A stretch of 64,000 nt of DNA from a virus: the IMG/VR virus record IMGVR_UViG_3300045988_139610. One strand, 5' to 3'. The translations under genes were made by a program, and so were the position numbers. This document shows positions 1 through 64,000 of the stretch, in pieces. The notes beneath the pieces are model-generated. The model was not told where the DNA came from and did no database searches. It saw nothing but the letters and a program-made list of their open reading frames with translations. Position 1 is the stretch's first letter. Every line of letters starts with the position of its first letter.

Positions 1-1160
1 TAGTCATCCAAAGGTTCTTTTAAATATTCACAATCAAAGACGTCATCAGTGAATGCACATTTATGAAAGTCTGTACATTCATTAAAGTCTGGACAGAAAT
101 GGCAACAAATATTAGTTCCACGATGTAACCCACATTCAGTTGGTTCCTCACATTCTTTTATATCTTCTTGTTTATTTTCTTTACAAGTGCAATCTTCACA
201 AGGTACTTCACATTTACATTCATTATCTAATTCATCTAATTTATTCTCCATATATTCACATATATCTGCTTTTTCTGCATATTCACATAATTTATCACAT
301 TTATCAAAGTTCTCACACGTATAACAACATCTATTTTCAAACTCGTCACATTTAACCTCTTCATTACATTTAAAGTCTTCACCTAATACTTCTTTGACAG
401 CTTCTCCTAATGTCATATCTGGTTCTGTATTACCTTCTATTTCTTTTATTTTATCTTGTATTTCTTTTTCTGAAGGTTTATCTTCGTCTGGTATGATATT
501 TACATAGGATTTCATCTCTTCGATAAAAGCGTTCCATTCTGATTCTGTCATTTCTTCTTTTTCCATATCTTCTAATGCTTTTGCTAATCGCTCTTCTTCG
601 CTAGGTTCTTCCTTTATTATTTTATATTCTAAAGCTTTATCAAAATCTATCCAAAAATCACGTCCTTTATATTTATCCAAAATTTCTTGAGTTAGACCAG
701 TATCTCGAGTAACTATATCATCTAATATTTTTTGTATTTTATTCATTCTTTTTGTTTCACTTTCTAAGTCGCTTAATTTATCCATCCTCATCATTGAAAG
801 TTCATGATACATTAAACTACCAAATTTACTCATTGTTCTATAATCACAAGCACAAAACAAATACATACCTGCTGAAAATGCATGACTACTTACTCTTCCT
901 TTAAATATTATACCTTGTTCCTCCTTCATTCTTTCCATTAGGTCATATATCTCTAAATATTTATATAAACTACCGCCGTTACTATTAATTCTAAATTCCA
1001 CTTCATCACAATATAAAGGTAAATAATCAGATTGATATTTTAATCTTTCATTTGTTTCAATTATAGCTTTATTTTTATCATATATATCTAATAGTTCATT
1101 AACTACATAATTTCCTAATTCATCATCAAGTTCCCCAGTAAAGTTTATTATTCTTTCCAT
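1..1160 (-). CDS. ClpP-like serine protease domain fused to a Cys- and acid-rich C-terminal region (partial, runs off left edge)
   Basis: Open frame from ATG at 1160 (AGGAGG upstream) down to position 3. It is absent from the ORF track because no stop lies in the window. INSNGGS, AFSAGMY and MYHE resemble ClpP motifs. The C-terminal half has many Cys in an E/D-rich context. Confidence 0.6.
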   Translation of the reverse strand, partial: MERIINFTGELDDELGNYVVNELLDIYDKNKAIIETNERLKYQSDYLPLYCDEVEFRINSNGGSLYKYLEIYDLMERMKEEQGIIFKGRVSSHAFSAGMYLFCACDYRTMSKFGSLMYHELSMMRMDKLSDLESETKRMNKIQKILDDIVTRDTGLTQEILDKYKGRDFWIDFDKALEYKIIKEEPSEEERLAKALEDMEKEEMTESEWNAFIEEMKSYVNIIPDEDKPSEKEIQDKIKEIEGNTEPDMTLGEAVKEVLGEDFKCNEEVKCDEFENRCCYTCENFDKCDKLCEYAEKADICEYMENKLDELDNECKCEVPCEDCTCKENKQEDIKECEEPTECGLHRGTNICCHFCPDFNECTDFHKCAFTDDVFDCEYLKEPLDD

Positions 1161-1197
1161 AATATCTATCCTCCTAAATTTTATTAATTATTTTTAA

Positions 1198-2034
1198 TTA
1201 CATATTTATTGTTAAATCATTTTCTTCATATAAACCGTATTTAATTGCTAAATCTTTTATTACAATTAATATTGCCTCAATTAATAACTTGTCTTCGTTT
1301 ATTATGTCTAATTTATTTATTTTATCTGCTTTTGTTTTACTTACACCATTTTTAATAGCATTATTTTTTCTATTTTTTAATCTAGTATTTAAATTAACTC
1401 CAAATCTGTTATCTATTTCTTTATATATTTCATCATATACAACCTTATGATTTATACCAGTTTTATATGTTATCTTATTTACCATATTTTTCACATCTGC
1501 TCTCCAATTATCTTTCGATAATGATATTAAGTCTTGTATATTATCTAATGAATTTTGAAGTCCTTTTATATCTTTTTCCATTTGTTTCTGTTTTAATTCT
1601 TGTTCAACCATACTATCAAATAATATTTTGAATGACTGAAGATTAGGTGATAATTCTGTTGTGTCTATTGCTTGCATTTGTGCTAATTCCATTTCGTTGA
1701 AACGTTTAACATATTTTGCTGTAAATATTATACCTTTTTCACCTGTCATTTTGTTTGCTAACATTTCACAACCCATTTTAGTACATTCATAAAACGGTTT
1801 TTTTCTATTCATACTATCTTTGTAACTTGATTTTATAAAGTAATCAGATAGGTGTAATTCTGCACTTATCTCTATAGTCGGTTTTATACCAACTATCCCA
1901 CGTTTTTCATTTCCTTCTATCATCCACATTATTTCCTTATGTTCTTTTCCCATCATCTTAGCTACTTCATAACTAGGAATTGTTTCAACTTTCTTTCCTT
2001 TATTTATATCAATTATATTACTCATATTTCTCAC
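1198..2034 (-). CDS. Rha-family phage regulatory protein
   Basis: 278-aa ORF. SYEVAKMMGKEHKEIMWMI ... FTAKYVKRFNEME fits the Phage_pRha pattern. SD upstream. Confidence 0.6.
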   Translation of the reverse strand: MRNMSNIIDINKGKKVETIPSYEVAKMMGKEHKEIMWMIEGNEKRGIVGIKPTIEISAELHLSDYFIKSSYKDSMNRKKPFYECTKMGCEMLANKMTGEKGIIFTAKYVKRFNEMELAQMQAIDTTELSPNLQSFKILFDSMVEQELKQKQMEKDIKGLQNSLDNIQDLISLSKDNWRADVKNMVNKITYKTGINHKVVYDEIYKEIDNRFGVNLNTRLKNRKNNAIKNGVSKTKADKINKLDIINEDKLLIEAILIVIKDLAIKYGLYEENDLTINM

Positions 2035-2120
2035 TCTCCCTTATTAATTATTTTTAATCCTTTACTATTTTTGTCGAGGTATTTCAATAAATTTACATTT
2101 TAATCACCTTCTTATTATAG

Positions 2121-2151
2121 TATTATCAAAACTGTTATTGAAATTACCTAT
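2121..2151 (-). promoter_or_regulatory. Bipartite element ATAGGTA-N16-TGATAATA (copy A)
   Basis: Reverse complement of 2121-2151. Exact 16-nt spacing as in the 6 other copies. Followed by an SD plus ATGTAA start-stop (2093-2098), then the Rha gene. Confidence 0.55.
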
Positions 2152-2195
2152 AATTTAAAATTTATATTTCATATTATCTCCTCCTTATAGTAATA

Positions 2196-2223
2196 ATTAT
2201 ATCATACCTATATTATTTGTCAA
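2196..2223 (-). promoter_or_regulatory. SigA-type promoter TTGACA-N16-TATAAT
   Basis: Reverse complement reads TTGACAaataatataggtatgaTATAAT. The 16-mer lies 5 nt upstream of the -35 box. Confidence 0.6.
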
Positions 2224-2236
2224 TACATTTTATTAA

Positions 2237-2776
2237 TTATTTTTGCATTAAATCTAAAATAGTACATATATCAATATCGTTATTATTTTTTCGTAATTTA
2301 TCACAATCTGGCTTATAGCAACAATTGTTACAACTGTCTATTACAAAATCTTGATACAATATGTTCAATATTCTATCTGCTTTATTAGCACACTGTGCTT
2401 TCATTCTTTTCATCATATTTTCTTCATTAATGCTAATACTAATTTCATTCCAGCTAATTACATGACTTATTTGACAATAATTATTAAAATCTGTTCCCTT
2501 CCAATAAGGCTGTACTGAATGTTCTGTACCATCTATAAGTTCTAATTCAATTTTCACTATATCATCAGACATAGACAATCTATTAAAAGGACTCAAGTCA
2601 TTTGTAAATGAATGATATTCAATATTGTCCATCTTCTCAATAACACATTCAAAATTATAATATTCATTATCTACTTTTGATATATTCAATTTTGTAAAAT
2701 TTTCAATCGGTATTTCAACATACTCACAATTTTCACAAACGAATGTTACCGATTTTATTTCTTTTATATTATTCAT
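2237..2776 (-). CDS. Hypothetical Cys-rich protein
   Basis: 179-aa ORF with SD GGAGGAG and its own promoter. The stop codon lies inside the 16-mer. Confidence 0.5.
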   Translation of the reverse strand: MNNIKEIKSVTFVCENCEYVEIPIENFTKLNISKVDNEYYNFECVIEKMDNIEYHSFTNDLSPFNRLSMSDDIVKIELELIDGTEHSVQPYWKGTDFNNYCQISHVISWNEISISINEENMMKRMKAQCANKADRILNILYQDFVIDSCNNCCYKPDCDKLRKNNNDIDICTILDLMQK

Positions 2777-2788
2777 AAAAACCCCTCC

Positions 2789-4048
2789 TTAATTATAACT
2801 AACTTCTTTACCTGATTCTCTAATACATTTAAAAACTGGAAACCTTAAAGATAATCCTCCTTTATCGTTATAGGTTTCTTCAAAGTATTGTATTTCAGCT
2901 ATACGATTTAAATATTCTTCTTGATTATTCCAAATTTGTTCTCTTTGTTTATCATCAAATCCACTACCTACACCAAGCTGATAACCTTTATAATCACATA
3001 TGAGATTACCTAATGTACCTTTATATTTACCGTCACCCTCTTCAAAACCTATGATTTTTAAATCACAAGAGTTCATTACTTTTAATTTTAATAATGTTTT
3101 ACTTCTTTTAAATTCATATGATTTGTCAAGATTAATCATACATCCTTCAGCACCATTTTGTCTACATTTATTTAAAATTTCTAAAACTTTATCGTTGTCA
3201 TTACCATGATATAAAATTGGAGTTACTTTTAAAAATTCAGTTTCTTTAATGTTCTCTAATACACTTCTTCTGATTGAATAAATATCAGTCTTTTTCTTAT
3301 TTTCAAATTCGTCTAATGTAATAATATCAAACACCATATACTTAACACCTGTTTTAACTTCACTTTTAGTAGATATTATTTTCATAGTGTCTTTATATAC
3401 ACTCTCATAATCACTATTTATTGCTAATAATTCACCGTCTAAACAAACATTATTTAAACCTGTTTGTTTTATTGATTTTAATACTTCAATCAATCCTGTT
3501 ATTTCCTTGTTTTGTCTACTCTTCATAGTTATTTTTCCATTTTTAATAATTGTAAAGCATCTTTGACCATCAAATTTCTCTGTTACAAATTTATCACCTT
3601 TAGGTAATTTATTTAAATCAGCTTTACTGCCAAGCATTATTTCAAATGTAAAAATCAATCCAGGTATAACTTTATTAACCGTCTTAGCATCAGCACCTAT
3701 TTTTAAACTCTTAGTAAGTAATCCTCTCACAAAATCCTGTAAATCTTCATCTAATGAATTTATATATCCTTGCACAACACCTATATTTACATCTGTTCCC
3801 GAGTTATGTAGACTTAAATAAATAAACATATCTCTTATATCATCGCAAGTATTTTCATATACTTTTACTTTTTTATTTATTTTCTTTTTACTTAATCCAG
3901 TTGTTATATTACTATCTAATAAAAATTTCAGACATTCTAAGAATAATTCATTATCCTTATTTTGTTTAATTATTGTTTCTTTACTTTTTTTACCACTTGT
4001 ATTTGAAATTTTATCAAATATTTCTTTTACCCTTTTTAATTCATTCAT
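2789..4048 (-). CDS. ATP-dependent DNA ligase
   Basis: Motif I KFDGQR (TEKFDGQRCF), EGCMI (motif IV-like) and LLKLK (motif V-like). 419 aa. SD AAGGAGG. Confidence 0.85.
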   Translation of the reverse strand: MNELKRVKEIFDKISNTSGKKSKETIIKQNKDNELFLECLKFLLDSNITTGLSKKKINKKVKVYENTCDDIRDMFIYLSLHNSGTDVNIGVVQGYINSLDEDLQDFVRGLLTKSLKIGADAKTVNKVIPGLIFTFEIMLGSKADLNKLPKGDKFVTEKFDGQRCFTIIKNGKITMKSRQNKEITGLIEVLKSIKQTGLNNVCLDGELLAINSDYESVYKDTMKIISTKSEVKTGVKYMVFDIITLDEFENKKKTDIYSIRRSVLENIKETEFLKVTPILYHGNDNDKVLEILNKCRQNGAEGCMINLDKSYEFKRSKTLLKLKVMNSCDLKIIGFEEGDGKYKGTLGNLICDYKGYQLGVGSGFDDKQREQIWNNQEEYLNRIAEIQYFEETYNDKGGLSLRFPVFKCIRESGKEVSYN

Positions 4049-4062
4049 ATATTAATTCCTCC

Positions 4063-4527
4063 TTAATTATATAAAAAAGAATACTTTACTTTATTGTCAC
4101 TATATATTCCTATTTTTACAAACTCTCTATAAAAATCCTCATCTTTTATATTTTTTATATCCTCTTTCTTATCTAAATCAATAACCCATGAATTATCTCT
4201 GTTTCCTCTTTCACATTTCCAATTATTATCTTTCTCTATATTAATTCCAGTTAGTACAATTTTCTTTTCTTCGTTATTAAGTGAAACATTATAAGTAATA
4301 TATATTCTATCTCCGTATTTTTTAAATTTTATTTTTATAATTTTTTCATTTTCTATATTATGATATGCATTTTTTATTAATCTATCAAGGTTATTTGTCA
4401 AAACTCTTATACTAGCATATGGGTGTTTAACTGTATAAGCTAAGTCTAAAATTAAATCTTCATAAAAATTTCCTTTATAGAATTCTCTATTGATTTTCAT
4501 ATCAAGATATTTATTAATTTTATTCAT
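4063..4527 (-). CDS. Hypothetical protein
   Basis: 154-aa ORF. SD AAGGAGG overlaps the stop of the upstream micro-ORF. Confidence 0.5.
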   Translation of the reverse strand: MNKINKYLDMKINREFYKGNFYEDLILDLAYTVKHPYASIRVLTNNLDRLIKNAYHNIENEKIIKIKFKKYGDRIYITYNVSLNNEEKKIVLTGINIEKDNNWKCERGNRDNSWVIDLDKKEDIKNIKDEDFYREFVKIGIYSDNKVKYSFLYN

Positions 4528-4539
4528 ATTTATACCTCC

Positions 4540-4614
4540 TTATTTATCACTTAATCTTACATCCAATATAGTTAATATAATAATCACTGCTAACAATATT
4601 AATAACCCATTCAT
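4540..4614 (-). CDS. 24-aa hydrophobic peptide
   Basis: MNGLLILLAVIIILTILDVRLSDK. SD GGGGTGA lies 4 nt upstream. Below the ORF-track length cutoff. Confidence 0.4.
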   Translation of the reverse strand: MNGLLILLAVIIILTILDVRLSDK

Positions 4615-4691
4615 ATTATCACCCCTTATTAATCATTCATCTATTCTATCTAAAAGTTTTTTCCATTTTTATATTCTTCCCTTTATTAATA

Positions 4692-4719
4692 ATTATATTA
4701 TAAATATGTTATTTGTCAA
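4692..4719 (-). promoter_or_regulatory. SigA-type promoter TTGACA-N16-TATAAT
   Basis: The -35 box lies inside the last codons of CDS 4709-4954. The 16-mer lies 4 nt upstream. Confidence 0.55.
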
Positions 4720-4954
4720 TACTTTTATTAATTATTTTTATTTTATCTACTAAACAACTCAATTCATCCCAATTATGTAAATAAAACACATAATCATTTA
4801 CATATACTTCAATTATTCCTTTTGAGAAAAAACTTCTCTCTCTAAAAATTATTCTTACTCTTAGTTGTTCATTTGCGAATATAGATATAAAATAGTTATC
4901 TTCAACTAATTTTAAATTTAGTTCTTTTTTCAGATATTCTATTTCTTTAATCAT
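4709..4954 (-). CDS. Hypothetical protein
   Basis: 81-aa ORF. The C-terminal KIKIINKSIDK is encoded by the 16-mer plus the next -35 box. Confidence 0.5.
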   Translation of the reverse strand: MIKEIEYLKKELNLKLVEDNYFISIFANEQLRVRIIFRERSFFSKGIIEVYVNDYVFYLHNWDELSCLVDKIKIINKSIDK

Positions 4955-4957
4955 AAT

Positions 4958-5428
4958 TTAACACCACACCCTATGTTTCTCATGTATTTCTTCTAGCCCA
5001 TCATAATCACTTATCTCCCATTCAACATCTTCTGGTATTTCTACTATTTTTAATGAGGCACAACGACCACTAGCTTTTTTACTTCCCATTTCTTCAAACA
5101 ATTTTATTAAGTCTTTGTCATCTCTATCATATAATTCATCACTTAGAAATGTACAATTCATTAACTCCTCGGGATTTTTACCTTGATATTCATATGTAAC
5201 ATAAATCATGTTCCAACTAGGGTTTTGATTCTCTACAATTAAATCTCCATTTTCTTTAAATTTAAAATCTTGTATAAATTTAAAGGTATCATTGCAATCT
5301 TCGTCATACCCTCCACTATAGAAATATAATTTGTCGCATTCTCTATTTTTTATTTTACATAATTTTATTTTAAATTTATCTGATAGAGTATATCCTCCGA
5401 AACATCTATTTATTAATATTTTTCTCAT
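4958..5428 (-). CDS. Conserved phage hypothetical protein
   Basis: 156-aa ORF. The RCFGGY ... LKIVEIPEDVEWEISDYDG..EKHRVW pattern is recalled from other Firmicute phages, but no family name is assigned. Confidence 0.5.
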   Translation of the reverse strand: MRKILINRCFGGYTLSDKFKIKLCKIKNRECDKLYFYSGGYDEDCNDTFKFIQDFKFKENGDLIVENQNPSWNMIYVTYEYQGKNPEELMNCTFLSDELYDRDDKDLIKLFEEMGSKKASGRCASLKIVEIPEDVEWEISDYDGLEEIHEKHRVWC

Positions 5429-5528
5429 AATTATTCCTCCTTATAAATTAATTTTTTTATTTTTATAATAATTTACTTTTATTTTATTATTAGCATTTAT
5501 ATCAATAATTAAAACAAAATCACTTAGC

Positions 5529-5981
5529 TTAATCATAATTTAACACTGAATCCTCCTTTGGTAATTCGCAATAATTCCATTTTTCAATGTCATTTTTCCC
5601 ATTTTTAGACCATGATGTTCTACCAGTAAAATATGTATAAAAATTTCCATTTTCATATTTAAAAAAATGTCTCTTATACCATATTAATTGATTATCACTT
5701 ACCCAAACTTTTGTATCTACGAGTACTTTGTCCCAATCTGTTTCAATTCTTTCATATATGATTTTGCCATCAGCATCAATAACTTTCATTATATCTAATC
5801 CATAGTTAACAGCTTTATATCTCATATTTGATAAATATAAATCTTTCATTCCTTCTAAGCTATAATCAAATTTTAACTGTCTCGCACTTTCTTTATGATA
5901 TACTCCATTATCAATTATATATTTTTTCTCATTATTTTTAAGTACTAAACACATACCATTTTTTAAATCATTTATATTCAT
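5529..5981 (-). CDS. Hypothetical protein
   Basis: Start moved to ATG 5981 (MNINDL), which has AGGAGGAA upstream. Confidence 0.5.
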   Translation of the reverse strand: MNINDLKNGMCLVLKNNEKKYIIDNGVYHKESARQLKFDYSLEGMKDLYLSNMRYKAVNYGLDIMKVIDADGKIIYERIETDWDKVLVDTKVWVSDNQLIWYKRHFFKYENGNFYTYFTGRTSWSKNGKNDIEKWNYCELPKEDSVLNYD

Positions 5982-6046
5982 ATTATATTCCTCCTTTATT
6001 AATTTATACTTATATATTAACATAAACTAATTAAAAATAACCCTTA

Positions 6047-6541
6047 TTAATTATTTTTATCATCTAACAAATTAACTTCTTCAATATCATAATACTCGCA
6101 ATCAGCACAACATGGAGATTCGCAACTTAATAAGCTATTCAATTCAGAAAGTTCAGATGGGTCTAAACTTTCTTTTCCATGAAGTTTACATTTATGAATT
6201 GTAAATTCAACTGAAGGTGTATTACTTTGTTGTAAAACACATATTCTTAAAAGAGTATAAACATCTATTATACCTTCATTACCTTCTGTAGTCATAGCTT
6301 GTATAATCTTATTTTTGTAATAATACGATATTGATATATTATAATTTCCATCTATTTTAGCTAATAATGTGAAATGTTTAGCATCTCCTATATTCGTATC
6401 TATATATTCGTATAAATCTTTAGATGTTAATTTTATTGTCACCTCCAATACATTAAGTCCTTTTAATTTTTCAACCTTTTCCTCTACCTCGCTTATTATT
6501 AATTCTTCCAATTTATTTGCGAATAACTCATTTTTGTTCAT
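6047..6541 (-). CDS. Hypothetical protein
   Basis: 164-aa ORF with SD GGGGGTAG. Ends ..KNN* within the 16-mer. Confidence 0.5.
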   Translation of the reverse strand: MNKNELFANKLEELIISEVEEKVEKLKGLNVLEVTIKLTSKDLYEYIDTNIGDAKHFTLLAKIDGNYNISISYYYKNKIIQAMTTEGNEGIIDVYTLLRICVLQQSNTPSVEFTIHKCKLHGKESLDPSELSELNSLLSCESPCCADCEYYDIEEVNLLDDKNN

Positions 6542-6565
6542 ATTATCTACCCCCTTATATTAATA

Positions 6566-6595
6566 ATTATACTATTTTTTTATTTATATTGTCAA
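6566..6595 (-). promoter_or_regulatory. SigA-type promoter TTGACA-N18-TATAAT
   Basis: Reverse complement reads TTGACAatataaataaaaaaatagTATAAT, with the 16-mer 5 nt upstream. Confidence 0.5.
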
Positions 6596-6690
6596 TACTT
6601 TTTATTAATTATTTTTATTAACTTTTCTTAATTTTTAACAATTAATTAGTGTGCTGTATGCACCTCCTCTATAGAAATGTATTTAATCCT

Positions 6691-6975
6691 TTAATTTTCT
6701 TCTATATCTATGTCAGTTATTGTTTTAAATATGTCTTTATTGAAGTTAGGTAATGAAGTAAATGCATTTTTTTCTTTATCATTTATATAATTCCACATAT
6801 TTCTCCATGCCTCTTTATAATTTAATTCTTTTAAATAACCTCTAGCAATTTTATAATTGGGATGTTTTTCTTTTTCTTCATCTGTCATTTCATATTCATT
6901 AACCCATAGAGTTAATTTAAAATAGTTATTTATTATTTCAAATACACAACTTTTTTCCATGTGTCTAATGTCCAA
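6691..6975 (-). CDS. Downstream-frame part of the DUF7666-like/NTG-repeat protein
   Basis: Overlaps ORF 6933-7520 by 43 nt in the -1 frame. The junction is an A6 run (T-run 6951-6956 on the + strand). Confidence 0.45.
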   Translation of the reverse strand: MDIRHMEKSCVFEIINNYFKLTLWVNEYEMTDEEKEKHPNYKIARGYLKELNYKEAWRNMWNYINDKEKNAFTSLPNFNKDIFKTITDIDIEEN

Positions 6976-7520
6976 TCACTTTCTTTATTAAATAGTTTAA
7001 TCGTTTCATGTTTATCATTATCGTCAGTGCAAAAGCATCCTAATTTTTTATTGCCTAAATTACAGTCTCCAATGTTATAATTACCTTTATTATAATTACC
7101 ACTATTCCAATTTCCAGTATTCCAATCTCCAGTATTCCAATCTCCAGGATTATAATCTCCAGTATTATAATTTCCAGTATTATAACTACCTGTGTTTTTA
7201 ATACCTGTGTTACCTTCACCAGTATTAACCATATCTAATACTTCATGCCAGCTTAATTCTTTTATTATTTTTATTTCATTTGTTACACATTTATTATTTG
7301 AACAATCACTTTTTTCTATAATTTCACCAGTAGCTTCTATTATAGCTACTTTGTTTTCTGGGTCAAAAGTGTAATAATTAAAACAATCAACTAGCTTTTT
7401 ACAAAAATGAAATCCTGCTTCACATATATCTATTTTCCCTTCATGTCTATATGTTTCTCCTACCTTATATTGAAAACCTCTGCAAGTCCAATCTGAATTA
7501 AATACTTTATATCCTTTCAT
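6933..7520 (-). CDS. DUF7666-like N-domain plus pentapeptide-like (NTGxY/W) repeat protein, upstream frame
   Basis: KVFNSDWTCRGFQYKVGETY..CEAGFHFC, followed by about 10 NTG(D/N)(W/Y) 5-aa repeats. Confidence 0.55.
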   Translation of the reverse strand: MKGYKVFNSDWTCRGFQYKVGETYRHEGKIDICEAGFHFCKKLVDCFNYYTFDPENKVAIIEATGEIIEKSDCSNNKCVTNEIKIIKELSWHEVLDMVNTGEGNTGIKNTGSYNTGNYNTGDYNPGDWNTGDWNTGNWNSGNYNKGNYNIGDCNLGNKKLGCFCTDDNDKHETIKLFNKESDWTLDTWKKVVYLK

Positions 7521-7538
7521 ATCTTTCTCTCCTTTTCA

Positions 7539-7607
7539 TTAATAATTTTCTTGCTCTATCCATTCTTTTTCTTCTTTATCCCATACCCTAAACTTTAAGT
7601 TTTTCAT
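7539..7607 (-). pseudogene. 22-aa YopX-like N-terminal remnant
   Basis: MKNLKFRVWDKEEKEWIEQENY* resembles the YopX N-terminus (KFRAWD), but the frame stops after 22 codons. Preceded by bipartite element B and a strong SD. Confidence 0.3.
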
Positions 7608-7631
7608 ATTACCACCCTCCTTATATTACTA

Positions 7632-7662
7632 TATTAACATTAGCGTCATAAAAATTACCTAT
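7632..7662 (-). promoter_or_regulatory. Bipartite element ATAGGTA-N16-TGTTAATA (copy B)
   Basis: Reverse complement reads CATAGGTAATTTTTATGACGCTAATGTTAATATAGTAATATAAGGAGG. Near-identical to copy E at 43284. Confidence 0.55.
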
Positions 7663-7703
7663 GATTATTATTTTATATTATTTTCATCCTCCTTTAAAAA
7701 ATT

Positions 7704-7723
7704 AGAGGGAAATTAATCCCTCT
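7704..7723 (-). terminator. Intrinsic terminator after parR-like gene
   Basis: AGAGGGA-aattaa-TCCCTCT hairpin directly after the stop, followed by a T-run on the minus strand. Confidence 0.6.
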
Positions 7724-7972
7724 TTATAAATTTAGGTCATCTAATGAAAAGTCAAATTCATCTTGTTTCCTTTCTTCTACCTTTACAGTTTCACGTGAAA
7801 CGTCTGTTATTACTGTCGCTCCATTAGCTAAATAGCTTTGTTCAATCTGCATGTGTAATCTTAACAAATCTTTTATATATCCCGTTTTGCTAGTTTTCCC
7901 ATTTAAAAATTCTATAATATCTTTATCTTTTTCATTGAAGGTCAATCTAACCTCTTTAATAGTCTTCTTCAT
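7724..7972 (-). CDS. parR: ParR-like ribbon-helix-helix partition adaptor
   Basis: 82-aa ORF immediately downstream of the ParM-like gene. N-terminal beta-strand/helix pattern (KEVRLTFNEKDKDIIEFL). Confidence 0.45.
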   Translation of the reverse strand: MKKTIKEVRLTFNEKDKDIIEFLNGKTSKTGYIKDLLRLHMQIEQSYLANGATVITDVSRETVKVEERKQDEFDFSLDDLNL

Positions 7973-7980
7973 AATATCAC

Positions 7981-8895
7981 CTACTTATATATTTTATTAG
8001 CTATATTTAATAAACCTTGTGCTTGTAAAGTTATATCTTCAGATGATATTGTTTGTTGATATATCTTTTTCATTGTAGGTGATATAATTTTAGCTCCACC
8101 ACCAATAATGAGAATATTTGAATTCTTGATGTTATTTGCTTGCCCTTTTATTTCATTTACTAAATTAACTATAAATTTCTTAACTAACTCTTCTTTGTAT
8201 TTGAAATCACCTACTAATAAAGATTCTTCATTATCAAATATTCTTTTTGTTTGTTCTAATGATAATGATAAATCATATGTTAAGTTAAGATATTCTCTAC
8301 AAGAATTGTATAAATCAAACAATCCTAATCTTATACTAAATCCATCTTTTAATTGCATTTTATTATCGTAGATTGTAATATCGCATGTATTCCCACCTAT
8401 ATCCACAACCATCGTGTCTACATTTTTATTTAATTTATTCATTATACCTTGTATAGATTTGATTGAATAAGACTCTGGAAGTATTGTAACATTCTCAATT
8501 ACTATGCTTCTTTTAATCCCATTTATAATTATAGTCTTTTTATTATTCTTTTTAATATAATCTTCCATTTTATCTTTCTTTTTATATTGATTAACAGGAC
8601 AACAAGTTACCAAATTGATATTGTTTTCCGTATCTTTTGTAGCATTTGCTATACAATAATAAAGTAATATTAAATAATTGTCTTTTTTATATTTTAAAAG
8701 TTCATTTTCATACTTTCCTTCACCAATTAAATAACCCTCATCATCTATAGTGAATTTTTGATTTTGTGAAAAGTCATCTAAACCATTTTCGCATTGTTTA
8801 ATTCTCGATTCACAAATACAACTCCCATTATTAGATATAGCTATTGATGTTAAATTACCGATGTCTACTCCTATATTGATAATATTTTTACTCAT
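7981..8895 (-). CDS. parM: ParM/StbA-like actin-fold plasmid segregation ATPase
   Basis: IGVDIGNLTS, VVDIGGNTCD and IIGGGA actin-fold phosphate/adenosine motifs. Start moved to ATG 8895 (SD GGAGAGTGA). Confidence 0.7.
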   Translation of the reverse strand: MSKNIINIGVDIGNLTSIAISNNGSCICESRIKQCENGLDDFSQNQKFTIDDEGYLIGEGKYENELLKYKKDNYLILLYYCIANATKDTENNINLVTCCPVNQYKKKDKMEDYIKKNNKKTIIINGIKRSIVIENVTILPESYSIKSIQGIMNKLNKNVDTMVVDIGGNTCDITIYDNKMQLKDGFSIRLGLFDLYNSCREYLNLTYDLSLSLEQTKRIFDNEESLLVGDFKYKEELVKKFIVNLVNEIKGQANNIKNSNILIIGGGAKIISPTMKKIYQQTISSEDITLQAQGLLNIANKIYK

Positions 8896-9180
8896 AATAT
8901 CACTCTCCAAAATATTGATTATTATACACCTCTACCCTATAGGTTATATAATAAAAAATACGACATAAATTAATAATGATTTTCAATTAATACATTACAA
9001 TAATTTTATATCGTATTTACCTCCTTTACTTTAATATATGCTCTAATTACAAAAATGTTGACTATATATTCATATATTTTGTAAAAATATTTATCACAAT
9101 CTCTTTCCCTGTTCTCTCTAGGATGTCCAAAATCCTTGTTAAATGCCATTCTAAGGGTTCTGCATTAGTTAAAGGAGTAA

Positions 9181-9855
9181 TTAATCCTCAAACATATTGA
9201 TTTGAATACTTGGTTTGTAATCATTACAAATATCAATTAATAATTTCACGTTATTTCTGGAATAATTTAAATCTTCCCATTTGGATACTCCGACCTCATA
9301 GAAAAACATTTCTTTTATAATATTATAATCTTTATTAACTTTACTAATACCTAAATGTTCTTTAATTATTTTACCGTAATCAAATACATCTTTTGCTCTT
9401 ATACCAACTAAATGTTTTATTTCTTCTATTTGTTTATCTTGTTCCTCAATCTTATATTTCATATCTTCAACTAATTGATTCATATCGTTTAATAATTCTG
9501 GAAACTCATTAAAATCTTGTATTTCATATTTACCTGTTTTTCTTATTTGTGGTAATACTTCATCCATAACCCACTCTTCAAATTTTTGTGCTGAAGGTAA
9601 TTTACTACCTATTATTAATCTGTATAAATCACCTTCATTGATTAAAGTTGTTTGAGTTTTAACCACCTTGCCATTTTGGCAATGTGATATCATTTCTTTT
9701 CTTTTATGTTTACACTTTTTAGATATAGTAGCACTTGGGTCTGAATATCCTAAAATCGACGCTATATCTTTACCTACAAACCAAGGTTCATTACTTATAT
9801 TTATCACTCTTATTTTCCCAAATTCATCATTGTTAAATAACATTAATTCGTTCAT
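9181..9855 (-). CDS. BRO-N domain antirepressor-like protein
   Basis: FGKIRVI..EPWFVGKDIASILGYSD ... KFEEWVMDEVLPQIRKTGKY fits the Bro-N pattern. Confidence 0.65.
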   Translation of the reverse strand: MNELMLFNNDEFGKIRVINISNEPWFVGKDIASILGYSDPSATISKKCKHKRKEMISHCQNGKVVKTQTTLINEGDLYRLIIGSKLPSAQKFEEWVMDEVLPQIRKTGKYEIQDFNEFPELLNDMNQLVEDMKYKIEEQDKQIEEIKHLVGIRAKDVFDYGKIIKEHLGISKVNKDYNIIKEMFFYEVGVSKWEDLNYSRNNVKLLIDICNDYKPSIQINMFED

Positions 9856-9937
9856 AATATCTCCTCCTATTTTATTAATTATTTTTACTTAAACTTTCTA
9901 AATCTCCATAAAATTCCATCATATCATCCTCTCAAAC

Positions 9938-10015
9938 CTAGTAATATCAATTGTTCGTATAAAAGTGTACCCGCTTTGCATGAAAGTGTACCTGCTTTAC
10001 ATAAAAGTGTACCCT
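9938..10015. promoter_or_regulatory. Iteron-like block: CTAGTAATATCAA plus three 21-bp direct repeats AAAGTGTACC(C/T)GCTTT(G/A)CAT
   Basis: Repeats start at 9962, 9983 and 10004 (the last truncated), giving a 21-nt period. 9938-9950 is the reverse complement of the TTGATATTACTAG iteron seen at 34.7-35.2 kb. Confidence 0.6.
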
Positions 10016-10055
10016 AATAAATAGATAAATATATAAATAGATAAAAAAATAAATA

Positions 10056-10922
10056 TTAATCTCTTTTTTCTCTTTCTTCTTTTTCTCTTCTTCTTTCTAT
10101 ATATTCTTCATACGATATAAGTCGAATGTAAGTTACAGAAGTATAAACTATCTTCCCATTTTTATTTTGTATTTTTTCTGTTTTCGTATATTTTTCAATT
10201 AAATCAATATCCCTTAATAAATCAAGAGTTTTATTAAGTTCTTTTTTATTTTTCCCACTATCTGAATTCAATCCAATATTATTGTTTATGCTTTCTTTTA
10301 TTATTCTTGTAAAAGTTTTAGTGTTGCATCTATATTTCAACAACATATAAACTTTTATAGTTGACGATTTTAAATCATTAAGTAATGTTTTTAATATTTC
10401 TTCTTCTATAGTAACATATTTACGTCCGTCTTTATTCTTATAATTAATTATATATGTAGTTTTTCCATTTATAATTTTCGCAACAACTAAGCTACTTTCT
10501 AATTTGGCTAATTTCTTTATATTCCTTTTAACAGTGTCAAATTTATTTTTACTATACTCTTCAATTTTAGATTGGTTAAGTATTAAATCATCTTCTGTGA
10601 TATATCTATGGTCTTCACCTTTAGTATATTTACTAAATAAGGTCATCAAACCATATGTGTTATAATCGCATTTCTTATCCTTCATGTTCTTTTCATCTGT
10701 ACTTATTGGGAATCTAATAATATTGTCTTTAGACATACCGATAGCAACTGTGTCTTTATCTATTATTAAATCTTTTATATCATCGTCTACACCAATCATT
10801 TCACCTATTAAATCATAATCTAATTCTCTTTGAGATTCAGTATCATCTATATCTGGAATCTCATTAAACTGATTTCCTATTAAATCATAATTTAATTGTT
10901 TTTGATAATCTAATTCTTCCAA
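10056..10922 (-). CDS. Hypothetical protein, possible replication organiser / wHTH protein
   Basis: TTG start at 10922 behind AAGGAGGTGA. Sits next to the iteron-like block. The functional call is weak. Confidence 0.35.
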   Translation of the reverse strand: MEELDYQKQLNYDLIGNQFNEIPDIDDTESQRELDYDLIGEMIGVDDDIKDLIIDKDTVAIGMSKDNIIRFPISTDEKNMKDKKCDYNTYGLMTLFSKYTKGEDHRYITEDDLILNQSKIEEYSKNKFDTVKRNIKKLAKLESSLVVAKIINGKTTYIINYKNKDGRKYVTIEEEILKTLLNDLKSSTIKVYMLLKYRCNTKTFTRIIKESINNNIGLNSDSGKNKKELNKTLDLLRDIDLIEKYTKTEKIQNKNGKIVYTSVTYIRLISYEEYIERRREKEEREKRD

Positions 10923-10935
10923 GTTATCACCTCCT

Positions 10936-11343
10936 TTACCACCATAACGCATATTTTATTAAATCATATATTTTCCATATAGATTCTATTTTATCTATCA
11001 CTTCTTGTTCTTTTCTCTTTTTATCAAAAGGTTCTAATGTTAGTTCTAATCTTAATCCCTCAAGAATTTTATTTATACATTCTTCTTGTGTTAATTCTTC
11101 CTCATTATATTTAAATGTGTGGAAACTTAAATTTACTATTCCTTTAGTTATTTCTTTATATTTGCATAAACGTTCATATAATAATAAATTCATAGTAAAA
11201 TTTAAATCCCATGTTTCTCTTTCATCAAAACCATCTTCATATATTTCCTCTGTCCAATATTTTTCTCTTGAATCACCTTTATTCCATCCCCACGGAGTTT
11301 CTTTTAATTCTATTCCTATTTCTTTAAGATATCTTCTGCCCAT
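10936..11343 (-). CDS. Hypothetical protein
   Basis: 135-aa ORF. Its stop overlaps the SD of the next gene. Confidence 0.5.
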   Translation of the reverse strand: MGRRYLKEIGIELKETPWGWNKGDSREKYWTEEIYEDGFDERETWDLNFTMNLLLYERLCKYKEITKGIVNLSFHTFKYNEEELTQEECINKILEGLRLELTLEPFDKKRKEQEVIDKIESIWKIYDLIKYALWW

Positions 11344-11450
11344 TTTTTATACCTCCTAATAAAAATTTCATTTTATTTGACTTTATCTCTTTTAAAAATT
11401 ATAAAATTTTACCTCTTTGTTTAATAGTATTAAGTTATTGCTTTTTTGTC

Positions 11451-11630
11451 TCAAGATAGTCTCTTTCCCTTATAGTTTATAGCTACATTTAAATAATCTA
11501 ATGTTGTTTCTAAACATACATATTCTTCATAGTCTGGATTTATATCATTTTTCACTTTTTCAATAATATCATATGCTTTTCTTAATTCTTCTCTTTTATC
11601 TTCTTTTAACAAAATATAATTTTCATTCAT
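11451..11630 (-). CDS. Hypothetical 59-aa protein
   Basis: MNENYILLKEDKREEL... SD GGGGTGG upstream. Below the ORF-track cutoff. Confidence 0.45.
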   Translation of the reverse strand: MNENYILLKEDKREELRKAYDIIEKVKNDINPDYEEYVCLETTLDYLNVAINYKGKRLS

Positions 11631-11657
11631 GTCTTACCACCCCTTTATTAATTATTT

Positions 11658-11843
11658 TCACATATCTGACTTTTCCATAAGTTGTTTAAAATCCTCAAAT
11701 TCATCGAGTATTTTATTTATATCTTTATTTAATTCACAATCATTACAGGAATGATTGCATATACTTTGACTATCACATATTGTTGCTATGACTAATTCTT
11801 TTATTTCTTCTAATTTATCTAACATTTCTTCTATATACATCAT
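11658..11843 (-). CDS. Hypothetical protein
   Basis: 61-aa acidic, Cys-containing ORF with SD AAGGAGAA. Confidence 0.45.
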   Translation of the reverse strand: MMYIEEMLDKLEEIKELVIATICDSQSICNHSCNDCELNKDINKILDEFEDFKQLMEKSDM

Positions 11844-11881
11844 ATTATTATTCTCCTTTTATTAATTATTTTTATCTATCG

Positions 11882-12052
11882 CTTAATTGAGTAACAGATA
11901 CATTTTCGATAACTCTTTCGTCTTTAGTTTCTAGTATATATTTAAAGTTAACCAAGTCGTATGTTACCCCTGTAACTCTACATTTTATTTTCTTAGTTCC
12001 TTTCTTTGGTCGGTAATAAATCCAATCATTAATATTAAACATAATATTTACC
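11882..12052 (-). CDS. Hypothetical 56-aa protein
   Basis: MFNINDWIYYRPKKGTKK... SD AAGGGGG. Below the ORF-track cutoff. Confidence 0.45.
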
Positions 12053-12127
12053 CCCTTATACTTATAATTATAATACTTTTATTTATATTGTCAATGCTTT
12101 ATTAATTATTTTTACTTCAATGTCTTA

Positions 12128-12859
12128 TTAATAATTTATTGCATTTTCTTTATTCACAAAGAAATGTATTCCAGTACTGCATTCATTCCATCTATTATTA
12201 TCAAAATTATCCACACTTACTATTTCTCCAACTTTGTATATGAAATTGCTGTCATAACTACTTCTTATTTCTTTTACTTTATCTCCCGTTTCAATGTTTT
12301 CTATATCTAATACTTTAGCTTTATCACATCTACATTTTGCAGTAGTCGCACTACTTCTTTTAGAATCTTCTAATATCAATAACTTAACTATACATCCATT
12401 AGCTTTCTTATATCCTATAAAACTACCAGTTTCTGGACAAGCTAAATTATAACCAATAGTATGAATATTTGTTTTTATATCTTTTAAATTAGCACTACTT
12501 AAATCAGCACATCTCAAATTAGTATCTTTTAAATTAGAATAGCTTAAATTAGAATAGCTTAAATCTGCATTACTTAAATTAGTATATCTTAAATCAGCAT
12601 ATCTTAAATCTGCACATCTTAAATTGACACATCTTAAATCAGTATATCTTAAATTAGTATATCTTAAATCTGCATATTTTAAATTAACACATCTTAAATT
12701 AGTATTACTTAAATTAGCATTTTTTAAATTAGCGTTTTTTAAATTAGCACCACTTAAATCAACATTACTTAAATTAGCACGTTTTCCTCCTTCTCTTTTT
12801 AACCACAATTCATGTTCCTTTAATATTTTATTTAATTCTTCTTGATTTATATTTTTCAT
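12128..12859 (-). CDS. Pentapeptide-repeat protein with DUF7666-like C-terminal domain
   Basis: About 20 consecutive A(D/N)LxY/N-type pentapeptides (ANLKNANLSNTNLRCVNLKYADLRY...). The C-terminal ..CSTGIHFF resembles the AGFHFC motif of ORF 6933-7520. Confidence 0.75.
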   Translation of the reverse strand: MKNINQEELNKILKEHELWLKREGGKRANLSNVDLSGANLKNANLKNANLSNTNLRCVNLKYADLRYTNLRYTDLRCVNLRCADLRYADLRYTNLSNADLSYSNLSYSNLKDTNLRCADLSSANLKDIKTNIHTIGYNLACPETGSFIGYKKANGCIVKLLILEDSKRSSATTAKCRCDKAKVLDIENIETGDKVKEIRSSYDSNFIYKVGEIVSVDNFDNNRWNECSTGIHFFVNKENAINY

Positions 12860-12875
12860 ATTTATTTCTCCTTTA

Positions 12876-13451
12876 TTAATTATTTTTAATTTCTTTTATT
12901 ATATCTTTAATTAAATTGATTTTTCTATTAATTGTCACACTACTTACATTTAATTTTTTAGATATATTTTTTTGCTTGTATCCATCCATTAACATATCCA
13001 TAATTATATGTAATTCTTCTGCATTAATCTTATTAAATTTATTAATATTTCTTTTTTTTATTATACTATCAAATTCATTCATTAATTCTATATATTCGAT
13101 ATTTTGATATTCTAAATCTATTTTTCCTATAGTATCTAATAGAGTAGTCTGTTCTTTATCATCGTCAGATATATTAACATCCATAGATATAAGCATATCT
13201 TTGTCTCTATAATAAGTGTTTCTTAAATAGACATTGTATGAATTGTATATAATTGCACAAATAAATTTTTTAATATCCCCTTTAGACTCATCAAATTTAT
13301 TTCTAGATTCCCAAAGTTGTAGTAACGAATATTGAATCATATCTTCTTTAATTTTGAAAAATCCATTATAATTTTTATTATATATCTTACCAGCTAATTC
13401 TAAAGATAAATTTACATATTCTGTATCACTTATCATTGTTTTACTCATCAC
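12876..13451 (-). CDS. Small sigma-70-family (ECF/TcdR-size) sigma factor-like protein
   Basis: Region-2-like EDMIQYSLLQLWESRNKFD..FICAIIYNSYNVYLR and region-4 HTH ISKKLNVSSVTINRKINLIKDIIKE. Paralogue of 13529-14119. Confidence 0.6.
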   Translation of the reverse strand: MMSKTMISDTEYVNLSLELAGKIYNKNYNGFFKIKEDMIQYSLLQLWESRNKFDESKGDIKKFICAIIYNSYNVYLRNTYYRDKDMLISMDVNISDDDKEQTTLLDTIGKIDLEYQNIEYIELMNEFDSIIKKRNINKFNKINAEELHIIMDMLMDGYKQKNISKKLNVSSVTINRKINLIKDIIKEIKNN

Positions 13452-13528
13452 TTTACCCCCTATAGTTTATTAATTATTTTTATCTATACATAGATTGTAT
13501 GATATTGTAATGATATTTGCCACCTCCT

Positions 13529-14119
13529 TTATTCATTATTTTTTATTTCTGTAATTATATCTTTTATTCTATTGACTTTCTTATTAACATTCGTACTGCT
13601 TACTCCTAACATTTTGCTGATTTCGCATTTATTATAGCCTTCATATAGTTTATTAATTATAAAATGTAACTCATCCAAATCTATTTTTCTACTTGTATGT
13701 TTATTTCTCTCTTCAACTATATTATTAAATTTATTTATAAACTCTTGTTTTTCAATATTTTTATAGTTGATATCTTCTTTAAGAAAATGACTAATTAATT
13801 TATTATATTCCTTTCTACAATCCAGTAATGTATCATTCATTGTATATATTCCTTCAGCAGAAATAACTTTACCTTTATTTTTATATACAAAGTCTCTCAC
13901 ATATTTTGTCATGCTCTTCCATGCAATAGCATTAAGATAAGTATTTAATGAAACATTTTTGCTTTCATCATATCTTTTTATGGCACTACACATTTGCATA
14001 TAAGCATATGATTGCATATCGTCTTTAAATAGAGAGAATGTTTTAAATCGTTTATTCCATATTCCCTTTGTTATTTTTATCATCAATCTTCCTTGTTCTT
14101 CTGAAATTTTTTCTTTCAT
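13529..14119 (-). CDS. Small sigma-70-family sigma factor-like protein (paralogue)
   Basis: DDMQSYAYMQMCSAIKRYD..YLNAIAWKSMTKYVRD and C-terminal HTH ISKMLGVSSTNVNKKVNRIKDIITE. Confidence 0.6.
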   Translation of the reverse strand: MKEKISEEQGRLMIKITKGIWNKRFKTFSLFKDDMQSYAYMQMCSAIKRYDESKNVSLNTYLNAIAWKSMTKYVRDFVYKNKGKVISAEGIYTMNDTLLDCRKEYNKLISHFLKEDINYKNIEKQEFINKFNNIVEERNKHTSRKIDLDELHFIINKLYEGYNKCEISKMLGVSSTNVNKKVNRIKDIITEIKNNE

Positions 14120-14209
14120 GTTTTCTTCCCCTTGTTTATCTTATACTATATATCATATGAACTTACTTGCCAAAAGTCAATACCTTTGACAAGATTTTAT
14201 TAATTATTT

Positions 14210-14821
14210 TTAATTATCTTCTTCCCTACACCATTTTCTAAATACAATATGATATTCATCTTCCCACAAATCTAAAACAAATCCTTTATTTACATCAGTT
14301 ACATCGACAAGACTTTCGTTACAACAATACATCCAATCTTTTATATCTTTTTTATCAACTAAATTTACGTCAAAATAATATTCCTTATTTTTATTAAATA
14401 TAAGCTCTTTTGAATGATTATTTATAGGTTTATCTTCTAAATTATCTAATAATGAAAATCCTGCATCTGTCCAATGGTCATTTTTATCTATACCAAAAAA
14501 TATTTTTCCTTCAAATTCTTTAGGTTTACTGCCTTTTAGACTTGATTTTGTTTGTATTGTTCCTATAACATCATTTATAATGTCATTCCCATATACATTT
14601 TCTGTTTCTGTGGATTTAACATCTACTTCTATTTTATTGCAACTATAAGGAAATACAACGTATTCCTCACCTTCTACTTTAACAATGCCTATATATTCAG
14701 TTTCTGGCTCTACAATTAATCCATCACATACACTTGTCCAAGTAAATTTCTCACCATTATAAAGATAATACTTATTTTCACTAAAGACATATAATGCTTT
14801 TAAATCAAATTTATCTAACAT
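14210..14821 (-). CDS. Hypothetical protein (paralogous ends with 16531-16875)
   Basis: 203-aa ORF. The C-terminal YHIVFRKWCREE resembles AYIVFVNWCKEV. Confidence 0.5.
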   Translation of the reverse strand: MLDKFDLKALYVFSENKYYLYNGEKFTWTSVCDGLIVEPETEYIGIVKVEGEEYVVFPYSCNKIEVDVKSTETENVYGNDIINDVIGTIQTKSSLKGSKPKEFEGKIFFGIDKNDHWTDAGFSLLDNLEDKPINNHSKELIFNKNKEYYFDVNLVDKKDIKDWMYCCNESLVDVTDVNKGFVLDLWEDEYHIVFRKWCREEDN

Positions 14822-14875
14822 ATTTTCTCCTCCTTATATTCGATTTTAAGACTTTCCACGTTGATACTTAACTAA

Positions 14876-15139
14876 TTAATCCTCGTATTTCCAATTGTCG
14901 CTTAAAAACTTTACTGATTCGTCACAACATAATTCAGCCTTAATCATATTCCAGCTTAATAAATTACATTCACTTAAATACATCATATTATTTGTATAAT
15001 TATTTATTTGTTCCTCACTCATTCCTAATGTTTTTATAATATATTTTTTTGAATACCATACTTCACCGTGATTAGATACATCTTCTGTTACATAATCTAT
15101 TAAATTTAATATCTGTTTTAAACTTAATATTTCATTCAT
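14876..15139 (-). CDS. Hypothetical protein
   Basis: 87-aa ORF with SD AAGGAGG. Confidence 0.5.
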   Translation of the reverse strand: MNEILSLKQILNLIDYVTEDVSNHGEVWYSKKYIIKTLGMSEEQINNYTNNMMYLSECNLLSWNMIKAELCCDESVKFLSDNWKYED

Positions 15140-15156
15140 ATTAAAACCTCCTTTTA

Positions 15157-15585
15157 TTAATTATTTTCTTCTACTTCTTTTGTTATACCTAAATAACTTC
15201 CTCCAATGCTTTCCACCCATGTTATAAATTCTTCAATAAATCTTTCTTCGTCCATTTCAGATATAACAATTCCGTTTATTTCCACGCTGTGAGGTTTTCT
15301 TTCTTTGACAAAATCTTTCCAATCAATAATAGGTAAATGACTATAATTTTTCTTATAAAAATTAACGGTTCCATAAACTAAAGTTTTATGTTCTTCTTTA
15401 TATTGATATCGTAAACAAGAGTTATATCCATATTCATTATACATTGTGTATAATAATGAAAATAGATTTTCTTCTTCTGGTAAACAAACTTTACTTTGTT
15501 CATAAAAATCTCTTACATCATTAATTTCTTCAAAATGGATTATTAATTCCCCATCTTTAAATTTTTTCCAATTTGCTTTGTTCAT
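15157..15585 (-). CDS. Hypothetical protein
   Basis: 142-aa ORF with SD GGGAGG. Ends ..ENN* in the 16-mer. Confidence 0.5.
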   Translation of the reverse strand: MNKANWKKFKDGELIIHFEEINDVRDFYEQSKVCLPEEENLFSLLYTMYNEYGYNSCLRYQYKEEHKTLVYGTVNFYKKNYSHLPIIDWKDFVKERKPHSVEINGIVISEMDEERFIEEFITWVESIGGSYLGITKEVEENN

Positions 15586-15609
15586 AATATCTACCTCCCT
15601 ATACTTATA

Positions 15610-15638
15610 ATTATATAACCTTCAATATCATTTGTCAA
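15610..15638 (-). promoter_or_regulatory. SigA-type promoter TTGACA-N17-TATAAT
   Basis: Reverse complement reads TTGACAaatgatattgaaggttaTATAAT. The 16-mer variant lies 5 nt upstream. Confidence 0.6.
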
Positions 15639-15650
15639 TAAGTTTATTAA

Positions 15651-16235
15651 TTATTTTAGCTTTAAATTATGTAATTTTTTAATTTTTTCTTTTTTCTCAC
15701 CATTGCTTTCAGTATAATACTTTTCATTATATCGTTTAATACTTGCCTCATCTTTTATAGGTTTTTCTTTTTGTATATAATTACTTAAAGCATCCAATAT
15801 CGTATTGTAAGCTTTATCAAATCCGTATAATTTACGATTTTCATTTTCTGTAATTCTACGCTTAGTTAATTGATTTTTCATATTATTTAAAAATTCTAAT
15901 TGTTTTGTTTCTTCTAATTCTCCTAAGTCTAATTCTTCAAGTTGATGATATAATTTATTTTTAACATTACCATAATTATGTTCTTCTCTTGTTACTTCTA
16001 CTTGGTATTTACCAAGCTCTATTAAGTCATCTATAAGATTATTATATAACTTTTCAAAAGACTTTTTACCTGTATGTTTTACGAATTGCACTTTATCATC
16101 TTTATAAACTGTTATTTCAGCAGGTATATTTGAATATTCTTGTTTAATTTCATTATATTTTTCCATACACTCTTTATAACTATCTGCTTTCAAAGAGAAA
16201 CTGCCATATTTTAATCCAATTTTTATTTTATACAT
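15651..16235 (-). CDS. Hypothetical protein
   Basis: 194-aa ORF, K/E-rich and probably helical. Confidence 0.5.
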   Translation of the reverse strand: MYKIKIGLKYGSFSLKADSYKECMEKYNEIKQEYSNIPAEITVYKDDKVQFVKHTGKKSFEKLYNNLIDDLIELGKYQVEVTREEHNYGNVKNKLYHQLEELDLGELEETKQLEFLNNMKNQLTKRRITENENRKLYGFDKAYNTILDALSNYIQKEKPIKDEASIKRYNEKYYTESNGEKKEKIKKLHNLKLK

Positions 16236-16272
16236 CTTCTTTCCCCCTTATACATTATTTTATTAATTATTT

Positions 16273-16491
16273 TTATACTTCTAAATCAAATCCCCTTAAA
16301 TGATTATAATAACTTTCTCTTTTATCTGCTCTGTCTAACACATCCACTCTACATTGAAGAAAATCTATAACCTTTTCTAAAAAATCATCATCAAAATCTT
16401 GATTAATTTCTTTACAATATATAGCGTCTTCTTCTACGCTATTTGCTACTATTTCGTACGCTTCTTTAACATTCATAGTACCTAATCTCAT
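16273..16491 (-). CDS. Hypothetical protein
   Basis: 72-aa ORF with SD GGGGAAA. Confidence 0.45.
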   Translation of the reverse strand: MRLGTMNVKEAYEIVANSVEEDAIYCKEINQDFDDDFLEKVIDFLQCRVDVLDRADKRESYYNHLRGFDLEV

Positions 16492-16530
16492 ATTAATTTC
16501 CCCCTTTTATTTTATCTTTTGTATATTATA

Positions 16531-16875
16531 TTATACTTCTTTGCACCAATTCACAAATACTATGTAGGCTTCACCTTTATCATTGAAACAATAACCATTT
16601 TTTTTATTTTCAACTTTAACAGGTTTACCATCTATTTCTATTTGCCATCCACTCAACTCTCCTAGATGTTTTGATATTAATCTCTTATCAAATACATATT
16701 GTTTTCCTACTTCAAACTCTTCTACTTTGTTTCCTAAGCACATACATTGACTAGGTAAAATTATTTTTTCTTCACCGTTTTCTGGTATAATCCCAGTAAA
16801 TTCATCCACAAGTGTTACAAGCTCTCCTTTGTATATATAATTTTTGCTTGAATCAAATAAATCAACTTTCTTCAT
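16531..16875 (-). CDS. Hypothetical protein
   Basis: Start moved to ATG 16875 (SD AAGGAG). Confidence 0.5.
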   Translation of the reverse strand: MKKVDLFDSSKNYIYKGELVTLVDEFTGIIPENGEEKIILPSQCMCLGNKVEEFEVGKQYVFDKRLISKHLGELSGWQIEIDGKPVKVENKKNGYCFNDKGEAYIVFVNWCKEV

Positions 16876-16967
16876 ATTTACCAACTCCTTTTTATTTATT
16901 ATTATGTATTAAGTATATCATAACCAAATTATCTTTGTCAATACTTTTTATTAATTATTTATAAAGT

Positions 16968-17744
16968 TTAATCATCTATTTCTACTTCATATTCATACAT
17001 TGCATCATATAGCTTTTGTGGTATATGCTCTTTGTAATAATCTGCTACTTCTTTAATGTTACGTTCTTTATAATATTTATATACTTCAAATCCTTTTTCC
17101 TGTGTATCATATAATCCCAGGTATTTTAGTTTAGATTTACCAGTGCTAGGGTTAAGTAATCTACAATGCACTATATATTTACCATTTACAGGAGTTGTAC
17201 CTATAACTGATTCACCTCTTATATTATCGTTTTTGATAAATAACTTGTTTATTGTTTGTGGTACATAAATACAAGTCTCTGGTGAATATATTTTGTTATG
17301 TTTAACTAAAATATCTTTATCAAGACACATTTGTTGCCCTTCTATTTGATAAAAATTATCTTTATTCCACATTCCGAAATTTTGAAAATTATGAAATTCT
17401 TCTGAAACGGTACAATTGATATAAGTAGGGTGTTTTTCATGGTATTTTCTATCATAACATCTTTGCATCATATTGTGCCAAACATTATAGATTCTAGTAT
17501 TTTTACCATTTTCTCTTGCTTTATATTCCCCTTCTCCCAGATAACCAACTCCATATACGTTTCTCTCATAAGGGCAACTAATTTTACCATTTTTAAAATG
17601 GTCATATGTTACCCCTTTAGCAATCCAATCATACTCTGGAAAATATACATCAATATTCATACATCCATTATAGTCTACAATTACCATTTTGCTACCAAAA
17701 TTATTTGTTCCCTCTTCTCTTGTTCTATTAATTTTAGTCGCCAT
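16968..17744 (-). CDS. AP2-like DNA-binding protein (homing-endonuclease-associated type), paralogue of 41024-41800
   Basis: The C-terminal GKYIVHCRL..GKSKLKYLGLYDTQEKGFEVYKYY fits the AP2 strand/helix pattern. No nuclease motif was recognised. Confidence 0.45.
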   Translation of the reverse strand: MATKINRTREEGTNNFGSKMVIVDYNGCMNIDVYFPEYDWIAKGVTYDHFKNGKISCPYERNVYGVGYLGEGEYKARENGKNTRIYNVWHNMMQRCYDRKYHEKHPTYINCTVSEEFHNFQNFGMWNKDNFYQIEGQQMCLDKDILVKHNKIYSPETCIYVPQTINKLFIKNDNIRGESVIGTTPVNGKYIVHCRLLNPSTGKSKLKYLGLYDTQEKGFEVYKYYKERNIKEVADYYKEHIPQKLYDAMYEYEVEIDD

Positions 17745-17765
17745 AATATATCATCCCCTTATTAA

Positions 17766-18077
17766 TTATTTATAAATTTTATAATATGTAAGAAGGTCGT
17801 ACATTCCCTTTGTTCCTCTTATAATAAACCACTTTTTAAATTGCTTCTTACTTATATGAGTATATATCTTTACACATTCTGAATCTGGTACATCCTCAAA
17901 TATAACATTATTGAATAAGAAGTTTTTAAATGTTTCATAATCTGATTGATTATAAAGTGTATCTATTATCTTGCAATTTCTTTGTTGTTGAATTTTTATA
18001 TTTCTAATTCTTTCTTTATTTTTTTCAATTATATTCCCACCTGCACAATTAATAGGTTCTATTATCATATTTATCAT
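17766..18077 (-). CDS. Hypothetical protein
   Basis: 103-aa ORF. Confidence 0.45.
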   Translation of the reverse strand: MINMIIEPINCAGGNIIEKNKERIRNIKIQQQRNCKIIDTLYNQSDYETFKNFLFNNVIFEDVPDSECVKIYTHISKKQFKKWFIIRGTKGMYDLLTYYKIYK

Positions 18078-18144
18078 TCATCCCCCTTGTTTTTATTTTA
18101 TATATATATTATATGATGTTTATTATAATTTATCAACTGTTTTA

Positions 18145-18234
18145 TTAATTATTTTTATAATTAATTATGAATAATAAAAAGCCCATTGCCCCACCAACTA
18201 AACTTATAAACATAAATGCTAATACATATTTCAT
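18145..18234 (-). CDS. 29-aa hydrophobic peptide
   Basis: MKYVLAFMFISLVGGAMGFLLFIINYKNN*. SD AGGGGTGA and its own TTGACA-N17-TATTAT promoter. Ends NN* in the 16-mer. Confidence 0.4.
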   Translation of the reverse strand: MKYVLAFMFISLVGGAMGFLLFIINYKNN

Positions 18235-18302
18235 ATTTATCACCCCTTTTATATAATAATAGTACATTTGGATATATTTGTCAATAAGAATGAGCAAAAA
18301 AA

Positions 18303-18323
18303 TAGACTAGATAATTCTAGTCT
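18303..18323 (-). terminator. Intrinsic terminator
   Basis: TAGACTAG-ataat-CTAGTCT hairpin followed by T7 on the minus strand, downstream of 18350-19090. Confidence 0.6.
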
Positions 18324-18349
18324 TTATATTATTATTAATTATTTTTAGA

Positions 18350-19090
18350 TTATGCCAATTTCTTTAAATCCTCTTCTTCAAATTCTATTTCTAATAATTT
18401 ACTTATCTCATACACACCTTTAGGTGAAAATTTTAATTGTGAATAATTATGTTCATTATTACTTCCTACAATAAGTTTATACCATGATTTATCTACATCA
18501 CTATAAGGTAACCAACTCGTTCCCTTTTTATATATTATTTTATTTTCATTTAATATCTTGTTTAATTTTTGTGCTGATGACAATTTAAATAATTTAGCTA
18601 CTTGCGTACTCGAATAACAACCATTTGAATTAAGAAAATCGTCAAACCAACTTGCCTTCTCGTCTCTTTGTTTTGACAGTTCGGCTCTTCGTCTTTCAAT
18701 TTCAATTCTTTCTTCTTTAGTTAAATTTGGGTCTAATGATTTCAATATCAATCTATCTAATTCAGAAACCTGCTCTTCTAGCGTATTTATATATTCAATC
18801 ATTTTGGCTCTAACATAAACCGATTCACTAGCACACATTTGCAATATACCATCTTTATTCATTTCATATGTAGGATATTCTTTACCTCTAGTATTTATAT
18901 AAGTTGACTCCTTAAAATTTAGGAGTGAATCTTTTAACTTTAATTCTTGCAGAATATTAACTTCTTTTCTTATTTTAGTTAAGAAGTTATCTTCTCTCAA
19001 CTCTTTTCTATTACCTTCCATTTTTCTTAATTCATTAATTTTAGCACATAATTCTACGTGATTCATTTTACATTCTTTTAATTCTAACAT
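18350..19090 (-). CDS. Antirepressor-like protein with KilAC (ANT)-like C-terminal domain
   Basis: The C-terminal CYSSTQVAKLFKLSSAQKLNKILNENKIIYKKG.SWLPY fits the ANT/KilAC pattern. Confidence 0.5.
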   Translation of the reverse strand: MLELKECKMNHVELCAKINELRKMEGNRKELREDNFLTKIRKEVNILQELKLKDSLLNFKESTYINTRGKEYPTYEMNKDGILQMCASESVYVRAKMIEYINTLEEQVSELDRLILKSLDPNLTKEERIEIERRRAELSKQRDEKASWFDDFLNSNGCYSSTQVAKLFKLSSAQKLNKILNENKIIYKKGTSWLPYSDVDKSWYKLIVGSNNEHNYSQLKFSPKGVYEISKLLEIEFEEEDLKKLA

Positions 19091-19196
19091 ATTATCATTC
19101 TCCTTTTTATTTATTATTTTTATTGATATTTCATTAACTTTATTAATTATTTTTTATCAACACTCAATTTACATCAACTCCTTTCTTATATTACTA

Positions 19197-19227
19197 TATT
19201 AACAATTAGTATTGAAAAATTACCTAT
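19197..19227 (-). promoter_or_regulatory. Bipartite element ATAGGTA-N16-TGTTAATA (copy C)
   Basis: Reverse complement reads TATAGGTAATTTTTCAATACTAATTGTTAATATAGTAATATAAG. Followed by an SD plus ATGTAA start-stop at 19169-19174. Confidence 0.55.
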
Positions 19228-19239
19228 AAAAACAAAAAA

Positions 19240-19264
19240 AGAAACCAGAGATTTTCTAGTTTCT
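19240..19264 (-). terminator. Intrinsic terminator
   Basis: AGAAAC.AGA..TCT.GTTTCT hairpin overlapping the stop of 19256-20128, followed by T7 on the minus strand. Confidence 0.55.
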
Positions 19265-20128
19265 TGAAGAGTTCATACCATAATATAAACGATGATACTT
19301 TAAGCTTAGTTCGTTAGCGTTCATATTGTATCCATTTATATCAAGATAACTCTTTGTATTTTGTATAGTCCATACAATATTATCTAATACTTGTAATACA
19401 AACATGTCATACATGATGCCTGATTGGTATATTCCTGTAGCTGTTAATGTAACATTTAATCCTCCATGTTGTAATTCTTTTGTTAAAACAGTCAATTTTC
19501 CACTCAAATTGCTACGTTTCATTGGTTCTAAACCATTGTTAGTATATCTATTACATAATGTCTTGAATAAATACTCACTGCTCATGTTCAAGTCATAATA
19601 CATAACATTTCGACTTCTTGTTGTATTAACATATACTTCTTGTTCTATCGTGTCTTTAACTAACTCTTTCATTATATCGTCGCATAGTATTTTATTTCCA
19701 TTTACATTAATATAACTGTAGTCTTCAGCTACGTCAGAAACCTTAATCTCTAATAGGTCTTTAAATCCTTTACCTAATACTTTATTAAATATCATGTATA
19801 TTAATAATTTATCTTGTGCATTTATAAGTGAATTAATTACATCTAATATTTGAGTTTTTGTGAAGTATTTAGATTCGTCAAAATATAAACATTTTTGCAT
19901 TAATTCATCTTCTTTTAAATCGTATTTAATTCCCTTTGTATCTAATACTTCTTTTAAAATTCTAAATCCATCGTAGAAACTACTTCTATTAATTGTCTTT
20001 AGATTTTTTATAGCGAAATCTTTTATCACTTCTTCATTTATATTTTTTTCACCTATTTCATTAATTAAATCGTTCACCTTATTTTCCATTCTATTCATTT
20101 TAATTTGTTTATCACACATCTTAGTCAT
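19256..20128 (-). CDS. Hypothetical protein
   Basis: 290-aa ORF with SD AAGGAAGGAG. No catalytic motif was recognised. Confidence 0.5.
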   Translation of the reverse strand: MTKMCDKQIKMNRMENKVNDLINEIGEKNINEEVIKDFAIKNLKTINRSSFYDGFRILKEVLDTKGIKYDLKEDELMQKCLYFDESKYFTKTQILDVINSLINAQDKLLIYMIFNKVLGKGFKDLLEIKVSDVAEDYSYINVNGNKILCDDIMKELVKDTIEQEVYVNTTRSRNVMYYDLNMSSEYLFKTLCNRYTNNGLEPMKRSNLSGKLTVLTKELQHGGLNVTLTATGIYQSGIMYDMFVLQVLDNIVWTIQNTKSYLDINGYNMNANELSLKYHRLYYGMNSSRN

Positions 20129-20279
20129 TTTAACTCCTTCCTTAGTTGTCTTGCTTAGTATATCATAAAATATATTTTAAGACAACTAACTTTATTAATT
20201 TTCTTTATATATTATACACAGATTGGAGTTTAAATATACCAACTTTTATTAATTATTTTTTAAAATAAGCAAAAAAAAT

Positions 20280-20298
20280 AAGAGGTATAAAACCTCTT
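20280..20298 (-). terminator. Intrinsic terminator
   Basis: AAGAGGT-ataaa-ACCTCTT followed by T8 on the minus strand. Confidence 0.6.
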
Positions 20299-20309
20299 GA
20301 AAGCAATAG

Positions 20310-21110
20310 TTATTTAATTCTGTTTTCAATTCCCTTCTCTCTTATTTGTAATTCTTCTTTATTAATTATTTTCAATATATTAAGGATGTCTTTGTTTTTA
20401 TTTACTTGTTCTGCAAATTCACTAAAGAATATTATATTATTGTTTACTCCAATTCTGGCTACACCTAAATCAGCACATTTGTTAACAAAATTATCATTAG
20501 GTCTAAATCTTCTATTTTTGTTTATTATTGTATAATCTCCTAAATTCAAATATTCATCTAGGTATCTAAATAATGTACTTGGCAACAAATTATCTATATT
20601 TATCTTTTTAACTATCTGAGTGACTCCATAAGCCTTTCTACGTCTTTCATAATGTAATCTATCCTTTAATTTATTAAGTTTATTTTGAAGTGAATCTAAT
20701 TGTTCTTTAGATATATTGTTATCTATATAAAATCCATTTCTTCTTATTTCATCTAAAAGATATATCATTTCTATTTTATATTCTGCACCAAGTCTACTGT
20801 TCATGATTATATAATTTATCATTGTAAAGTTTCCGAATATTTCACCTGCATTATTAACTTTGTCAAAGTTTCGGATTACATTTAATTTTACCTCTGAATT
20901 TGTTACCAATTTCGTGTTTTGTTCTAAGAAATTCGGAGTACATTTAGAATGTACGCTAAAATCCTCAAGTTTCTTTCTTGTGTTTGATAAAGTTTGTCTA
21001 CTTAATGGTAAATCATTCATTGCATACCATGTTTCATCACCTATTTTTATTGCTCTCAAATTATATTTTTCTATTAATTCATCAAATAAATTTTGTACTT
21101 TATTGCTCAT
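20310..21110 (-). CDS. BRO-N/KilAC-like antirepressor family protein (weak)
   Basis: IKIGDETWYAMNDL and ..MNSRLGAEYKIEMIYLLDEIRRNGFY resemble Bro-N motifs. Confidence 0.4.
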   Translation of the reverse strand: MSNKVQNLFDELIEKYNLRAIKIGDETWYAMNDLPLSRQTLSNTRKKLEDFSVHSKCTPNFLEQNTKLVTNSEVKLNVIRNFDKVNNAGEIFGNFTMINYIIMNSRLGAEYKIEMIYLLDEIRRNGFYIDNNISKEQLDSLQNKLNKLKDRLHYERRRKAYGVTQIVKKINIDNLLPSTLFRYLDEYLNLGDYTIINKNRRFRPNDNFVNKCADLGVARIGVNNNIIFFSEFAEQVNKNKDILNILKIINKEELQIREKGIENRIK

Positions 21111-21128
21111 AATATCACCCCTTCTTTA

Positions 21129-21386
21129 TTAATTATTTTTATCTATATAATTGAATACTAGAAAATCATTATCCTTTTTATTATACAGTAATTGTAGATG
21201 ATGCCAGGTAAGTTGAGTGTTATAATATAAATCTTGAAAAGCCAATACTATCAATTCTTCATTATTTGGAATGTTCAGTATTTCAGAAAACTCTTCTAGA
21301 GTATAATTAACAATCAGAGTATCTTCCAATCTTTTTCTACTGTGTTCTATAAAGTCATTGACTTGTTTTTGTTTTAATATATACAT
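21129..21386 (-). CDS. Hypothetical protein
   Basis: 85-aa ORF with SD AGGAGGAG. Ends ..KNN* in the 16-mer. Confidence 0.5.
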   Translation of the reverse strand: MYILKQKQVNDFIEHSRKRLEDTLIVNYTLEEFSEILNIPNNEELIVLAFQDLYYNTQLTWHHLQLLYNKKDNDFLVFNYIDKNN

Positions 21387-21405
21387 AATATCTCCTCCTT
21401 TATTA

Positions 21406-21434
21406 ATTATATTATAATTTACAAATTAAGTCAA
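21406..21434 (-). promoter_or_regulatory. SigA-type promoter TTGACT-N17-TATAAT
   Basis: Reverse complement reads TTGACTtaatttgtaaattataaTATAAT. The 16-mer lies 5 nt upstream. Confidence 0.6.
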
Positions 21435-21504
21435 TAAATTTATTAATTATTTTTATAGTCAATTTTGAATTATGAACTTGTGAATAATGAAAAAATTGTG
21501 ACGA

Positions 21505-21533
21505 ATGAACTAATTGATTTTTGATTAGTTCAT
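21505..21533. repeat. 29-bp palindrome ATGAACTAAT-N9-ATTAGTTCAT
   Basis: Perfect 10-bp arms read directly from the sequence, in the non-coding gap 21387-21696. Confidence 0.6.
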
Positions 21534-21696
21534 GAGGAATAGCTCACTGCAAGTGCAATTATAATTAATTATTTTATACTATTACTTTTTAATACCTCTA
21601 CTATAAGAGATTGTAATTTTTACCTTTAAAATGTGCTATATTTATCGTATTATTTTAACTATGTATTTTTAAATTTATCACTTTTAAAGTACTATG

Positions 21697-22900
21697 TTAT
21701 TGGTTTAACCAAGATTCTAATAATTTTCTCATTCTAATTGAAGGTATATAAATATTAATCTTTTGATTATCTCTAATTCTACTTCTAAACATCCATTGAA
21801 TTAACATTGATAATGCATAGTCATTTTCTTCTATTGTCACTCCCTTACCTTTAAAGAATTTATTAATCATTGGGTTATTATAGATATTAATCAAATAAGC
21901 TAAATTTTCTTTATGTTTATAATCATTTGTTGCTCTTATATTTAAGGATACAAACCCTTTAGTATATCCTTTACCTTTGATTTGACTCTCAAAATCTTTA
22001 AATGTCGTATACATATTATCTGATGATTTTCCTTTACATATATTTCTAAAATAATTTACAGTATTATTTTTAAGTTCCTTCATTATTTCTTTTTTATCTG
22101 CTTTCATATACCATGATTTAGATAACGCTGTTGTTTTATCTCCTATATTATTTAATTTTCCATCATAAATATTTATTAAATCTTTATATTTGTTTCCACC
22201 TTCCTCTTTGTAATTTTTTAATCTATATTGTCTATCTCCTATATCTATAACTGACTTATATTCATATTCTACTTGATTCATATCATAGTAATAAGCTTGA
22301 ATTTGACTTTTAAATTTATAAGTTAATATATAAATATGTTTAAATGCTTTAAATATGTTGACGGGAAATGTCCATAGAATCATCGTATTTTCAAATAAAT
22401 ATACATCTCCATTTTCGCAACTATTTTTTAAACTGGTAAATTTACCAACATAACCAGAATCTATCCAATGTACTTTATCTTCTTCGTCAACTTCTATTGT
22501 TCCATGCTCTAATAACATACTTATGTCAGATTTAGAGATTTTTAAATCTTCTATCACATCAAAGACTTCGTCGAGAAATAAAATATATTCTCCCTTTTCT
22601 ATTTCATCTATAACCTCTTTTGATATTCCTTTAAATAAACTATGCGTAGATACAATGTTATACCCTTCTTTTAATAATTCATAAAAATGATTCTTTTTAC
22701 TTCCTTTCCCTAATCTTTCATTAGGTTTCTTAAATTCTCTATTATCACATTCTTTTTCAATCCTATCTAGCTCTGTAAGAAATGGAGTTATAAAAATAAA
22801 TCTATCAAATATTTCCTCCTTCATATATTGTATTGCGTAACTTGTTTTACCAGCTCCAGGTGGGACAATCAACCACCGTTATTTTACATTGTTCATTCAT
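21697..22900 (-). CDS. P-loop NTPase / SF2-helicase-like protein, N-terminus frameshifted (paralogue of 41833-43032)
   Basis: GAGKT Walker A and ILFLDEV Walker B. ATG at 22900 encodes MNEQCKITVVD (compare MENQCKITVVD in the paralogue) but is out of frame by 1 nt at about 22864-22870. The tracked ORF uses TTG at 22872. Confidence 0.55.
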
Positions 22901-23043
22901 AATATCATCTCCTTTATATTATAATTTAATAAAGAGGATAAGTAACGTTGTTTTTAATTGTGACACAACAAAACCTTATCCACTTTATTAATTGTTATTA
23001 TTGTATTAACATAACTTTAAGTAAAATTACTTATGAATTAAAA

Positions 23044-23949
23044 TTAATCCCAAACATTATTTACCATTTTCTTTTTAGTATCTGTATTAGGATGGTAATA
23101 AAAAGAGTAGGTTGTTTGTGGATTACTATGTCCAGCTAGCTTTGCTGTTTCTGTAACATTAAATCCATTCTCCATATATGCCGTTAAACTTGTATGGCGT
23201 GCCGTATGAGGCGTAAAATTTGTAATTCCTACACTTTTAGTTATGTTTGATATTATTTTTTCAAGTCCACTTGAAGACAAACGTTGTTTATAACTTGATA
23301 TAAATAGTGAATTATCTTTTGCATTTATTTTTAATCTTTCATCAAGATATTTATTATATAAATCTAAAGCTTTATCGCTTAATACACATTGCTTTTTACT
23401 GCCACCTTTTTGAGTAATAGTATATTCTCCTGTTTCTCTATCTATTGTATCAACGTTTAAACTTCTTATTTCAAAATTTCTAAGTGCATTTTGGAATAAA
23501 ATTTCTACAATTAAAATATTTCTTAAATTGTTAAAATTCTTTTTCAAATTATATTCTGATTTTACATAATTTCTAATCTTTGTTATGTTTTTTGTATCTT
23601 CTGCGTGACCTTTAGATTCAATTCTTAATTGTTTAAGTTCCTTACTAGCATTAAAATCAATAATCCTAAATGCACATAGATAACCATAAAATGATTTACA
23701 ACTAGCTATCCTTCTGTTAAGACTTTGATTAGATAATCCTTCATTTCTTTTTTTGTTTAACCAATTTTGTAATTGGATTATAGTAGAATTTTGTATATCA
23801 TCTATTCTTTTAAATCCACAATACTCAATCATTTCCTTTACTACTGGAATATATGATTTAATACTTTTAGGTGATAAGTTTTTTATATCCTTCAAGTATG
23901 CTATATAATTATTTATTAATCTTTCCATATTATTAACTTTTTCCATCAT
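23044..23949 (-). CDS. Tyrosine site-specific recombinase (XerC/D-integrase family)
   Basis: ALRNFEIRSL (Arg), HTARHT (H-x-x-R) and LAGHSNPQTTYSFYYH (His..Tyr). N-terminal SAM-like core-binding region. Confidence 0.8.
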   Translation of the reverse strand: MMEKVNNMERLINNYIAYLKDIKNLSPKSIKSYIPVVKEMIEYCGFKRIDDIQNSTIIQLQNWLNKKRNEGLSNQSLNRRIASCKSFYGYLCAFRIIDFNASKELKQLRIESKGHAEDTKNITKIRNYVKSEYNLKKNFNNLRNILIVEILFQNALRNFEIRSLNVDTIDRETGEYTITQKGGSKKQCVLSDKALDLYNKYLDERLKINAKDNSLFISSYKQRLSSSGLEKIISNITKSVGITNFTPHTARHTSLTAYMENGFNVTETAKLAGHSNPQTTYSFYYHPNTDTKKKMVNNVWD

Positions 23950-24055
23950 CTTTTCCTCCCTTTAATATCTTATATATGTATAAGTATATATCATATGGTA
24001 TATTTTGTCAATAGATTTATTAATAATTTTTACAATCTTTTTGAACTATAAAAGA

Positions 24056-24081
24056 ATAGACTAGAATAAAATCTAGCCTAT
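24056..24081 (-). terminator. Probable terminator
   Basis: TAGACTAG..CTAGcCTA hairpin (1 mismatch) downstream of 24115. Confidence 0.4.
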
Positions 24082-24114
24082 CAATTAATATTATTTGTCA
24101 TCATTTTAGTTCTT

Positions 24115-24597
24115 TTATTGATTCATGTTATCTGCTATGTTAAATACAATTTCACCATCTTTTATTATCAAATAACAAGTTCCCTCCCTATCCTTTGCGT
24201 CACAAATTTGAATTGTAAAGCTAACATTAGTGTAACCTTTGTCGTTTAAGTATTCTTTTAAGGTACTAGATGTTTCTTTTAATGTATCTAACAGATTATC
24301 CCATTTACCAGTATATATAGCATTAGATACCTCATCATATTGGAAATAGTTAGTTAATACTAAACCATCTTTTTCCATTTTATAAACGTAATCTTTTCCA
24401 TAGAATATTTCATCCACCTTATTTTCGGTTAAATAATATGCTATTTCTACCAGTTGTTGTTTTTGTTTATCTTTTGCTTCCTCATCCATTTGTTGAGTTG
24501 TATTTTCTGGCACAGAATCAAGTTCAACATCTTTGCATCCTATCATAGATATTGATAACATCCCTGTTAATATTAGTACTGATAATTTTTTATTCAT
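24115..24597 (-). CDS. Lipoprotein
   Basis: MNKKLSVLILTGMLSISMIGC: signal peptide plus lipobox Cys. Start moved to ATG 24597. Confidence 0.65.
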   Translation of the reverse strand: MNKKLSVLILTGMLSISMIGCKDVELDSVPENTTQQMDEEAKDKQKQQLVEIAYYLTENKVDEIFYGKDYVYKMEKDGLVLTNYFQYDEVSNAIYTGKWDNLLDTLKETSSTLKEYLNDKGYTNVSFTIQICDAKDREGTCYLIIKDGEIVFNIADNMNQ

Positions 24598-24667
24598 AAT
24601 TACCAACCTCCTTATGTTTTATATCATTAATTATATCATATTTCACTATCATTTGTCAACAGTTTTA

Positions 24668-25279
24668 TTAATTATTTTCACCATCATTTACCATTATATT
24701 GTTTAATTTAATATATCCTTTTTCTTTATTATCATATATTCTTAATTTACCATAATCATCTTGATGTCTTCCATATAATAACAATTGAATTATTTTCTCT
24801 TTTGATAATCTATCTCTAGTGCCAACTAATTTTCCACATTCATTACAATATATATGATAACGGTGATAATCTTTTTCTAATTCTAGATTAGGTGTAAAAA
24901 ATTCATCATCATTCACTTTGTATTTACAGCAAAGTTCTTTCCATTCTTTATAATGACTTGTATTTCTACCATGTTTCTTGTCAGACAATAAATGGATTAA
25001 TTCATGTTGGATAATATGTTTAACCGTATCATTATCATATGAGTTAATACGTTTACTAAATTTAAATTTCACTGGTGATATAAACTCACCACTTCTCTTA
25101 TATTTGCCACTAAAATAGCCCATGCTTGATTTAAGTCTACCGTCTATTGATATTGGAATAATATCAATTACATCACCAATTGTTTCTCTATCATCTTTAT
25201 CCATTTTTAATACAAAATCCTTCATGTAATTTCTTATTTCGTCTGATGTCCAGGTCTTATTAACACTTTTCCCCATCAT
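24668..25279 (-). CDS. SprT-like Zn-metalloprotease domain protein
   Basis: HELIHLL (HExxH) plus the downstream CNECGK Zn-ribbon-like motif. Paralogue of 26373-26942. Confidence 0.65.
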   Translation of the reverse strand: MMGKSVNKTWTSDEIRNYMKDFVLKMDKDDRETIGDVIDIIPISIDGRLKSSMGYFSGKYKRSGEFISPVKFKFSKRINSYDNDTVKHIIQHELIHLLSDKKHGRNTSHYKEWKELCCKYKVNDDEFFTPNLELEKDYHRYHIYCNECGKLVGTRDRLSKEKIIQLLLYGRHQDDYGKLRIYDNKEKGYIKLNNIMVNDGENN

Positions 25280-25297
25280 TCAATCCCCCAATATTAT

Positions 25298-25414
25298 TTA
25301 TTAATTATTTTTACTATCATTGCCAAGAGCTTTTAAAAAATTTATTAATTATTTTTATTAATTATTTTGATAATCTTTTTAGCAGGTTTTAAAGGATTAC
25401 CTGCAAACCTTTTA
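25298..25414 (-). repeat. Intergenic module copy 1 (16-mer / ATGATAGTA / GCTCTTG.CA / 16-mer x2 / hairpin with loop AUCCUUUAAA)
   Basis: Shares (T)TG(T/C)CAAGA(G/A).TTTTAAAAAATTTATTAATTATTTTTA with 25916-25972, 28263-28346 and 29611-29677. Hairpin GCAGGT..ACCTGC at 25392-25414. Confidence 0.6.
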
Positions 25415-25416
25415 TA

Positions 25417-25854
25417 TTATGGTAGTAATGTATACATACCACTTTTTAGCATCTTTATTAAACCAGTTAATGTTGTTGTGCTAGTGTATGGAAATACATG
25501 TACTGGATAATGTGCATAACCACCACTGTAGCTCATACCTGTATAAGTAATAATACCAGTTGATGTTGTTGATACTATCAACAAAGATGTAGGAATTTTA
25601 GCACTATGCACACATACGTATTTGTGGTGAGTACCACGCAATGCTATTTTATAACCTACAAGGTAAGGCAACATTGTTGCTGGAGTACTAGACGCTTTTA
25701 GAGTGCAAATTACTTTGCTTATGTGTGGTTTTACAGTTGCTGGAGTAATGTATGTTATTACTGGTGATGTTGATACTGGTTTACTTGATAAACTTTTTGC
25801 TAATGCTAAAGTAGTCATTGTTACTGTGCTTGGTAATGTTATATATTTGCTCAT
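25417..25854 (-). CDS. Thr/Ser/Tyr-rich basic protein lacking Asp, Glu, Asn and Gln
   Basis: 145-aa ORF with SD AAAGGGG and a TTGACA-N17-TATGAT promoter (25893-25921). Its composition is unique in this window. Confidence 0.5.
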   Translation of the reverse strand: MSKYITLPSTVTMTTLALAKSLSSKPVSTSPVITYITPATVKPHISKVICTLKASSTPATMLPYLVGYKIALRGTHHKYVCVHSAKIPTSLLIVSTTSTGIITYTGMSYSGGYAHYPVHVFPYTSTTTLTGLIKMLKSGMYTLLP

Positions 25855-25892
25855 ATTATAAAACCCCTTTCAATTATCTTAATCTTAATATT

Positions 25893-25921
25893 ATCATATA
25901 TGATTTTAACTAAGATGTCAA
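25893..25921 (-). promoter_or_regulatory. SigA-type promoter TTGACA-N17-TATGAT
   Basis: Reverse complement reads GCTCTTGACAtcttagttaaaatcataTATGAT. Confidence 0.55.
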
Positions 25922-25992
25922 GAGCTTTTTAAAAAATTTATTAATTATTTTTACTATCATTTCAAGAGCTGGAAGGTTATTTAAAACCCTCC

Positions 25993-26292
25993 TTAATTAC
26001 CATTCTTTTTCATATATTCAAAATCTCTAATTCTATATTTTATTTCATATTCCATACCACACAATGCATCTGAAATCTTATCTGTTAAATCTTCAATTGT
26101 ATTTTCTTTGTCAATTTCGACTATATCCTCTAATAAATAATCTATCATAATTAATTTTTTTTCTATTTTATTACGTTCATCATGAGTCAAATATCTAGCA
26201 GTAGCATATATGCATTTTTCTTCTTGTTCGTATTCACAATTACCTCCCCACATCTTATTATAATCACAATTTACACATACATTTTTATCCAT
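25993..26292 (-). CDS. Hypothetical Cys-containing protein
   Basis: Start moved to ATG 26292 (MDKNVCVNC). Confidence 0.45.
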   Translation of the reverse strand: MDKNVCVNCDYNKMWGGNCEYEQEEKCIYATARYLTHDERNKIEKKLIMIDYLLEDIVEIDKENTIEDLTDKISDALCGMEYEIKYRIRDFEYMKKNGN

Positions 26293-26372
26293 AATAATTA
26301 TCATCTCCTTATATAAACAATATCATATTTAGCCATCATTGACAAGAGTTTTATTAATTATTTTTCAACTAA

Positions 26373-26942
26373 TTATAAAGAAAACTTAAATTCAATATCT
26401 TTGCCTAATTTGTTATCATATATTCTTATATTTCCATCATCAGTTCCATGTTTACTCATGTATATTAATTTCATCACTTGATTTTGTGATAATCTTGAAT
26501 ATCCTCCTAGATATTTACCACATAGCTTACAATATACATGATATCTATAAGCATCCTTTTCAATATCAATATCATTTTCAAAATACTGATTATCTGGAAT
26601 ACCATATTTATTACAATAAATTTTCCATATTTTATTATGTTCCATATCTTTTTTATATTTTAAATTAACAAGTAAATGCATTAATTCATGCCCTATAACA
26701 TGTTTAATTTCATCATCATTATAATAGAATAATCTTTTACTGAATTTGAATTGCACAGCATTAATTACCTCTTTTGTTTCAATATCTATACTCATCGATA
26801 CATAAGCCATATTTTTAGTCAATCTACCATCTATTTTTATAGGTAATGTTTCTACATCTTTTAACACTATATCCCTATCTCTAGCAGTCATCTTATTAGC
26901 AACTTCTAACATATAATCTCTTATTTTATTTTCATCCCACAT
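26373..26942 (-). CDS. SprT-like Zn-metalloprotease domain protein (paralogue)
   Basis: HELMHLL plus CKLCGK. Confidence 0.65.
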   Translation of the reverse strand: MWDENKIRDYMLEVANKMTARDRDIVLKDVETLPIKIDGRLTKNMAYVSMSIDIETKEVINAVQFKFSKRLFYYNDDEIKHVIGHELMHLLVNLKYKKDMEHNKIWKIYCNKYGIPDNQYFENDIDIEKDAYRYHVYCKLCGKYLGGYSRLSQNQVMKLIYMSKHGTDDGNIRIYDNKLGKDIEFKFSL

Positions 26943-27033
26943 AGTAACACCTCCAATTAATATATTTTATTATCATTCCAAGAGCTTAAGAGGATTAATT
27001 AACCCTCTTATTAATTATTTCTTACTTAAAATA

Positions 27034-27558
27034 TTATATGATGTCCTTTAAATTTTCCATGACTGCATATATTTTGTATTCTATTACTTCTAAATCGTAT
27101 TGTTCACACAGAGATTCCCAGACTTCCAATTGACATTCTTGATATGTTTCATAATCGAATTCTGAATATTTTTGCCAATCATCATAATAGTCTTCTGCAT
27201 ATTCTTGTATTTCTTCTTCTGTTTCACAATCATATTCATCTATAACTTCATCATGTAACCATTCAATGTATTCGTCATAATTCCAGACTTCTACTAATTC
27301 TCCTAAATCCTCATCTGTCACATCTGGATATTCATCTATTGTTATTATAACTATGCTATCTCCATTATATACATCCATTCGTGTTTCATTGCCAACATAA
27401 GTTGTATAATCTACTGTGCCATCTTTAGATAAGATTATATCATGTTTTACATAACCGTCAGTCCAAAGGTTTTTATGAAGTTCACAATACAATTCTTTAA
27501 TTTCTTCTTGTATCTTTTCTTCTCTTAATAAATTTAAGAATCTTTCAGATTTTTTCAT
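27034..27558 (-). CDS. Highly acidic protein (paralogue of 27703-28191)
   Basis: Start moved to ATG 27558 (MKKSERF). The C-terminal half is dominated by D/E/Y/W. Confidence 0.5.
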   Translation of the reverse strand: MKKSERFLNLLREEKIQEEIKELYCELHKNLWTDGYVKHDIILSKDGTVDYTTYVGNETRMDVYNGDSIVIITIDEYPDVTDEDLGELVEVWNYDEYIEWLHDEVIDEYDCETEEEIQEYAEDYYDDWQKYSEFDYETYQECQLEVWESLCEQYDLEVIEYKIYAVMENLKDII

Positions 27559-27702
27559 ATTTACCACCCCTTTATTTTTATTATACTTAAAGTATAACAT
27601 ATTTAATTTTAAATTACAATAACTTTTTAATAATTTTATTAATTATTTTTATTATCTTTTCTATATGATAGTATAGATATATCTATACTATCATATAATG
27701 GT

Positions 27703-28191
27703 TTATATCATCATTTCTAGTTGATTTATCTTTCTTGATATAACATTATATATGAAATCTGCGTCTTCCATATCACAAATATAATTCCAAGCACATTGTT
27801 CTTCGTCTTCATAACCTAATTCATTGAAATCCTTATATTCACTCCATGTCGCATTATCCCAAATATACTGTTGTTTATCTATATTGCTTTCAAATATTTC
27901 TTCACATTCTTCCATTAGATAGTCCACGAATTCTTGATAATCATCTTGTAATTCAATGTTACCAAATTCTGTCTCTGGTACTTCTACATATTCATTGAGT
28001 TCTATTATTAGTAATTGATTATCTTTTACTTCATTTGTAGCTGTTATTACTCCATTTAAATCTAGTACTATTTTAGTTTTTATTTTTCCATCATACCATG
28101 CTTGTTTATGAAGAGTGCAATAGCAGTCTATTATTTTGCCTTCTATTGTTTCGTCATTTAATAATTTTAAGAATCTTTTAATATTATTCAT
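27703..28191 (-). CDS. Highly acidic protein (paralogue)
   Basis: KRFLKLLNDETIEGKIIDCYCTLHKQAWYDGK aligns with ERFLNLLREEKIQEEIKELYCELHKNLWTDGY. Confidence 0.5.
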   Translation of the reverse strand: MNNIKRFLKLLNDETIEGKIIDCYCTLHKQAWYDGKIKTKIVLDLNGVITATNEVKDNQLLIIELNEYVEVPETEFGNIELQDDYQEFVDYLMEECEEIFESNIDKQQYIWDNATWSEYKDFNELGYEDEEQCAWNYICDMEDADFIYNVISRKINQLEMMI

Positions 28192-28262
28192 ATCATTTAT
28201 CCCCTTTCAATTATCTTGCTTATATTATAGCACTCAACTTATATAAAAGTCAAGCGCTATCT

Positions 28263-28346
28263 TATTAATTATTTTTACTATCATTGTCAAGAATTTTTAA
28301 AAAATTTATTAATTATTTTTATGCTGGTTTTTAAAGGATAAACCAA
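28263..28346 (-). repeat. Intergenic module copy 2
   Basis: ttattaattatttttactatcattgtcaagaatttttaaaaaatttattaattatttttatgCTGGTTTttaaaggatAAACCAa. Confidence 0.6.
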
Positions 28347-28359
28347 TAAACCTATAATA

Positions 28360-29214
28360 TTATCCTATTAATTTATATTGATTTTGTAAATTTTCAAATA
28401 CTATTAAAATATCTGAATCTCTTTTAGCATACCAACATTTTTTATTTCTATTCCATCTAAATCCAAATTGTTTCAACATATTTCTAAAATCTTCTGATGG
28501 TTTACCTTCAAAATATAATTCTATTCCATTTTTTTCAAGGTTTTCTATTATATCAAATTTATTATTATTTTTATTATTTTTTTCTTGTCTTTTAGATTTT
28601 TTAACTTTTTCAACCACTTTGACTGTTTCATCATAATTACCAAGGTTTAAAGATGGATAAAAATTAACGTCAAAATAATCTATTTGATAGTCACAATCAG
28701 AATATCTATATTGATTTATTATTTCCCAAACTCTTATAACTAATTCTTTGCCATATATTGATAATTCTGGATATTCGATATATGGTGATATATCATAATT
28801 GATTATATTTTTATCATCATTTGCATAAACACTTTTAGGAGTTTCTTTTACAATTACAGTTAAACTACAACCTCCAGAAAATTCATGTTTTGTAACACTA
28901 AATTTACAATCTGGAAATTCTTCTTTTAATTGTTTTCTAACTAATTTTGCTATTGTTTTAATATCTAAATCTCTATTATATTTGTCACCCTTCCAACCAT
29001 TTGCAGTATAAAATTCATTTCTTGTGCTTTCTGCTGTTTCCTCTGTTTTTATATTATCTCTATTTTTCCAAATAGGAAATAACATATCATATTCATTATT
29101 GACAGCTTTCATTGTTTCAGCGTCTCCACCTCTATCTGGATGATGTTTAAAAGCTAATTTTTTAAATTGTTTTTTTAAGTCTTCTAAAGAGTTTACATTT
29201 TTAAAATATTTCAT
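28360..29214 (-). CDS. J-domain (DnaJ-like) protein with C-terminal GFRWN..K.WY motif
   Basis: KKLAFKHHPDRGGD contains the HPD tripeptide. The C-terminal FGFRWNRNKKCWYA resembles DUF5710-type tails (recollection). Confidence 0.65.
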   Translation of the reverse strand: MKYFKNVNSLEDLKKQFKKLAFKHHPDRGGDAETMKAVNNEYDMLFPIWKNRDNIKTEETAESTRNEFYTANGWKGDKYNRDLDIKTIAKLVRKQLKEEFPDCKFSVTKHEFSGGCSLTVIVKETPKSVYANDDKNIINYDISPYIEYPELSIYGKELVIRVWEIINQYRYSDCDYQIDYFDVNFYPSLNLGNYDETVKVVEKVKKSKRQEKNNKNNNKFDIIENLEKNGIELYFEGKPSEDFRNMLKQFGFRWNRNKKCWYAKRDSDILIVFENLQNQYKLIG

Positions 29215-29277
29215 ATCATTTGTCCCCTTTCAATTATCTTATTAATTATTTTTAAGAGCTGGAAGGGATTAATTCCC

Positions 29278-29553
29278 TTACCATTTTTCATAATATTCAT
29301 CATCTCCATATCTATCTAAATAAGTGTTTTTAGCAGTCATTTTAAAATCATATTCATTGTCTACATCACTTATTTCTATTATATATTTTTTTCTGTTTAA
29401 AGATACTTGTACGTCGGTAGCTCCAAAACATAAGTTGTCTAATACTTTTTTAATGTTGTTATAATTTAATTTATCCAATTGTTTATCCCAACAACCTATT
29501 ATAAAACCTTCTTTATTTAATTTTTCTTCAATTCTTTGTTTATTTGTTTTCAT
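29278..29553 (-). CDS. Hypothetical protein
   Basis: 91-aa ORF with SD AAGGGGTTGA. Confidence 0.5.
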   Translation of the reverse strand: MKTNKQRIEEKLNKEGFIIGCWDKQLDKLNYNNIKKVLDNLCFGATDVQVSLNRKKYIIEISDVDNEYDFKMTAKNTYLDRYGDDEYYEKW

Positions 29554-29610
29554 AATATCAACCCCTTTTATTTATTATTATGCTTTAATTGTATCACACT
29601 TTATTTTAAT

Positions 29611-29677
29611 TTGTCAAGAGCTTTTTTAAAAAAAATTATTAATTATTTTTACGACTGGTTTTTAAAGGATAAACCAG
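29611..29677 (-). repeat. Intergenic module copy 3
   Basis: ttgtcaagagcttttttaaaaaaaattattaattatttttacgACTGGTTTttaaaggatAAACCAGT. Preceded in gene sense by a 7-codon micro-ORF, MRKSYII*. Confidence 0.55.
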
Positions 29678-29757
29678 TAAACCTTTTTATATTTATATAA
29701 TATATGATTTTCTCATAACTTAATCACTCCTTAAATTTATTAATTATTTTTATATTT

Positions 29758-29799
29758 CCCTAATTAATAGGGCTTGAGCTAGAGGACTTTAAGTCCTCT
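29758..29799 (-). promoter_or_regulatory. Cassette junction h: palindrome CCCTAATTAATAGGG / TTGAGC / hairpin AGAGGACTT-t-AAGTCCTCT
   Basis: Read directly from the sequence. The hairpin abuts the stop of 29799-30023. Confidence 0.5.
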
Positions 29800-30023
29800 T
29801 ATTTCCAATAACCTATAAAATACATATTATTATTTTCTAAAAAGTCTATAAAGTCTAAGATAAATTTATCTTTGTCTTTTACTTGCACTCCTCCTACTAT
29901 ATACAACTCCTTACCTTCATAGTCATCATATAATAATATACCCTCATAATCTAGTAAATAGTCTACAACTAAATTATCATCTAATGTATCTAAAACATAA
30001 CCATTAAAATTTAGCCATTCCAT
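29799..30023 (-). CDS. Hypothetical acidic protein
   Basis: Start moved to ATG 30023 (MEWLNF). Confidence 0.5.
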   Translation of the reverse strand: MEWLNFNGYVLDTLDDNLVVDYLLDYEGILLYDDYEGKELYIVGGVQVKDKDKFILDFIDFLENNNMYFIGYWK

Positions 30024-30105
30024 AATTACCACTCCTTTATTTACTTATACTTAATATTATATACTATCATTTAAGATAAGTCAATAATTTTATTAATATT
30101 ATTCA

Positions 30106-30148
30106 CTATCATTTTGATAGTATTGAGCAAAGGAGAAAATTATTCCCC
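30106..30148 (-). promoter_or_regulatory. Cassette junction a: CTATC-ATTTT-GATAG / TTGAGC / hairpin
   Basis: A second imperfect ACTATC..GATAAG lies at 30063-80, inside a TTGACT-N17-TATAAT promoter. Confidence 0.5.
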
Positions 30149-30652
30149 TAATTTACTTCTTATTTCTCTACAGTCTTGACAAATACCGTCGTTGTTGTTT
30201 AATTGTTTTCCACAAAAACCACAATAACTGGTATTTGTATATTCAACTGTATAATTATTATTAGTATCATTTTCATTGCTATTGTTAGTATTATTAGTAT
30301 TGCCATTGTTAGTATTAGTATTACTATTACTATAATTTTTATTATCATTACTATAATTTTTATTACTATTATTATAATTTTTATTACTATTATTGTATGT
30401 AGATTTTATTGTAGTTGTTTTTACAACATAATTGTTTTTACTATCATTATTGTTGTCTTCTTGTTGTCGTTCTTCTGGGTCTACTTCTTTTTCTTCTTTT
30501 ACTGTTGTTTTTTCCATATAAACATATTGTTTTTTACTATCATTTACAGTATTATCTTTTATGCTATCAAGTGTAAAAGCATGTACAAGCAATCCCGTAA
30601 TTAACATACAATTAACCATTGCAACGCCTATAAACCCTATATATTTTTTCAT
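30140..30652 (-). CDS. Membrane-anchored Asn/Ser-rich repeat protein with C-terminal zinc ribbon
   Basis: N-terminal TM helix (FIGVAMVNCMLITGLLV), NSNKNY(N/S) tandem repeats and CGFCGK..CQDC. Confidence 0.55.
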   Translation of the reverse strand: MKKYIGFIGVAMVNCMLITGLLVHAFTLDSIKDNTVNDSKKQYVYMEKTTVKEEKEVDPEERQQEDNNNDSKNNYVVKTTTIKSTYNNSNKNYNNSNKNYSNDNKNYSNSNTNTNNGNTNNTNNSNENDTNNNYTVEYTNTSYCGFCGKQLNNNDGICQDCREIRSKLGE

Positions 30653-30682
30653 AATCTTATCACTCCTAATTAATATAATTTA

Positions 30683-30728
30683 CTATCATTCTGATAGCTA
30701 TGAGCTAAAGGGTTTAAAATAAACCCTT
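30683..30728 (-). promoter_or_regulatory. Cassette junction b: CTATC-ATTCT-GATAG / TGAGCT / hairpin AAGGGTTT-aaaa-TAAACCCTT
   Basis: Read directly from the sequence. Confidence 0.5.
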
Positions 30729-30944
30729 GTTGTATTCTTCTAGTGTATGAGGGAAGTCGTATGCATACGGTCTATCTAATATATCATTTAATATTTCTTG
30801 TTTTATGCTATCGGTATCTACCCCTAATAAATCTCCTTCACTGTCATATACTAATTGATACTCTTGTTCTCCAGAAGTCCATTCATAAGTTTCTGTACTA
30901 TCATTTAATTTAACTATTCTTCCATCAAATTTTTGTATTTTCAT
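30714..30944 (-). CDS. Hypothetical acidic protein
   Basis: 76-aa ORF with SD AGGAGTGA. Confidence 0.5.
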   Translation of the reverse strand: MKIQKFDGRIVKLNDSTETYEWTSGEQEYQLVYDSEGDLLGVDTDSIKQEILNDILDRPYAYDFPHTLEEYNKGLF

Positions 30945-30974
30945 AACTTAATCACTCCTATTTAATATTATTTA

Positions 30975-31017
30975 CTATCATTCTGATAGTTTTGAGCAAA
31001 GGAGAAAATTATTCTCC
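30975..31017 (-). promoter_or_regulatory. Cassette junction c: CTATC-ATTCT-GATAG / TTGAGC / hairpin GGAGAA-aatta-TTCTCC
   Basis: Read directly from the sequence. Confidence 0.5.
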
Positions 31018-31356
31018 TAATATAATTTTTTTACTGTTTTCTATATATTTTTTATCATCATTAGTGGCTTGATATTTTATTTCTTCTAAATAAACTTCCA
31101 TAACTTCAACATTAACTCTTTTACCATCATTGTATTTTTGAATTATATCGTTAATATTTTCATAAGTACTTGATTTTACACTACTTAATTCATTCTTCAT
31201 ATAATAAACTTCATTTTCTATATTTATCCTATCGTTGTAAAGTCCTAATTTGTCCAATAGATTTTTATAAAATCTAATATCCTTATCCATTAGTTGTTCT
31301 ATTTGATATTGATATCCATATTCTTCTAATAATATATTTTTTTCTTTTTTAGTCAT
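31009..31356 (-). CDS. Hypothetical protein
   Basis: 115-aa ORF with SD AAGGAGTGGA. Confidence 0.5.
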   Translation of the reverse strand: MTKKEKNILLEEYGYQYQIEQLMDKDIRFYKNLLDKLGLYNDRINIENEVYYMKNELSSVKSSTYENINDIIQKYNDGKRVNVEVMEVYLEEIKYQATNDDKKYIENSKKIILGE

Positions 31357-31396
31357 TTAAATCCACTCCTTTAATTCATTATATTTAATATTATAT

Positions 31397-31442
31397 ACTA
31401 TCATTTAAGATAGTCTTGAGCTTAGAGGGATTATTTCCCTCT
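31397..31442 (-). promoter_or_regulatory. Cassette junction d: ACTATC-ATTTAA-GATAGT / TTGAGC / hairpin AGAGGGA-ttatt-TCCCTCT
   Basis: Read directly from the sequence. Confidence 0.5.
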
Positions 31443-31445
31443 TAT

Positions 31446-31769
31446 TTATGCATCAATACCATTTTCAATTGTATTTTGTAATTCTAAAATATATTCTAAT
31501 ATTGTATTTCTGTTCACTCTTTTACTATCTTTTATATAATCCTTTAATTCTTCTATTACTCTTTGTGCATTATATAATTGACTTTTTGCATCATCAAATC
31601 TTAATTCATAATGTTCTTTTTCATATTTATAATATTGCATATCTTTTTTAACTTCATTTACTTCTTCATTATGAAGCCCTTCCATAGCTTCGTATACATC
31701 ATCAGTAACATTACCTTGTAAAGATTCCATATTATTAATTATATTCCCGTTGTTTAAATAATACATCAT
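31446..31769 (-). CDS. Hypothetical protein
   Basis: 107-aa ORF with SD AGGAGTGA. Confidence 0.5.
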   Translation of the reverse strand: MMYYLNNGNIINNMESLQGNVTDDVYEAMEGLHNEEVNEVKKDMQYYKYEKEHYELRFDDAKSQLYNAQRVIEELKDYIKDSKRVNRNTILEYILELQNTIENGIDA

Positions 31770-31875
31770 AACTTAATCACTCCTATTTATTAATTATTTT
31801 TATGATTATATAATATCATGTTTTATTATTATTGTCAATAGTTTTATTAATTATTTTCGCCATCATTGCTTAATA

Positions 31876-32040
31876 CTATAAGTAGTATATTGTATTAAGC
31901 AAATCAATAATATCAACTACATTAACGTTGAATGCATAACCTATACAGTCAACTACATACATCAATGCTATGGATATTTGATTTTTAAATATAACAATTC
32001 CTAATACTAACACTAATACAAATAACATTTTATTTTTCAT
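31876..32040 (-). CDS. 54-aa small membrane protein
   Basis: MKNKMLFVLVLVLGIVIFKN... SD AAGGAGA. Below the ORF-track cutoff. Confidence 0.45.
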   Translation of the reverse strand: MKNKMLFVLVLVLGIVIFKNQISIALMYVVDCIGYAFNVNVVDIIDLLNTIYYL

Positions 32041-32072
32041 AATCTTATATCTCCTTTTTATTAATATAATTT

Positions 32073-32113
32073 GCTATCATTCGATAGCTTGAGCTAGAGG
32101 AATAAATTCCTCT
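32073..32113 (-). promoter_or_regulatory. Cassette junction e: GCTATC-ATTC-GATAGC / TTGAGC / hairpin AGAGGAAT-aa-ATTCCTCT
   Basis: Read directly from the sequence. Confidence 0.5.
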
Positions 32114-32258
32114 ATTTAATAATTATTTTTCCTTTGCCTTCATATATTTTGTTATATAACATTTTAGTTCTTATTGCAAGACCTTTTGACTTTACTTTTG
32201 CTAAAAATTCTTCGCCTTCTTCTGTTACTAAATATAAGCTATAATATACTTTCTTCAT
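32112..32258 (-). CDS. 48-aa hypothetical protein
   Basis: MKKVYYSLYLVTEEGEEFLAKVKSKG... SD AAGGAGTGA. The TAG stop lies inside the hairpin stem. Confidence 0.45.
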   Translation of the reverse strand: MKKVYYSLYLVTEEGEEFLAKVKSKGLAIRTKMLYNKIYEGKGKIIIK

Positions 32259-32293
32259 AACTCATCACTCCTTAAATTTATTAATATTATATG

Positions 32294-32335
32294 CTATCTT
32301 TTTGATAGTCTTGAGCTAGAGGACTTTAATCCTCT
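32294..32335 (-). promoter_or_regulatory. Cassette junction f: CTATC-TTTTT-GATAG / TTGAGC / hairpin AGAGGA-ctttaa-TCCTCT
   Basis: Read directly from the sequence. Confidence 0.5.
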
Positions 32336-32603
32336 ATTTATAATTTTCTATTAATTCTTTTTTATATTCTTCGGTGATATAGTAATTTAAATGTTCACCT
32401 AATTCAATGTTACAATTATAATACATATATTTACTACATTCATTTTGAAACTTGTCGTATGAATTAGCTACTATCTTATAGGGACTTATCCATATATTAT
32501 TTGTTCTTACTTTACAAGGTAATACATATATTTCAAAGTCTTTACTGTTTTTAACTTCTCTTCTTATTATTGCCTTCGCTTGATTAAATTTAATTTTTAA
32601 CAT
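32334..32603 (-). CDS. Hypothetical protein
   Basis: Start moved to ATG 32603 (MLKIKF). Confidence 0.5.
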   Translation of the reverse strand: MLKIKFNQAKAIIRREVKNSKDFEIYVLPCKVRTNNIWISPYKIVANSYDKFQNECSKYMYYNCNIELGEHLNYYITEEYKKELIENYK

Positions 32604-32637
32604 ATTTATCACTCCTAAGTTTTATTAATTATTTTTA

Positions 32638-32689
32638 CTATCATTGGATAGCATTGAGCTGGAAGGACTAGAATATAACTTCTAAGTCC
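32638..32689 (-). promoter_or_regulatory. Cassette junction g: CTATC-ATTG-GATAG / TTGAGC / bulged hairpin GGACTAGAA..TTCTAAGTCC
   Basis: Read directly from the sequence. Confidence 0.45.
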
Positions 32690-33111
32690 TTGTTATATCT
32701 TTTCATATTCAAAGTTGCGTGAGTGTCGTCAACGCTATTGTAGTAAACTGTTATTATTTTCCCTGTTTTTGGTTCAACGACAACCTTCATGACACAATTA
32801 ACTGTTTTTCCGTCAATATCTACTGGAAATGTTTCCCAACTTTCTAATAATATTCTTCCATTCCTTCTAGTGTAATTATACTCTATGATATCGTATGCTC
32901 CATCTTTTAACATTGAGCAAATAACCTTCATATTGTAGCTAACACTTGATTTTTTTCTTAAATGATAGCTTGCATATATTTTTGTATGTAGCATGTTGTT
33001 TATTGCTATAATGCATTTTTGATAGTCATCACCCTTGAATTGGCTCATATATTTTTTTTCTTGTCCTTCTGTTTTTCTTACTATACCTTTTTTTATTTCA
33101 CCTTTTAACAT
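32668..33111 (-). CDS. Hypothetical protein
   Basis: 147-aa basic ORF with SD GGGGAGGA. The C-terminal VVVEPKTGKIITVYYN weakly resembles DUF4258-type toxins. Confidence 0.45.
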   Translation of the reverse strand: MLKGEIKKGIVRKTEGQEKKYMSQFKGDDYQKCIIAINNMLHTKIYASYHLRKKSSVSYNMKVICSMLKDGAYDIIEYNYTRRNGRILLESWETFPVDIDGKTVNCVMKVVVEPKTGKIITVYYNSVDDTHATLNMKRYNKDLEVIF

Positions 33112-33152
33112 TTTTATATCCTCCCCTGTTTATTAATTATATTTGTTAATTA

Positions 33153-33587
33153 TTAAATAAATCTTTTTATATAATTTATAACTCCTTTACTTGTTTTTCT
33201 TGTTATTCTGTTTTTATATTTATTTTCATCATTATTATATTTATCAGCCATGTTTTTATTGTATGTATCCAATAAATATCCCTCACCGTCTATAAGTACG
33301 TTCACTATATAATTATTTCCTTCTATGTATACATATGTATACTCGTCATAATTATCTACATCTATTTCAGCATTTACTTTTTCATTTATTAAATTTATTA
33401 ATTCTTTAGTTTTTATTTCTATTTCTGTTAATTCTTCTGTTATTAAGTCTTCTTCTGAAACTATTGCTCCACATCTTGTTATACCTTTATACATGAAAAA
33501 TACTTCAGTTTTTCCTTCTTCATATGGTTTTGATTCTATTACTTTTACTATTTTGTTATCTATTTTGGCTTTTGTTATTTTTAACAT
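33153..33587 (-). CDS. Hypothetical protein
   Basis: Start moved to ATG 33587. Its own TTGACA-N17-TATTAT promoter lies at about 33630-33658. Confidence 0.5.
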   Translation of the reverse strand: MLKITKAKIDNKIVKVIESKPYEEGKTEVFFMYKGITRCGAIVSEEDLITEELTEIEIKTKELINLINEKVNAEIDVDNYDEYTYVYIEGNNYIVNVLIDGEGYLLDTYNKNMADKYNNDENKYKNRITRKTSKGVINYIKRFI

Positions 33588-33831
33588 AATCACCACTCCT
33601 TTAATTTATTAATTATTTTTATTATGTTATAATAATAGCATATATTTTTTATTTTGTCAAATATTTTTATTAATTTTTTTTAAATACTCAATAGAGGATA
33701 CCAGGTATTTAATTTTATGAAGTGACTTTATTTCTTATGATTTTACAAGGTTGCTAATTGATTTGATTATGCTTTAATTATAATATAGGTAAGTGCTATT
33801 TGTCAAGTACTTTTTATTAATTATTTTTTTT

Positions 33832-33920
33832 GTTACTTAATGAACGATTGGGCGTTCTCCCTTGTCTAATATATTTTTTTGTTGCTTGATGGTTGATGGG
33901 CAACCTCCCTTGTCTAATAC
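33832..33920. repeat. Two tandem 49-nt units, each a 5-bp hairpin followed by CTCCCTTGTCTAATA
   Basis: Unit A is GAACG-attggg-CGTTC and unit B is GGTTG-atggg-CAACC. The stems differ but stay complementary. A minus-strand TTGACA-N17-TAACAT promoter at 33931-33959 reads into them. Confidence 0.55.
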
Positions 33921-34157
33921 TTATATTTTAATGTTATCACTTGTTGTTTATTTTGTCAACAACTTTTTTAAATTTATTTTTTCTAAAAAAATATATAGAT
34001 AGAAAAATGATAAATAAAAACGCTACAAGTTATTAATATCAACGGTTTAAGCTATATTTTAGATAGTTACAATAAAAATAAAAGTTTATATATAAATAAA
34101 TTTTTATAGCTAAATACTTTAATATTTTAAGTAAAAGATAGATTCCACGTGCAATTA

Positions 34158-34420
34158 TTAAAGTATTCGGCAAGTTTTACTTTAAAAAGTGATAGTAGAA
34201 AAAAGGGTCACTTTATTTATTTAAGTTTACGCCCTCTAAATAATTAATTCTTTACATAAAAAATAATTTATATATTAAAATATATTTGTATCATATTAGA
34301 TAATTCTTACATAAAAAATAATTTATATGGTGAAAGCAAGTGTCGAATACTTTATATAAGTAAAGTGCATTGTGTCGAATACTTTACTTATTGATAGTAG
34401 AAAATAGGGTCACAAATTTT
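34158..34420. repeat. Composite direct/inverted repeats (CGAATACTTTA; TGATAGTAGAAAA(A/T)AGGGTCAC; TAATTCTTTACATAAAAAATAATTTATAT)
   Basis: Each sub-repeat is seen twice or three times between 34158 and 34420. Confidence 0.55.
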
Positions 34421-34695
34421 ATTAAAGTGGATAGTACAATTTACTTATTTTAGTAAAGTCATAAAAAAGTATTTTATCGTACAAAATTATTTTTATGGAA
34501 TACTCCATTTTAAAATTGATTTTAAAGTTTAATAATTAAAGTTGGCATTAAATTAACAAGTTTAACTTAATTAAATAAAGCAGAATGATAATATCCCCTT
34601 TAAAATGATAAGGTAAATCAAGGATTAGCTTTATTTAATTAGGGAAAATATAAAGATTGTTTTATATTGTAAAGTTATTATAAAATACTGTAATC

Positions 34696-35245
34696 GTTGA
34701 TATTACTAGCTTTAGAGTAATTCGACAAATATATGCATGGTTTATATAATAAAGAGAACAAAAGAGAATAGCTTAATTAGTTAATATAAATTAACATTAT
34801 GCTTTATTATCTTAATTATCATAGGTATATTTATCAACTATCTAGCATTATCAAGCATTACAGGACTTGGGAAAATATATGGGAAAACAATAGAAGTGTT
34901 GATATAACTAGGATTGAATACCATACATAGGTATACACAAATAGAAGAAATAGAAGAATGTAGCAGTTTCAACGGTTTCACGCTTTACAATATACCCACT
35001 ATAGGTATAGGATACAGTTATTGCAACGGTTGTATGGTATTGGGTAATAAAGGTAAACTGTGAAACAATTATAGGTAAACACTTTAGGAAAATAAAGGAA
35101 AATAGATAAATTACTTTAGATTATTAGGAAGAATTGAATAGATGGTAAAAAATGTAAAATGAAGGAATTTAGAAAAATTTTCCTTGTGGATAACTTAGAT
35201 TAAGAAAAAAAGTGTATAAGTGTATGAAAGCGTTGATATTACTAG
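34696..35245 (+). repeat. Iterons GTTGATAT(T/A)ACTAG
   Basis: Copies at 34696-34709, 34898-34911 and 35232-35245. Partial copies lie at 34033-34043 (reverse complement) and 35513. An inverted copy lies at 9938-9950. Confidence 0.6.
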
Positions 35246-35404
35246 ATTATATAGACTTATAGGTTGTTAGCTTGAGATGTAGTCGGAAATGTAATTGTAA
35301 GTATTGGTAATACTTGCTTTCGTATATATATTTATATACTATTAATAGGCTTGTGGATAACTAGCAAAATATTTGTGGATAACTAGGGAATATAGTGTTG
35401 ATAA
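35185..35404 (-). promoter_or_regulatory. DnaA-box cluster (TTATCCACA on the minus strand)
   Basis: TGTGGATAA at 35185-35193, 35352-35360 and 35374-35382. One-mismatch TGTTGATAA at 35396-35404. All are in the same orientation. Confidence 0.65.
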
Positions 35405-35973
35405 CCACGTCACCTGGACAAGTTGTCAACTTTAAAAAATTAAGAATGTACGATTAATTAATACTTAATCGCACTTTTTGGAGAAGGAATTTTTTTTCAA
35501 GAGGCAAGAAATGTTGATATTCCAACATCTAGGGGGTGGTATCATATTCGGAGGGGCTTGACAAAAATTTTATTCTGTGTAGTAGTTTACCAACTATGTG
35601 TCGTAAAAAATACCGAATTAGATTTTTAGCAATTCCTACAAGCTCCTATATTTGCAACATAGCCATATTTGCAAATCAAGAATACTAGGAAATTAATACG
35701 TTTTTGTTATACTTCATTTTGCCTAATTTAAAAGTATTAAAATTAAATGTTTCTATGTTGTGCTTATTCTCGGGAAATGGTATCATAAATATGTTATTTT
35801 ACGTTTATAAATTAGTACTTGATTTAATGGGAATTTAATAGTATATTTAATATATTGGAAATAAATGGGAAAATATGGGTTTAATCAGATATAATACACC
35901 GCCATTACGCATTAATTTACCTATATAAACCCATTAGTTTTACCGTATCAAACCATTGAAATACCAAATAAAA

Positions 35974-36010
35974 GAGTGTGTAGTACAAGCAATAGTTGTA
36001 TCACACACTC
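35974..36010. terminator. Terminator hairpin downstream of 36020-36613
   Basis: GAGTGTGT..(loop)..CACACACTC, with a T-run on the minus-strand side. Confidence 0.6.
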
Positions 36011-36019
36011 AATTTTACA

Positions 36020-36613
36020 TTATAATATACACTTGTCTAAACACTCTAAGTTACAGTTTACACACATAGTTTTAAGAATTTTATTTCTAATCTTACCCTG
36101 TAAGTCGCTTATAATAAGTAGAGAAGGAAGAGTCTGCATACCTTGTTCTATAACATATTCTTTAATGGGATTAATATCTGTGTATTTATCTATACAATCT
36201 GATAATCTACCATGCAATTGAACTTCTATTAATAAGCCTTTCTTAATTATAGTATTGTCTTTTTTATATCTAATTATAATATAACCATCTGCTATAACAT
36301 TACCTAATTGAACATTTCTATCTACGTATATTATTTCCACGCCTAGTAATAATAAATTATATACCAATTCAGTTATATACATATCATGCCTAAGTAATCT
36401 TTCATTAGGTTTATTTTCAATATAATAAATATATTCTCTATTATATATTCCACTTCTAAAGCGTTTTAATTGCTTATATTCTACTAATTTATTAGCTCTT
36501 CTATCCCAAGTGGTATTAGTTAATCCTGCAAAGAATAAATTTCTTATATGTTCTGTTCTACACATAGTAACTAGATTAATAAAGTTTAATACTTGGATAT
36601 CTCTTTCAGTCAT
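36020..36613 (-). CDS. Replication-relaxation (Replic_Relax) family protein
   Basis: The N-terminal TERDIQVLNFINLVTMCRTEHIRNLFF..RRANKLVEYKQLKRF fits the wHTH pattern of that family (recollection). Divergent from the FtsK-like gene. Confidence 0.5.
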   Translation of the reverse strand: MTERDIQVLNFINLVTMCRTEHIRNLFFAGLTNTTWDRRANKLVEYKQLKRFRSGIYNREYIYYIENKPNERLLRHDMYITELVYNLLLLGVEIIYVDRNVQLGNVIADGYIIIRYKKDNTIIKKGLLIEVQLHGRLSDCIDKYTDINPIKEYVIEQGMQTLPSLLIISDLQGKIRNKILKTMCVNCNLECLDKCIL

Positions 36614-36731
36614 ATTATCACCTCAATATAATATATGTATATATTTAAATAATGTTACTAAAATATTTTTTTAATATTTAGGAAACATTTACTACACACT
36701 TGCATATAGTTAAGTAAAAGGAGATGATAAT

Positions 36732-37850
36732 ATGAGTAATGTGATAGAACCTTTAACAAATACTATTTGGGATACAATAACATTATTATGTAAATCAGCT
36801 TTAGATGTATTTAATATTAAACATATTGATTTTACTGATTTCTTTAATAATATCAATATGAAGAATGCTTCTGGAGATATACCTAAGTTAAGAAATAAAT
36901 GGGAAGACGAAAACTATAAAATATATGAGTTTATAATACCTACAGGAATGACTATAGATGATTTTAATAATAATAAGAATAAGTTTTGTCATTTATTAAA
37001 TAAAGAAAAAGAAGATGTTAGTTTTAAAAAGAATGGATATTATATTCAATTAAGAATTAAAAAAGAAGAGATAGTATGTGCTGACTTTGATTTAGAAAAA
37101 CATAAAGCTAAAGGATACAAAATCCCTATAGGAATCAATTTAGAAGATTGTAGCATTAGATATATTGACTTTAGCGAACCTTCTAATGCACATATGTATT
37201 TAGCAGGAGCTACTAGATGTGGGAAATCTAATTGTTTGAGAGTTATTATATCTCAATTAGTAATGAAAAGAAAATGTGATGTTGTGTTAGATTTAATCAA
37301 TGAAAAGAGAGTAGATTTATTTGAATTTAGAAACTGTAAAAATGTAATTCATTATACGGAAAATAGAGATGAAGCTGAAGATATATTATTTGATGCTATA
37401 CAAGATATAGATAAAAGATATGAACTGTTTACTTATAGAAATTGCACTGATATATGGCAATATAGGAAGTTTAAAAAAATGCCTATTAGATTTATAGTGA
37501 TAGAAGAGTTATCTTCTTATATGAAGAATAAGGATTTTCATAATATGTTAGCTTTAATAGCTAGTAGAGGTGCAGGAGCAGGGGTGTTTCTAATACTAAC
37601 TACCCAATTACCTTCTAAAGATATATTACCTAATATAACTAAACAGAATATAAATATCGTTATAGGTGGTAAATGTAAAGATGAAATTAGGTCTAATATG
37701 ATAATTAACTATGGATATTTGCATTTATTAAGAGGAGCAGGGAATATGAGAGTATTTGACTATGAAGAATATGGTACAGAAATACAAACTTTCTATATTG
37801 ATAGAGAGACTGTACTTAAAATATGTGAAAAATATAGTAAAAAGAAATAA
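36732..37850 (+). CDS. FtsK/SpoIIIE-family DNA translocase-like ATPase (no TM segments)
   Basis: Walker A GATRCGKS, Walker B RFIVIEEL and LILTTQLPS (TQRP-like). Confidence 0.7.
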   Translation: MSNVIEPLTNTIWDTITLLCKSALDVFNIKHIDFTDFFNNINMKNASGDIPKLRNKWEDENYKIYEFIIPTGMTIDDFNNNKNKFCHLLNKEKEDVSFKKNGYYIQLRIKKEEIVCADFDLEKHKAKGYKIPIGINLEDCSIRYIDFSEPSNAHMYLAGATRCGKSNCLRVIISQLVMKRKCDVVLDLINEKRVDLFEFRNCKNVIHYTENRDEAEDILFDAIQDIDKRYELFTYRNCTDIWQYRKFKKMPIRFIVIEELSSYMKNKDFHNMLALIASRGAGAGVFLILTTQLPSKDILPNITKQNINIVIGGKCKDEIRSNMIINYGYLHLLRGAGNMRVFDYEEYGTEIQTFYIDRETVLKICEKYSKKK

Positions 37851-37862
37851 GGAGGGGTAATT

Positions 37863-38045
37863 ATGAAATATGAATTATACGGATATATATATGATATAGA
37901 TAATTGTTGTGAAACATTTTATAGAAAGAGAGCAAAACTTAAAAATAAAGAGGAACTCAAGGAAGAAATTGAAGAGTTAAAAGAACTATGTAATAAAAAA
38001 CCACATTATGGATGTGAATATAATATAGTCAAAAAATTATTTTAG
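37863..38045 (+). CDS. Hypothetical protein
   Basis: 60-aa ORF with SD GGAGGGG. Confidence 0.45.
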   Translation: MKYELYGYIYDIDNCCETFYRKRAKLKNKEELKEEIEELKELCNKKPHYGCEYNIVKKLF

Positions 38046-38057
38046 GAGGTTGATGGT

Positions 38058-38252
38058 ATGAGAGAAATTTGGGAAGTAGAATGGGAAATGAAATCAAGAG
38101 ATGGAAGAGAAATAGTTGGTGGAATAATCAGAGAAAACTCATTGAAAGAGTTAGAATCATTGATGGAAATTTATAAAGATAGGTCAATACGTGAGAAAAT
38201 TTTAATGAAAGCTCCTAAATTTGGTGAAATTATTAAGAAAAAATACGAATAA
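38058..38252 (+). CDS. Hypothetical protein
   Basis: 64-aa ORF with SD AGGAGGT. Confidence 0.45.
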   Translation: MREIWEVEWEMKSRDGREIVGGIIRENSLKELESLMEIYKDRSIREKILMKAPKFGEIIKKKYE

Positions 38253-38334
38253 AATGCTAAATTTTTAGCAAAAAAATGAGTAAAAATGCATAAAAAACAT
38301 TAAAAAATTAAGAAAAATTGCTTATTTTTATAAA

Positions 38335-38442
38335 AAACAAAAGAAAAAGCCCTAAAAAGGGCTGATTATTACATTTTGGAAATAAAATATAATAATTTAA
38401 TTAAAGTTATATGCGATATTTGCAATTCTTATGAGAATGTAC
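38335..38442 (-). ncRNA. Candidate small RNA (promoter plus terminator, no ORF)
   Basis: TTGACA (38472-38477, reverse complement) - N17 - TATCAT (38449-38454). About 105 nt downstream lies hairpin AGCCC-tttttA-GGGCT (38348-38363) plus a T-run. Only ATGTAA occurs inside. Confidence 0.3.
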
Positions 38443-38485
38443 TATATCATGATAACATGGAAAATATATTTTGTCAATAGATTAA

Positions 38486-39442
38486 TTAAAAAATACTTGT
38501 CTTTATAAATAAGTCAGTATAATACTTAATTTTATTATTTAACACAGCTTTAAAGTAAGGATATATATTATAATCTATTTTATCTACATTAAATTTAGAT
38601 AATGTTATATTGACTGATTCAATAAAAGACTGTTTCATATCTTCATACGTGAAATCTATTAACTCAAAATCTTTTTGAAGAGACGACATACAATTATTTG
38701 ATATTAAACTCTTATTAGGAATGTATGACAATGGTGAAATTTGTTCAGTTTGTTTCTTTTTAAAATATACTCTTTTATCTAAATCTTTCACATGAAATGT
38801 TATAGATTTTACACTTCGTCCCTTTTTATTTTCAGTATATGATAATTCAAACATTCCAGTATTATTTAATTCCTTTTTAGCTCGTTGAAGAACATTTCTT
38901 TTAAAATCAGCATACAAATTATATTTGTTGTTTAACATTAATAAATCTTTTAATTCGTCTAGTTCATATGTTATATTTTCTTTTGTATTACTCCATAATC
39001 TAAGAAGGTCATATAATCTTTGGCTATATATTGATTTTAAAGTTAAAAATATTTTCATATTAATAGGTGTATAAGCTTTGTAATTCATAAGAAGATGATA
39101 AACTTTATCAATGACAACTATTTTAAATAAATCTTCTTTTTTATTATATTCATACCCAGCTATAATACTATATTTACAGCTCCACTCACCATCTTCTCTA
39201 AAATATATTTTTTCATCTAGCATATTATCTAATACTTTTTTAATACCTGGAACTGTTTTCTGTGTTTTATTTGAAATAAGATTTTGAAATTCTTGTTTGC
39301 TTATATAGCAATATGCATTGCCAGACTTAGCCTTCTGAAGTTTATACAATATGAAAATAAATATATTATTATGCATGAGAGATATGTTATATCTAGCACT
39401 AACTATCGTATTATTTTTCATAAGTATTTGATTTTTACTCAT
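38486..39442 (-). CDS. Rep_3-family plasmid replication initiator
   Basis: The N-terminal NTIVSARYNISLMHNNIFIFILYKL fits the Rep_3 signature (N.L..ARY.LS..E..l). Iterons lie upstream. Confidence 0.65.
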   Translation of the reverse strand: MSKNQILMKNNTIVSARYNISLMHNNIFIFILYKLQKAKSGNAYCYISKQEFQNLISNKTQKTVPGIKKVLDNMLDEKIYFREDGEWSCKYSIIAGYEYNKKEDLFKIVVIDKVYHLLMNYKAYTPINMKIFLTLKSIYSQRLYDLLRLWSNTKENITYELDELKDLLMLNNKYNLYADFKRNVLQRAKKELNNTGMFELSYTENKKGRSVKSITFHVKDLDKRVYFKKKQTEQISPLSYIPNKSLISNNCMSSLQKDFELIDFTYEDMKQSFIESVNITLSKFNVDKIDYNIYPYFKAVLNNKIKYYTDLFIKTSIF

Positions 39443-39502
39443 ATTAAACCTCCTTAATTTCTCATAGTTATATTATAACCCTTAATATCTCGTATTAATA
39501 GC

Positions 39503-39647
39503 CCCTTATTTTAACATATTTAAAGTTATTATGAGTAATTAAGGAAATAAAATGCCCTTAAAAACACATATTTATAAACGAAATGATACTTAATTTAACA
39601 TATATATCCCTTAAAAACACATATTAAGACCTTTAAAACTCATATAT
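39503..39647. repeat. Iterons CCCTTAAAAACACATAT upstream of rep
   Basis: Exact copies at 39555-39571 and 39608-39624. Degenerate copies at 39503-39519 and 39630-39647. Confidence 0.6.
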
Positions 39648-39743
39648 AATATGATGGACACAAGAAATATCAATAGAAGTAGCTTTCTTAAATACTATTA
39701 AATACTAAATTAAATACTATATATATTAAAAATAATATAATTC

Positions 39744-39774
39744 ATAGGTAATTTTTCATTATTAGTTGTTAATT
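39744..39774 (+). promoter_or_regulatory. Bipartite element ATAGGTA-N16-TGTTAATT (copy D1)
   Basis: Followed by a 9-codon micro-ORF, MVSKKLNKK*. Confidence 0.5.
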
Positions 39775-39867
39775 ATATAAATATAATACATATATTTGGA
39801 GTGTTTTTGTAATGGTGTCAAAGAAACTTAATAAAAAATAAGATGGACAAACATTTTTTTGTAATTC

Positions 39868-39898
39868 ATAGGTAATTTTTTATACAGTTATGTTAATA
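39868..39898 (+). promoter_or_regulatory. Bipartite element ATAGGTA-N16-TGTTAATA (copy D2)
   Basis: Lies 36 nt upstream of ATG 39934. Confidence 0.55.
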
Positions 39899-39933
39899 CA
39901 TAAATAAGAAATAAATAAAAAGGAGTTGATATT

Positions 39934-40164
39934 ATGTGGAGATATGCTGGTAAAAATAGTGCGACATTATCAGGAGCTGTGATAACTGCATTTGTATTAT
40001 TTAAAGCTTTAAAATATTCAGTTATAGTTGGTGAAGCATTTGGAGAGGTGGCTTTCATAATAACATTAACAGGAATTATGTTTCTCCCTATGATTACATT
40101 ACTACTAATGGTAGTAATTCACGATACTATAATTAAAAAGAGAAAAGATAAAAATCATAAGTAA
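39934..40164 (+). CDS. Small membrane protein (2 predicted TM helices)
   Basis: 76 aa. Hydrophobic stretches GAVITAFVLFKAL and VAFIITLTGIMFLPMITLLLMVVI. Confidence 0.55.
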   Translation: MWRYAGKNSATLSGAVITAFVLFKALKYSVIVGEAFGEVAFIITLTGIMFLPMITLLLMVVIHDTIIKKRKDKNHK

Positions 40165-40216
40165 TTTTTAAATAACTAATGTTAATATAATAATATAAGA
40201 AAGGAGGTGGTAGACC

Positions 40217-40435
40217 ATGAATGTCTTACAAAAGATGAAAAAGATATTACTTAAGACATTCTTAAGTTTCGCTGATATTATATGCATATTGAGTGTAATA
40301 TATGTTTTGTTATATATGATATACATTATAGGTGTATCTCTTGCAACTGAAAACTTAACAGATGTTGCCATTGATTGTATTCTGCTTTTTGGAGCGTTAA
40401 TGATTTTTTATATTTTTAGTGATATGATATCATAA
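40217..40435 (+). CDS. Small membrane protein
   Basis: 72 aa with SD AAGGAGGTGG. Two hydrophobic segments. Confidence 0.55.
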   Translation: MNVLQKMKKILLKTFLSFADIICILSVIYVLLYMIYIIGVSLATENLTDVAIDCILLFGALMIFYIFSDMIS

Positions 40436-40451
40436 AAGGAGGATTAATAAT

Positions 40452-40733
40452 ATGAAGAGAAAATTTTTAGATGTTATTGAAAGTATAGTTTTAGGTGCTG
40501 TAGTATTATTAATAAGTTTTGCTGTAGGTATTACGATACCATATATAGTGTATATCTTAATATCAAGTATTCATATATCTTGGAATATAAATTTAGAACC
40601 TATATTTAGATATGTAATTTTATTTTTAATTAGTTTAGTAACTATTTATGGGGCTTATGAAATAGGTAGTGATTTATTATGGGGTTATAAAAGAAAAAGA
40701 AATAATAAAGATTTTGGAAAAGATAATGAATAG
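40452..40733 (+). CDS. Small membrane protein
   Basis: 93 aa with SD AAGGAGGA. Two or three hydrophobic segments. Confidence 0.55.
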   Translation: MKRKFLDVIESIVLGAVVLLISFAVGITIPYIVYILISSIHISWNINLEPIFRYVILFLISLVTIYGAYEIGSDLLWGYKRKRNNKDFGKDNE

Positions 40734-40793
40734 AAAATGGATTGTATAAAAAATATAAGTATTATCAAAAATAATTAATAAGGAGAGGATAAT

Positions 40794-41006
40794 ATGAAAA
40801 AATGGAACTTAGAAAGTGCCAAAAAAGATTATTGTAAAACACATCATAAAAAATATAAAAAAGAAAAAATAGATTGCATGTATTGTGAATTTGCAGAATG
40901 GACTTATGATTGTGACATATATTGTCCTATAAAAGAAAAGGTGATTATTTTCTTTACAAATATACACGCAAAAAGATGTAAGTATTATCAACGTAGAAAT
41001 AATTAA
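40794..41006 (+). CDS. Hypothetical Cys-rich protein
   Basis: 70 aa. Ends ..RNN* in the 16-mer. Confidence 0.5.
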   Translation: MKKWNLESAKKDYCKTHHKKYKKEKIDCMYCEFAEWTYDCDIYCPIKEKVIIFFTNIHAKRCKYYQRRNN

Positions 41007-41023
41007 TAAAAGGAGGTGATAAT

Positions 41024-41800
41024 ATGAAGAAAATAGATAGAACAGGTGAAATAAGTTATAACACTTTTGGTAGTAAGATAATTATAGTTAAATATAGAAA
41101 TGCAAAAGATATAGATGTATATTTTCCAGAATACGATTGGACTGCCAAAAATGTCCAATATAATAATTTTCAAATAGGTAAAATTGGATGTCCCTATGAA
41201 AGAAGAGTTTGTGATGTTGGTTATATTGGTGAGGGAGAATATGAGAGTAGAGAAAATGGCAAAAAGACAAAAGTTCATAACACTTGGAGTCATATGATAA
41301 AAAGATGTTATGATAAAAAATATAAAGAAAAACATCCTACATATGTTGATTGCAAAGTTTGTGAGGAATGGTTAAATTTTCAAAACTTTGCTAAATGGTA
41401 TTATGATAACTATTATGAGATAGAAGGACAACAAATGCAACTTGATAAGGATATTTTGGTTAAAGGAAATAAAGTTTATTCACCAGATACTTGCATATTT
41501 GTACCACAAGCAATAAATAAATTATTTGTTAAAAGTAATAGCAGTAGGGGTGAATCGGTTATAGGGACACATCATGATAAAAATGATAGATATCAAGTAA
41601 ATTGTCATATGATTAATCCTAAAACAGGAAAATCAAAAGGTAAATATTTAGGGATTTACGATACAGAACTAGAGGCATTTAAAGTATATAAATATTATAA
41701 AGAAGAGAATATTAAGGAAGTGGCAGATTATTACAAAAATTTAATTCCACAGAAACTATATCAAGTATTATATAATTATGAAGTAGAAATTGATGATTAA
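41024..41800 (+). CDS. AP2-like DNA-binding protein (paralogue of 16968-17744)
   Basis: Same length (258 aa) and collinear similarity, e.g. DVYFPEYDW, GEGEY..RENGK, DKDILVK.NK.YSP.TC. Confidence 0.45.
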   Translation: MKKIDRTGEISYNTFGSKIIIVKYRNAKDIDVYFPEYDWTAKNVQYNNFQIGKIGCPYERRVCDVGYIGEGEYESRENGKKTKVHNTWSHMIKRCYDKKYKEKHPTYVDCKVCEEWLNFQNFAKWYYDNYYEIEGQQMQLDKDILVKGNKVYSPDTCIFVPQAINKLFVKSNSSRGESVIGTHHDKNDRYQVNCHMINPKTGKSKGKYLGIYDTELEAFKVYKYYKEENIKEVADYYKNLIPQKLYQVLYNYEVEIDD

Positions 41801-41832
41801 ATAAAAATAATTAATAAAAAGGAGGAGATAAT

Positions 41833-43032
41833 ATGGAGAACCAATGTAAAATAACTGTAGTAGATGCACCATGTGGGTACGGCAAGACTTCGTTTGCAAT
41901 ACAATACATGAATAATGAGCTATTTGAAAGATTTATGTATATAACACCGTTTTTATCTGAAATAAATAGAGTAATTAAAACTTGTGACCAAAGAGAGTTT
42001 AGAAAGCCAAATGAGAAACTAGGGAAAGGAAGTAAGACAAATCACTTCTATGAACTTGTAAAAGAAGGTTATAACGTAATTTCAACACATTCTTTATTTA
42101 GAGGGTTAAGTCAAGAAGTAATAAATGATATTCGAGAAGGTGAGTATATACTCATATTAGATGAAGTATGTGATGTTGTCGAACAAATTTCAATATCCAA
42201 GAGAGATATTGAAATATTAATAAATGAAAAAATAATTGAAATAGACGAAGAAAATAAAGCCCATTGGATAGATGATACATATGAAGGTAAATTTAGTAGT
42301 ATGAAAAATCCAATTAAAAATGGCGATGTATATTTCTTTAATAATTCACTAATGTTATGGACATTTCCAATTAATATATTTACAGCTTTTAAAGAGGTTT
42401 ACATATTAACATATATGTTTAAAGGTCAAGTACAAAGATATTATTACGATTTAAATAACGTAGAATATGAATATAAATCAATAGATAAAATTGATAGCAA
42501 ATATAATTTATGTGAATATCAAGAAATCAACGGTAGTAAATATAAAGACTTAATACATATATATGAAGGTAAATTAAATTCTATAGGAGATAAGACTACT
42601 GCACTGTCTAAAAGTTGGTATGATAAATCTAGCAAGAAGGAATTGATGAAAAAATTAAAGAATAATACAGCAAACTATTTTACACATATAGTTAAAGGAA
42701 AGGGTAAATTTAATATGTGGACTTGTTTTGAGGATTATAAACAACAATGTAAAGGTAAAGGTTATACAAATGGATTTGTACCTTGTAATAGCAGAGCAAC
42801 TAATGAATATAAAGATAAAACTAATTGTGCTTATTTAATAAATAGATATTATAAACCCACAATTAATAATTTCTTTGTTGATAAAGGAGTTAAAATAGAC
42901 GAAGATATTTGGAGTTTATCTGAATTAATTCAATGGTTATTTAGAAGTGCAATAAGAGAAGAAAAAGAAATTAATTTATATATACCATCTAAGAGAATGA
43001 GAAATTTATTAATTATTTGGTTAGATAAGTAA
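41833..43032 (+). CDS. P-loop NTPase / SF2-helicase-like protein (intact paralogue)
   Basis: CGYGKT Walker A, ILILDEV Walker B and STHSLF. Confidence 0.55.
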   Translation: MENQCKITVVDAPCGYGKTSFAIQYMNNELFERFMYITPFLSEINRVIKTCDQREFRKPNEKLGKGSKTNHFYELVKEGYNVISTHSLFRGLSQEVINDIREGEYILILDEVCDVVEQISISKRDIEILINEKIIEIDEENKAHWIDDTYEGKFSSMKNPIKNGDVYFFNNSLMLWTFPINIFTAFKEVYILTYMFKGQVQRYYYDLNNVEYEYKSIDKIDSKYNLCEYQEINGSKYKDLIHIYEGKLNSIGDKTTALSKSWYDKSSKKELMKKLKNNTANYFTHIVKGKGKFNMWTCFEDYKQQCKGKGYTNGFVPCNSRATNEYKDKTNCAYLINRYYKPTINNFFVDKGVKIDEDIWSLSELIQWLFRSAIREEKEINLYIPSKRMRNLLIIWLDK

Positions 43033-43283
43033 TTTTGTTACCTCTAAGGTTGCAAAATCAAAAATCGCACTTTAAAATAACATAGTTTTATCGCAATATT
43101 TTAAAGACAAAAAATTCATTTTCTTAAAAGAATAAAAGAAGAGTAAAAATAATTAATAAAGAGATAATTCCCCTTATTGAGATAAGGGGAAGGAGGAATA
43201 ATAATTTGGTTTTTAATTATTATGACGACTAGGGGATGAAGAATTATATTTATTCAAAGTGATAATAAAAATAATTTTAACTC

Positions 43284-43314
43284 ATAGGTAATTTATATGA
43301 CGCTAATGTTAATA
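43284..43314 (+). promoter_or_regulatory. Bipartite element ATAGGTA-N16-TGTTAATA (copy E)
   Basis: CATAGGTAATTTATATGACGCTAATGTTAATATAGTAATATAAGGAGGTGG. Confidence 0.55.
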
Positions 43315-43439
43315 TAGTAATATAAGGAGGTGGTGAAAATATCTAACGAAAGCTTTTGTAAGAGTTTTTAATTGAAAATAGGATTAGTTATTCAAGAAAG
43401 AGATAGAATTGCTTAAAATTGAATTTAGGAGGTATAGAC

Positions 43440-43682
43440 ATGAAAGTATATATTGTCACAGAAATATATTTTAGTGAAGAAGGAGTTCATAGGGAAGTTA
43501 AATGTATTTGTAAAGATAAGAATACAGCTAGAGATAAAATGAAAGAATATGCAAAGAAACAACTAGAGGAACAATTTGAATATGAAGATTGGGCAATAAC
43601 AACGATAGAAGACGATAAATGTATTTTAGAGGGTTTATATGAAACACTTGTATTTAAAGTTAAAGAATGGGAGGTGATATAG
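43440..43682 (+). CDS. Hypothetical protein
   Basis: Start moved to ATG 43440 (SD AGGAGGT). Confidence 0.5.
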   Translation: MKVYIVTEIYFSEEGVHREVKCICKDKNTARDKMKEYAKKQLEEQFEYEDWAITTIEDDKCILEGLYETLVFKVKEWEVI

Positions 43683-43683
43683 A

Positions 43684-43842
43684 ATGAGTAGAGTTGTTAA
43701 TACGGACAGGGTTATAAAAATAGAAGAAAAAATTAAACAAGCAATTGAAGAAGGTAAAAATAAAGAACATATAGAAAGATTGTTCTGGAGTTTAGAACGT
43801 ATAGAGTATAAAATAGATAGAATAGATGATTATTCAAAGTAG
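43684..43842 (+). CDS. Hypothetical 52-aa protein
   Basis: MSRVVNTDRVIKIEEKIKQ... SD GGGAGGTGA. Below the ORF-track cutoff. Confidence 0.45.
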   Translation: MSRVVNTDRVIKIEEKIKQAIEEGKNKEHIERLFWSLERIEYKIDRIDDYSK

Positions 43843-43871
43843 AAAATAATTAATAAAAAGGAGGAAATGTT

Positions 43872-44648
43872 ATGAATATAAATTATAAATTATATCAAGG
43901 GGATTGTTTAGAAGTAATGGATGGATTAATTGAAGAAGGTATAAAATTTGATGCTATAATTGCAGACCCGCCTTATGGAACAACTGCATGTAAATGGGAT
44001 TCAGTTATACCATTTGATGCAATGTGGGAGAGATTGAATAAATTAATAAAAGATAATGGAGCAATAGTATTATTTGGTAGTCAACCTTTTACAAGTGAGT
44101 TAGTCCATAGTAACATTAATAACTATAAACACTATTGGATTTGGGATAAAGAAATATGTGGTGCTTTTGCATTGGCAAAGAAAAGACCAATGATTGTGAC
44201 AGAAGAAATATTAGTATTTTCAAAAAATAATAATAGAATTAATTATTATCCTATAATGGAAGATGCAATTTCTAAAAATATTAGACCTGTAAATTTAGGA
44301 AGTTCAGTTAGTGAAGCAACCCCTGTTTCAAGTGGAATTGCTAAAAGTGATAAAAACTATAATCCAAAAAAAAGATACCCTAAAAACATAATTAAATATT
44401 CAAAGTATAATAAAGAGTGTAACCAATTAAATAGAGTACACCCAACACAAAAACCTGTGGAGATATTAGAATATTTAATAAAAACATATACTAATGAAGG
44501 AGATTTAGTATTAGATTTTACAATGGGTAGTGGTTCAACTGGAGTTGCATGCTTAAATACAAATAGAAAATTTATTGGCATTGAATTGGATGAGAAATAC
44601 TTTAATATAGCTAAGGATAGAATAGAAGAATTAGATAAAAATAATTAA
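43872..44648 (+). CDS. DNA N6-adenine/N4-cytosine methyltransferase (beta class), no partner endonuclease seen
   Basis: DPPY (IIADPPYGT) precedes FTMGSGSTGVA (FxGxG). This fits the PF01555-type motif order. Confidence 0.8.
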   Translation: MNINYKLYQGDCLEVMDGLIEEGIKFDAIIADPPYGTTACKWDSVIPFDAMWERLNKLIKDNGAIVLFGSQPFTSELVHSNINNYKHYWIWDKEICGAFALAKKRPMIVTEEILVFSKNNNRINYYPIMEDAISKNIRPVNLGSSVSEATPVSSGIAKSDKNYNPKKRYPKNIIKYSKYNKECNQLNRVHPTQKPVEILEYLIKTYTNEGDLVLDFTMGSGSTGVACLNTNRKFIGIELDEKYFNIAKDRIEELDKNN

Positions 44649-44667
44649 TAAAATAGGGGTGGATAAA

Positions 44668-45849
44668 ATGTCAAGAGTATATTTCAATAGATTTTTTAGT
44701 AAAATAGATAAAAAGGGTATATATGATTATGCAAAATTAGATACAAATATAAATGATTTAGAAGAGAGAATACAATATGTATATGATTTATTAAATGTAG
44801 TGAAAGATGAAAATGGAACAGAATTTAGTAACGATGAATTTTGGAATGAAATATTCGTTCAACGTATTAATAAAACAAGTTATATTGATTTAATGCCTAA
44901 TTCAGAAACAGAATTATATTCTGAATCAAATATAGCAAAGACTTTAGAGGCTATAGCAAATTATATAATGTGGTGTGACCCTAATAAAAAAAAGAAAGAA
45001 CATATTAAAATATATGACAATGAAAAGAAGTTTCAAGATGCTATATCTAAAGATAGAAAATATTTTGATACATATGGAGAATCGGTAGATGATGGTGTTA
45101 TTATATTAAGGAGAAAAGAAAATTACAAGAAAGCTAAAGATGAAAAAGTTACAGCTGAAGATTTAAAAAATTATCCAGAGTTAAGAGAATATAAAAAAGA
45201 AATAGATAGATTGAGTTCTTACATAAGAGAAGATAGATTGGATGAGTTTATGGAGTACATGCAAAACAAAGGACACACTAAGATTAAAACGGAAAGACAG
45301 GCTAAATCATTTTTAGTAAATCACATAGGAGAACTTAAAAAAGACATGTTACAAGCAAAAATAGAATTAGCAAGACCTATTGTTTGGAAAGCTCCATTAA
45401 AAGATGCAGGAGAGGCTGATTGGGATGAACTTGATGAATTGGATTCTACTCATATGAAAGCTTTATTACAATTATATAGAGAATTAGAAGTATATGATTT
45501 TCAAAGCGATTTAGGATGTATATTTAAAGATTTAGAAGATGTACTCAGTGAGGTTAAACTGACTGAAAAACAAGAAGAATTATTAAATTTATGGATGAAA
45601 GGTATGACGGTTAGTAAAATAGCTAAAGAGTTAAATAAAAGCGTAGGTACAGTAAGTAAATATTTAGACAGAATAGTTAATAAAATAGTTGAGGTATATG
45701 AAGAAAAATTGGAAAATTGGTATTATTTAAATATAAGAAAAGGAGAATATAAACGTTGTAATAAATGTGGTGAAATTAAATTAATTAATAAATTTTATAA
45801 AGAATCAAATGGTGGATATAAAACTAAGTGTAAAAAATGTATGAATTAA
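44668..45849 (+). CDS. Sigma-region-4-like HTH protein with C-terminal zinc ribbon (possible late transcription factor)
   Basis: LTEKQEELLNLWMKGMTVSKIAKELNKSVGTVSKYLDRIVNKI resembles sigma-70 region 4 / LuxR HTH. C-terminal CNKCGE...CKKC. Confidence 0.5.
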   Translation: MSRVYFNRFFSKIDKKGIYDYAKLDTNINDLEERIQYVYDLLNVVKDENGTEFSNDEFWNEIFVQRINKTSYIDLMPNSETELYSESNIAKTLEAIANYIMWCDPNKKKKEHIKIYDNEKKFQDAISKDRKYFDTYGESVDDGVIILRRKENYKKAKDEKVTAEDLKNYPELREYKKEIDRLSSYIREDRLDEFMEYMQNKGHTKIKTERQAKSFLVNHIGELKKDMLQAKIELARPIVWKAPLKDAGEADWDELDELDSTHMKALLQLYRELEVYDFQSDLGCIFKDLEDVLSEVKLTEKQEELLNLWMKGMTVSKIAKELNKSVGTVSKYLDRIVNKIVEVYEEKLENWYYLNIRKGEYKRCNKCGEIKLINKFYKESNGGYKTKCKKCMN

Positions 45850-45995
45850 TATATAAAAAATACACTATTTTTATTATCGAAAAAATATGCTACTTTTTTC
45901 GTAGTATAAATAGCGTATTTTGTGTAAGGCTAAAAAAGCCTACAATATTTGTTATTTTTATTAATATTTTATAATTTATTAAGGGGGTATGTTTT

Positions 45996-46298
45996 ATGGA
46001 AATAAACGTAGTAAAAGAATTACAAGGAGCTTTAGAAGAAAGAGGCTTAAAAGTATCTCAAGCAGAGGCTAGAGAAATATTAAAAGGATTAGAAGATACT
46101 GTTTCTTCAATATATCAACAAATGGAAGTAGGAGACACAGTTAGTATGGGAATGTTCCTAGTTGATAAGAAGATACAAAAAGGTAGAGAGGGTGTATTAA
46201 AAACTAAAGAAGGACAAGCTACACCTTATAAAACAGATGATAAAGTTACTGTAAAAGTTAGACTTAAAAAATCTGTAAAAGAAAGAATAGAAGAATAA
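45996..46298 (+). CDS. HU/IHF-like DNA-binding protein
   Basis: 100 aa. The pattern ..LSQAEAREILKGLEDTV...GDTVSMGMF... fits an HU-fold dimerisation helix plus beta arms. Confidence 0.55.
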   Translation: MEINVVKELQGALEERGLKVSQAEAREILKGLEDTVSSIYQQMEVGDTVSMGMFLVDKKIQKGREGVLKTKEGQATPYKTDDKVTVKVRLKKSVKERIEE

Positions 46299-46318
46299 TT
46301 AATAAAGGGAGGATAAAT

Positions 46319-46621
46319 ATGAAAATTTTAAGAATGGATAGAGGAAATGGTAAAACTTTCCACTTGATAAAATTATCTGCTATCCTTGATTCTCCCATAA
46401 TATGCGCTACAGAACAAAGTAAAAAATACATATTAGATAAAGCAAGAGAAATGTGGTTAGAAATACCAGAACCGATAGTGGTGAATAGAAATAATTTTGA
46501 AATAGTTATGAGAGGAAGAAACACAGATTTATTAATAGATGATTTAGAATTAGTATTGAAAGGTTTGTTTGGAAGCGATGTGGTTGTTGCTACAACAAGT
46601 GAATCTGTTTTAGAATTTTAA
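46319..46621 (+). CDS. Hypothetical protein with P-loop-like GNGKT
   Basis: 100 aa. Contains DRGNGKT and DLLIDD. Confidence 0.4.
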   Translation: MKILRMDRGNGKTFHLIKLSAILDSPIICATEQSKKYILDKAREMWLEIPEPIVVNRNNFEIVMRGRNTDLLIDDLELVLKGLFGSDVVVATTSESVLEF

Positions 46622-46638
46622 ATGGGAGGAAAAGAGTA

Positions 46639-46920
46639 ATGTTTAATAAATATTATATTTTCAATGAAGATACAGACAATAAATTAAAAGAGTTGGGATT
46701 TGAATTAAATAAGGATACATTAACGTATGAAATGGTATGTTATGATTGTAATAGAATAATAGCATATACGGTAAATGATAAGAGTGCAGGGGTTCAAAGA
46801 ATATACCCTACAGGTGTACGTAGTAAAATATTTAAAACAGATATATATCGTTTTTATAATTTTGAAGAGATAAAATCGTCGTTAAAATATATGCTTGAAC
46901 AATTGGTTTGTAACAATTAA
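46639..46920 (+). CDS. Hypothetical protein
   Basis: 93 aa. Ends ..CNN*. Confidence 0.5.
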   Translation: MFNKYYIFNEDTDNKLKELGFELNKDTLTYEMVCYDCNRIIAYTVNDKSAGVQRIYPTGVRSKIFKTDIYRFYNFEEIKSSLKYMLEQLVCNN

Positions 46921-46938
46921 TAAATGGGGAGTGGTTCG

Positions 46939-47130
46939 ATGATATTTAAAGAAGGAAAAACATTAGAAATAAAAGTATCAAGAGTTAAAGAAACTGATAA
47001 TGGTATTATTATTGAAGAGCTAGATAAAGATGGCTATGGTTTAGAAACATTTTCATTAGAAGATTTATTTAGTAATTTTATTGGAGAGGATAAAGTTAAA
47101 ATTAAGATAGAAAATGTAAATGAAAGATAA
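46939..47130 (+). CDS. Hypothetical protein
   Basis: Start moved to ATG 46939 behind GGGGAGTGG. Confidence 0.45.
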   Translation: MIFKEGKTLEIKVSRVKETDNGIIIEELDKDGYGLETFSLEDLFSNFIGEDKVKIKIENVNER

Positions 47131-47138
47131 TTAAATAA

Positions 47139-47169
47139 GGGAGGTACAAAACCTCCCAATTATTTTTTT
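47139..47169 (+). terminator. Intrinsic terminator
   Basis: GGGAGGT-acaaa-ACCTCCC followed by a T-run. Confidence 0.7.
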
Positions 47170-47187
47170 GTTTATTTGGAGGGAATT

Positions 47188-48315
47188 ATGAATAAAAAAG
47201 GATTAATACAGGATTGTTTAAATAAACTTAATAAATTAAATGATATGTCATGGGAAGATATAAATAGAAAATATGAAACAGATTATTCAGATGACCATTT
47301 AAGAAAATTAGCATATGGATTTAAATTATATTCTGAAACTATAAATGAAAATGATATAGACAGCAAAACATTAGCTGAAATAAAAAAGGAAAAAATAAAG
47401 TTAACCGATTTAAGAACAGAAGTGAATAGACAATTAAGAGGGTTATCTAGGATGGAAAATGTAATGAATTTAATAAGTGAAGAAATCAATAATTTAAATT
47501 CAAGAAATCCATTATTGAATCGCTATGTTCCAAAAGAAGATTCTAGTGGGAAAGACGGAATTTTGATATTAAGTGATTTACATATTTCTATGACTGTAGA
47601 AAATTCAATAAATAAATATAATAAAGATATAGCTATAAAAAGGTTAGATAAAATAATTGATAAAACAATAGAACATTGTATTGATAATAATATAGATAAA
47701 TTACATTTAGTATTGAACGGAGATTTAATATCTGGTGAATTACATAATAGTATTAAATTATCTAATCAAGAATCTTTGGTAAAACAAATAGTAAGTGTTA
47801 GTGAAATAATATCACAGGTAATAGAAAAACTATCAAATTATTTTTATTTAACTGTAACTCAAAATAATGGTAATCATGAAGCAGTAGAAATGATTAAAGA
47901 CGATAGAAGTAATGGCAATAATTATTCCATGTTATTAAATGAAATGATTAAAATGAGAGTATCAAATTTATCAAATGTTGTATTTTTAAATTCAATAAAT
48001 AACGGTGAATTATCTATAATGAATGTAAAAGAAAATACAGTTGTTTCATGTCATGGTGACCAAGTTAATTTAAATAAAGTAAGTGAAGAACTATCTATGG
48101 TTATAGGTGGTGAAAACATAGATTTAATTTTATTAGGACATTATCATCAACCTAAAATGTTTTCACAATATAATACAGATATATATGTGAACGGAAGTTT
48201 GATTTCAACAGATGATTATGCTATGAAGAAAAAATTATATAACAAACCTTCTCAAACATTATTAATACTTGATGAAGATGGAGTAGTTGCAAGTTATGTA
48301 ATGAAAGTTGAATAA
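47188..48315 (+). CDS. Calcineurin-like metallophosphoesterase
   Basis: LSDLH, NGDLISG, GNHE, CHGD and GHYH motifs in canonical order. Confidence 0.75.
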   Translation: MNKKGLIQDCLNKLNKLNDMSWEDINRKYETDYSDDHLRKLAYGFKLYSETINENDIDSKTLAEIKKEKIKLTDLRTEVNRQLRGLSRMENVMNLISEEINNLNSRNPLLNRYVPKEDSSGKDGILILSDLHISMTVENSINKYNKDIAIKRLDKIIDKTIEHCIDNNIDKLHLVLNGDLISGELHNSIKLSNQESLVKQIVSVSEIISQVIEKLSNYFYLTVTQNNGNHEAVEMIKDDRSNGNNYSMLLNEMIKMRVSNLSNVVFLNSINNGELSIMNVKENTVVSCHGDQVNLNKVSEELSMVIGGENIDLILLGHYHQPKMFSQYNTDIYVNGSLISTDDYAMKKKLYNKPSQTLLILDEDGVVASYVMKVE

Positions 48316-48324
48316 TTAATTAAA

Positions 48325-48352
48325 CCACTCGAATAAGAGTGGTATTTTTATT
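48325..48352 (+). terminator. Intrinsic terminator
   Basis: CCACTC-gaataa-GAGTGG followed by tatttttatttt. Confidence 0.65.
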
Positions 48353-48441
48353 TTAAGGATTGAAATGATATTGATAATTATATCAGTATTTTTTGAGTCT
48401 TTAAAATAAGGCTCAAAATTCATAATAAATTCTCCCCTTTA

Positions 48442-48485
48442 GGTTACGGCTAAAAACTCCTTCCATTAGTCGTAACCATTTTTTT
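48442..48485 (+). terminator. Second hairpin plus T7 just upstream of terS
   Basis: GGTTACG..(22-nt loop)..CGTAACC followed by attttttt. Confidence 0.5.
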
Positions 48486-48510
48486 CATTTTTTAAAGGAG
48501 AGTGATAAAA

Positions 48511-49356
48511 ATGGCAGACACAAAACAATGTTCAGCTACAGGTAAATTTAAACCTACCGTTAGAGATTTCTACTCTACACAATCAATGCTTTATGAACAT
48601 GATAAGAAATTGCCTATGAGTAAAGAAGTGGTTGACAAGTATTTTAAAAAGTTATTAAAAAATTACAATAACGACCATAGGTTGGCTTTCATACATTTAT
48701 GTATGGTTTTAGATATGTATTATGACGAAGAAACGTATTTAAAGTGTGTTGAGAAATATGGTAATAATTTTTTAGGTAATTATACTAGAATAATTAATAG
48801 AGATAAAGCATTTAAAGGATTGACATCATTAGACAATATGCTTACTTATGATGGTGTAACCAATATTATTACTGGAGAAACAGTTACTTCAAGTGAAATT
48901 GTTGACTTTTGGGGTAAGGGATTTCAAGATGACGAATATGAGCTACTTCAAAGAAAATATGAACAATACACAGATAATTACCCATCTAAAACTACCCAAG
49001 AAGTTAATCTTATCAAAACCATATGTATGTTAGAAGTGCTTAGGGAAAGAGCCGTAGTTAAGAATGACCCAAAGGCATTTGAAAATTTAACTAATCAAAT
49101 TTCCAAACGTATGGAAGAACTTAATATATTACCTTCTAAAATGAGTAAATATGGCGAAGACGATAATTTAAGTTATGGGAATTTAATAGCAATAATAGAG
49201 AAAAATGAACCTATCCCAGATGTTCATTCAGAATATAATGATGTTGATAGAATTAAATGGTGGCTAAATCGTTATTTCTTAAATCCTATCAAGAAATTAA
49301 TGAATAATGATTCAACTCCTTATACAGAGGAGGACGAGCGTGGATATGGAGAATAA
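48511..49356 (+). CDS. Putative terminase small subunit
   Basis: Called by position only. It lies immediately upstream of TerL and overlaps it (ATGGAGAATAA). Start is ATG 48511. Confidence 0.4.
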   Translation: MADTKQCSATGKFKPTVRDFYSTQSMLYEHDKKLPMSKEVVDKYFKKLLKNYNNDHRLAFIHLCMVLDMYYDEETYLKCVEKYGNNFLGNYTRIINRDKAFKGLTSLDNMLTYDGVTNIITGETVTSSEIVDFWGKGFQDDEYELLQRKYEQYTDNYPSKTTQEVNLIKTICMLEVLRERAVVKNDPKAFENLTNQISKRMEELNILPSKMSKYGEDDNLSYGNLIAIIEKNEPIPDVHSEYNDVDRIKWWLNRYFLNPIKKLMNNDSTPYTEEDERGYGE

Positions 49357-49819
49357 ATTAAAATGTAAACAAAGAAAAAACTTAAAAAAGGATTCATATG
49401 AAAATTTATTAGATGGTGTAAAAATATGGACTGAATATTTTAGAAAGAATCCACATAGATTTTGTATGGATTTTTTAGGAATTAATCTATATTGGTTTCA
49501 ACAAGTATTGCTTTATATGATGAATATATGCACTAATTTCTGCTTCACAGCATCAAGAGGTCTTGGAAAGACATTCTTAACGGCTATATTTGTATGTTGT
49601 AGAGCAATATTATATCCAGGTTCTAAAATAATAGTTGCATCTGGTAATAAAGACCAAGCAGGATTAATTATAACCGAGAAAATTGAAGATTTACAAAGGA
49701 ATTATCCCGCATTGGCAAAAGAGATTAAAAAAATTCAAAACAATAAAGATAATGTTAAATGTATATTTAAAAATGGTTCTGTAATAACTGCAATAGCATC
49801 TAATGATGGAGCTAGAGGT
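49346..49819 (+). CDS. terL: Terminase large subunit, exon 1 (ATPase Walker A)
   Basis: ASRGLGKT Walker A. The frame stops at TAA directly after ..NDGARG. Continuation is at 51074. Confidence 0.75.
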
Positions 49820-51073
49820 TAAAAATTTATTTTAAAGTCAAATTTTTACAAGGAATTTAAAGGAGTGTAAGCCTTTGTTCCTTCTCTTAAATAAATAAGA
49901 GAGAAGGTGTTTATAATGTCAAGATGGACTGATGAAGAAGAAAAGAAATTAGAAGAAATACATGACAAATATACAGTTAAGGAAATTGCAAAAATACTAA
50001 ATAAAAGTGAAGCGTCTATTGATTGTAAGAAAAGAAGAATGGGATTGACTGTAAATATAAATTCTAAAGATAGGGGAGACCAATACTTTTTTGACAGTAT
50101 AGATACTGAAGAAAAAGCATATTGGCTAGGGTTTATATATGCCGACGGTTACATAATCTCTTCTGATAGAAATTATGAATTAGGTATCGAATTAAATTAT
50201 AAAGATGTAGAACATTTGGAAAAGTTTAATAAAATATTCAATAACTATTATAAAATATCTGAGAAAATAGGAGCTTATAACTCAATAGAAAGATTTAATG
50301 GAAAAGAAGAGACAAATAGAAAGTCTGAAACTTGCTTAATAAGAGTATATAGCAAAACTATTTATGAAGGCTTAGCTAAAAATGGCATAGTCCAAAATAA
50401 GACATATTCAACTATTTTTCCTAAAATAGAAGATAAAGTTTTATTTCTTCATTTTTTGAGAGGGTATATTGATGGTGACGGGTCTTATTGCATTAAAAAA
50501 GTTAAAGGACATAAATATCCTAGAATATCAATACAGGCAAAGAATAAATTAGCACTTCAATACATAGTTGATAAATTAAATGAAGATTTTGGCATAAAAG
50601 CTTACATACACAAAGATAGAGAATGTTTTAAATTTGAAATAAGTAGAAAACATGATTGTTTAAAATTAATGGATTTAATGTATGATAATGCCACTGTATA
50701 TTTAGATAGAAAATTTGACAAAGTTAATGAAATAAAAAGTATAGCCTAGTATTATGCAAATTCTCAAGTGCATAATACCGTAAACGGGATGTATCGGTCT
50801 AGCTGAAAGTACGTAAAAATTATAACCTTACTAAGTTAAGGAGGAATAAGCTGAGAAGAAAGGCTAAGTCCTAAAGGATAGTGCTGATACCGAGGGTAAT
50901 AATATCTAATATTACCTGTAACGAATAGGAGATGAGCGTTAAGATGAAAGTAATAATTCTCCCACGAGCTTCCGTCACTCATTGAGAATTAATTATGAGA
51001 GTGAAAATTTATTCTGAGCTTGCAGGAAACTGTAAGAACTATAAGATAAAAAGCTTATAGGATAACAAAACTG
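49820..51073 (+). mobile_element. Group-I-like intron in terL carrying a LAGLIDADG homing endonuclease
   Basis: Exon 1 ends in U (ggT). The element ends in G at 51073. Splicing gives ..NDGARG|QRCNILVADEYRLIK in frame (Walker B-like LVADE). The flanks 49820-49906 and 50750-51073 are non-coding and richer in G+C. Confidence 0.7.
49916..50749 (+). CDS. Double-motif LAGLIDADG homing endonuclease
   Basis: LGFIYADGYI and LRGYIDGDGSY. N-terminal Myb/HTH-like WTDEEEKKL..IAKILNKS. Confidence 0.8.
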   Translation: MSRWTDEEEKKLEEIHDKYTVKEIAKILNKSEASIDCKKRRMGLTVNINSKDRGDQYFFDSIDTEEKAYWLGFIYADGYIISSDRNYELGIELNYKDVEHLEKFNKIFNNYYKISEKIGAYNSIERFNGKEETNRKSETCLIRVYSKTIYEGLAKNGIVQNKTYSTIFPKIEDKVLFLHFLRGYIDGDGSYCIKKVKGHKYPRISIQAKNKLALQYIVDKLNEDFGIKAYIHKDRECFKFEISRKHDCLKLMDLMYDNATVYLDRKFDKVNEIKSIA

Positions 51074-52348
51074 CAAAGATGCAATATATTAGTTGCAGAC
51101 GAGTATCGTCTTATAAAATTAGATGTAATTAATTCGGTTTTAAAGCAATTCTTAACTAATCCAAGAAAACCACCATTCTTAGAAAAAGAAGAATATAAAG
51201 ATTATCCTCTTGAAAGCAACATGGAACTATATTTAAGTTCGAGTTGGCTGAAATCACATTGGAGTTATGAGAAATTCACCGGAATATTAACTAGAATGCT
51301 TGAAGGTGGTAAGGCATTTGCTTGTGCTATTCCTTATTTAGCTTCTTTAGACCACAAACTTGTACTGAAAGATAAAATTGAAGAAGACAAAGAGGATATG
51401 GGTGAATTCGTATTTAATATGGAATATGGTTGTATATGGCATGGACAAAGTGGAGATTGCTTCTTTAATACATCTGATATGTTAAATGCTAGAGTTTTAA
51501 AGAATTGTTATTATCCATTAACGGATGACGATTATAGAAATCCAGATAAAAAGAAAAAGGAATTAAAACAAATGCCTAAAAAGAAAGATGAAATAAGGAT
51601 AATTTCAGTCGACGTAGCTACAGCAAAAGCTAACAAATCAAATAAAAATGATAACTCTATTTTTACTTTATGGAGATTACTTCCTAGTGGAAATAATATT
51701 ATTAGAGAAGTTGTTTATATGGAATCACATAATGGTATGAAGTTTGAAAAACAAGCCACTAGAATTAAGAGATTATATACAGAGTTTAAAGCAGACAAAA
51801 TTATCATAGACGGTGGTGGTTTAGGTATAGCTGTAATACAAGAAATGGAAAAATCATCTTATGACGAAAATATTGATGAACATTACGAACCTTTTGGCAT
51901 TTATGATATGAGTACGCAATCAAAAGATTTTCAACCTTTAAAAAATGGTATAAATTGTATATATGTAATTAAAGGGAATCAAAAAATAAATAATGATTGT
52001 GCAGTATATCTTAAAAATGCTTTTAGTAGTAAAAAAATAAGATTATTAATAGAAGAAAATGAAAAAAGAGGAGATTTTAGTAAAGACTTAAAATATCATC
52101 AAGACGCAGAATATCATGCTAATAAAATAGCACCATTTATTCAAACATCTAATTTTATATTTGAATCAATAAACTTAGATTATGAAACTATGGGGAATGG
52201 TGATATAGTTCTTAAAGAAAAAGGAAGAAATCGTAAGGATAGATATTCTTCTATTACTTATGGTAATTATTTAGCAGAATTGATAGAAAGAGATATAAGA
52301 AAGAAAAATAGGAATAAGAAAAAGAGACATATTTTCTTGGCTAATTAA
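51074..52348 (+). CDS. terL: Terminase large subunit, exon 2 (Walker B plus nuclease domain)
   Basis: Open frame from 51050. LVADEY, then IISVDVA..IIIDGGGLG typical of a TerL nuclease. Confidence 0.7.
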   Translation, partial: QRCNILVADEYRLIKLDVINSVLKQFLTNPRKPPFLEKEEYKDYPLESNMELYLSSSWLKSHWSYEKFTGILTRMLEGGKAFACAIPYLASLDHKLVLKDKIEEDKEDMGEFVFNMEYGCIWHGQSGDCFFNTSDMLNARVLKNCYYPLTDDDYRNPDKKKKELKQMPKKKDEIRIISVDVATAKANKSNKNDNSIFTLWRLLPSGNNIIREVVYMESHNGMKFEKQATRIKRLYTEFKADKIIIDGGGLGIAVIQEMEKSSYDENIDEHYEPFGIYDMSTQSKDFQPLKNGINCIYVIKGNQKINNDCAVYLKNAFSSKKIRLLIEENEKRGDFSKDLKYHQDAEYHANKIAPFIQTSNFIFESINLDYETMGNGDIVLKEKGRNRKDRYSSITYGNYLAELIERDIRKKNRNKKKRHIFLAN

Positions 52349-52365
52349 AAAGGTGGTGAAAATGT

Positions 52366-53832
52366 TTGAACGAAGGGAAAGATAATAGAAAGAATAATTT
52401 AGAATTTGCACAGAAATCTTCTATGATTGATATAAATAGTATAGATAAGGTAGCTAGTAGTAGAAAGAGAAGTAAAGTTGATACGGATACAATAGCTAGT
52501 GCCTTAGAAAATCCTTATTCTAATGTTACTACACTACAACAACAATCTGAATTAATGAGGGTTATTAATGGTAATTTAAAAGAAATAATAAATTATAAAT
52601 CGAATTTATTAACTTACGACCATTATTTAGTCCCATTAGATGCGAGTAAATTTATAACTAAAGGACAAGATAACTTTTTTAAATCTTACAGAAAAGCCTG
52701 TTTAGAGTTAGAAAAATATAATTTAAAAACTCTTTGTCCCTGGATTTTAGAAAGCGAATTTAGAAAAGGAGAAATATATTTATATAAACAAGAAACAAGT
52801 GATAATATTACATTTGTTTCTTTACCAGAAGATTTATGCAAAGTTACTTATACCGAATCTTTTATGTTAGGTTATAGTATAAAACTTAGTGGTATTAATA
52901 CTAAACAATTAGGATATTACCCAATAGATATTCAAAATTTATACGCTGATTATAAAGCAGGTAAATTGAAAAATGATGAAAATTTCATAGACAACTATTA
53001 CATGTTACCACTTGAAAATGCAATAGCTTTTCTTCCAGAAGTAATAGATAGTAAAGGTATTCCATATTATTCTGGATTACTTTTAGATTTAAGTAGAATA
53101 AAAGATTTATCAGACGCTAGTATGGAAAATATTGAAGCTAATAACTTCAAATTAATTCACCAATTATTACCTTCAGATGAAGATGGAGAATTAAGTATAG
53201 AACCAGAAACAGCAATATTTTATCATAAATCATTAGTCAAGAATGTTAGAGATGGTATAGGAGTTGTAAGTTCACCTTACCCAATAGATTCTGTTTCATT
53301 ACAAACTAATAAAATTTCTGATTATGGAGAAATAAATAATTTAACTAATAATGTATACGATACAGCTGGTATAGATAGCAATTTATTTAATGGAGATAAC
53401 AAGTCTGGTACACAAATGACAATTTATAGTGGTATCGTTGATAGTTTAATGCCATTAAATCTATTAGATAGAATTAAAATATGGTTGAATTATGCTTTTA
53501 GTAAAAATTCAGCATTAAAGAATTTCAAATTATGTTTTTGTGATACCACTAAATATAATAAAGAGGAAAAAATACAATCTAGTTGTAATAGATTGGCTAC
53601 TTGGACTTCTAAATTTGAGTATTTAGCAATATGTGGATATTCTCCATTAGAAGCATTAAATATACTTCAAATAGAAAGTATATTAGACTTTGGTAACTTA
53701 ATGTCTCCATTATTAAATGCACATACGATGAGTGGAACTGATGTTGGAGATGTGGGTGGCAGACCTACAGCTGGGGAAGAGTCTGGAAATCCAAATAAAG
53801 CACCAGAGGCAGATAACGCAGGTGATTATTAA
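52366..53832 (+). CDS. Portal protein
   Basis: 488 aa, directly after TerL. TTG start behind GGTGGTGA. Called on position and size. Confidence 0.6.
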   Translation: MNEGKDNRKNNLEFAQKSSMIDINSIDKVASSRKRSKVDTDTIASALENPYSNVTTLQQQSELMRVINGNLKEIINYKSNLLTYDHYLVPLDASKFITKGQDNFFKSYRKACLELEKYNLKTLCPWILESEFRKGEIYLYKQETSDNITFVSLPEDLCKVTYTESFMLGYSIKLSGINTKQLGYYPIDIQNLYADYKAGKLKNDENFIDNYYMLPLENAIAFLPEVIDSKGIPYYSGLLLDLSRIKDLSDASMENIEANNFKLIHQLLPSDEDGELSIEPETAIFYHKSLVKNVRDGIGVVSSPYPIDSVSLQTNKISDYGEINNLTNNVYDTAGIDSNLFNGDNKSGTQMTIYSGIVDSLMPLNLLDRIKIWLNYAFSKNSALKNFKLCFCDTTKYNKEEKIQSSCNRLATWTSKFEYLAICGYSPLEALNILQIESILDFGNLMSPLLNAHTMSGTDVGDVGGRPTAGEESGNPNKAPEADNAGDY

Positions 53833-53853
53833 AAAAAATAAGGAGGTGATATA

Positions 53854-54705
53854 ATGGATTATAATATTTTATCAACAAATCCTTATGAAAATTATATATG
53901 TAAAGGAATACAACTTTCTAATATACAAGTTTTACATGAACAAGGATATAACGGAAAAAGACAAAGAGTTTGTATTATTGATACAGGTTCACATTCTCAT
54001 TCATTTATAGTTAATAATATTGTATCAGGCAAAAATTTTACAAATGAAGGAACTTCAGAAGATTATACTGATAAAAATAATCATGGTAGTTTCTGTATAG
54101 GTGAGGTAATACAAATAGCACCAGAGTGTGAAGTAGTAGTTGCTAAAGTACTAAACTCTAAAGGTGAAGGTGATATGAAAAGTATTATAAATGCTTTTAA
54201 ATATGCCTTAGAACAAAATGTTCATGTAATATCTATGAGTTTAGGAAGTACCAAAAGTGATGAAGAATTACATGAATTAGTAAAAGAAGCTAATACACGT
54301 GGTATTCTTGTTGTTACTTCAGCAGGTAATGACGGTGATGGAAATGCAAATACAGATGAATATGGATATCCTGCTAGTTATCAAGAATGTGTAAACGTTG
54401 GTGCAGTAAATCAAGATTTATCTATTGCAAAATATAGTAATTCAAATGAATGGGTAGATATAGTAGCTTGTGGAACAAATATTGTTTCATGTTATTTTAA
54501 TAATAAATGGTGTTTATCAAGTGGAACTTCAATGAGCGCACCTATAGTCGCAGGGACAGCATTATTATTAAGAGAAAAATTTATAAATAAATATGGTAGA
54601 ACTCCTTCAGAAGAAGAATTATATGCAAGACTTATTAAGCATACTAAAGACTTGGGTATAAGTTCAAAACTTCAAGGTGAGGGATTTTTATATATAAATG
54701 AGTAG
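53854..54705 (+). CDS. Subtilisin-like (S8) serine protease, no signal peptide
   Basis: Asp IIDTGS, His NHGSFC and Ser SGTSMSAP in D-H-S order. Confidence 0.8.
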   Translation: MDYNILSTNPYENYICKGIQLSNIQVLHEQGYNGKRQRVCIIDTGSHSHSFIVNNIVSGKNFTNEGTSEDYTDKNNHGSFCIGEVIQIAPECEVVVAKVLNSKGEGDMKSIINAFKYALEQNVHVISMSLGSTKSDEELHELVKEANTRGILVVTSAGNDGDGNANTDEYGYPASYQECVNVGAVNQDLSIAKYSNSNEWVDIVACGTNIVSCYFNNKWCLSSGTSMSAPIVAGTALLLREKFINKYGRTPSEEELYARLIKHTKDLGISSKLQGEGFLYINE

Positions 54706-54715
54706 GTGATATATT

Positions 54716-54901
54716 ATGAATAAATTCATATATGCATTTAATAAAGAAGATAAACATGAACTTTTAAATCGAGGATTAGTGTTTTTATCTGAAGGTATTA
54801 TAGATAATAAAACTGTTTATATTTTTCTTAATAGTACTAAAGTTAAATTCAGTAATGAAGATAAAAGAAAATTCATGTTTTCTAATAAATTATTTTTCTA
54901 A
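54716..54901 (+). CDS. Hypothetical protein
   Basis: 61-aa ORF. Confidence 0.4.
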   Translation: MNKFIYAFNKEDKHELLNRGLVFLSEGIIDNKTVYIFLNSTKVKFSNEDKRKFMFSNKLFF

Positions 54902-54921
54902 GAAGAAAGGGGGTGTGAATT

Positions 54922-55914
54922 ATGTATTACAATGAGAATCATAATCAAAAAGTCTTAAAACGTAAGGATAATTATAAATATATAGGAAGTTATCGTGCTA
55001 ATGAGATAACTATAGATGGTAAATGTAATAAAAGAAAAGTATTTATCCGAGTTAAATGTCCTTACTGTGGTAAAGAATATGATATAAGGTTAGATGGTTT
55101 CCAAAACGGTAATAAATGTACTAATTGTTGTAATGAATATGAAAATAGTTTTGCTTATTATATACAACAAGAATTACAAGAGCCTTTAAATAAATATTGG
55201 GATTGGGAAGAGAATAATAAGTTAGGTATTAACCCATATTTAATTTATAAAACATCTCGAAAACAAATTTGGATAAAGTGTGATAAAATTGATTATCACG
55301 ACAATTACAAAACAACTCCTGCCGGTTTTACTATAGGAAACAGATGCCCATATTGTTCACATAATTCTGGTAAAGTACACCCCAAAGATAGTTTTGGAGC
55401 TTTATACCCAGACAAGACAAAATGTTGGTCTCCTAACAATAAAAAGTCACCTTATGAAACAACAGCTAAAAGTGGCAAAAAATATAAATTTATATGTGAA
55501 AAATGTGGAAAAGAATTTAAAATTAGTCCACATGAATTAAATAGAAGAGGTTTAGGTGTATTGTGTAACGATTGCAATTCTTATAAAGGAGAATTTTATA
55601 TTAAAAAATGGTTAAATAAAAATAATATTTACTACATTTATAATAGATGTTATTTCGATGACTTAACAGGTGTGAATGGAGGAAAATTAAAACCAGATTT
55701 TATATTACCAGACTATAAGATTTGGATAGAGTATGATGGAGAGCAACATTTTGAATGGCAAGAAACTTGGATGAGTAAAGAAAAATTTGAAACATTACAA
55801 AAACATGACAGAATTAAAGATGAATATGCTAAAAAGCATAATTGGAAGATTATAAGAATCCCATATTGGGATTTTAATAATATAAATATCATTTTAGAAG
55901 GAGGTGTAAGTTAG
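54922..55914 (+). CDS. Free-standing homing-endonuclease-like protein: zinc-ribbon repeats plus Vsr/DUF559-like PD-(D/E)XK nuclease
   Basis: The C-terminal KPDFILPDYKIWIEYDGEQH..HDRIKDEYAKKHNWKIIRIPYW is paralogous to 58906-59619. Several CxxC pairs are present. Confidence 0.6.
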   Translation: MYYNENHNQKVLKRKDNYKYIGSYRANEITIDGKCNKRKVFIRVKCPYCGKEYDIRLDGFQNGNKCTNCCNEYENSFAYYIQQELQEPLNKYWDWEENNKLGINPYLIYKTSRKQIWIKCDKIDYHDNYKTTPAGFTIGNRCPYCSHNSGKVHPKDSFGALYPDKTKCWSPNNKKSPYETTAKSGKKYKFICEKCGKEFKISPHELNRRGLGVLCNDCNSYKGEFYIKKWLNKNNIYYIYNRCYFDDLTGVNGGKLKPDFILPDYKIWIEYDGEQHFEWQETWMSKEKFETLQKHDRIKDEYAKKHNWKIIRIPYWDFNNINIILEGGVS

Positions 55915-55916
55915 AA

Positions 55917-57191
55917 TTGGGAGATAAACATTTAAAATTAAAAAGCAATTTAGAAGTTTTTAAATCTTCAAAAGATTCTCGTTTTGTAGGATGCAGAATA
56001 CTTGTATGTCACGACCAAGATAATTTAAATGGTTCTTGGTTTGATTCAGAAACACAAATGAAATGTGCTGAAAAAAGTATTAGAGGTATACCCTTATTAG
56101 CTCATGTTTATAAAAATGAAGATGACAAATGGGTTTTAGGTGGACATGATACTAAAGTGGAGGCTACTGATACTACAGATGGTTACGATTATCAGTTAAT
56201 ATATCTTGAAAAAGCTTATGGATTCGTTCCAGAAGATACTATAATTACACAAGTAGAAAAAGACGGTAAGAAATATTTATCTTGCACAGCATTAATATGG
56301 AGGGAGTATTCCCAACAATTACTTGATATATTAGATTCTAACGATGGTGCATTAGAGGTATCTATGGAAATAGATGTTGACGATTTCAGCTTTAGAGAAG
56401 ATGGATTCTTTGAAATAACTGATTTTACTTTTTTAGGTATAACAATGCTTGGTGTAGGTGTTAAACCTGCTATGGCAGGAGCTAACTTATCTCTGTTCAC
56501 TTGTGGAGATGTTAAAACTGAATTAGAAGAAATGAAGAAAATTTATTCTTTAGAAAAGGGAGGTGAAACAATGGACAAAGAGTTTGAAAATCAAGAAGTT
56601 CAAGAAACTGAAGAATTTGAAAATCAAGAGGAAACTCAACAAGAAGATTTCACTCCAGATGAAGAAGAACAAAAAGAAGAATGTTCTCAAGATAATTCTG
56701 AAGAAAAGAAAGAAGATTGTTCAGAAGAGGAAGAAGATAAAGATAAGGAAAATCATTCTGTTGAAGATAACACAGAAGATGAAAAATATGCACAATTAAA
56801 AACTGCTTTTGACCAATTAAAAGTTGAATATGAAGAATTAAAAACTCAATTAGAAAACATGAGTGATTATGAAGAATTAAAACAATTTAAAGCTGATAGC
56901 GATGCTAAACAATTTAAATTAGAAATTGATTCTATAACTGAAAAATATTCTTTAGATACAGAAGATGCTAAAGCACTTCAAGACACAGTATTAAAACATG
57001 AAATATCTAAAGAAGAATATGAAGGGAAATTAGCTATAATGTGGGCTAAACAAGTTAAAGAAGCTCAATCATTTAGTAAAACTAAAACTGGAAAGGCTAA
57101 TTCAATAGGTATAATAAATCCAAATGAAGAATTTATAGATTCTAATGCACCTTACGGTGGTAGATTAGAAAAATGGAGAACTAAAAAATAA
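55917..57191 (+). CDS. Putative scaffolding protein
   Basis: 424 aa. Extremely acidic E/D/K central and C-terminal helical region. Sits between the portal/protease genes and the capsid gene. Confidence 0.5.
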   Translation: MGDKHLKLKSNLEVFKSSKDSRFVGCRILVCHDQDNLNGSWFDSETQMKCAEKSIRGIPLLAHVYKNEDDKWVLGGHDTKVEATDTTDGYDYQLIYLEKAYGFVPEDTIITQVEKDGKKYLSCTALIWREYSQQLLDILDSNDGALEVSMEIDVDDFSFREDGFFEITDFTFLGITMLGVGVKPAMAGANLSLFTCGDVKTELEEMKKIYSLEKGGETMDKEFENQEVQETEEFENQEETQQEDFTPDEEEQKEECSQDNSEEKKEDCSEEEEDKDKENHSVEDNTEDEKYAQLKTAFDQLKVEYEELKTQLENMSDYEELKQFKADSDAKQFKLEIDSITEKYSLDTEDAKALQDTVLKHEISKEEYEGKLAIMWAKQVKEAQSFSKTKTGKANSIGIINPNEEFIDSNAPYGGRLEKWRTKK

Positions 57192-57211
57192 TAAAACAGG
57201 AGGTAAAATTT

Positions 57212-57718
57212 ATGTATCAAATATTAACTTATGTAGAAGATAATTTTGCTAAATCAGCAATATGCTCTACTGAATTAAAAAATGGTGAAGTAGTATTAGT
57301 AAAAGGACTAGCTGATTCAACTCTAGCTAAAATAGATAATATAGGAGTTGAAGGTGAATGTTATGAAGTGACAGACTTAGAAGATGACGCTAATAAAATA
57401 TTAGCTATGGTAGCATCTGACGGTCATAGATATGAAAAAGAAACATCTTATAATTTTGGTGATTATGCAAACACACCAGCTGGAGAAGCAGTGAGAATTT
57501 ATTTCTTACACAAAGGTATGGTTGTTGATATAGAAAAAATACTTATAGATGGAACTGTTGCTAAAGGAGACCAATTAACTGTTAAAGCTGGTTCACATAA
57601 TCTTAAAAAATACACTGCTCCAACTGGTGATGAAGCAGATGCTAAAAGAATAGTAGGTGAAGTTATAGGTACTTCAAATTTAATGGGTAAAGATATGGTG
57701 CAAATATTATTCTATTAA
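57212..57718 (+). CDS. Putative head decoration / DUF2190-like protein
   Basis: 168 aa, immediately upstream of the capsid gene. Gly/Val-rich beta pattern. Confidence 0.4.
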   Translation: MYQILTYVEDNFAKSAICSTELKNGEVVLVKGLADSTLAKIDNIGVEGECYEVTDLEDDANKILAMVASDGHRYEKETSYNFGDYANTPAGEAVRIYFLHKGMVVDIEKILIDGTVAKGDQLTVKAGSHNLKKYTAPTGDEADAKRIVGEVIGTSNLMGKDMVQILFY

Positions 57719-57752
57719 GAATAAAATAATTAATAAAATGGAGGTTAAAAGA

Positions 57753-58597
57753 ATGATAGATAACGATGTTAGACAAATGGTAATAGACTTACATAACGGT
57801 GTGTGTTCTTATTCAAGAAAAGAAGCTTCAGATGTTATAAGAAATATGATATTTGAAAAAGTAGAACCACTTCCAGAAAAGAAATCTAATTATAGAAGAT
57901 GGTTGAAAAGAAATGGTAATACAGTATTTGAATTATTAGAAGAATTAATAACTGTAACTCATAACGAAATAACTGTTGAATCTTTTGGAGATTTAGTAGA
58001 TGTTGAAACTTTCGATATAGGAGATAAAAAAGAATTCTTAATTCAAAATGACGAATTGTTTAAAGTTGGTTTAATGGCTACTGGTGTTAAAACAGTTCAT
58101 AGACAAAGAATCTATGATAAAAAGGTAGATACTAAAGCTTTCAGATTAGGCGTTAAAATCTATGCTGAAATGTTTGATTTCTTAAAAGGAAATATAGACT
58201 GGACTTTATTTGTAGATAGAGTATCTAAATCTTTTGATAAAAAAGTATGTACTTTAGTTACAAAAACTATATTTGGAGCTTATGATGCTTCTGGAAATCC
58301 AAATTTATGTAAAGCATCTAATGACAATGCTTTATCAACTACTTTAAAAGAAATGATAGCTAAAGTTGCAGATTCTACAGGTCAAGAAGTTCAAATACTA
58401 GGAACTAAAACAGCATTAGCTCATGTAAAATCAGATGCGACTTTTGTATCAGATGCTGAAAAAGACGATAGAAGAAATTATGGATATACTCAAGTATTTG
58501 AAGGTACTCCTTTAGTTCCATTACCAAATTATTATGATAAAACTACTGGTGCTTTTGAAGTTGATGACGATATGTTATTAATAATTCCGGTTAACGT
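57753..58597 (+). CDS. Major capsid protein, exon 1 (3' boundary +/-10 nt)
   Basis: ATG 57753 behind GGAGGT. The frame ends ..LLIIPVNV(E*) at 58602. The C-terminal continuation is found at about 59786. Confidence 0.6.
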
Positions 58598-58850
58598 AGA
58601 ATAAATACTACAACAGCCCGTATATCGAGCAATCGGTATAGGACACAACTTGAATTGCAGGTAATGGGTAAAGCTCTACACCAAAGCGGATAGTGAAAAC
58701 TAAGACGTAACGGTACGAAAGTAGAAAAAACGTAGAGATGGTGCATGGTTAAATCCTAAACACTAGATGATTAAATTCATTACAATCCCTGTTCATGCAG
58801 GTAAGCGTCCCTGTTTTAATATTAATTATTTTGTTTAAAAGGTTAAAATA

Positions 58851-58881
58851 ATAGGTAATTTTATCAATAGTTATGTTAATA
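58851..58881 (+). promoter_or_regulatory. Bipartite element ATAGGTA-N16-TGTTAATA (copy F) inside the capsid intron
   Basis: AATAGGTAATTTTATCAATAGTTATGTTAATACAATAATATGAAGGAGGTGG lies directly upstream of the intron ORF. Confidence 0.55.
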
Positions 58882-58905
58882 CAATAATATGAAGGAGGTG
58901 GTAAT

Positions 58906-59619
58906 ATGCCAAAGAAATTAACTTATGAGGAAGTTAAAGAATATATTGAATCGCAAGGTTATAAATTGATATCTAAAGAATACATAAAAAGCGATGTTAA
59001 ACTTGAAATGATATGTCCTAATGGTCATCAATGTTATATATCATGGGATAATTTTAAATACGGAAGAAGATGTAAAGTTTGTAATGATATAGAAAAATCC
59101 AAAAGAAATCGTAAAGATTATAATGAAGTTAAATCTTATATAGAATCTTTCGGTTATGAATTGATAAGTAAAGAATATTTTAATCAAGATGGTTTACTTA
59201 CTATTAAGTGTCCCGAAAATCACGTTTTTAAAATGACGTATAAAATGTTTAAGCGTGGTAGCAGATGCCCAATATGTAATAAGTCAAAGGGAGAAAAAAG
59301 GATAAGTGATTATTTGGATGAAAAACATATTAAATATGAATATAATAAAGGTTATTTTGATGATTTGATTGGGTATAGTGGAAGATTGTTAAGACCAGAC
59401 TTTATTTTACCAGACTGTAAAATTTGGATAGAATATGATGGAGAGTTTCATTATAATAAAATTTATGAGAATGATAGTTATGATATAATGAAAATACATG
59501 ATAAAATCAAAGATACATATGCAAAGGAACATGATTGGAAATTAATAAGAATCCCATATTGGGAATTTGATAATATAGAAACCATTTTAAACAAAGAATT
59601 AAAAATAATTAATAAATAG
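58906..59619 (+). CDS. Intron-encoded endonuclease: duplicated zinc-ribbon module plus Vsr/DUF559-like PD-(D/E)XK domain
   Basis: Two copies of ..EVK.YIES.GY.LISKEY..CP.H....(F)K.G.RC..CN. C-terminal RPDFILPDCKIWIEYDGEFH..HDKIKDTYAKEHDWKLIRIPYW. Confidence 0.6.
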   Translation: MPKKLTYEEVKEYIESQGYKLISKEYIKSDVKLEMICPNGHQCYISWDNFKYGRRCKVCNDIEKSKRNRKDYNEVKSYIESFGYELISKEYFNQDGLLTIKCPENHVFKMTYKMFKRGSRCPICNKSKGEKRISDYLDEKHIKYEYNKGYFDDLIGYSGRLLRPDFILPDCKIWIEYDGEFHYNKIYENDSYDIMKIHDKIKDTYAKEHDWKLIRIPYWEFDNIETILNKELKIINK

Positions 59620-59785
59620 AACGAGATGAAACTTCAACGACTATTCCGAGAGGAAGTACACTCAAGCGAGTGGAAGTGGGTTGCCCCTATATTTATAGGG
59701 TGAAGAAATAGTCTATTCTTTAGTGAAAGCTAAAGCAGTTCATAAGAGAACGGTATAAAAATAGCGAATTTATACGAATAAAAAG

Positions 59786-59948
59786 TGGAGAATCACTTGT
59801 AAAACTTGGATATGAAGGTGATGTTGAATTGTACGAAGATACAGAAGGAGATAGACAAGACTATCAAATAGAAATGGAAATGAATCGTATGTTACACTTA
59901 GGAGTTGCTATAGCTTCTACATACGCAATGATAAAAATAACTGCATAA
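59786..59948 (+). CDS. Major capsid protein, exon 2
   Basis: The frame is open from 59727 and encodes ..KLGYEGDVELYEDTEGDRQDYQIEMEMNRMLHLGVAIASTYAMIKITA*. No SD or start codon of its own. Confidence 0.55.
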
Positions 59949-59970
59949 TAATTAATATTTAAATAATATA

Positions 59971-59992
59971 GCACTACTTTAATTAGTAGTGC
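59971..59992 (+). terminator. Hairpin after the capsid gene
   Basis: GCACTACT-ttaatt-AGTAGTGC with a weak T tract. May attenuate rather than terminate. Confidence 0.4.
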
Positions 59993-60018
59993 TTAATTCT
60001 ACAAGAAGGGAGAATAAA

Positions 60019-60615
60019 ATGGAAAAAATAAAGAAAACTACTAAAACGAAGACTGTAGATAAAACGGAAGAAATCAAAAAAAAAGTAGAAACAAAAAAAA
60101 CTAAAAGACAGATAAATATGGAATTAAGAAAAAAACAAGATGAAATATATATTGAAATTTGCAATATGTCTTTTATGAGTGTAATATACATGAATAAAAA
60201 TGAAGAAACTTATTTTGATTTATATCCAAATGAATATGCTGAATTACCACTATCGGAATTATATGAAGTTGCAACTAAAAATAAATCATATTTTAAAGAT
60301 TATATGTTGGCAATAACAGATGTTTTATCTGATGAATATACAATAGATAATATAATTGATTATTTAGGTATAACGAGTATATATAATAGTGAAGAAAATC
60401 AATTTGCTATGCAAATAGATTCAATATTAAATCTTTCAGATGATGTTTTTGAAAGAGAAATTGAAGGAAGAAGTAATAAATTTATAAGAACTTTAGCTTG
60501 TAAAGCTATATTATTAACTAAATCTGAAGAATCTGACTATGAGTTATCAAGAAAAAAAGAACGTGTTTTATGCAGAAAATTAGGAAGAGAACAATTAATA
60601 GATATTGATGAATAG
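60019..60615 (+). CDS. Hypothetical head/neck-module protein
   Basis: Start moved to ATG 60019 (SD GGGAGAA). Confidence 0.45.
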   Translation: MEKIKKTTKTKTVDKTEEIKKKVETKKTKRQINMELRKKQDEIYIEICNMSFMSVIYMNKNEETYFDLYPNEYAELPLSELYEVATKNKSYFKDYMLAITDVLSDEYTIDNIIDYLGITSIYNSEENQFAMQIDSILNLSDDVFEREIEGRSNKFIRTLACKAILLTKSEESDYELSRKKERVLCRKLGREQLIDIDE

Positions 60616-60625
60616 AGGTGATTAA

Positions 60626-61036
60626 ATGACACCTGTCACAGAAATTTATGATTTATTTTTAAAACATTTAGGTAAAGATGATTTATTAGAAATAGATGAA
60701 TCCGTCCTTGAAGATTTGTTAGAATCCTACTTATATGTTTCAATATCTAATTTTGAACAATGCAAACAAGATTTAACTATAGAGGACGGCTATTTTAAAT
60801 CAGAATTAACTTGGAAAGAAAAGCAAATATTAGCTAAAGGTATGTTAATTCCTTTTGTAGATACAAAAATACTTAATAGAGATGCGTTAACTATTCATAT
60901 AACAGATAGTGAATATTCTATTAAGTCACCTGCAACCTTATTGAATAACCTTTTGAAAACTAGAGAAATGTATGTTAAAGAATTAAGAAAGTTAAGAATA
61001 GGTTATGCCACAAGAGGAGTTGACATAAATGAGTAA
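60626..61036 (+). CDS. Putative head-tail connector protein
   Basis: Called on position and size only (136 aa). Confidence 0.35.
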   Translation: MTPVTEIYDLFLKHLGKDDLLEIDESVLEDLLESYLYVSISNFEQCKQDLTIEDGYFKSELTWKEKQILAKGMLIPFVDTKILNRDALTIHITDSEYSIKSPATLLNNLLKTREMYVKELRKLRIGYATRGVDINE

Positions 61037-62024
61037 TTACTTTGAAAAATATAGAAAAAGAAATCTAAAAGATTTTAATACAATAGAGGAAAAAGAAAGA
61101 AATGATATGATTAACGACTTTGAGTTTTACTTAACTAAAGAGGCTCGAAGTGCTTATGAAATCCAATATACGAGACCAGATGAATTAATAAATAAAGAAA
61201 CTAATCTTCATGAAAGAATGGTTATAAAAGATATTGCTGATAATGATAAATCAGCATTTGATGAAAAATATTTAGTTTGTAGATTAGGTTGCCCAGTAGA
61301 TGTTGGTAGTTATATATATTGGAATAAATCATATTATATATTAGAATTTGAAGAAGTAATAAGTACAATGACTCATAAAAAGTATACATTAAAACGATGT
61401 AATGAATGGTTCAATATTGGATATAAAGGTGAAATTTATAGAACACCAGTTAATATTACTAACTTAACAATGTATTCTAAAGGTATTCACGATTATAAAT
61501 ATATTTCTAACCTAGATGCAAAAAGAACAGTTTTAGTAGGTTCTAATCCGATAACTTCTAGTTTGAAGGTCGGTGCAAGACTTATGGGTAAAGATAAACA
61601 AGCCTATAAAATAACTCATAAAAATGATTTTGAGTATACTAGAAGAGAAGTCCCTGGTGATGGATTAATCAAATGGTTGTTACTTGAAACTACTCAATTA
61701 GTTGAAGACGATGACGATAATTTAGTTGCTTATAATCCTTTTTATGACTCGTCTGTTAAATCTGGAGAAATAGAAGGAAATGATAAAATACATATAGGTG
61801 AAGATTTAATTTATAAAATTCAATATGACGAAGAAGTAAATTTTGAATTAGATTTTGATTATGGTTTTTGTAAAATTACTAATGTGAATAACAAAGAATG
61901 TACTATATCTGTAGATTTAGATTTTGATATTATTGGAGAAGTTATTACTTTAATAGCAAAAAATAAGAATGGTGAAACTATAGATATTAAAAATATAACA
62001 ATAAGAGGATTGGGGGCATCTTAA
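61029..62024 (+). CDS. Hypothetical neck/tail-module protein
   Basis: 331 aa. Overlapping start suggests translational coupling. Confidence 0.4.
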   Translation: MSNYFEKYRKRNLKDFNTIEEKERNDMINDFEFYLTKEARSAYEIQYTRPDELINKETNLHERMVIKDIADNDKSAFDEKYLVCRLGCPVDVGSYIYWNKSYYILEFEEVISTMTHKKYTLKRCNEWFNIGYKGEIYRTPVNITNLTMYSKGIHDYKYISNLDAKRTVLVGSNPITSSLKVGARLMGKDKQAYKITHKNDFEYTRREVPGDGLIKWLLLETTQLVEDDDDNLVAYNPFYDSSVKSGEIEGNDKIHIGEDLIYKIQYDEEVNFELDFDYGFCKITNVNNKECTISVDLDFDIIGEVITLIAKNKNGETIDIKNITIRGLGAS

Positions 62025-62025
62025 A

Positions 62026-62553
62026 ATGGGCAAGTTAATAACATTTCCAGATAGATATATAAATAAAGTGGGAACTCTTTTAATGCTTGATGATACAATT
62101 AATAAAATGTTGTATTATACAAACACCACTGAAGATGATATTTTATCTCTACCTAAAGTAAAAGAGCCTATAAAAAACCTTAATGATAAAAAAATATTTA
62201 TAGACCGTAGAGTTAATAAACTCTTTGACGCTATATTTGAATCTGATTGTTATATATTTTTAAATATGTATAAAGATGAACCAGCTTCTTTAAATAATGG
62301 TAAAACCTCTTCATTTATAAGTTCTTTTAGATTAGATATAGGTGTAGTTTGTCACAATAGTTGTTCCAATACATTAAATGGTTCAAGAGATGTTATCATT
62401 TACAAAAGAATAAATGAAATTCTTAGAGAAGATGAAAGATTAGAAGCTATTGGAAAACCAATTATAGGAACTACATCACAAAATTATTCAATACCAATTG
62501 ATTATAACACTTATATAACAAGTGTTACAGTGAGATATTTCAATGAAATGTAA
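62026..62553 (+). CDS. Hypothetical neck/tail-module protein
   Basis: 175 aa. Confidence 0.4.
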   Translation: MGKLITFPDRYINKVGTLLMLDDTINKMLYYTNTTEDDILSLPKVKEPIKNLNDKKIFIDRRVNKLFDAIFESDCYIFLNMYKDEPASLNNGKTSSFISSFRLDIGVVCHNSCSNTLNGSRDVIIYKRINEILREDERLEAIGKPIIGTTSQNYSIPIDYNTYITSVTVRYFNEM

Positions 62554-63283
62554 ATTCACTAAAGAATTATTATCTGGTAAAGATATTGATTTAAAAGAAT
62601 TTAATTTGGGCATTATTAAACAACCCAAAGTTCAAACCTTTATAGAGGTGGTAGATAGTATAGAATTTATAAAACCTTTTTATATGGTTCGATATTGGAA
62701 TAATAATGGTGCTTTTGAAGAAGTGGAAATGCCTTTTAATATATATTATACTTTATCTCAAAAGAATAAATCTTTATTAGTAGATTTAATATTATATCTT
62801 ATGATTTTATATGATACGAAAGATATAAAATTAAAAAATTGTGGAGATAAAGGATATAGTATATTTATTAAATCTCAAGATAATATTGAATCTTTTATAG
62901 ACGATAGTAATTTTAATATATTGTCTAAAATTGTTTTAGAAATAATGTATTATGATGAACCTAAAAAAGAAATCAAGCAAAAGATTGAAGGTTCGGCTGA
63001 AGATATAGCATTATTTGAAAAGTATGAAAAAGAATACAAAGAAAAACAAATGAAAAAAAATGCTATATATTTTGAAGAAATAGTAAGACAAGTGATACAT
63101 ACAAGAAAAACTACGTATGAAGAAATAAAAAATTGGACTGCTTGGCAATTACAAGACACTTATAAATCAATGAAAGCAATGGAAGATTGCGAATTGGCTT
63201 GGAAACTTGCTATTGCAGGAGCATATAAAGGTAAAGAAATTCCTCCTTGGTATATGGGTACAAGACTAATGAGGGATGAATAA
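62543..63283 (+). CDS. Hypothetical neck/tail-module protein
   Basis: 246 aa. Confidence 0.4.
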   Translation: MKCKFTKELLSGKDIDLKEFNLGIIKQPKVQTFIEVVDSIEFIKPFYMVRYWNNNGAFEEVEMPFNIYYTLSQKNKSLLVDLILYLMILYDTKDIKLKNCGDKGYSIFIKSQDNIESFIDDSNFNILSKIVLEIMYYDEPKKEIKQKIEGSAEDIALFEKYEKEYKEKQMKKNAIYFEEIVRQVIHTRKTTYEEIKNWTAWQLQDTYKSMKAMEDCELAWKLAIAGAYKGKEIPPWYMGTRLMRDE

Positions 63284-63311
63284 ATAATTAATAAAACGGA
63301 GGTAATGTGAA

Positions 63312-63821
63312 ATGGCACAAGAAACTTTATTCGTAATAGAAGGTGCTATGCAAGGGAAACTTCATCCAAATGGTGAAACTGGAACAGAAAAAGACGTAGC
63401 ATTAGATTATGTAAATGCATTTAATTTAGGTCAATCAGAAGATACTTTAAATGCTAGAGCTGATGGTAAAAATAAAATAACATTAAAAGCAAATAAAGCT
63501 ATGACTTTCACAGCAGAAATGGAAGTTATGAATTTTGATATGTTCTTAGTTACTTTAGGAGCTACAAAAGATGCAGAAGGTAAAGTACATATAGGTGATT
63601 CTCCATCTACTACTTATACTTATACAGGAAAAATGAAATTAAAATTCCCAGATGGTACAAGAAAAATATTAAATGCAACAATAGCTAATTGTACTCCACA
63701 AATAACTGAAGACTTTGGTACAAGTTCATTAGATTTACAAACTTATTCTGTAACTTTTGATATAGGTACTGATACAAATGGAGATTTTATGACATTTGAA
63801 GAAGATAAAACAAGTGTGTAA
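63312..63821 (+). CDS. Putative major tail protein
   Basis: 169 aa with a strong SD, followed by a terminator-like hairpin. Its position after the neck genes supports the call. Confidence 0.45.
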   Translation: MAQETLFVIEGAMQGKLHPNGETGTEKDVALDYVNAFNLGQSEDTLNARADGKNKITLKANKAMTFTAEMEVMNFDMFLVTLGATKDAEGKVHIGDSPSTTYTYTGKMKLKFPDGTRKILNATIANCTPQITEDFGTSSLDLQTYSVTFDIGTDTNGDFMTFEEDKTSV

Positions 63822-63845
63822 AAATAATTAATAAATTTTAACTTA

Positions 63846-63875
63846 TGGGGGCAGAAATGTCCCCATATTTTTTTG
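63846..63875 (+). terminator. Intrinsic terminator / attenuator
   Basis: TGGGG-gcagaaatgt-CCCCA followed by tattttttt. Confidence 0.6.
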
Positions 63876-63979
63876 TATACTTTTATAAGAGTATTTAAAT
63901 TAATGGTTTTGCAAAAGTATATAAATTATATGGGGGCAATAAATACCTCCAATAAAATATACAAAAGGAGGATAATTAA

Positions 63980-64000
63980 ATGAGCGATAAAATAAAAGTA
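63980..64000 (+). CDS. Start of next tail-module gene (partial)
   Basis: AAGGAGGA followed by ATG 63980 (MSDKIKV..). Runs off the window. Confidence 0.4.

What the first reader, a model, noticed from the sequence alone, without database searches (positions are those of the whole stretch)
29250..33600. Array of about 10 mono-cistronic mini-cassettes, each bounded by an AGAGG..CCTCT hairpin, a GCTCAA box and a CTATC-N4-6-GATAG inverted repeat
Seen in sequence: between 29.2 and 33.6 kb, small ORFs of 48-170 aa each are separated by a repeated junction. In gene sense the junction reads stop codon - hairpin (AGAGGGA..TCCCTCT, AGAGGAAT..ATTCCTCT, AGAGGA..TCCTCT, AGAGGACTT..AAGTCCTCT, GGAGAA..TTCTCC, AAGGGTTT..AAACCCTT) - (A/T)AGCTCAA - N2 - CTATC-N4-6-GATAG - (T)ATAAT/AAATTAT - ATTAA - SD - ATG. 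I located eight junctions: 29758-99, 30106-48, 30683-728, 30975-31017, 31397-442, 32073-113, 32294-335 and 32638-89.

The hairpin stems pair an SD-like AGAGG with an anti-SD-like CCTCT, and the stop codon is often inside the stem. The GCTCAA box occupies the place where other junctions have GCTC-TTGACA, so the -35 is degenerate. The inverted repeat fills the promoter spacer, but its loop length varies from 4 to 6 nt. That fits a hairpin (RNA or ssDNA) better than a rigid dimer operator.

Inference: this is a co-regulated early-gene cassette array adjacent to the origin. It resembles anti-defence islands in plasmid leading regions with structured ssDNA promoters, and the hairpin promoters of phage N4. 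None of the cassette proteins has a recognisable family.
Basis: partly seen in the sequence, partly recalled or inferred. Interest (0 to 1): 0.75.

Follow-up and report, generated by a model that had tools for sequence, protein, structure and literature searches.

The report
Shuffled single-gene cassettes with two-hairpin junctions
A roughly 134-kb phage-plasmid from the human gut keeps a row of small orphan genes next to its replication region, each separated by the same repeated hairpin-box-hairpin junction; related genomes have swapped these genes at the junctions, as T4-like phages do with their promoter/stem-loop cassettes.

Summary
All eight junctions sit at the stated coordinates. CTATC-N4-6-GATAG occurs 7 times against 0.18 expected, and only between 30.1 and 32.7 kb. 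Each copy follows a gene-end stem-loop (-8 to -12 kcal/mol, no U-tract) and a GCTCA(A/T) box.

The window is half of a ~134-kb human-gut phage-plasmid with a Rep3 replicon, distantly related to phiCD211. Twelve related genomes keep the same junction grammar. Each carries a different set or order of about 20 orphan cassette families between the same flanking genes, and the mosaic breakpoints lie inside the junction modules. This is a PeSL-like hyperplastic cassette region.

The junction's 3' part is a local variant of a genome-wide, gene-co-oriented 13-mer, AAATAATTAATAA (54 exact copies). That 13-mer resembles the SAS/ESAS and stoperator motifs of mycobacteriophages.

The inverted repeat behaves as a hairpin. 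Relatives carry alternative complementary arms, variants that keep G.U pairing on the sense strand, and variable loops. The repeat is intact in 27/31 junctions without a sigma-A promoter and in only 3/28 with one.

My best reading is an RNA punctuation module of the RNase-Y operon-maturation type: a 3' hairpin, a single-stranded cut site, a 5' protective hairpin, then an AU-rich leader and SD. This is inferred, not shown. The main rival is a protein site at -35-less promoters. The N4 and ssDNA-promoter analogy is not supported.

The parts
32604..32691 (-). Junction 1, short form. Gene-end stem-loop 32663-32691 (stop of 32668-33111 lies inside it), GCTCAA 32654-32659, hairpin H2/IR 32638-32651, canonical 13-mer 32622-32634, SD, ATG at 32603.
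32259..32336 (-). Junction 2, short form. Stem-loop 32317-32336 (TAG stop is the first stem bases), GCTCAA 32311-32316, IR 32294-32308, CATATAATATTAAT, SD, ATG at 32258.
32041..32114 (-). Junction 3, short form. Stem-loop 32095-32114, GCTCAA 32089-32094, IR GCTATCgaatGATAGC 32073-32088, AAATTATATTAAT, SD, ATG at 32040.
31770..31875 (-). Boundary of a different type. No hairpin or box. 13-mer 31844-31856, consensus sigma-A promoter TTGACA-17-TATTAT 31810-31838, second 13-mer 31787-31799, SD, ATG at 31769.
31357..31442 (-). Junction 5, short form. Stem-loop 31424-31442, GCTCAA 31416-31421, IR 31398-31413 (6-nt loop), TATATAATATTAAAT, SD, ATG at 31356. The same gene family has a full sigma-A promoter in relatives L130, L134 and L135.
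30945..31018 (-). Junction 6, short form. Stem-loop 31000-31018 (TAA in the loop), GCTCAA 30992-30997, IR 30975-30989, AAATAATATTAAAT, SD, ATG at 30944.
30653..30728 (-). Junction 7, short form. Stem-loop 30708-30728, GCTCAT 30700-30705, IR 30683-30697, AAATTATATTAAT, SD, ATG at 30652.
30024..30149 (-). Junction 8, long form. Stem-loop 30131-30149, GCTCAA 30123-30128, IR 30106-30120, 13-mer-like GAATAATATTAATAA, sigma-A promoter TTGACT-17-TATAAT 30056-30084 with AAATGATAGTA just 5' of the -10, SD, ATG at 30023.
29554..29799 (-). Junction 9, composite. Stem-loop 29781-29799, GCTCAA 29774-29779, alternative-arm hairpin CCCTAttaatTAGGG 29758-29772, 13-mer 29737-29749, SD plus 7-codon remnant ATGAGAAAATCA... 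29693-29716. The remnant's first 12 nt match the start of a 103-aa cassette family of relatives (read by eye, not aligned), so it may be a deletion scar. Then a conserved stem-loop, 13-mer 29636-29648, and GCTC plus sigma-A promoter 29588-29621.
29215..29283 (-). Junction 10, minimal form. Stem-loop 29260-29283, GCTCTT 29254-29259, 13-mer 29239-29251, SD, ATG at 29214 (284-aa DnaJ/LPD29 protein).
25966..27010 (-).
29278..33111 (-). The cassette ORFs: 32668-33111 (147 aa, phrog_1905, conserved left flank), 32334-32603 (89), 32112-32258 (48), 31876-32040 (54, hydrophobic), 31446-31769 (107), 31009-31356 (115), 30714-30944 (76), 30140-30652 (170, N-terminal hydrophobic segment, N/S-rich, C-terminal Cys pairs), 29799-30023 (74), 29278-29553 (91, conserved right flank).
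33632..33806 (-). Two consensus sigma-A promoters (33777-33806 TTGACA-18-TATAAT; 33632-33660 TTGACA-17-TATTAT with TG), each preceded by the 13-mer. They point into the array and are the likely source of the first polycistronic transcript.

Best explanation
WHAT IT IS (shown). This is the hyperplastic orphan-gene region of a ~134-kb human-gut phage-plasmid. Every cassette is one small ORF. Every boundary is built from the same modules, in this order:
- H1, a stem-loop that embeds the upstream stop codon and has no U-tract.
- A G(C/T)TC box.
- H2, the CTATC..GATAG hairpin.
- An A/T-rich 13-mer-like tract, which is a variant of the genome-wide AAATAATTAATAA.
- A strong SD and ATG.
A 'long' version inserts 13-mer + TTGACA-17-TATAAT between H2 and the SD. 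The repeated modules are the places where related genomes have exchanged, gained and lost cassettes. The junctions therefore act as portable homology, as PeSLs do in T4-like phages.

HOW IT WORKS (inferred).
- The array is transcribed from a few consensus sigma-A promoters as short polycistronic RNAs.
- The short junction is an RNA punctuation mark. H1 stabilises or attenuates the 3' end of the upstream cistron.
- The unstructured G(C/U)UCAA(GA) linker is cut by an endoribonuclease, either host RNase Y type or element-encoded.
- H2, 0-3 nt from the box, protects the new 5'-monophosphate end of the downstream mRNA from 5' exonuclease.
- The AU-rich tract plus SD loads ribosomes.
- Each orphan gene thus gets context-independent expression wherever recombination puts it.
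- A junction that owns a promoter makes a 5'-triphosphate transcript and no longer needs H2, which then decays.

Sub-confidences: cassette shuffling at composite junctions 0.85; H2 acts as a hairpin rather than a duplex protein site 0.6; the processing and stabilisation mechanism as stated 0.35-0.4.
For: Identity of the element:
- Portal, terminase and protease on the right arm.
- Rep3, ALP actin, Xer recombinase and ligase.
- Portal 32% identical to phiCD211-type phage-plasmids.
- Identical proteins on human-gut contigs up to 133.6 kb.

Conservation and shuffling:
- 11 IMG/VR relatives of 133-140 kb, plus L142, keep the box, the repeat and the 13-mer.
- Between the same flanks, every one of the 12 genomes compared (the window plus the 11 IMG/VR relatives) has a different cassette string.
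- The same gene has a short junction in one genome and a long one in another.
- Similarity breaks after GCTCAA, in or after GATAG, after the 13-mer, after the -10, and before the SD.
- A possible deletion scar lies at 29693-29716 (a 12-nt match read by eye).

H1:
- Free energy -7.8 to -11.8 kcal/mol.
- Compensatory arm changes within gene families, e.g. GGGTTT/AAACCC vs GGGCTT/AAGCCC, and GGAGAA/TTCTCC vs AGAGGATT/AATCCTCT.
- No T-run follows it, while true terminators with T-runs exist in the element.
- None of 31 distinct repeat contexts follows a T-run terminator.

H2:
- Alternative complementary arms occur at the same position: GTCATCA/TGATGAC (three double changes), CCTTCA/TGAGGG, ACCCTA/TAGGGT, AGTATT/GATACT.
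- Most single-arm variants keep G.U pairing on the sense strand.
- Stems of 6 bp or more occur in 32 of 62 distinct segments, against 3.3 expected.
- 91% of cells are paired, three pairs change on both sides, and the covariation score is 0.201 against 0.134, with 0 of 500 shuffles reaching it.
- Loops and box-to-arm gaps vary while the arms stay fixed.
- The repeat is perfect in 27/31 short junctions and 3/28 long ones.

Precedent from the literature:
- B. subtilis RNase Y operon-maturation sites (cggR-gapA, glnRA) have an unstructured AU-rich cut site with a G/A preference, a downstream hairpin that stabilises the cleaved product against RNase J1, and an AU-rich tract after the hairpin (PMC11780869).
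- In the S. aureus sae operon, a downstream duplex guides the cut 6 nt upstream (PMC5449607).
- PeSL precedent: PMC2839356 and PMC4122927.
Against: - There are no transcript data, so cleavage, 5' ends and hairpin function are all inferred.
- The major arm pair CTATC/GATAG is conserved as sequence in most copies, which a protein site would also explain.
- The right arm extends into a conserved AATGATAGTA that also occurs without a left arm (GCTCTTGAAATGATAGTA+13-mer). It also occurs inside sigma-A promoter spacers just 5' of the -10, where an RNA role is not obvious.
- A -10-like hexamer (TAATAT/TATAAT/AATAAT) lies at a fixed 4 nt after GATAG, so short junctions could be -35-less promoters.
- The covariation signal is modest, and junction copies are related by descent and gene conversion. 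Sense beats antisense only slightly (32 vs 25 stems of 6 bp or more).
- H2 is weak, at -3.8 to -7.7 kcal/mol.
- Seventeen contigs carrying the identical flanking protein show the same array, so shuffling is not rapid.
Confidence: 0.5

Rival explanations
1. The inverted repeat is a duplex-DNA binding site for an element-encoded dimeric regulator, an activator or a repressor. It acts at -35-less promoters and makes the cassettes a regulon. Each short junction is then a real promoter: a -10-like TAATAT/TATAAT hexamer 4 nt after GATAG, with the repeat centred near -24. This resembles the 11 late promoters of phage-plasmid P1, which carry a 9-bp inverted repeat bound by Lpa, or the ESAS repeats of Cluster K mycobacteriophages.
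For: - The major arms are conserved as sequence, and the right arm is flanked by a conserved AATGATAGTA.
- The offset from GATAG to a good -10-like hexamer is fixed. Repeat-linked 13-mer variants (..ATATTAAT) make better -10 hexamers than the canonical 13-mer.
- The GCTCAA(GAC) box occupies the place of GCTC-TTGACA.
- Intergenic AATGATAGTA sites are confined to 24.6-32.7 kb, like a regional regulon.
- The element encodes Rha, Bro and ANT regulators and two sigma-like proteins.
- P1 precedent: PMC10695390. ESAS precedent: PMC3203893.
- The repeat decays once a full sigma-A promoter is present, which also fits this model.
Against: - Four different complementary arm pairs occupy the same position in one array and lineage. 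One protein would not read them all.
- Single-arm variants are wobble-compatible transitions.
- Half-site spacing varies by 2 bp and box-to-repeat distance by 3 bp.
- The predicted start would fall on or 1-3 nt before the SD in the shortest junctions.
- No Lpa-like or other assignable DNA-binding partner was found in about 70 window proteins scanned.
Confidence: 0.27
2. The junction elements have no function of their own. Short junctions are promoters that lost their -35 by deletion between the two ATGATA(G) repeats of the long form. Sequence identity is kept by recent common descent and gene conversion, and the genes are simply read through.
For: - Short and long forms interconvert at the same gene.
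- The long form carries ATGATA(A/T/C)T upstream and ATGATAGTA next to the -10, so a deletion between them yields exactly the short form.
- Junction copies are clearly homologous, and mosaic breakpoints lie in every module.
Against: - Among about 21 distinct short variants, loops and gaps differ while both arms stay complementary.
- Independent arm replacements preserve pairing.
- H1 covaries within gene families although it overlaps coding sequence.
- The grammar persists in a lineage whose flanking protein is only 57% identical to the window's.
Confidence: 0.1
3. The hairpins are recombination sites folded in single-stranded DNA, integron-attC-like. The sense strand is the lagging-strand template. 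A site-specific recombinase, for example the Xer-type enzyme at 23044-23949, moves the cassettes.
For: - The cassette array has one ORF per unit and a structure-conserved, sequence-variable hairpin after each ORF.
- The hairpins lie on the strand that is transiently single-stranded during leftward replication (inference).
- A tyrosine recombinase is conserved at the far side of the region.
Against: - Breakpoints are spread over five different modules rather than one crossover point.
- Stems are 5-9 bp, far shorter than attC sites, with no conserved R/L core.
- The recombinase is an ordinary Xer/phage-integrase type and sits 6-10 kb away.
- Arrays are stable across 17 contigs.
Confidence: 0.05
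4. The repeats are single-stranded-DNA hairpin promoters, of the plasmid leading-region Frpo type or the phage N4 virion-RNA-polymerase type. They drive early anti-defence genes on DNA entry.
For: - The position is near the replication region.
- The hairpins are small, and some fold with 3-nt loops such as GAA.
- The cassette proteins are orphans.
Against: - No conjugation or relaxase genes and no giant RNA polymerase are seen in the 64-kb window. Only about half of the genome was examined.
- A tailed-phage genome enters the cell double-stranded.
- Frpo elements are long (hundreds of nt) and rebuild -35/-10 duplexes, which these 14-20-nt hairpins do not.
- Arm sequences are not fixed, as N4 promoters require.
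- The wobble variants favour RNA.
Confidence: 0.03

Closest known systems
PeSLs (promoter-early stem-loops) of T4-like phages: mobile regulatory cassettes that mediate modular shuffling (PMC2839356, PMC4122927)
   Same: - Short composite intergenic repeats made of a stem-loop, an AT-rich tract and a promoter.
- They flank orphan genes and are concentrated in a hyperplastic region between conserved genes.
- Insertions, deletions and replacements between relatives have their breakpoints inside the motif.
   Different: - Different virus lineage and host type: a Firmicutes-type siphovirus-like phage-plasmid rather than a T4-like myovirus.
- Most junctions here lack a complete promoter and instead carry a second hairpin.
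- The stem-loop overlaps the stop codon and lacks a U-tract or G/C runs.
- A G(C/T)TC box and a genome-wide 13-mer are part of the unit.
- Terminator activity and mini-circles were shown for PeSLs but are untested here.
SAS/ESAS (start-associated sequences and their extended form) of Cluster K mycobacteriophages (PMC3203893; function still unknown in 2025, PMC12699233)
   Same: - A 13-bp asymmetric motif in one orientation.
- It lies just upstream of gene starts, mostly in the non-structural part of the genome, and sometimes contains the upstream stop codon.
- A subset has an inverted repeat with a variable spacer immediately upstream.
   Different: - The sequence is unrelated (GGGATAGGAGCCC contains the SD; here the 13-mer lies 0-8 nt upstream of the SD).
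- The copy number is several-fold higher here (54 exact in 64 kb).
- Half of the copies here sit 4-8 nt upstream of a -35 instead of an SD.
- ESAS arms are 17 bp and their variants do not support pairing. Here the arms are 5-8 bp and their variants do.
RNase Y operon-mRNA maturation sites of Firmicutes (cggR-gapA and glnRA in B. subtilis, PMC11780869; saePQRS in S. aureus, PMC5449607)
   Same: - An intercistronic, unstructured A-rich stretch, often with a GA step (GCTCAAGA).
- It is followed within a few nt by a hairpin and then an AU-rich tract.
- The hairpin is needed only for the processed (5'-monophosphate) product, which matches the decay of H2 where a promoter is present.
   Different: - Known sites are single and idiosyncratic, with a weak consensus.
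- Here one module is repeated at least 8 times per genome with a conserved box, is paired with an upstream 3' hairpin, and doubles as a recombination substrate.
- No cleavage has been shown here.
Stoperators of Cluster A mycobacteriophages (L5 gp71; PMC9283540). This comparison concerns the 13-mer, not the hairpins.
   Same: - A 13-bp asymmetric site in dozens of copies.
- Copies lie in short intergenic gaps and next to promoters.
- Orientation is strictly correlated with the direction of transcription.
   Different: - The sequence and host are unrelated.
- No repressor has been identified.
- The site lies 4-8 nt upstream of the -35 rather than over it.
- Binding is not testable here.
Late promoters of phage-plasmid P1 (Lpa-dependent; PMC10695390)
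   Same: - A phage-plasmid with many short or monocistronic units.
- The promoter class has a -10 element but no -35, and carries a short inverted repeat in its place.
   Different: - No Lpa homologue was found.
- The arms are replaceable and wobble-tolerant.
- The spacing is variable.
- The genes are replication-proximal orphan genes, not late structural genes.

Membership tests
PeSL-type mobile regulatory cassette | Composite intergenic repeat combining a stem-loop with a sigma-70-type promoter and an upstream AT-rich tract | tested here: inconclusive
   The stem-loop and AT-rich 13-mer are always present. A complete TTGACA-17-TATAAT is present only in 'long' junctions (28 of 59 classified; in the window 30056-30084 and 29588-29617). 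Short junctions have a -10-like hexamer only.
PeSL-type mobile regulatory cassette | Concentrated in a hyperplastic region of orphan genes between conserved genes | tested here: met
   Twelve genomes show 12 different cassette strings between the same flanking families. The cassettes have no Pfam or PADLOC family. Homologues of the one cassette searched (115 aa) occur only in this lineage.
PeSL-type mobile regulatory cassette | Breakpoints of insertions, deletions and replacements between relatives fall within the repeat | tested here: met
   Similarity ends after GCTCAA, at GATAG, after the 13-mer, after the -10 or just before the SD. A possible deletion scar lies at 29693-29716.
PeSL-type mobile regulatory cassette | The stem-loop terminates transcription, and recombination between repeats yields mini-circles | not testable with these tools
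   In silico, the stem-loops lack a U-tract in gene sense, so canonical intrinsic termination is not expected.
SAS/ESAS | A 13-bp asymmetric motif in a single orientation, a few nt upstream of start codons, in the non-structural region | tested here: inconclusive
   68 of 70 matches are on the gene strand. 23 of the 53 sense-strand exact copies lie 0-8 nt before an SD, and about 20 instead lie before a -35. Copies are sparse in the structural genes after 47.7 kb. The sequence is unrelated to GGGATAGGAGCCC and does not include the SD.
SAS/ESAS | Imperfect inverted repeats with a variable spacer directly upstream of a subset of the motifs, whose variants do not support pairing | tested here: not met
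   The repeat and variable spacer are present, but here the variants do support pairing.
RNase Y-type operon maturation site | Endonucleolytic cut in an unstructured A/U-rich intercistronic stretch, giving a 5'-monophosphate product | not testable with these tools
   Only the anatomy fits: linker, then a hairpin within 0-3 nt, then an AU-rich tract (PMC11780869).
RNase Y-type operon maturation site | The downstream hairpin is maintained by base-pairing (compensatory and wobble changes tolerated) | tested here: met
   Alternative complementary arms and G.U-compatible variants occur. 91% of cells are paired and the covariation score exceeds all 500 shuffles. The caveat is that the copies are related to one another.
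Intrinsic (rho-independent) terminator | GC-rich stem-loop followed by a U-tract in the sense of transcription | tested here: not met
   The stems are followed by (A/T)AGCTCAA. The scan calls them terminator-like only on the opposite strand. Canonical examples with T-runs exist elsewhere in the element.
Phage N4 hairpin promoters / plasmid leading-region ssDNA promoters | Fixed hairpin sequence read by a virion RNA polymerase (N4), or a long ssDNA fold that recreates -35/-10 (Frpo), with ssDNA entry | tested here: not met
   The arms are replaceable and the hairpins are 14-20 nt. No large polymerase or conjugation gene is seen in the window. The other half of the genome was not examined.
Integron cassette array | attC sites with conserved cores, an IntI integrase, a single Pc promoter, and precise crossover | tested here: not met
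   There is no IntI-type integrase, only a Xer/phage-integrase type at 23044-23949. Breakpoints are dispersed and the array has internal promoters.
P1-type late promoter | A -10 element plus a conserved inverted repeat replacing the -35, bound by Lpa | tested here: inconclusive
   The geometry fits, with the repeat centre about 24 nt upstream of the inferred start and a -10-like hexamer 4 nt after GATAG. No Lpa-like protein was detected, and the arm sequences are not fixed.

The most novel reading that the evidence does not exclude
This phage-plasmid lineage uses a genome-wide 'gene punctuation code'. A strictly oriented 13/16-mer (TAAAAATAATTAATAA) stands before almost every early or accessory gene. 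In the hyperplastic region a two-hairpin processing module is added. Both would be read by a dedicated element-encoded factor, such as an RNA-binding or translational regulator, an endoribonuclease, or one of the two sigma-like proteins. Any orphan gene dropped between two marks would then become an autonomous, insulated and co-regulated expression unit. That would be a natural plug-and-play cassette system combining PeSL-like mobility with SAS-like start marking.
Probability: 0.2. Interest if true: 0.8.

Novelty: new variant of a known kind. Interest (0 to 1): 0.55.

Why it matters
Composite repeat junctions that both express and shuffle orphan genes have been documented mainly in T4-like phages. 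Start-associated 13-mers with upstream inverted repeats have been described in mycobacteriophages, where their function is still unknown after 15 years.

This element shows both features together, in an uncultivated and apparently common human-gut phage-plasmid. It also has enough natural variants (short and long forms, and four arm types) to design clean experiments.

If the RNA-punctuation reading is right, it explains how a mobile element can give newly acquired genes reliable, context-independent expression. It would also offer compact natural insulator parts for Gram-positive synthetic biology. If the protein-site reading is right, it defines a regulon of establishment-phase orphan genes, which are candidates for anti-defence or exclusion functions.

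Tried and rejected
Searches that found nothing:
- Megablast of 29-34 kb against the phage and plasmid collections gave no match.
- Both genome-contig scans (protein patterns of 32668-33111, and the 21-mer GATAGTAAAAATAATTAATAA) gave no relative, only chance single hits. The host therefore stays unidentified.
- Rfam gave nothing at gathering threshold on the whole window. The permissive threshold on 29-36 kb gave only chance miRNA hits.
- PADLOC on the ten cassette proteins gave nothing.
- The P1 genome paper (PMC523184) is not held.

Ideas considered and dropped:
- GCTCAA as a degenerate -35, or as the -35 of an ECF-type sigma promoter. Its distance to GATAG and to any -10-like hexamer varies by 3 nt.
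- The 13-mer as a mere AT-rich composition effect. phiCD211 at 26% GC has no 13-mer above 4 copies in 35 kb, against 43 here.
- A Fur-box reading of ACTATCA/TGATAGT. The orientation is reversed and the key base differs.
- A small upstream ORF starting at the ATG of AATGATAG. It has no SD, and one junction lacks the ATG.
- Antisense small RNAs or type I toxin-antitoxin pairs. The hairpins look terminator-like on the plus strand, but no credible antisense -35 exists, and the T-richness there follows from the A-rich sense strand.
- The SD/anti-SD look of the H1 arms as functional. Other H1 stems (ACTGCTTAT.., ACCGTCTAT.., ACTGGATT..) are not SD-like, so this is most simply purine-rich coding sequence plus its complement.
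- The 36-nt perfect palindrome at 27662-27697 as a master operator. It was not found in the relatives' loci.

Method failures:
- The first terminator-finder script failed because of regex greediness. It was redone.
- The gapless breakpoint extension is confounded by indels, so it was used only qualitatively.

Full report
**1. What the window is**

GC content is about 25% throughout. Genes run leftward from about 34 kb and rightward from about 40.7 kb, and GC skew switches at 34 kb.

The right arm encodes a portal (phrog_2739), a terminase-like protein and a prohead protease. The centre and left arm encode the following:
- a Rep3 initiator (38486-39442), with iteron-like repeats just upstream (39505-39740);
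- an FtsK-like ATPase, an actin-like partition protein, a Xer-type recombinase and an ATP-dependent ligase;
- Rha, Bro and ANT regulators;
- two SprT-like proteins and a DnaJ/LPD29 protein;
- two tandem paralogous sigma-70/ECF-like sigma factors.

The portal is 32% identical to that of the ~131-kb phiCD211/phiCDIF1296T phage-plasmids of C. difficile. Identical proteins lie on human-gut metagenome contigs of up to 133.6 kb. Nothing similar exists in the phage or plasmid nucleotide collections, or in the GTDB species representatives scanned. The window is therefore about half of an uncultivated gut phage-plasmid.

**2.

On the minus (gene) strand, each of eight boundaries between 29.55 and 32.7 kb reads as follows:
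- stop codon inside or abutting a stem-loop;
- 0-3 nt;
- GCTCA(A/T);
- 0-3 nt;
- CTATC-N4-6-GATAG;
- an A/T-rich tract such as TAAATAATATTAAAT;
- a strong SD;
- ATG.

The inverted repeat occurs 7 times against 0.18 expected, and nowhere else in 64 kb. The eighth junction has CCCTAttaatTAGGG instead.

The gene-end stem-loops fold at -7.8 to -11.8 kcal/mol, with z-scores of -2.7 to -4.3. The inverted repeats fold as RNA at -3.8 to -7.7 kcal/mol.

Eleven of the 16 sense-strand GCTC tetramers on the whole left arm sit 0-3 nt after such a stem-loop. The hairpin-GCTC unit therefore extends to 25.97 kb.

**3.

The A/T-rich tract is a variant of a 13-mer, AAATAATTAATAA.
- It has 54 exact copies, and 70 copies at one mismatch or fewer, against 7.5 expected.
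- 68 of the 70 lie on the gene strand of their arm.
- The 16-mer TAAAAATAATTAATAA occurs 28 times on the left arm.
- Of the 53 sense-strand exact copies, 23 end 0-8 nt before an SD and about 20 lie before a TTGACA-type -35 (17 within 4-16 nt, 3 more behind a T/A run plus GCTC); 10 of these are 5-6 nt away. Several contain the stop codon of the upstream gene. Copies are sparse among the structural genes.
- phiCD211, with the same base composition, has no comparable word.

**4. Relatives**

A pattern scan and a protein-anchored scan of IMG/VR gave 11 contigs of 133-140 kb. A more diverged one came from ENA. All keep the 13-mer, the box (GCTC, or GTTC in the diverged lineage), the stem-loops and the repeat.

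Between the same two flanking families (window 32668-33111 and 29278-29553), each of the 12 genomes compared (the window plus the 11 IMG/VR contigs) has a different complement and partly a different order of about 20 small gene families.

The junction has two forms. The short form is as described above. The long form has 13-mer + N4-5 + TTGACA-N17-TATAAT inserted between the repeat and the SD. The same gene family can have either form in different genomes.

Where two genomes share one neighbour but not the other, similarity ends inside the junction: after GCTCAA, at GATAG, after the 13-mer, after the -10, or just before the SD. A 7-codon remnant at 29693-29716 begins with 12 nt that match the start of a 103-aa cassette family found in relatives. 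I read this match by eye, and it may be a deletion scar.

This is the pattern described for PeSLs in T4-like phages (PMC2839356, PMC4122927). Shuffling is not fast: 17 contigs with the identical flanking protein share the window's arrangement. Homologues of one cassette (115 aa) exist only in this lineage.

**5. What the stem-loops are**

The gene-end stem-loop (H1) differs in sequence from gene to gene. Within a gene family it changes by compensatory substitutions although it overlaps coding sequence:
- GGGTTT/AAACCC vs GGGCTT/AAGCCC;
- GGAGAA/TTCTCC vs AGAGGATT/AATCCTCT;
- ACTGCTTAT.. vs ACTGCCTAT...

H1 is never followed by a T-run in gene sense. The scan calls these structures terminator-like only on the opposite strand. 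The element does use canonical terminators with T-runs elsewhere, and none of 31 distinct repeat contexts follows one. Consensus sigma-A promoters occur only at 33777-33806, 33632-33660, 31810-31838, 30056-30084 and 29588-29617. Runs of three or four short junctions lie between them. The units are single-gene, but probably not transcriptionally monocistronic.

**6. What the inverted repeat is**

Three results argue for a hairpin (H2) rather than a rigid duplex operator.

First, relatives carry other complementary arm pairs at the same position:
- GTCATCA/TGATGAC, with three double changes, in five genomes;
- CCTTCA/TGAGGG;
- ACCCTA/TAGGGT, whose arms CCCTA/TAGGG also form the window's 29758-72 palindrome;
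- AGTATT/GATACT.

Most single-arm variants (CTGTC, CTATT, ATTGTC) keep G.U pairing on the sense strand.

Second, the statistics favour pairing. Of 62 distinct box-to-13-mer segments, 32 have stems of 6 bp or more, against 3.3 expected with a maximum of 9 in 500 shuffles. Sense folds slightly better than antisense, 32 against 25. On a MAFFT alignment of 32 variants, 91% of cells pair, three pairs change on both sides, and the covariation score is 0.201 against 0.134 with 0 of 500 shuffles reaching it. The copies are related to one another, so this is supportive rather than conclusive.

Third, the repeat is perfect in 27/31 short junctions but only 3/28 long ones. It is maintained only where no promoter intervenes before the next gene.

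Three observations cut the other way.
- The right arm is embedded in a conserved AATGATAGTA. This sequence also occurs without a left arm, and inside sigma-A promoter spacers.
- A -10-like hexamer lies a fixed 4 nt after GATAG.
- Intergenic AATGATAGTA sites are confined to 24.6-32.7 kb.

**7. Mechanism**

I commit to an RNA punctuation model, at roughly 0.35-0.4 for the mechanism itself.
- Polycistronic transcripts from the few sigma-A promoters are cut in the unstructured G(C/U)UCAA(GA) linker.
- H1 protects the new 3' end.
- H2, 0-3 nt from the box, protects the new 5'-monophosphate end.
- The AU-rich tract and SD then load ribosomes.

The anatomy matches RNase Y operon-maturation sites of Firmicutes. 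Those have an AU-rich unstructured cut site with a G/A preference, a downstream hairpin that stabilises the cleaved product against RNase J1, and a contributing AU-rich tract after the hairpin (PMC11780869; PMC5449607). The model also explains why H2 decays where a promoter supplies a 5'-triphosphate transcript.

All of this is inference from sequence; no transcript data exist. The main rival (about 0.27) is a protein site at -35-less promoters, as in P1 late promoters (PMC10695390) or as proposed for ESAS (PMC3203893). Relic, integron-like and ssDNA-promoter readings are less likely, for the reasons given under the rival explanations.

**8. The 13-mer**

Its function is unresolved. Its features are those of SAS in Cluster K mycobacteriophages (13 bp, asymmetric, one orientation, before gene starts in the non-structural genes, a subset with an upstream inverted repeat) and of Cluster A stoperators. 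Its position 4-8 nt upstream of the -35 is also that of an UP element. The element's own sigma-like proteins are further candidates for reading it.

**9. Verdict**

The cassette array, the conserved junctions and the hairpin-rather-than-operator remark stand. The N4/ssDNA-promoter analogy and transcriptional monocistrony do not.
- This is a new variant of a known kind: PeSL-like mobile regulatory junctions in a new lineage, with a different internal design and an SAS-like genome-wide start mark.

Noticed in passing
whole window, e.g. 1181-1193, 2041-2053, 12873-12885, 29239-29251, 40769-40781, 63822-63834: The 13-mer AAATAATTAATAA has 54 exact copies (70 at one mismatch or fewer, against 7.5 expected). 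68 of the 70 lie on the gene strand of their arm. About half sit directly before an SD and half 4-8 nt before a -35. Some contain the upstream stop codon. It is absent from phiCD211, which has the same GC content. Its function is unknown (SAS-like, stoperator-like or UP-element-like).
   Followed up: partly
12876-13451 and 13529-14119 (minus strand): Two tandem paralogous (37% identical) sigma-70/ECF-type sigma factor genes. One ends in ..KNN-stop encoded by the exact 13-mer, the other in a one-mismatch copy (AAATAATGAATAA). A third weak sigma-region-4-like HTH lies in the 396-aa protein at 44659-45849. Their promoters are unknown.
   Followed up: partly
27662-27697: A perfect 36-nt palindrome, TATATGATAGTATAGATATATCTATACTATCATATA, lies between two paralogous genes. 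It carries the ATGATAGTA motif in both arms. It was not found in the relatives' loci.
   Followed up: partly
33600-36000: A 2.4-kb stretch without long ORFs lies between the array and the FtsK-like gene. It holds two 48-nt tandem units (33825-33919, ..CCCTTGTCTAATA), each behind a consensus promoter, plus several other 18-50-nt direct repeats. It could encode small RNAs or hold partition or replication sites.
   Followed up: no
39505-39740: Iteron-like direct repeats lie just upstream of the Rep3 gene (CCCTTAAAAACACATATT x2, a 21-nt unit x2.4, TTAAATACTA x3). This is the probable origin.
   Followed up: no
50730-51220, 58590-58880, 59617-59720: GC-richer non-coding segments that look structured lie among the packaging and head genes. 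The last two are 4-5 kb downstream of an HNH/homing-endonuclease gene (54922-55914). They could be intron remnants or non-coding RNAs. There is no Rfam match at gathering threshold.
   Followed up: no
6933-7520 and 12128-12859 (minus strand): Two pentapeptide-repeat proteins (DUF7666 + Pentapeptide_2; Pentapeptide + DUF5758). These are possible DNA mimics.
   Followed up: no
24668-25279, 26373-26942, 28360-29214 (minus strand): Two SprT-like metalloprotease-domain proteins and a DnaJ + LPD29 + DUF5710 protein lie directly next to the cassette array. These domains are typical of the 'polyvalent proteins' of mobile elements.
   Followed up: no
29650-29690, about 28320-28350, about 25370-25400 (minus strand): A further repeated stem-loop element, GGTTTACTGGTTTATCCTTTAAAAACCAGT, is followed by (C/A)(G/A)TAAAAATAATTAATAA. 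It occurs three times in the window and also in relatives.
   Followed up: no
31876-32040 (minus strand): A 54-aa strongly hydrophobic peptide (MKNKMLFVLVLVLGIVIF...) is conserved in all relatives. A type I toxin or a small membrane exclusion protein is possible. No antisense RNA could be supported.
   Followed up: partly
L128, L129, L134, L135 and L137 (relatives), between the array and the 91-aa flank gene: Relatives carry a conserved ~500-600-bp non-coding insert that begins with a canonical terminator (GACTGGAGTTTTATCCAGTCTTTTTT). The window lacks this insert.
   Followed up: no
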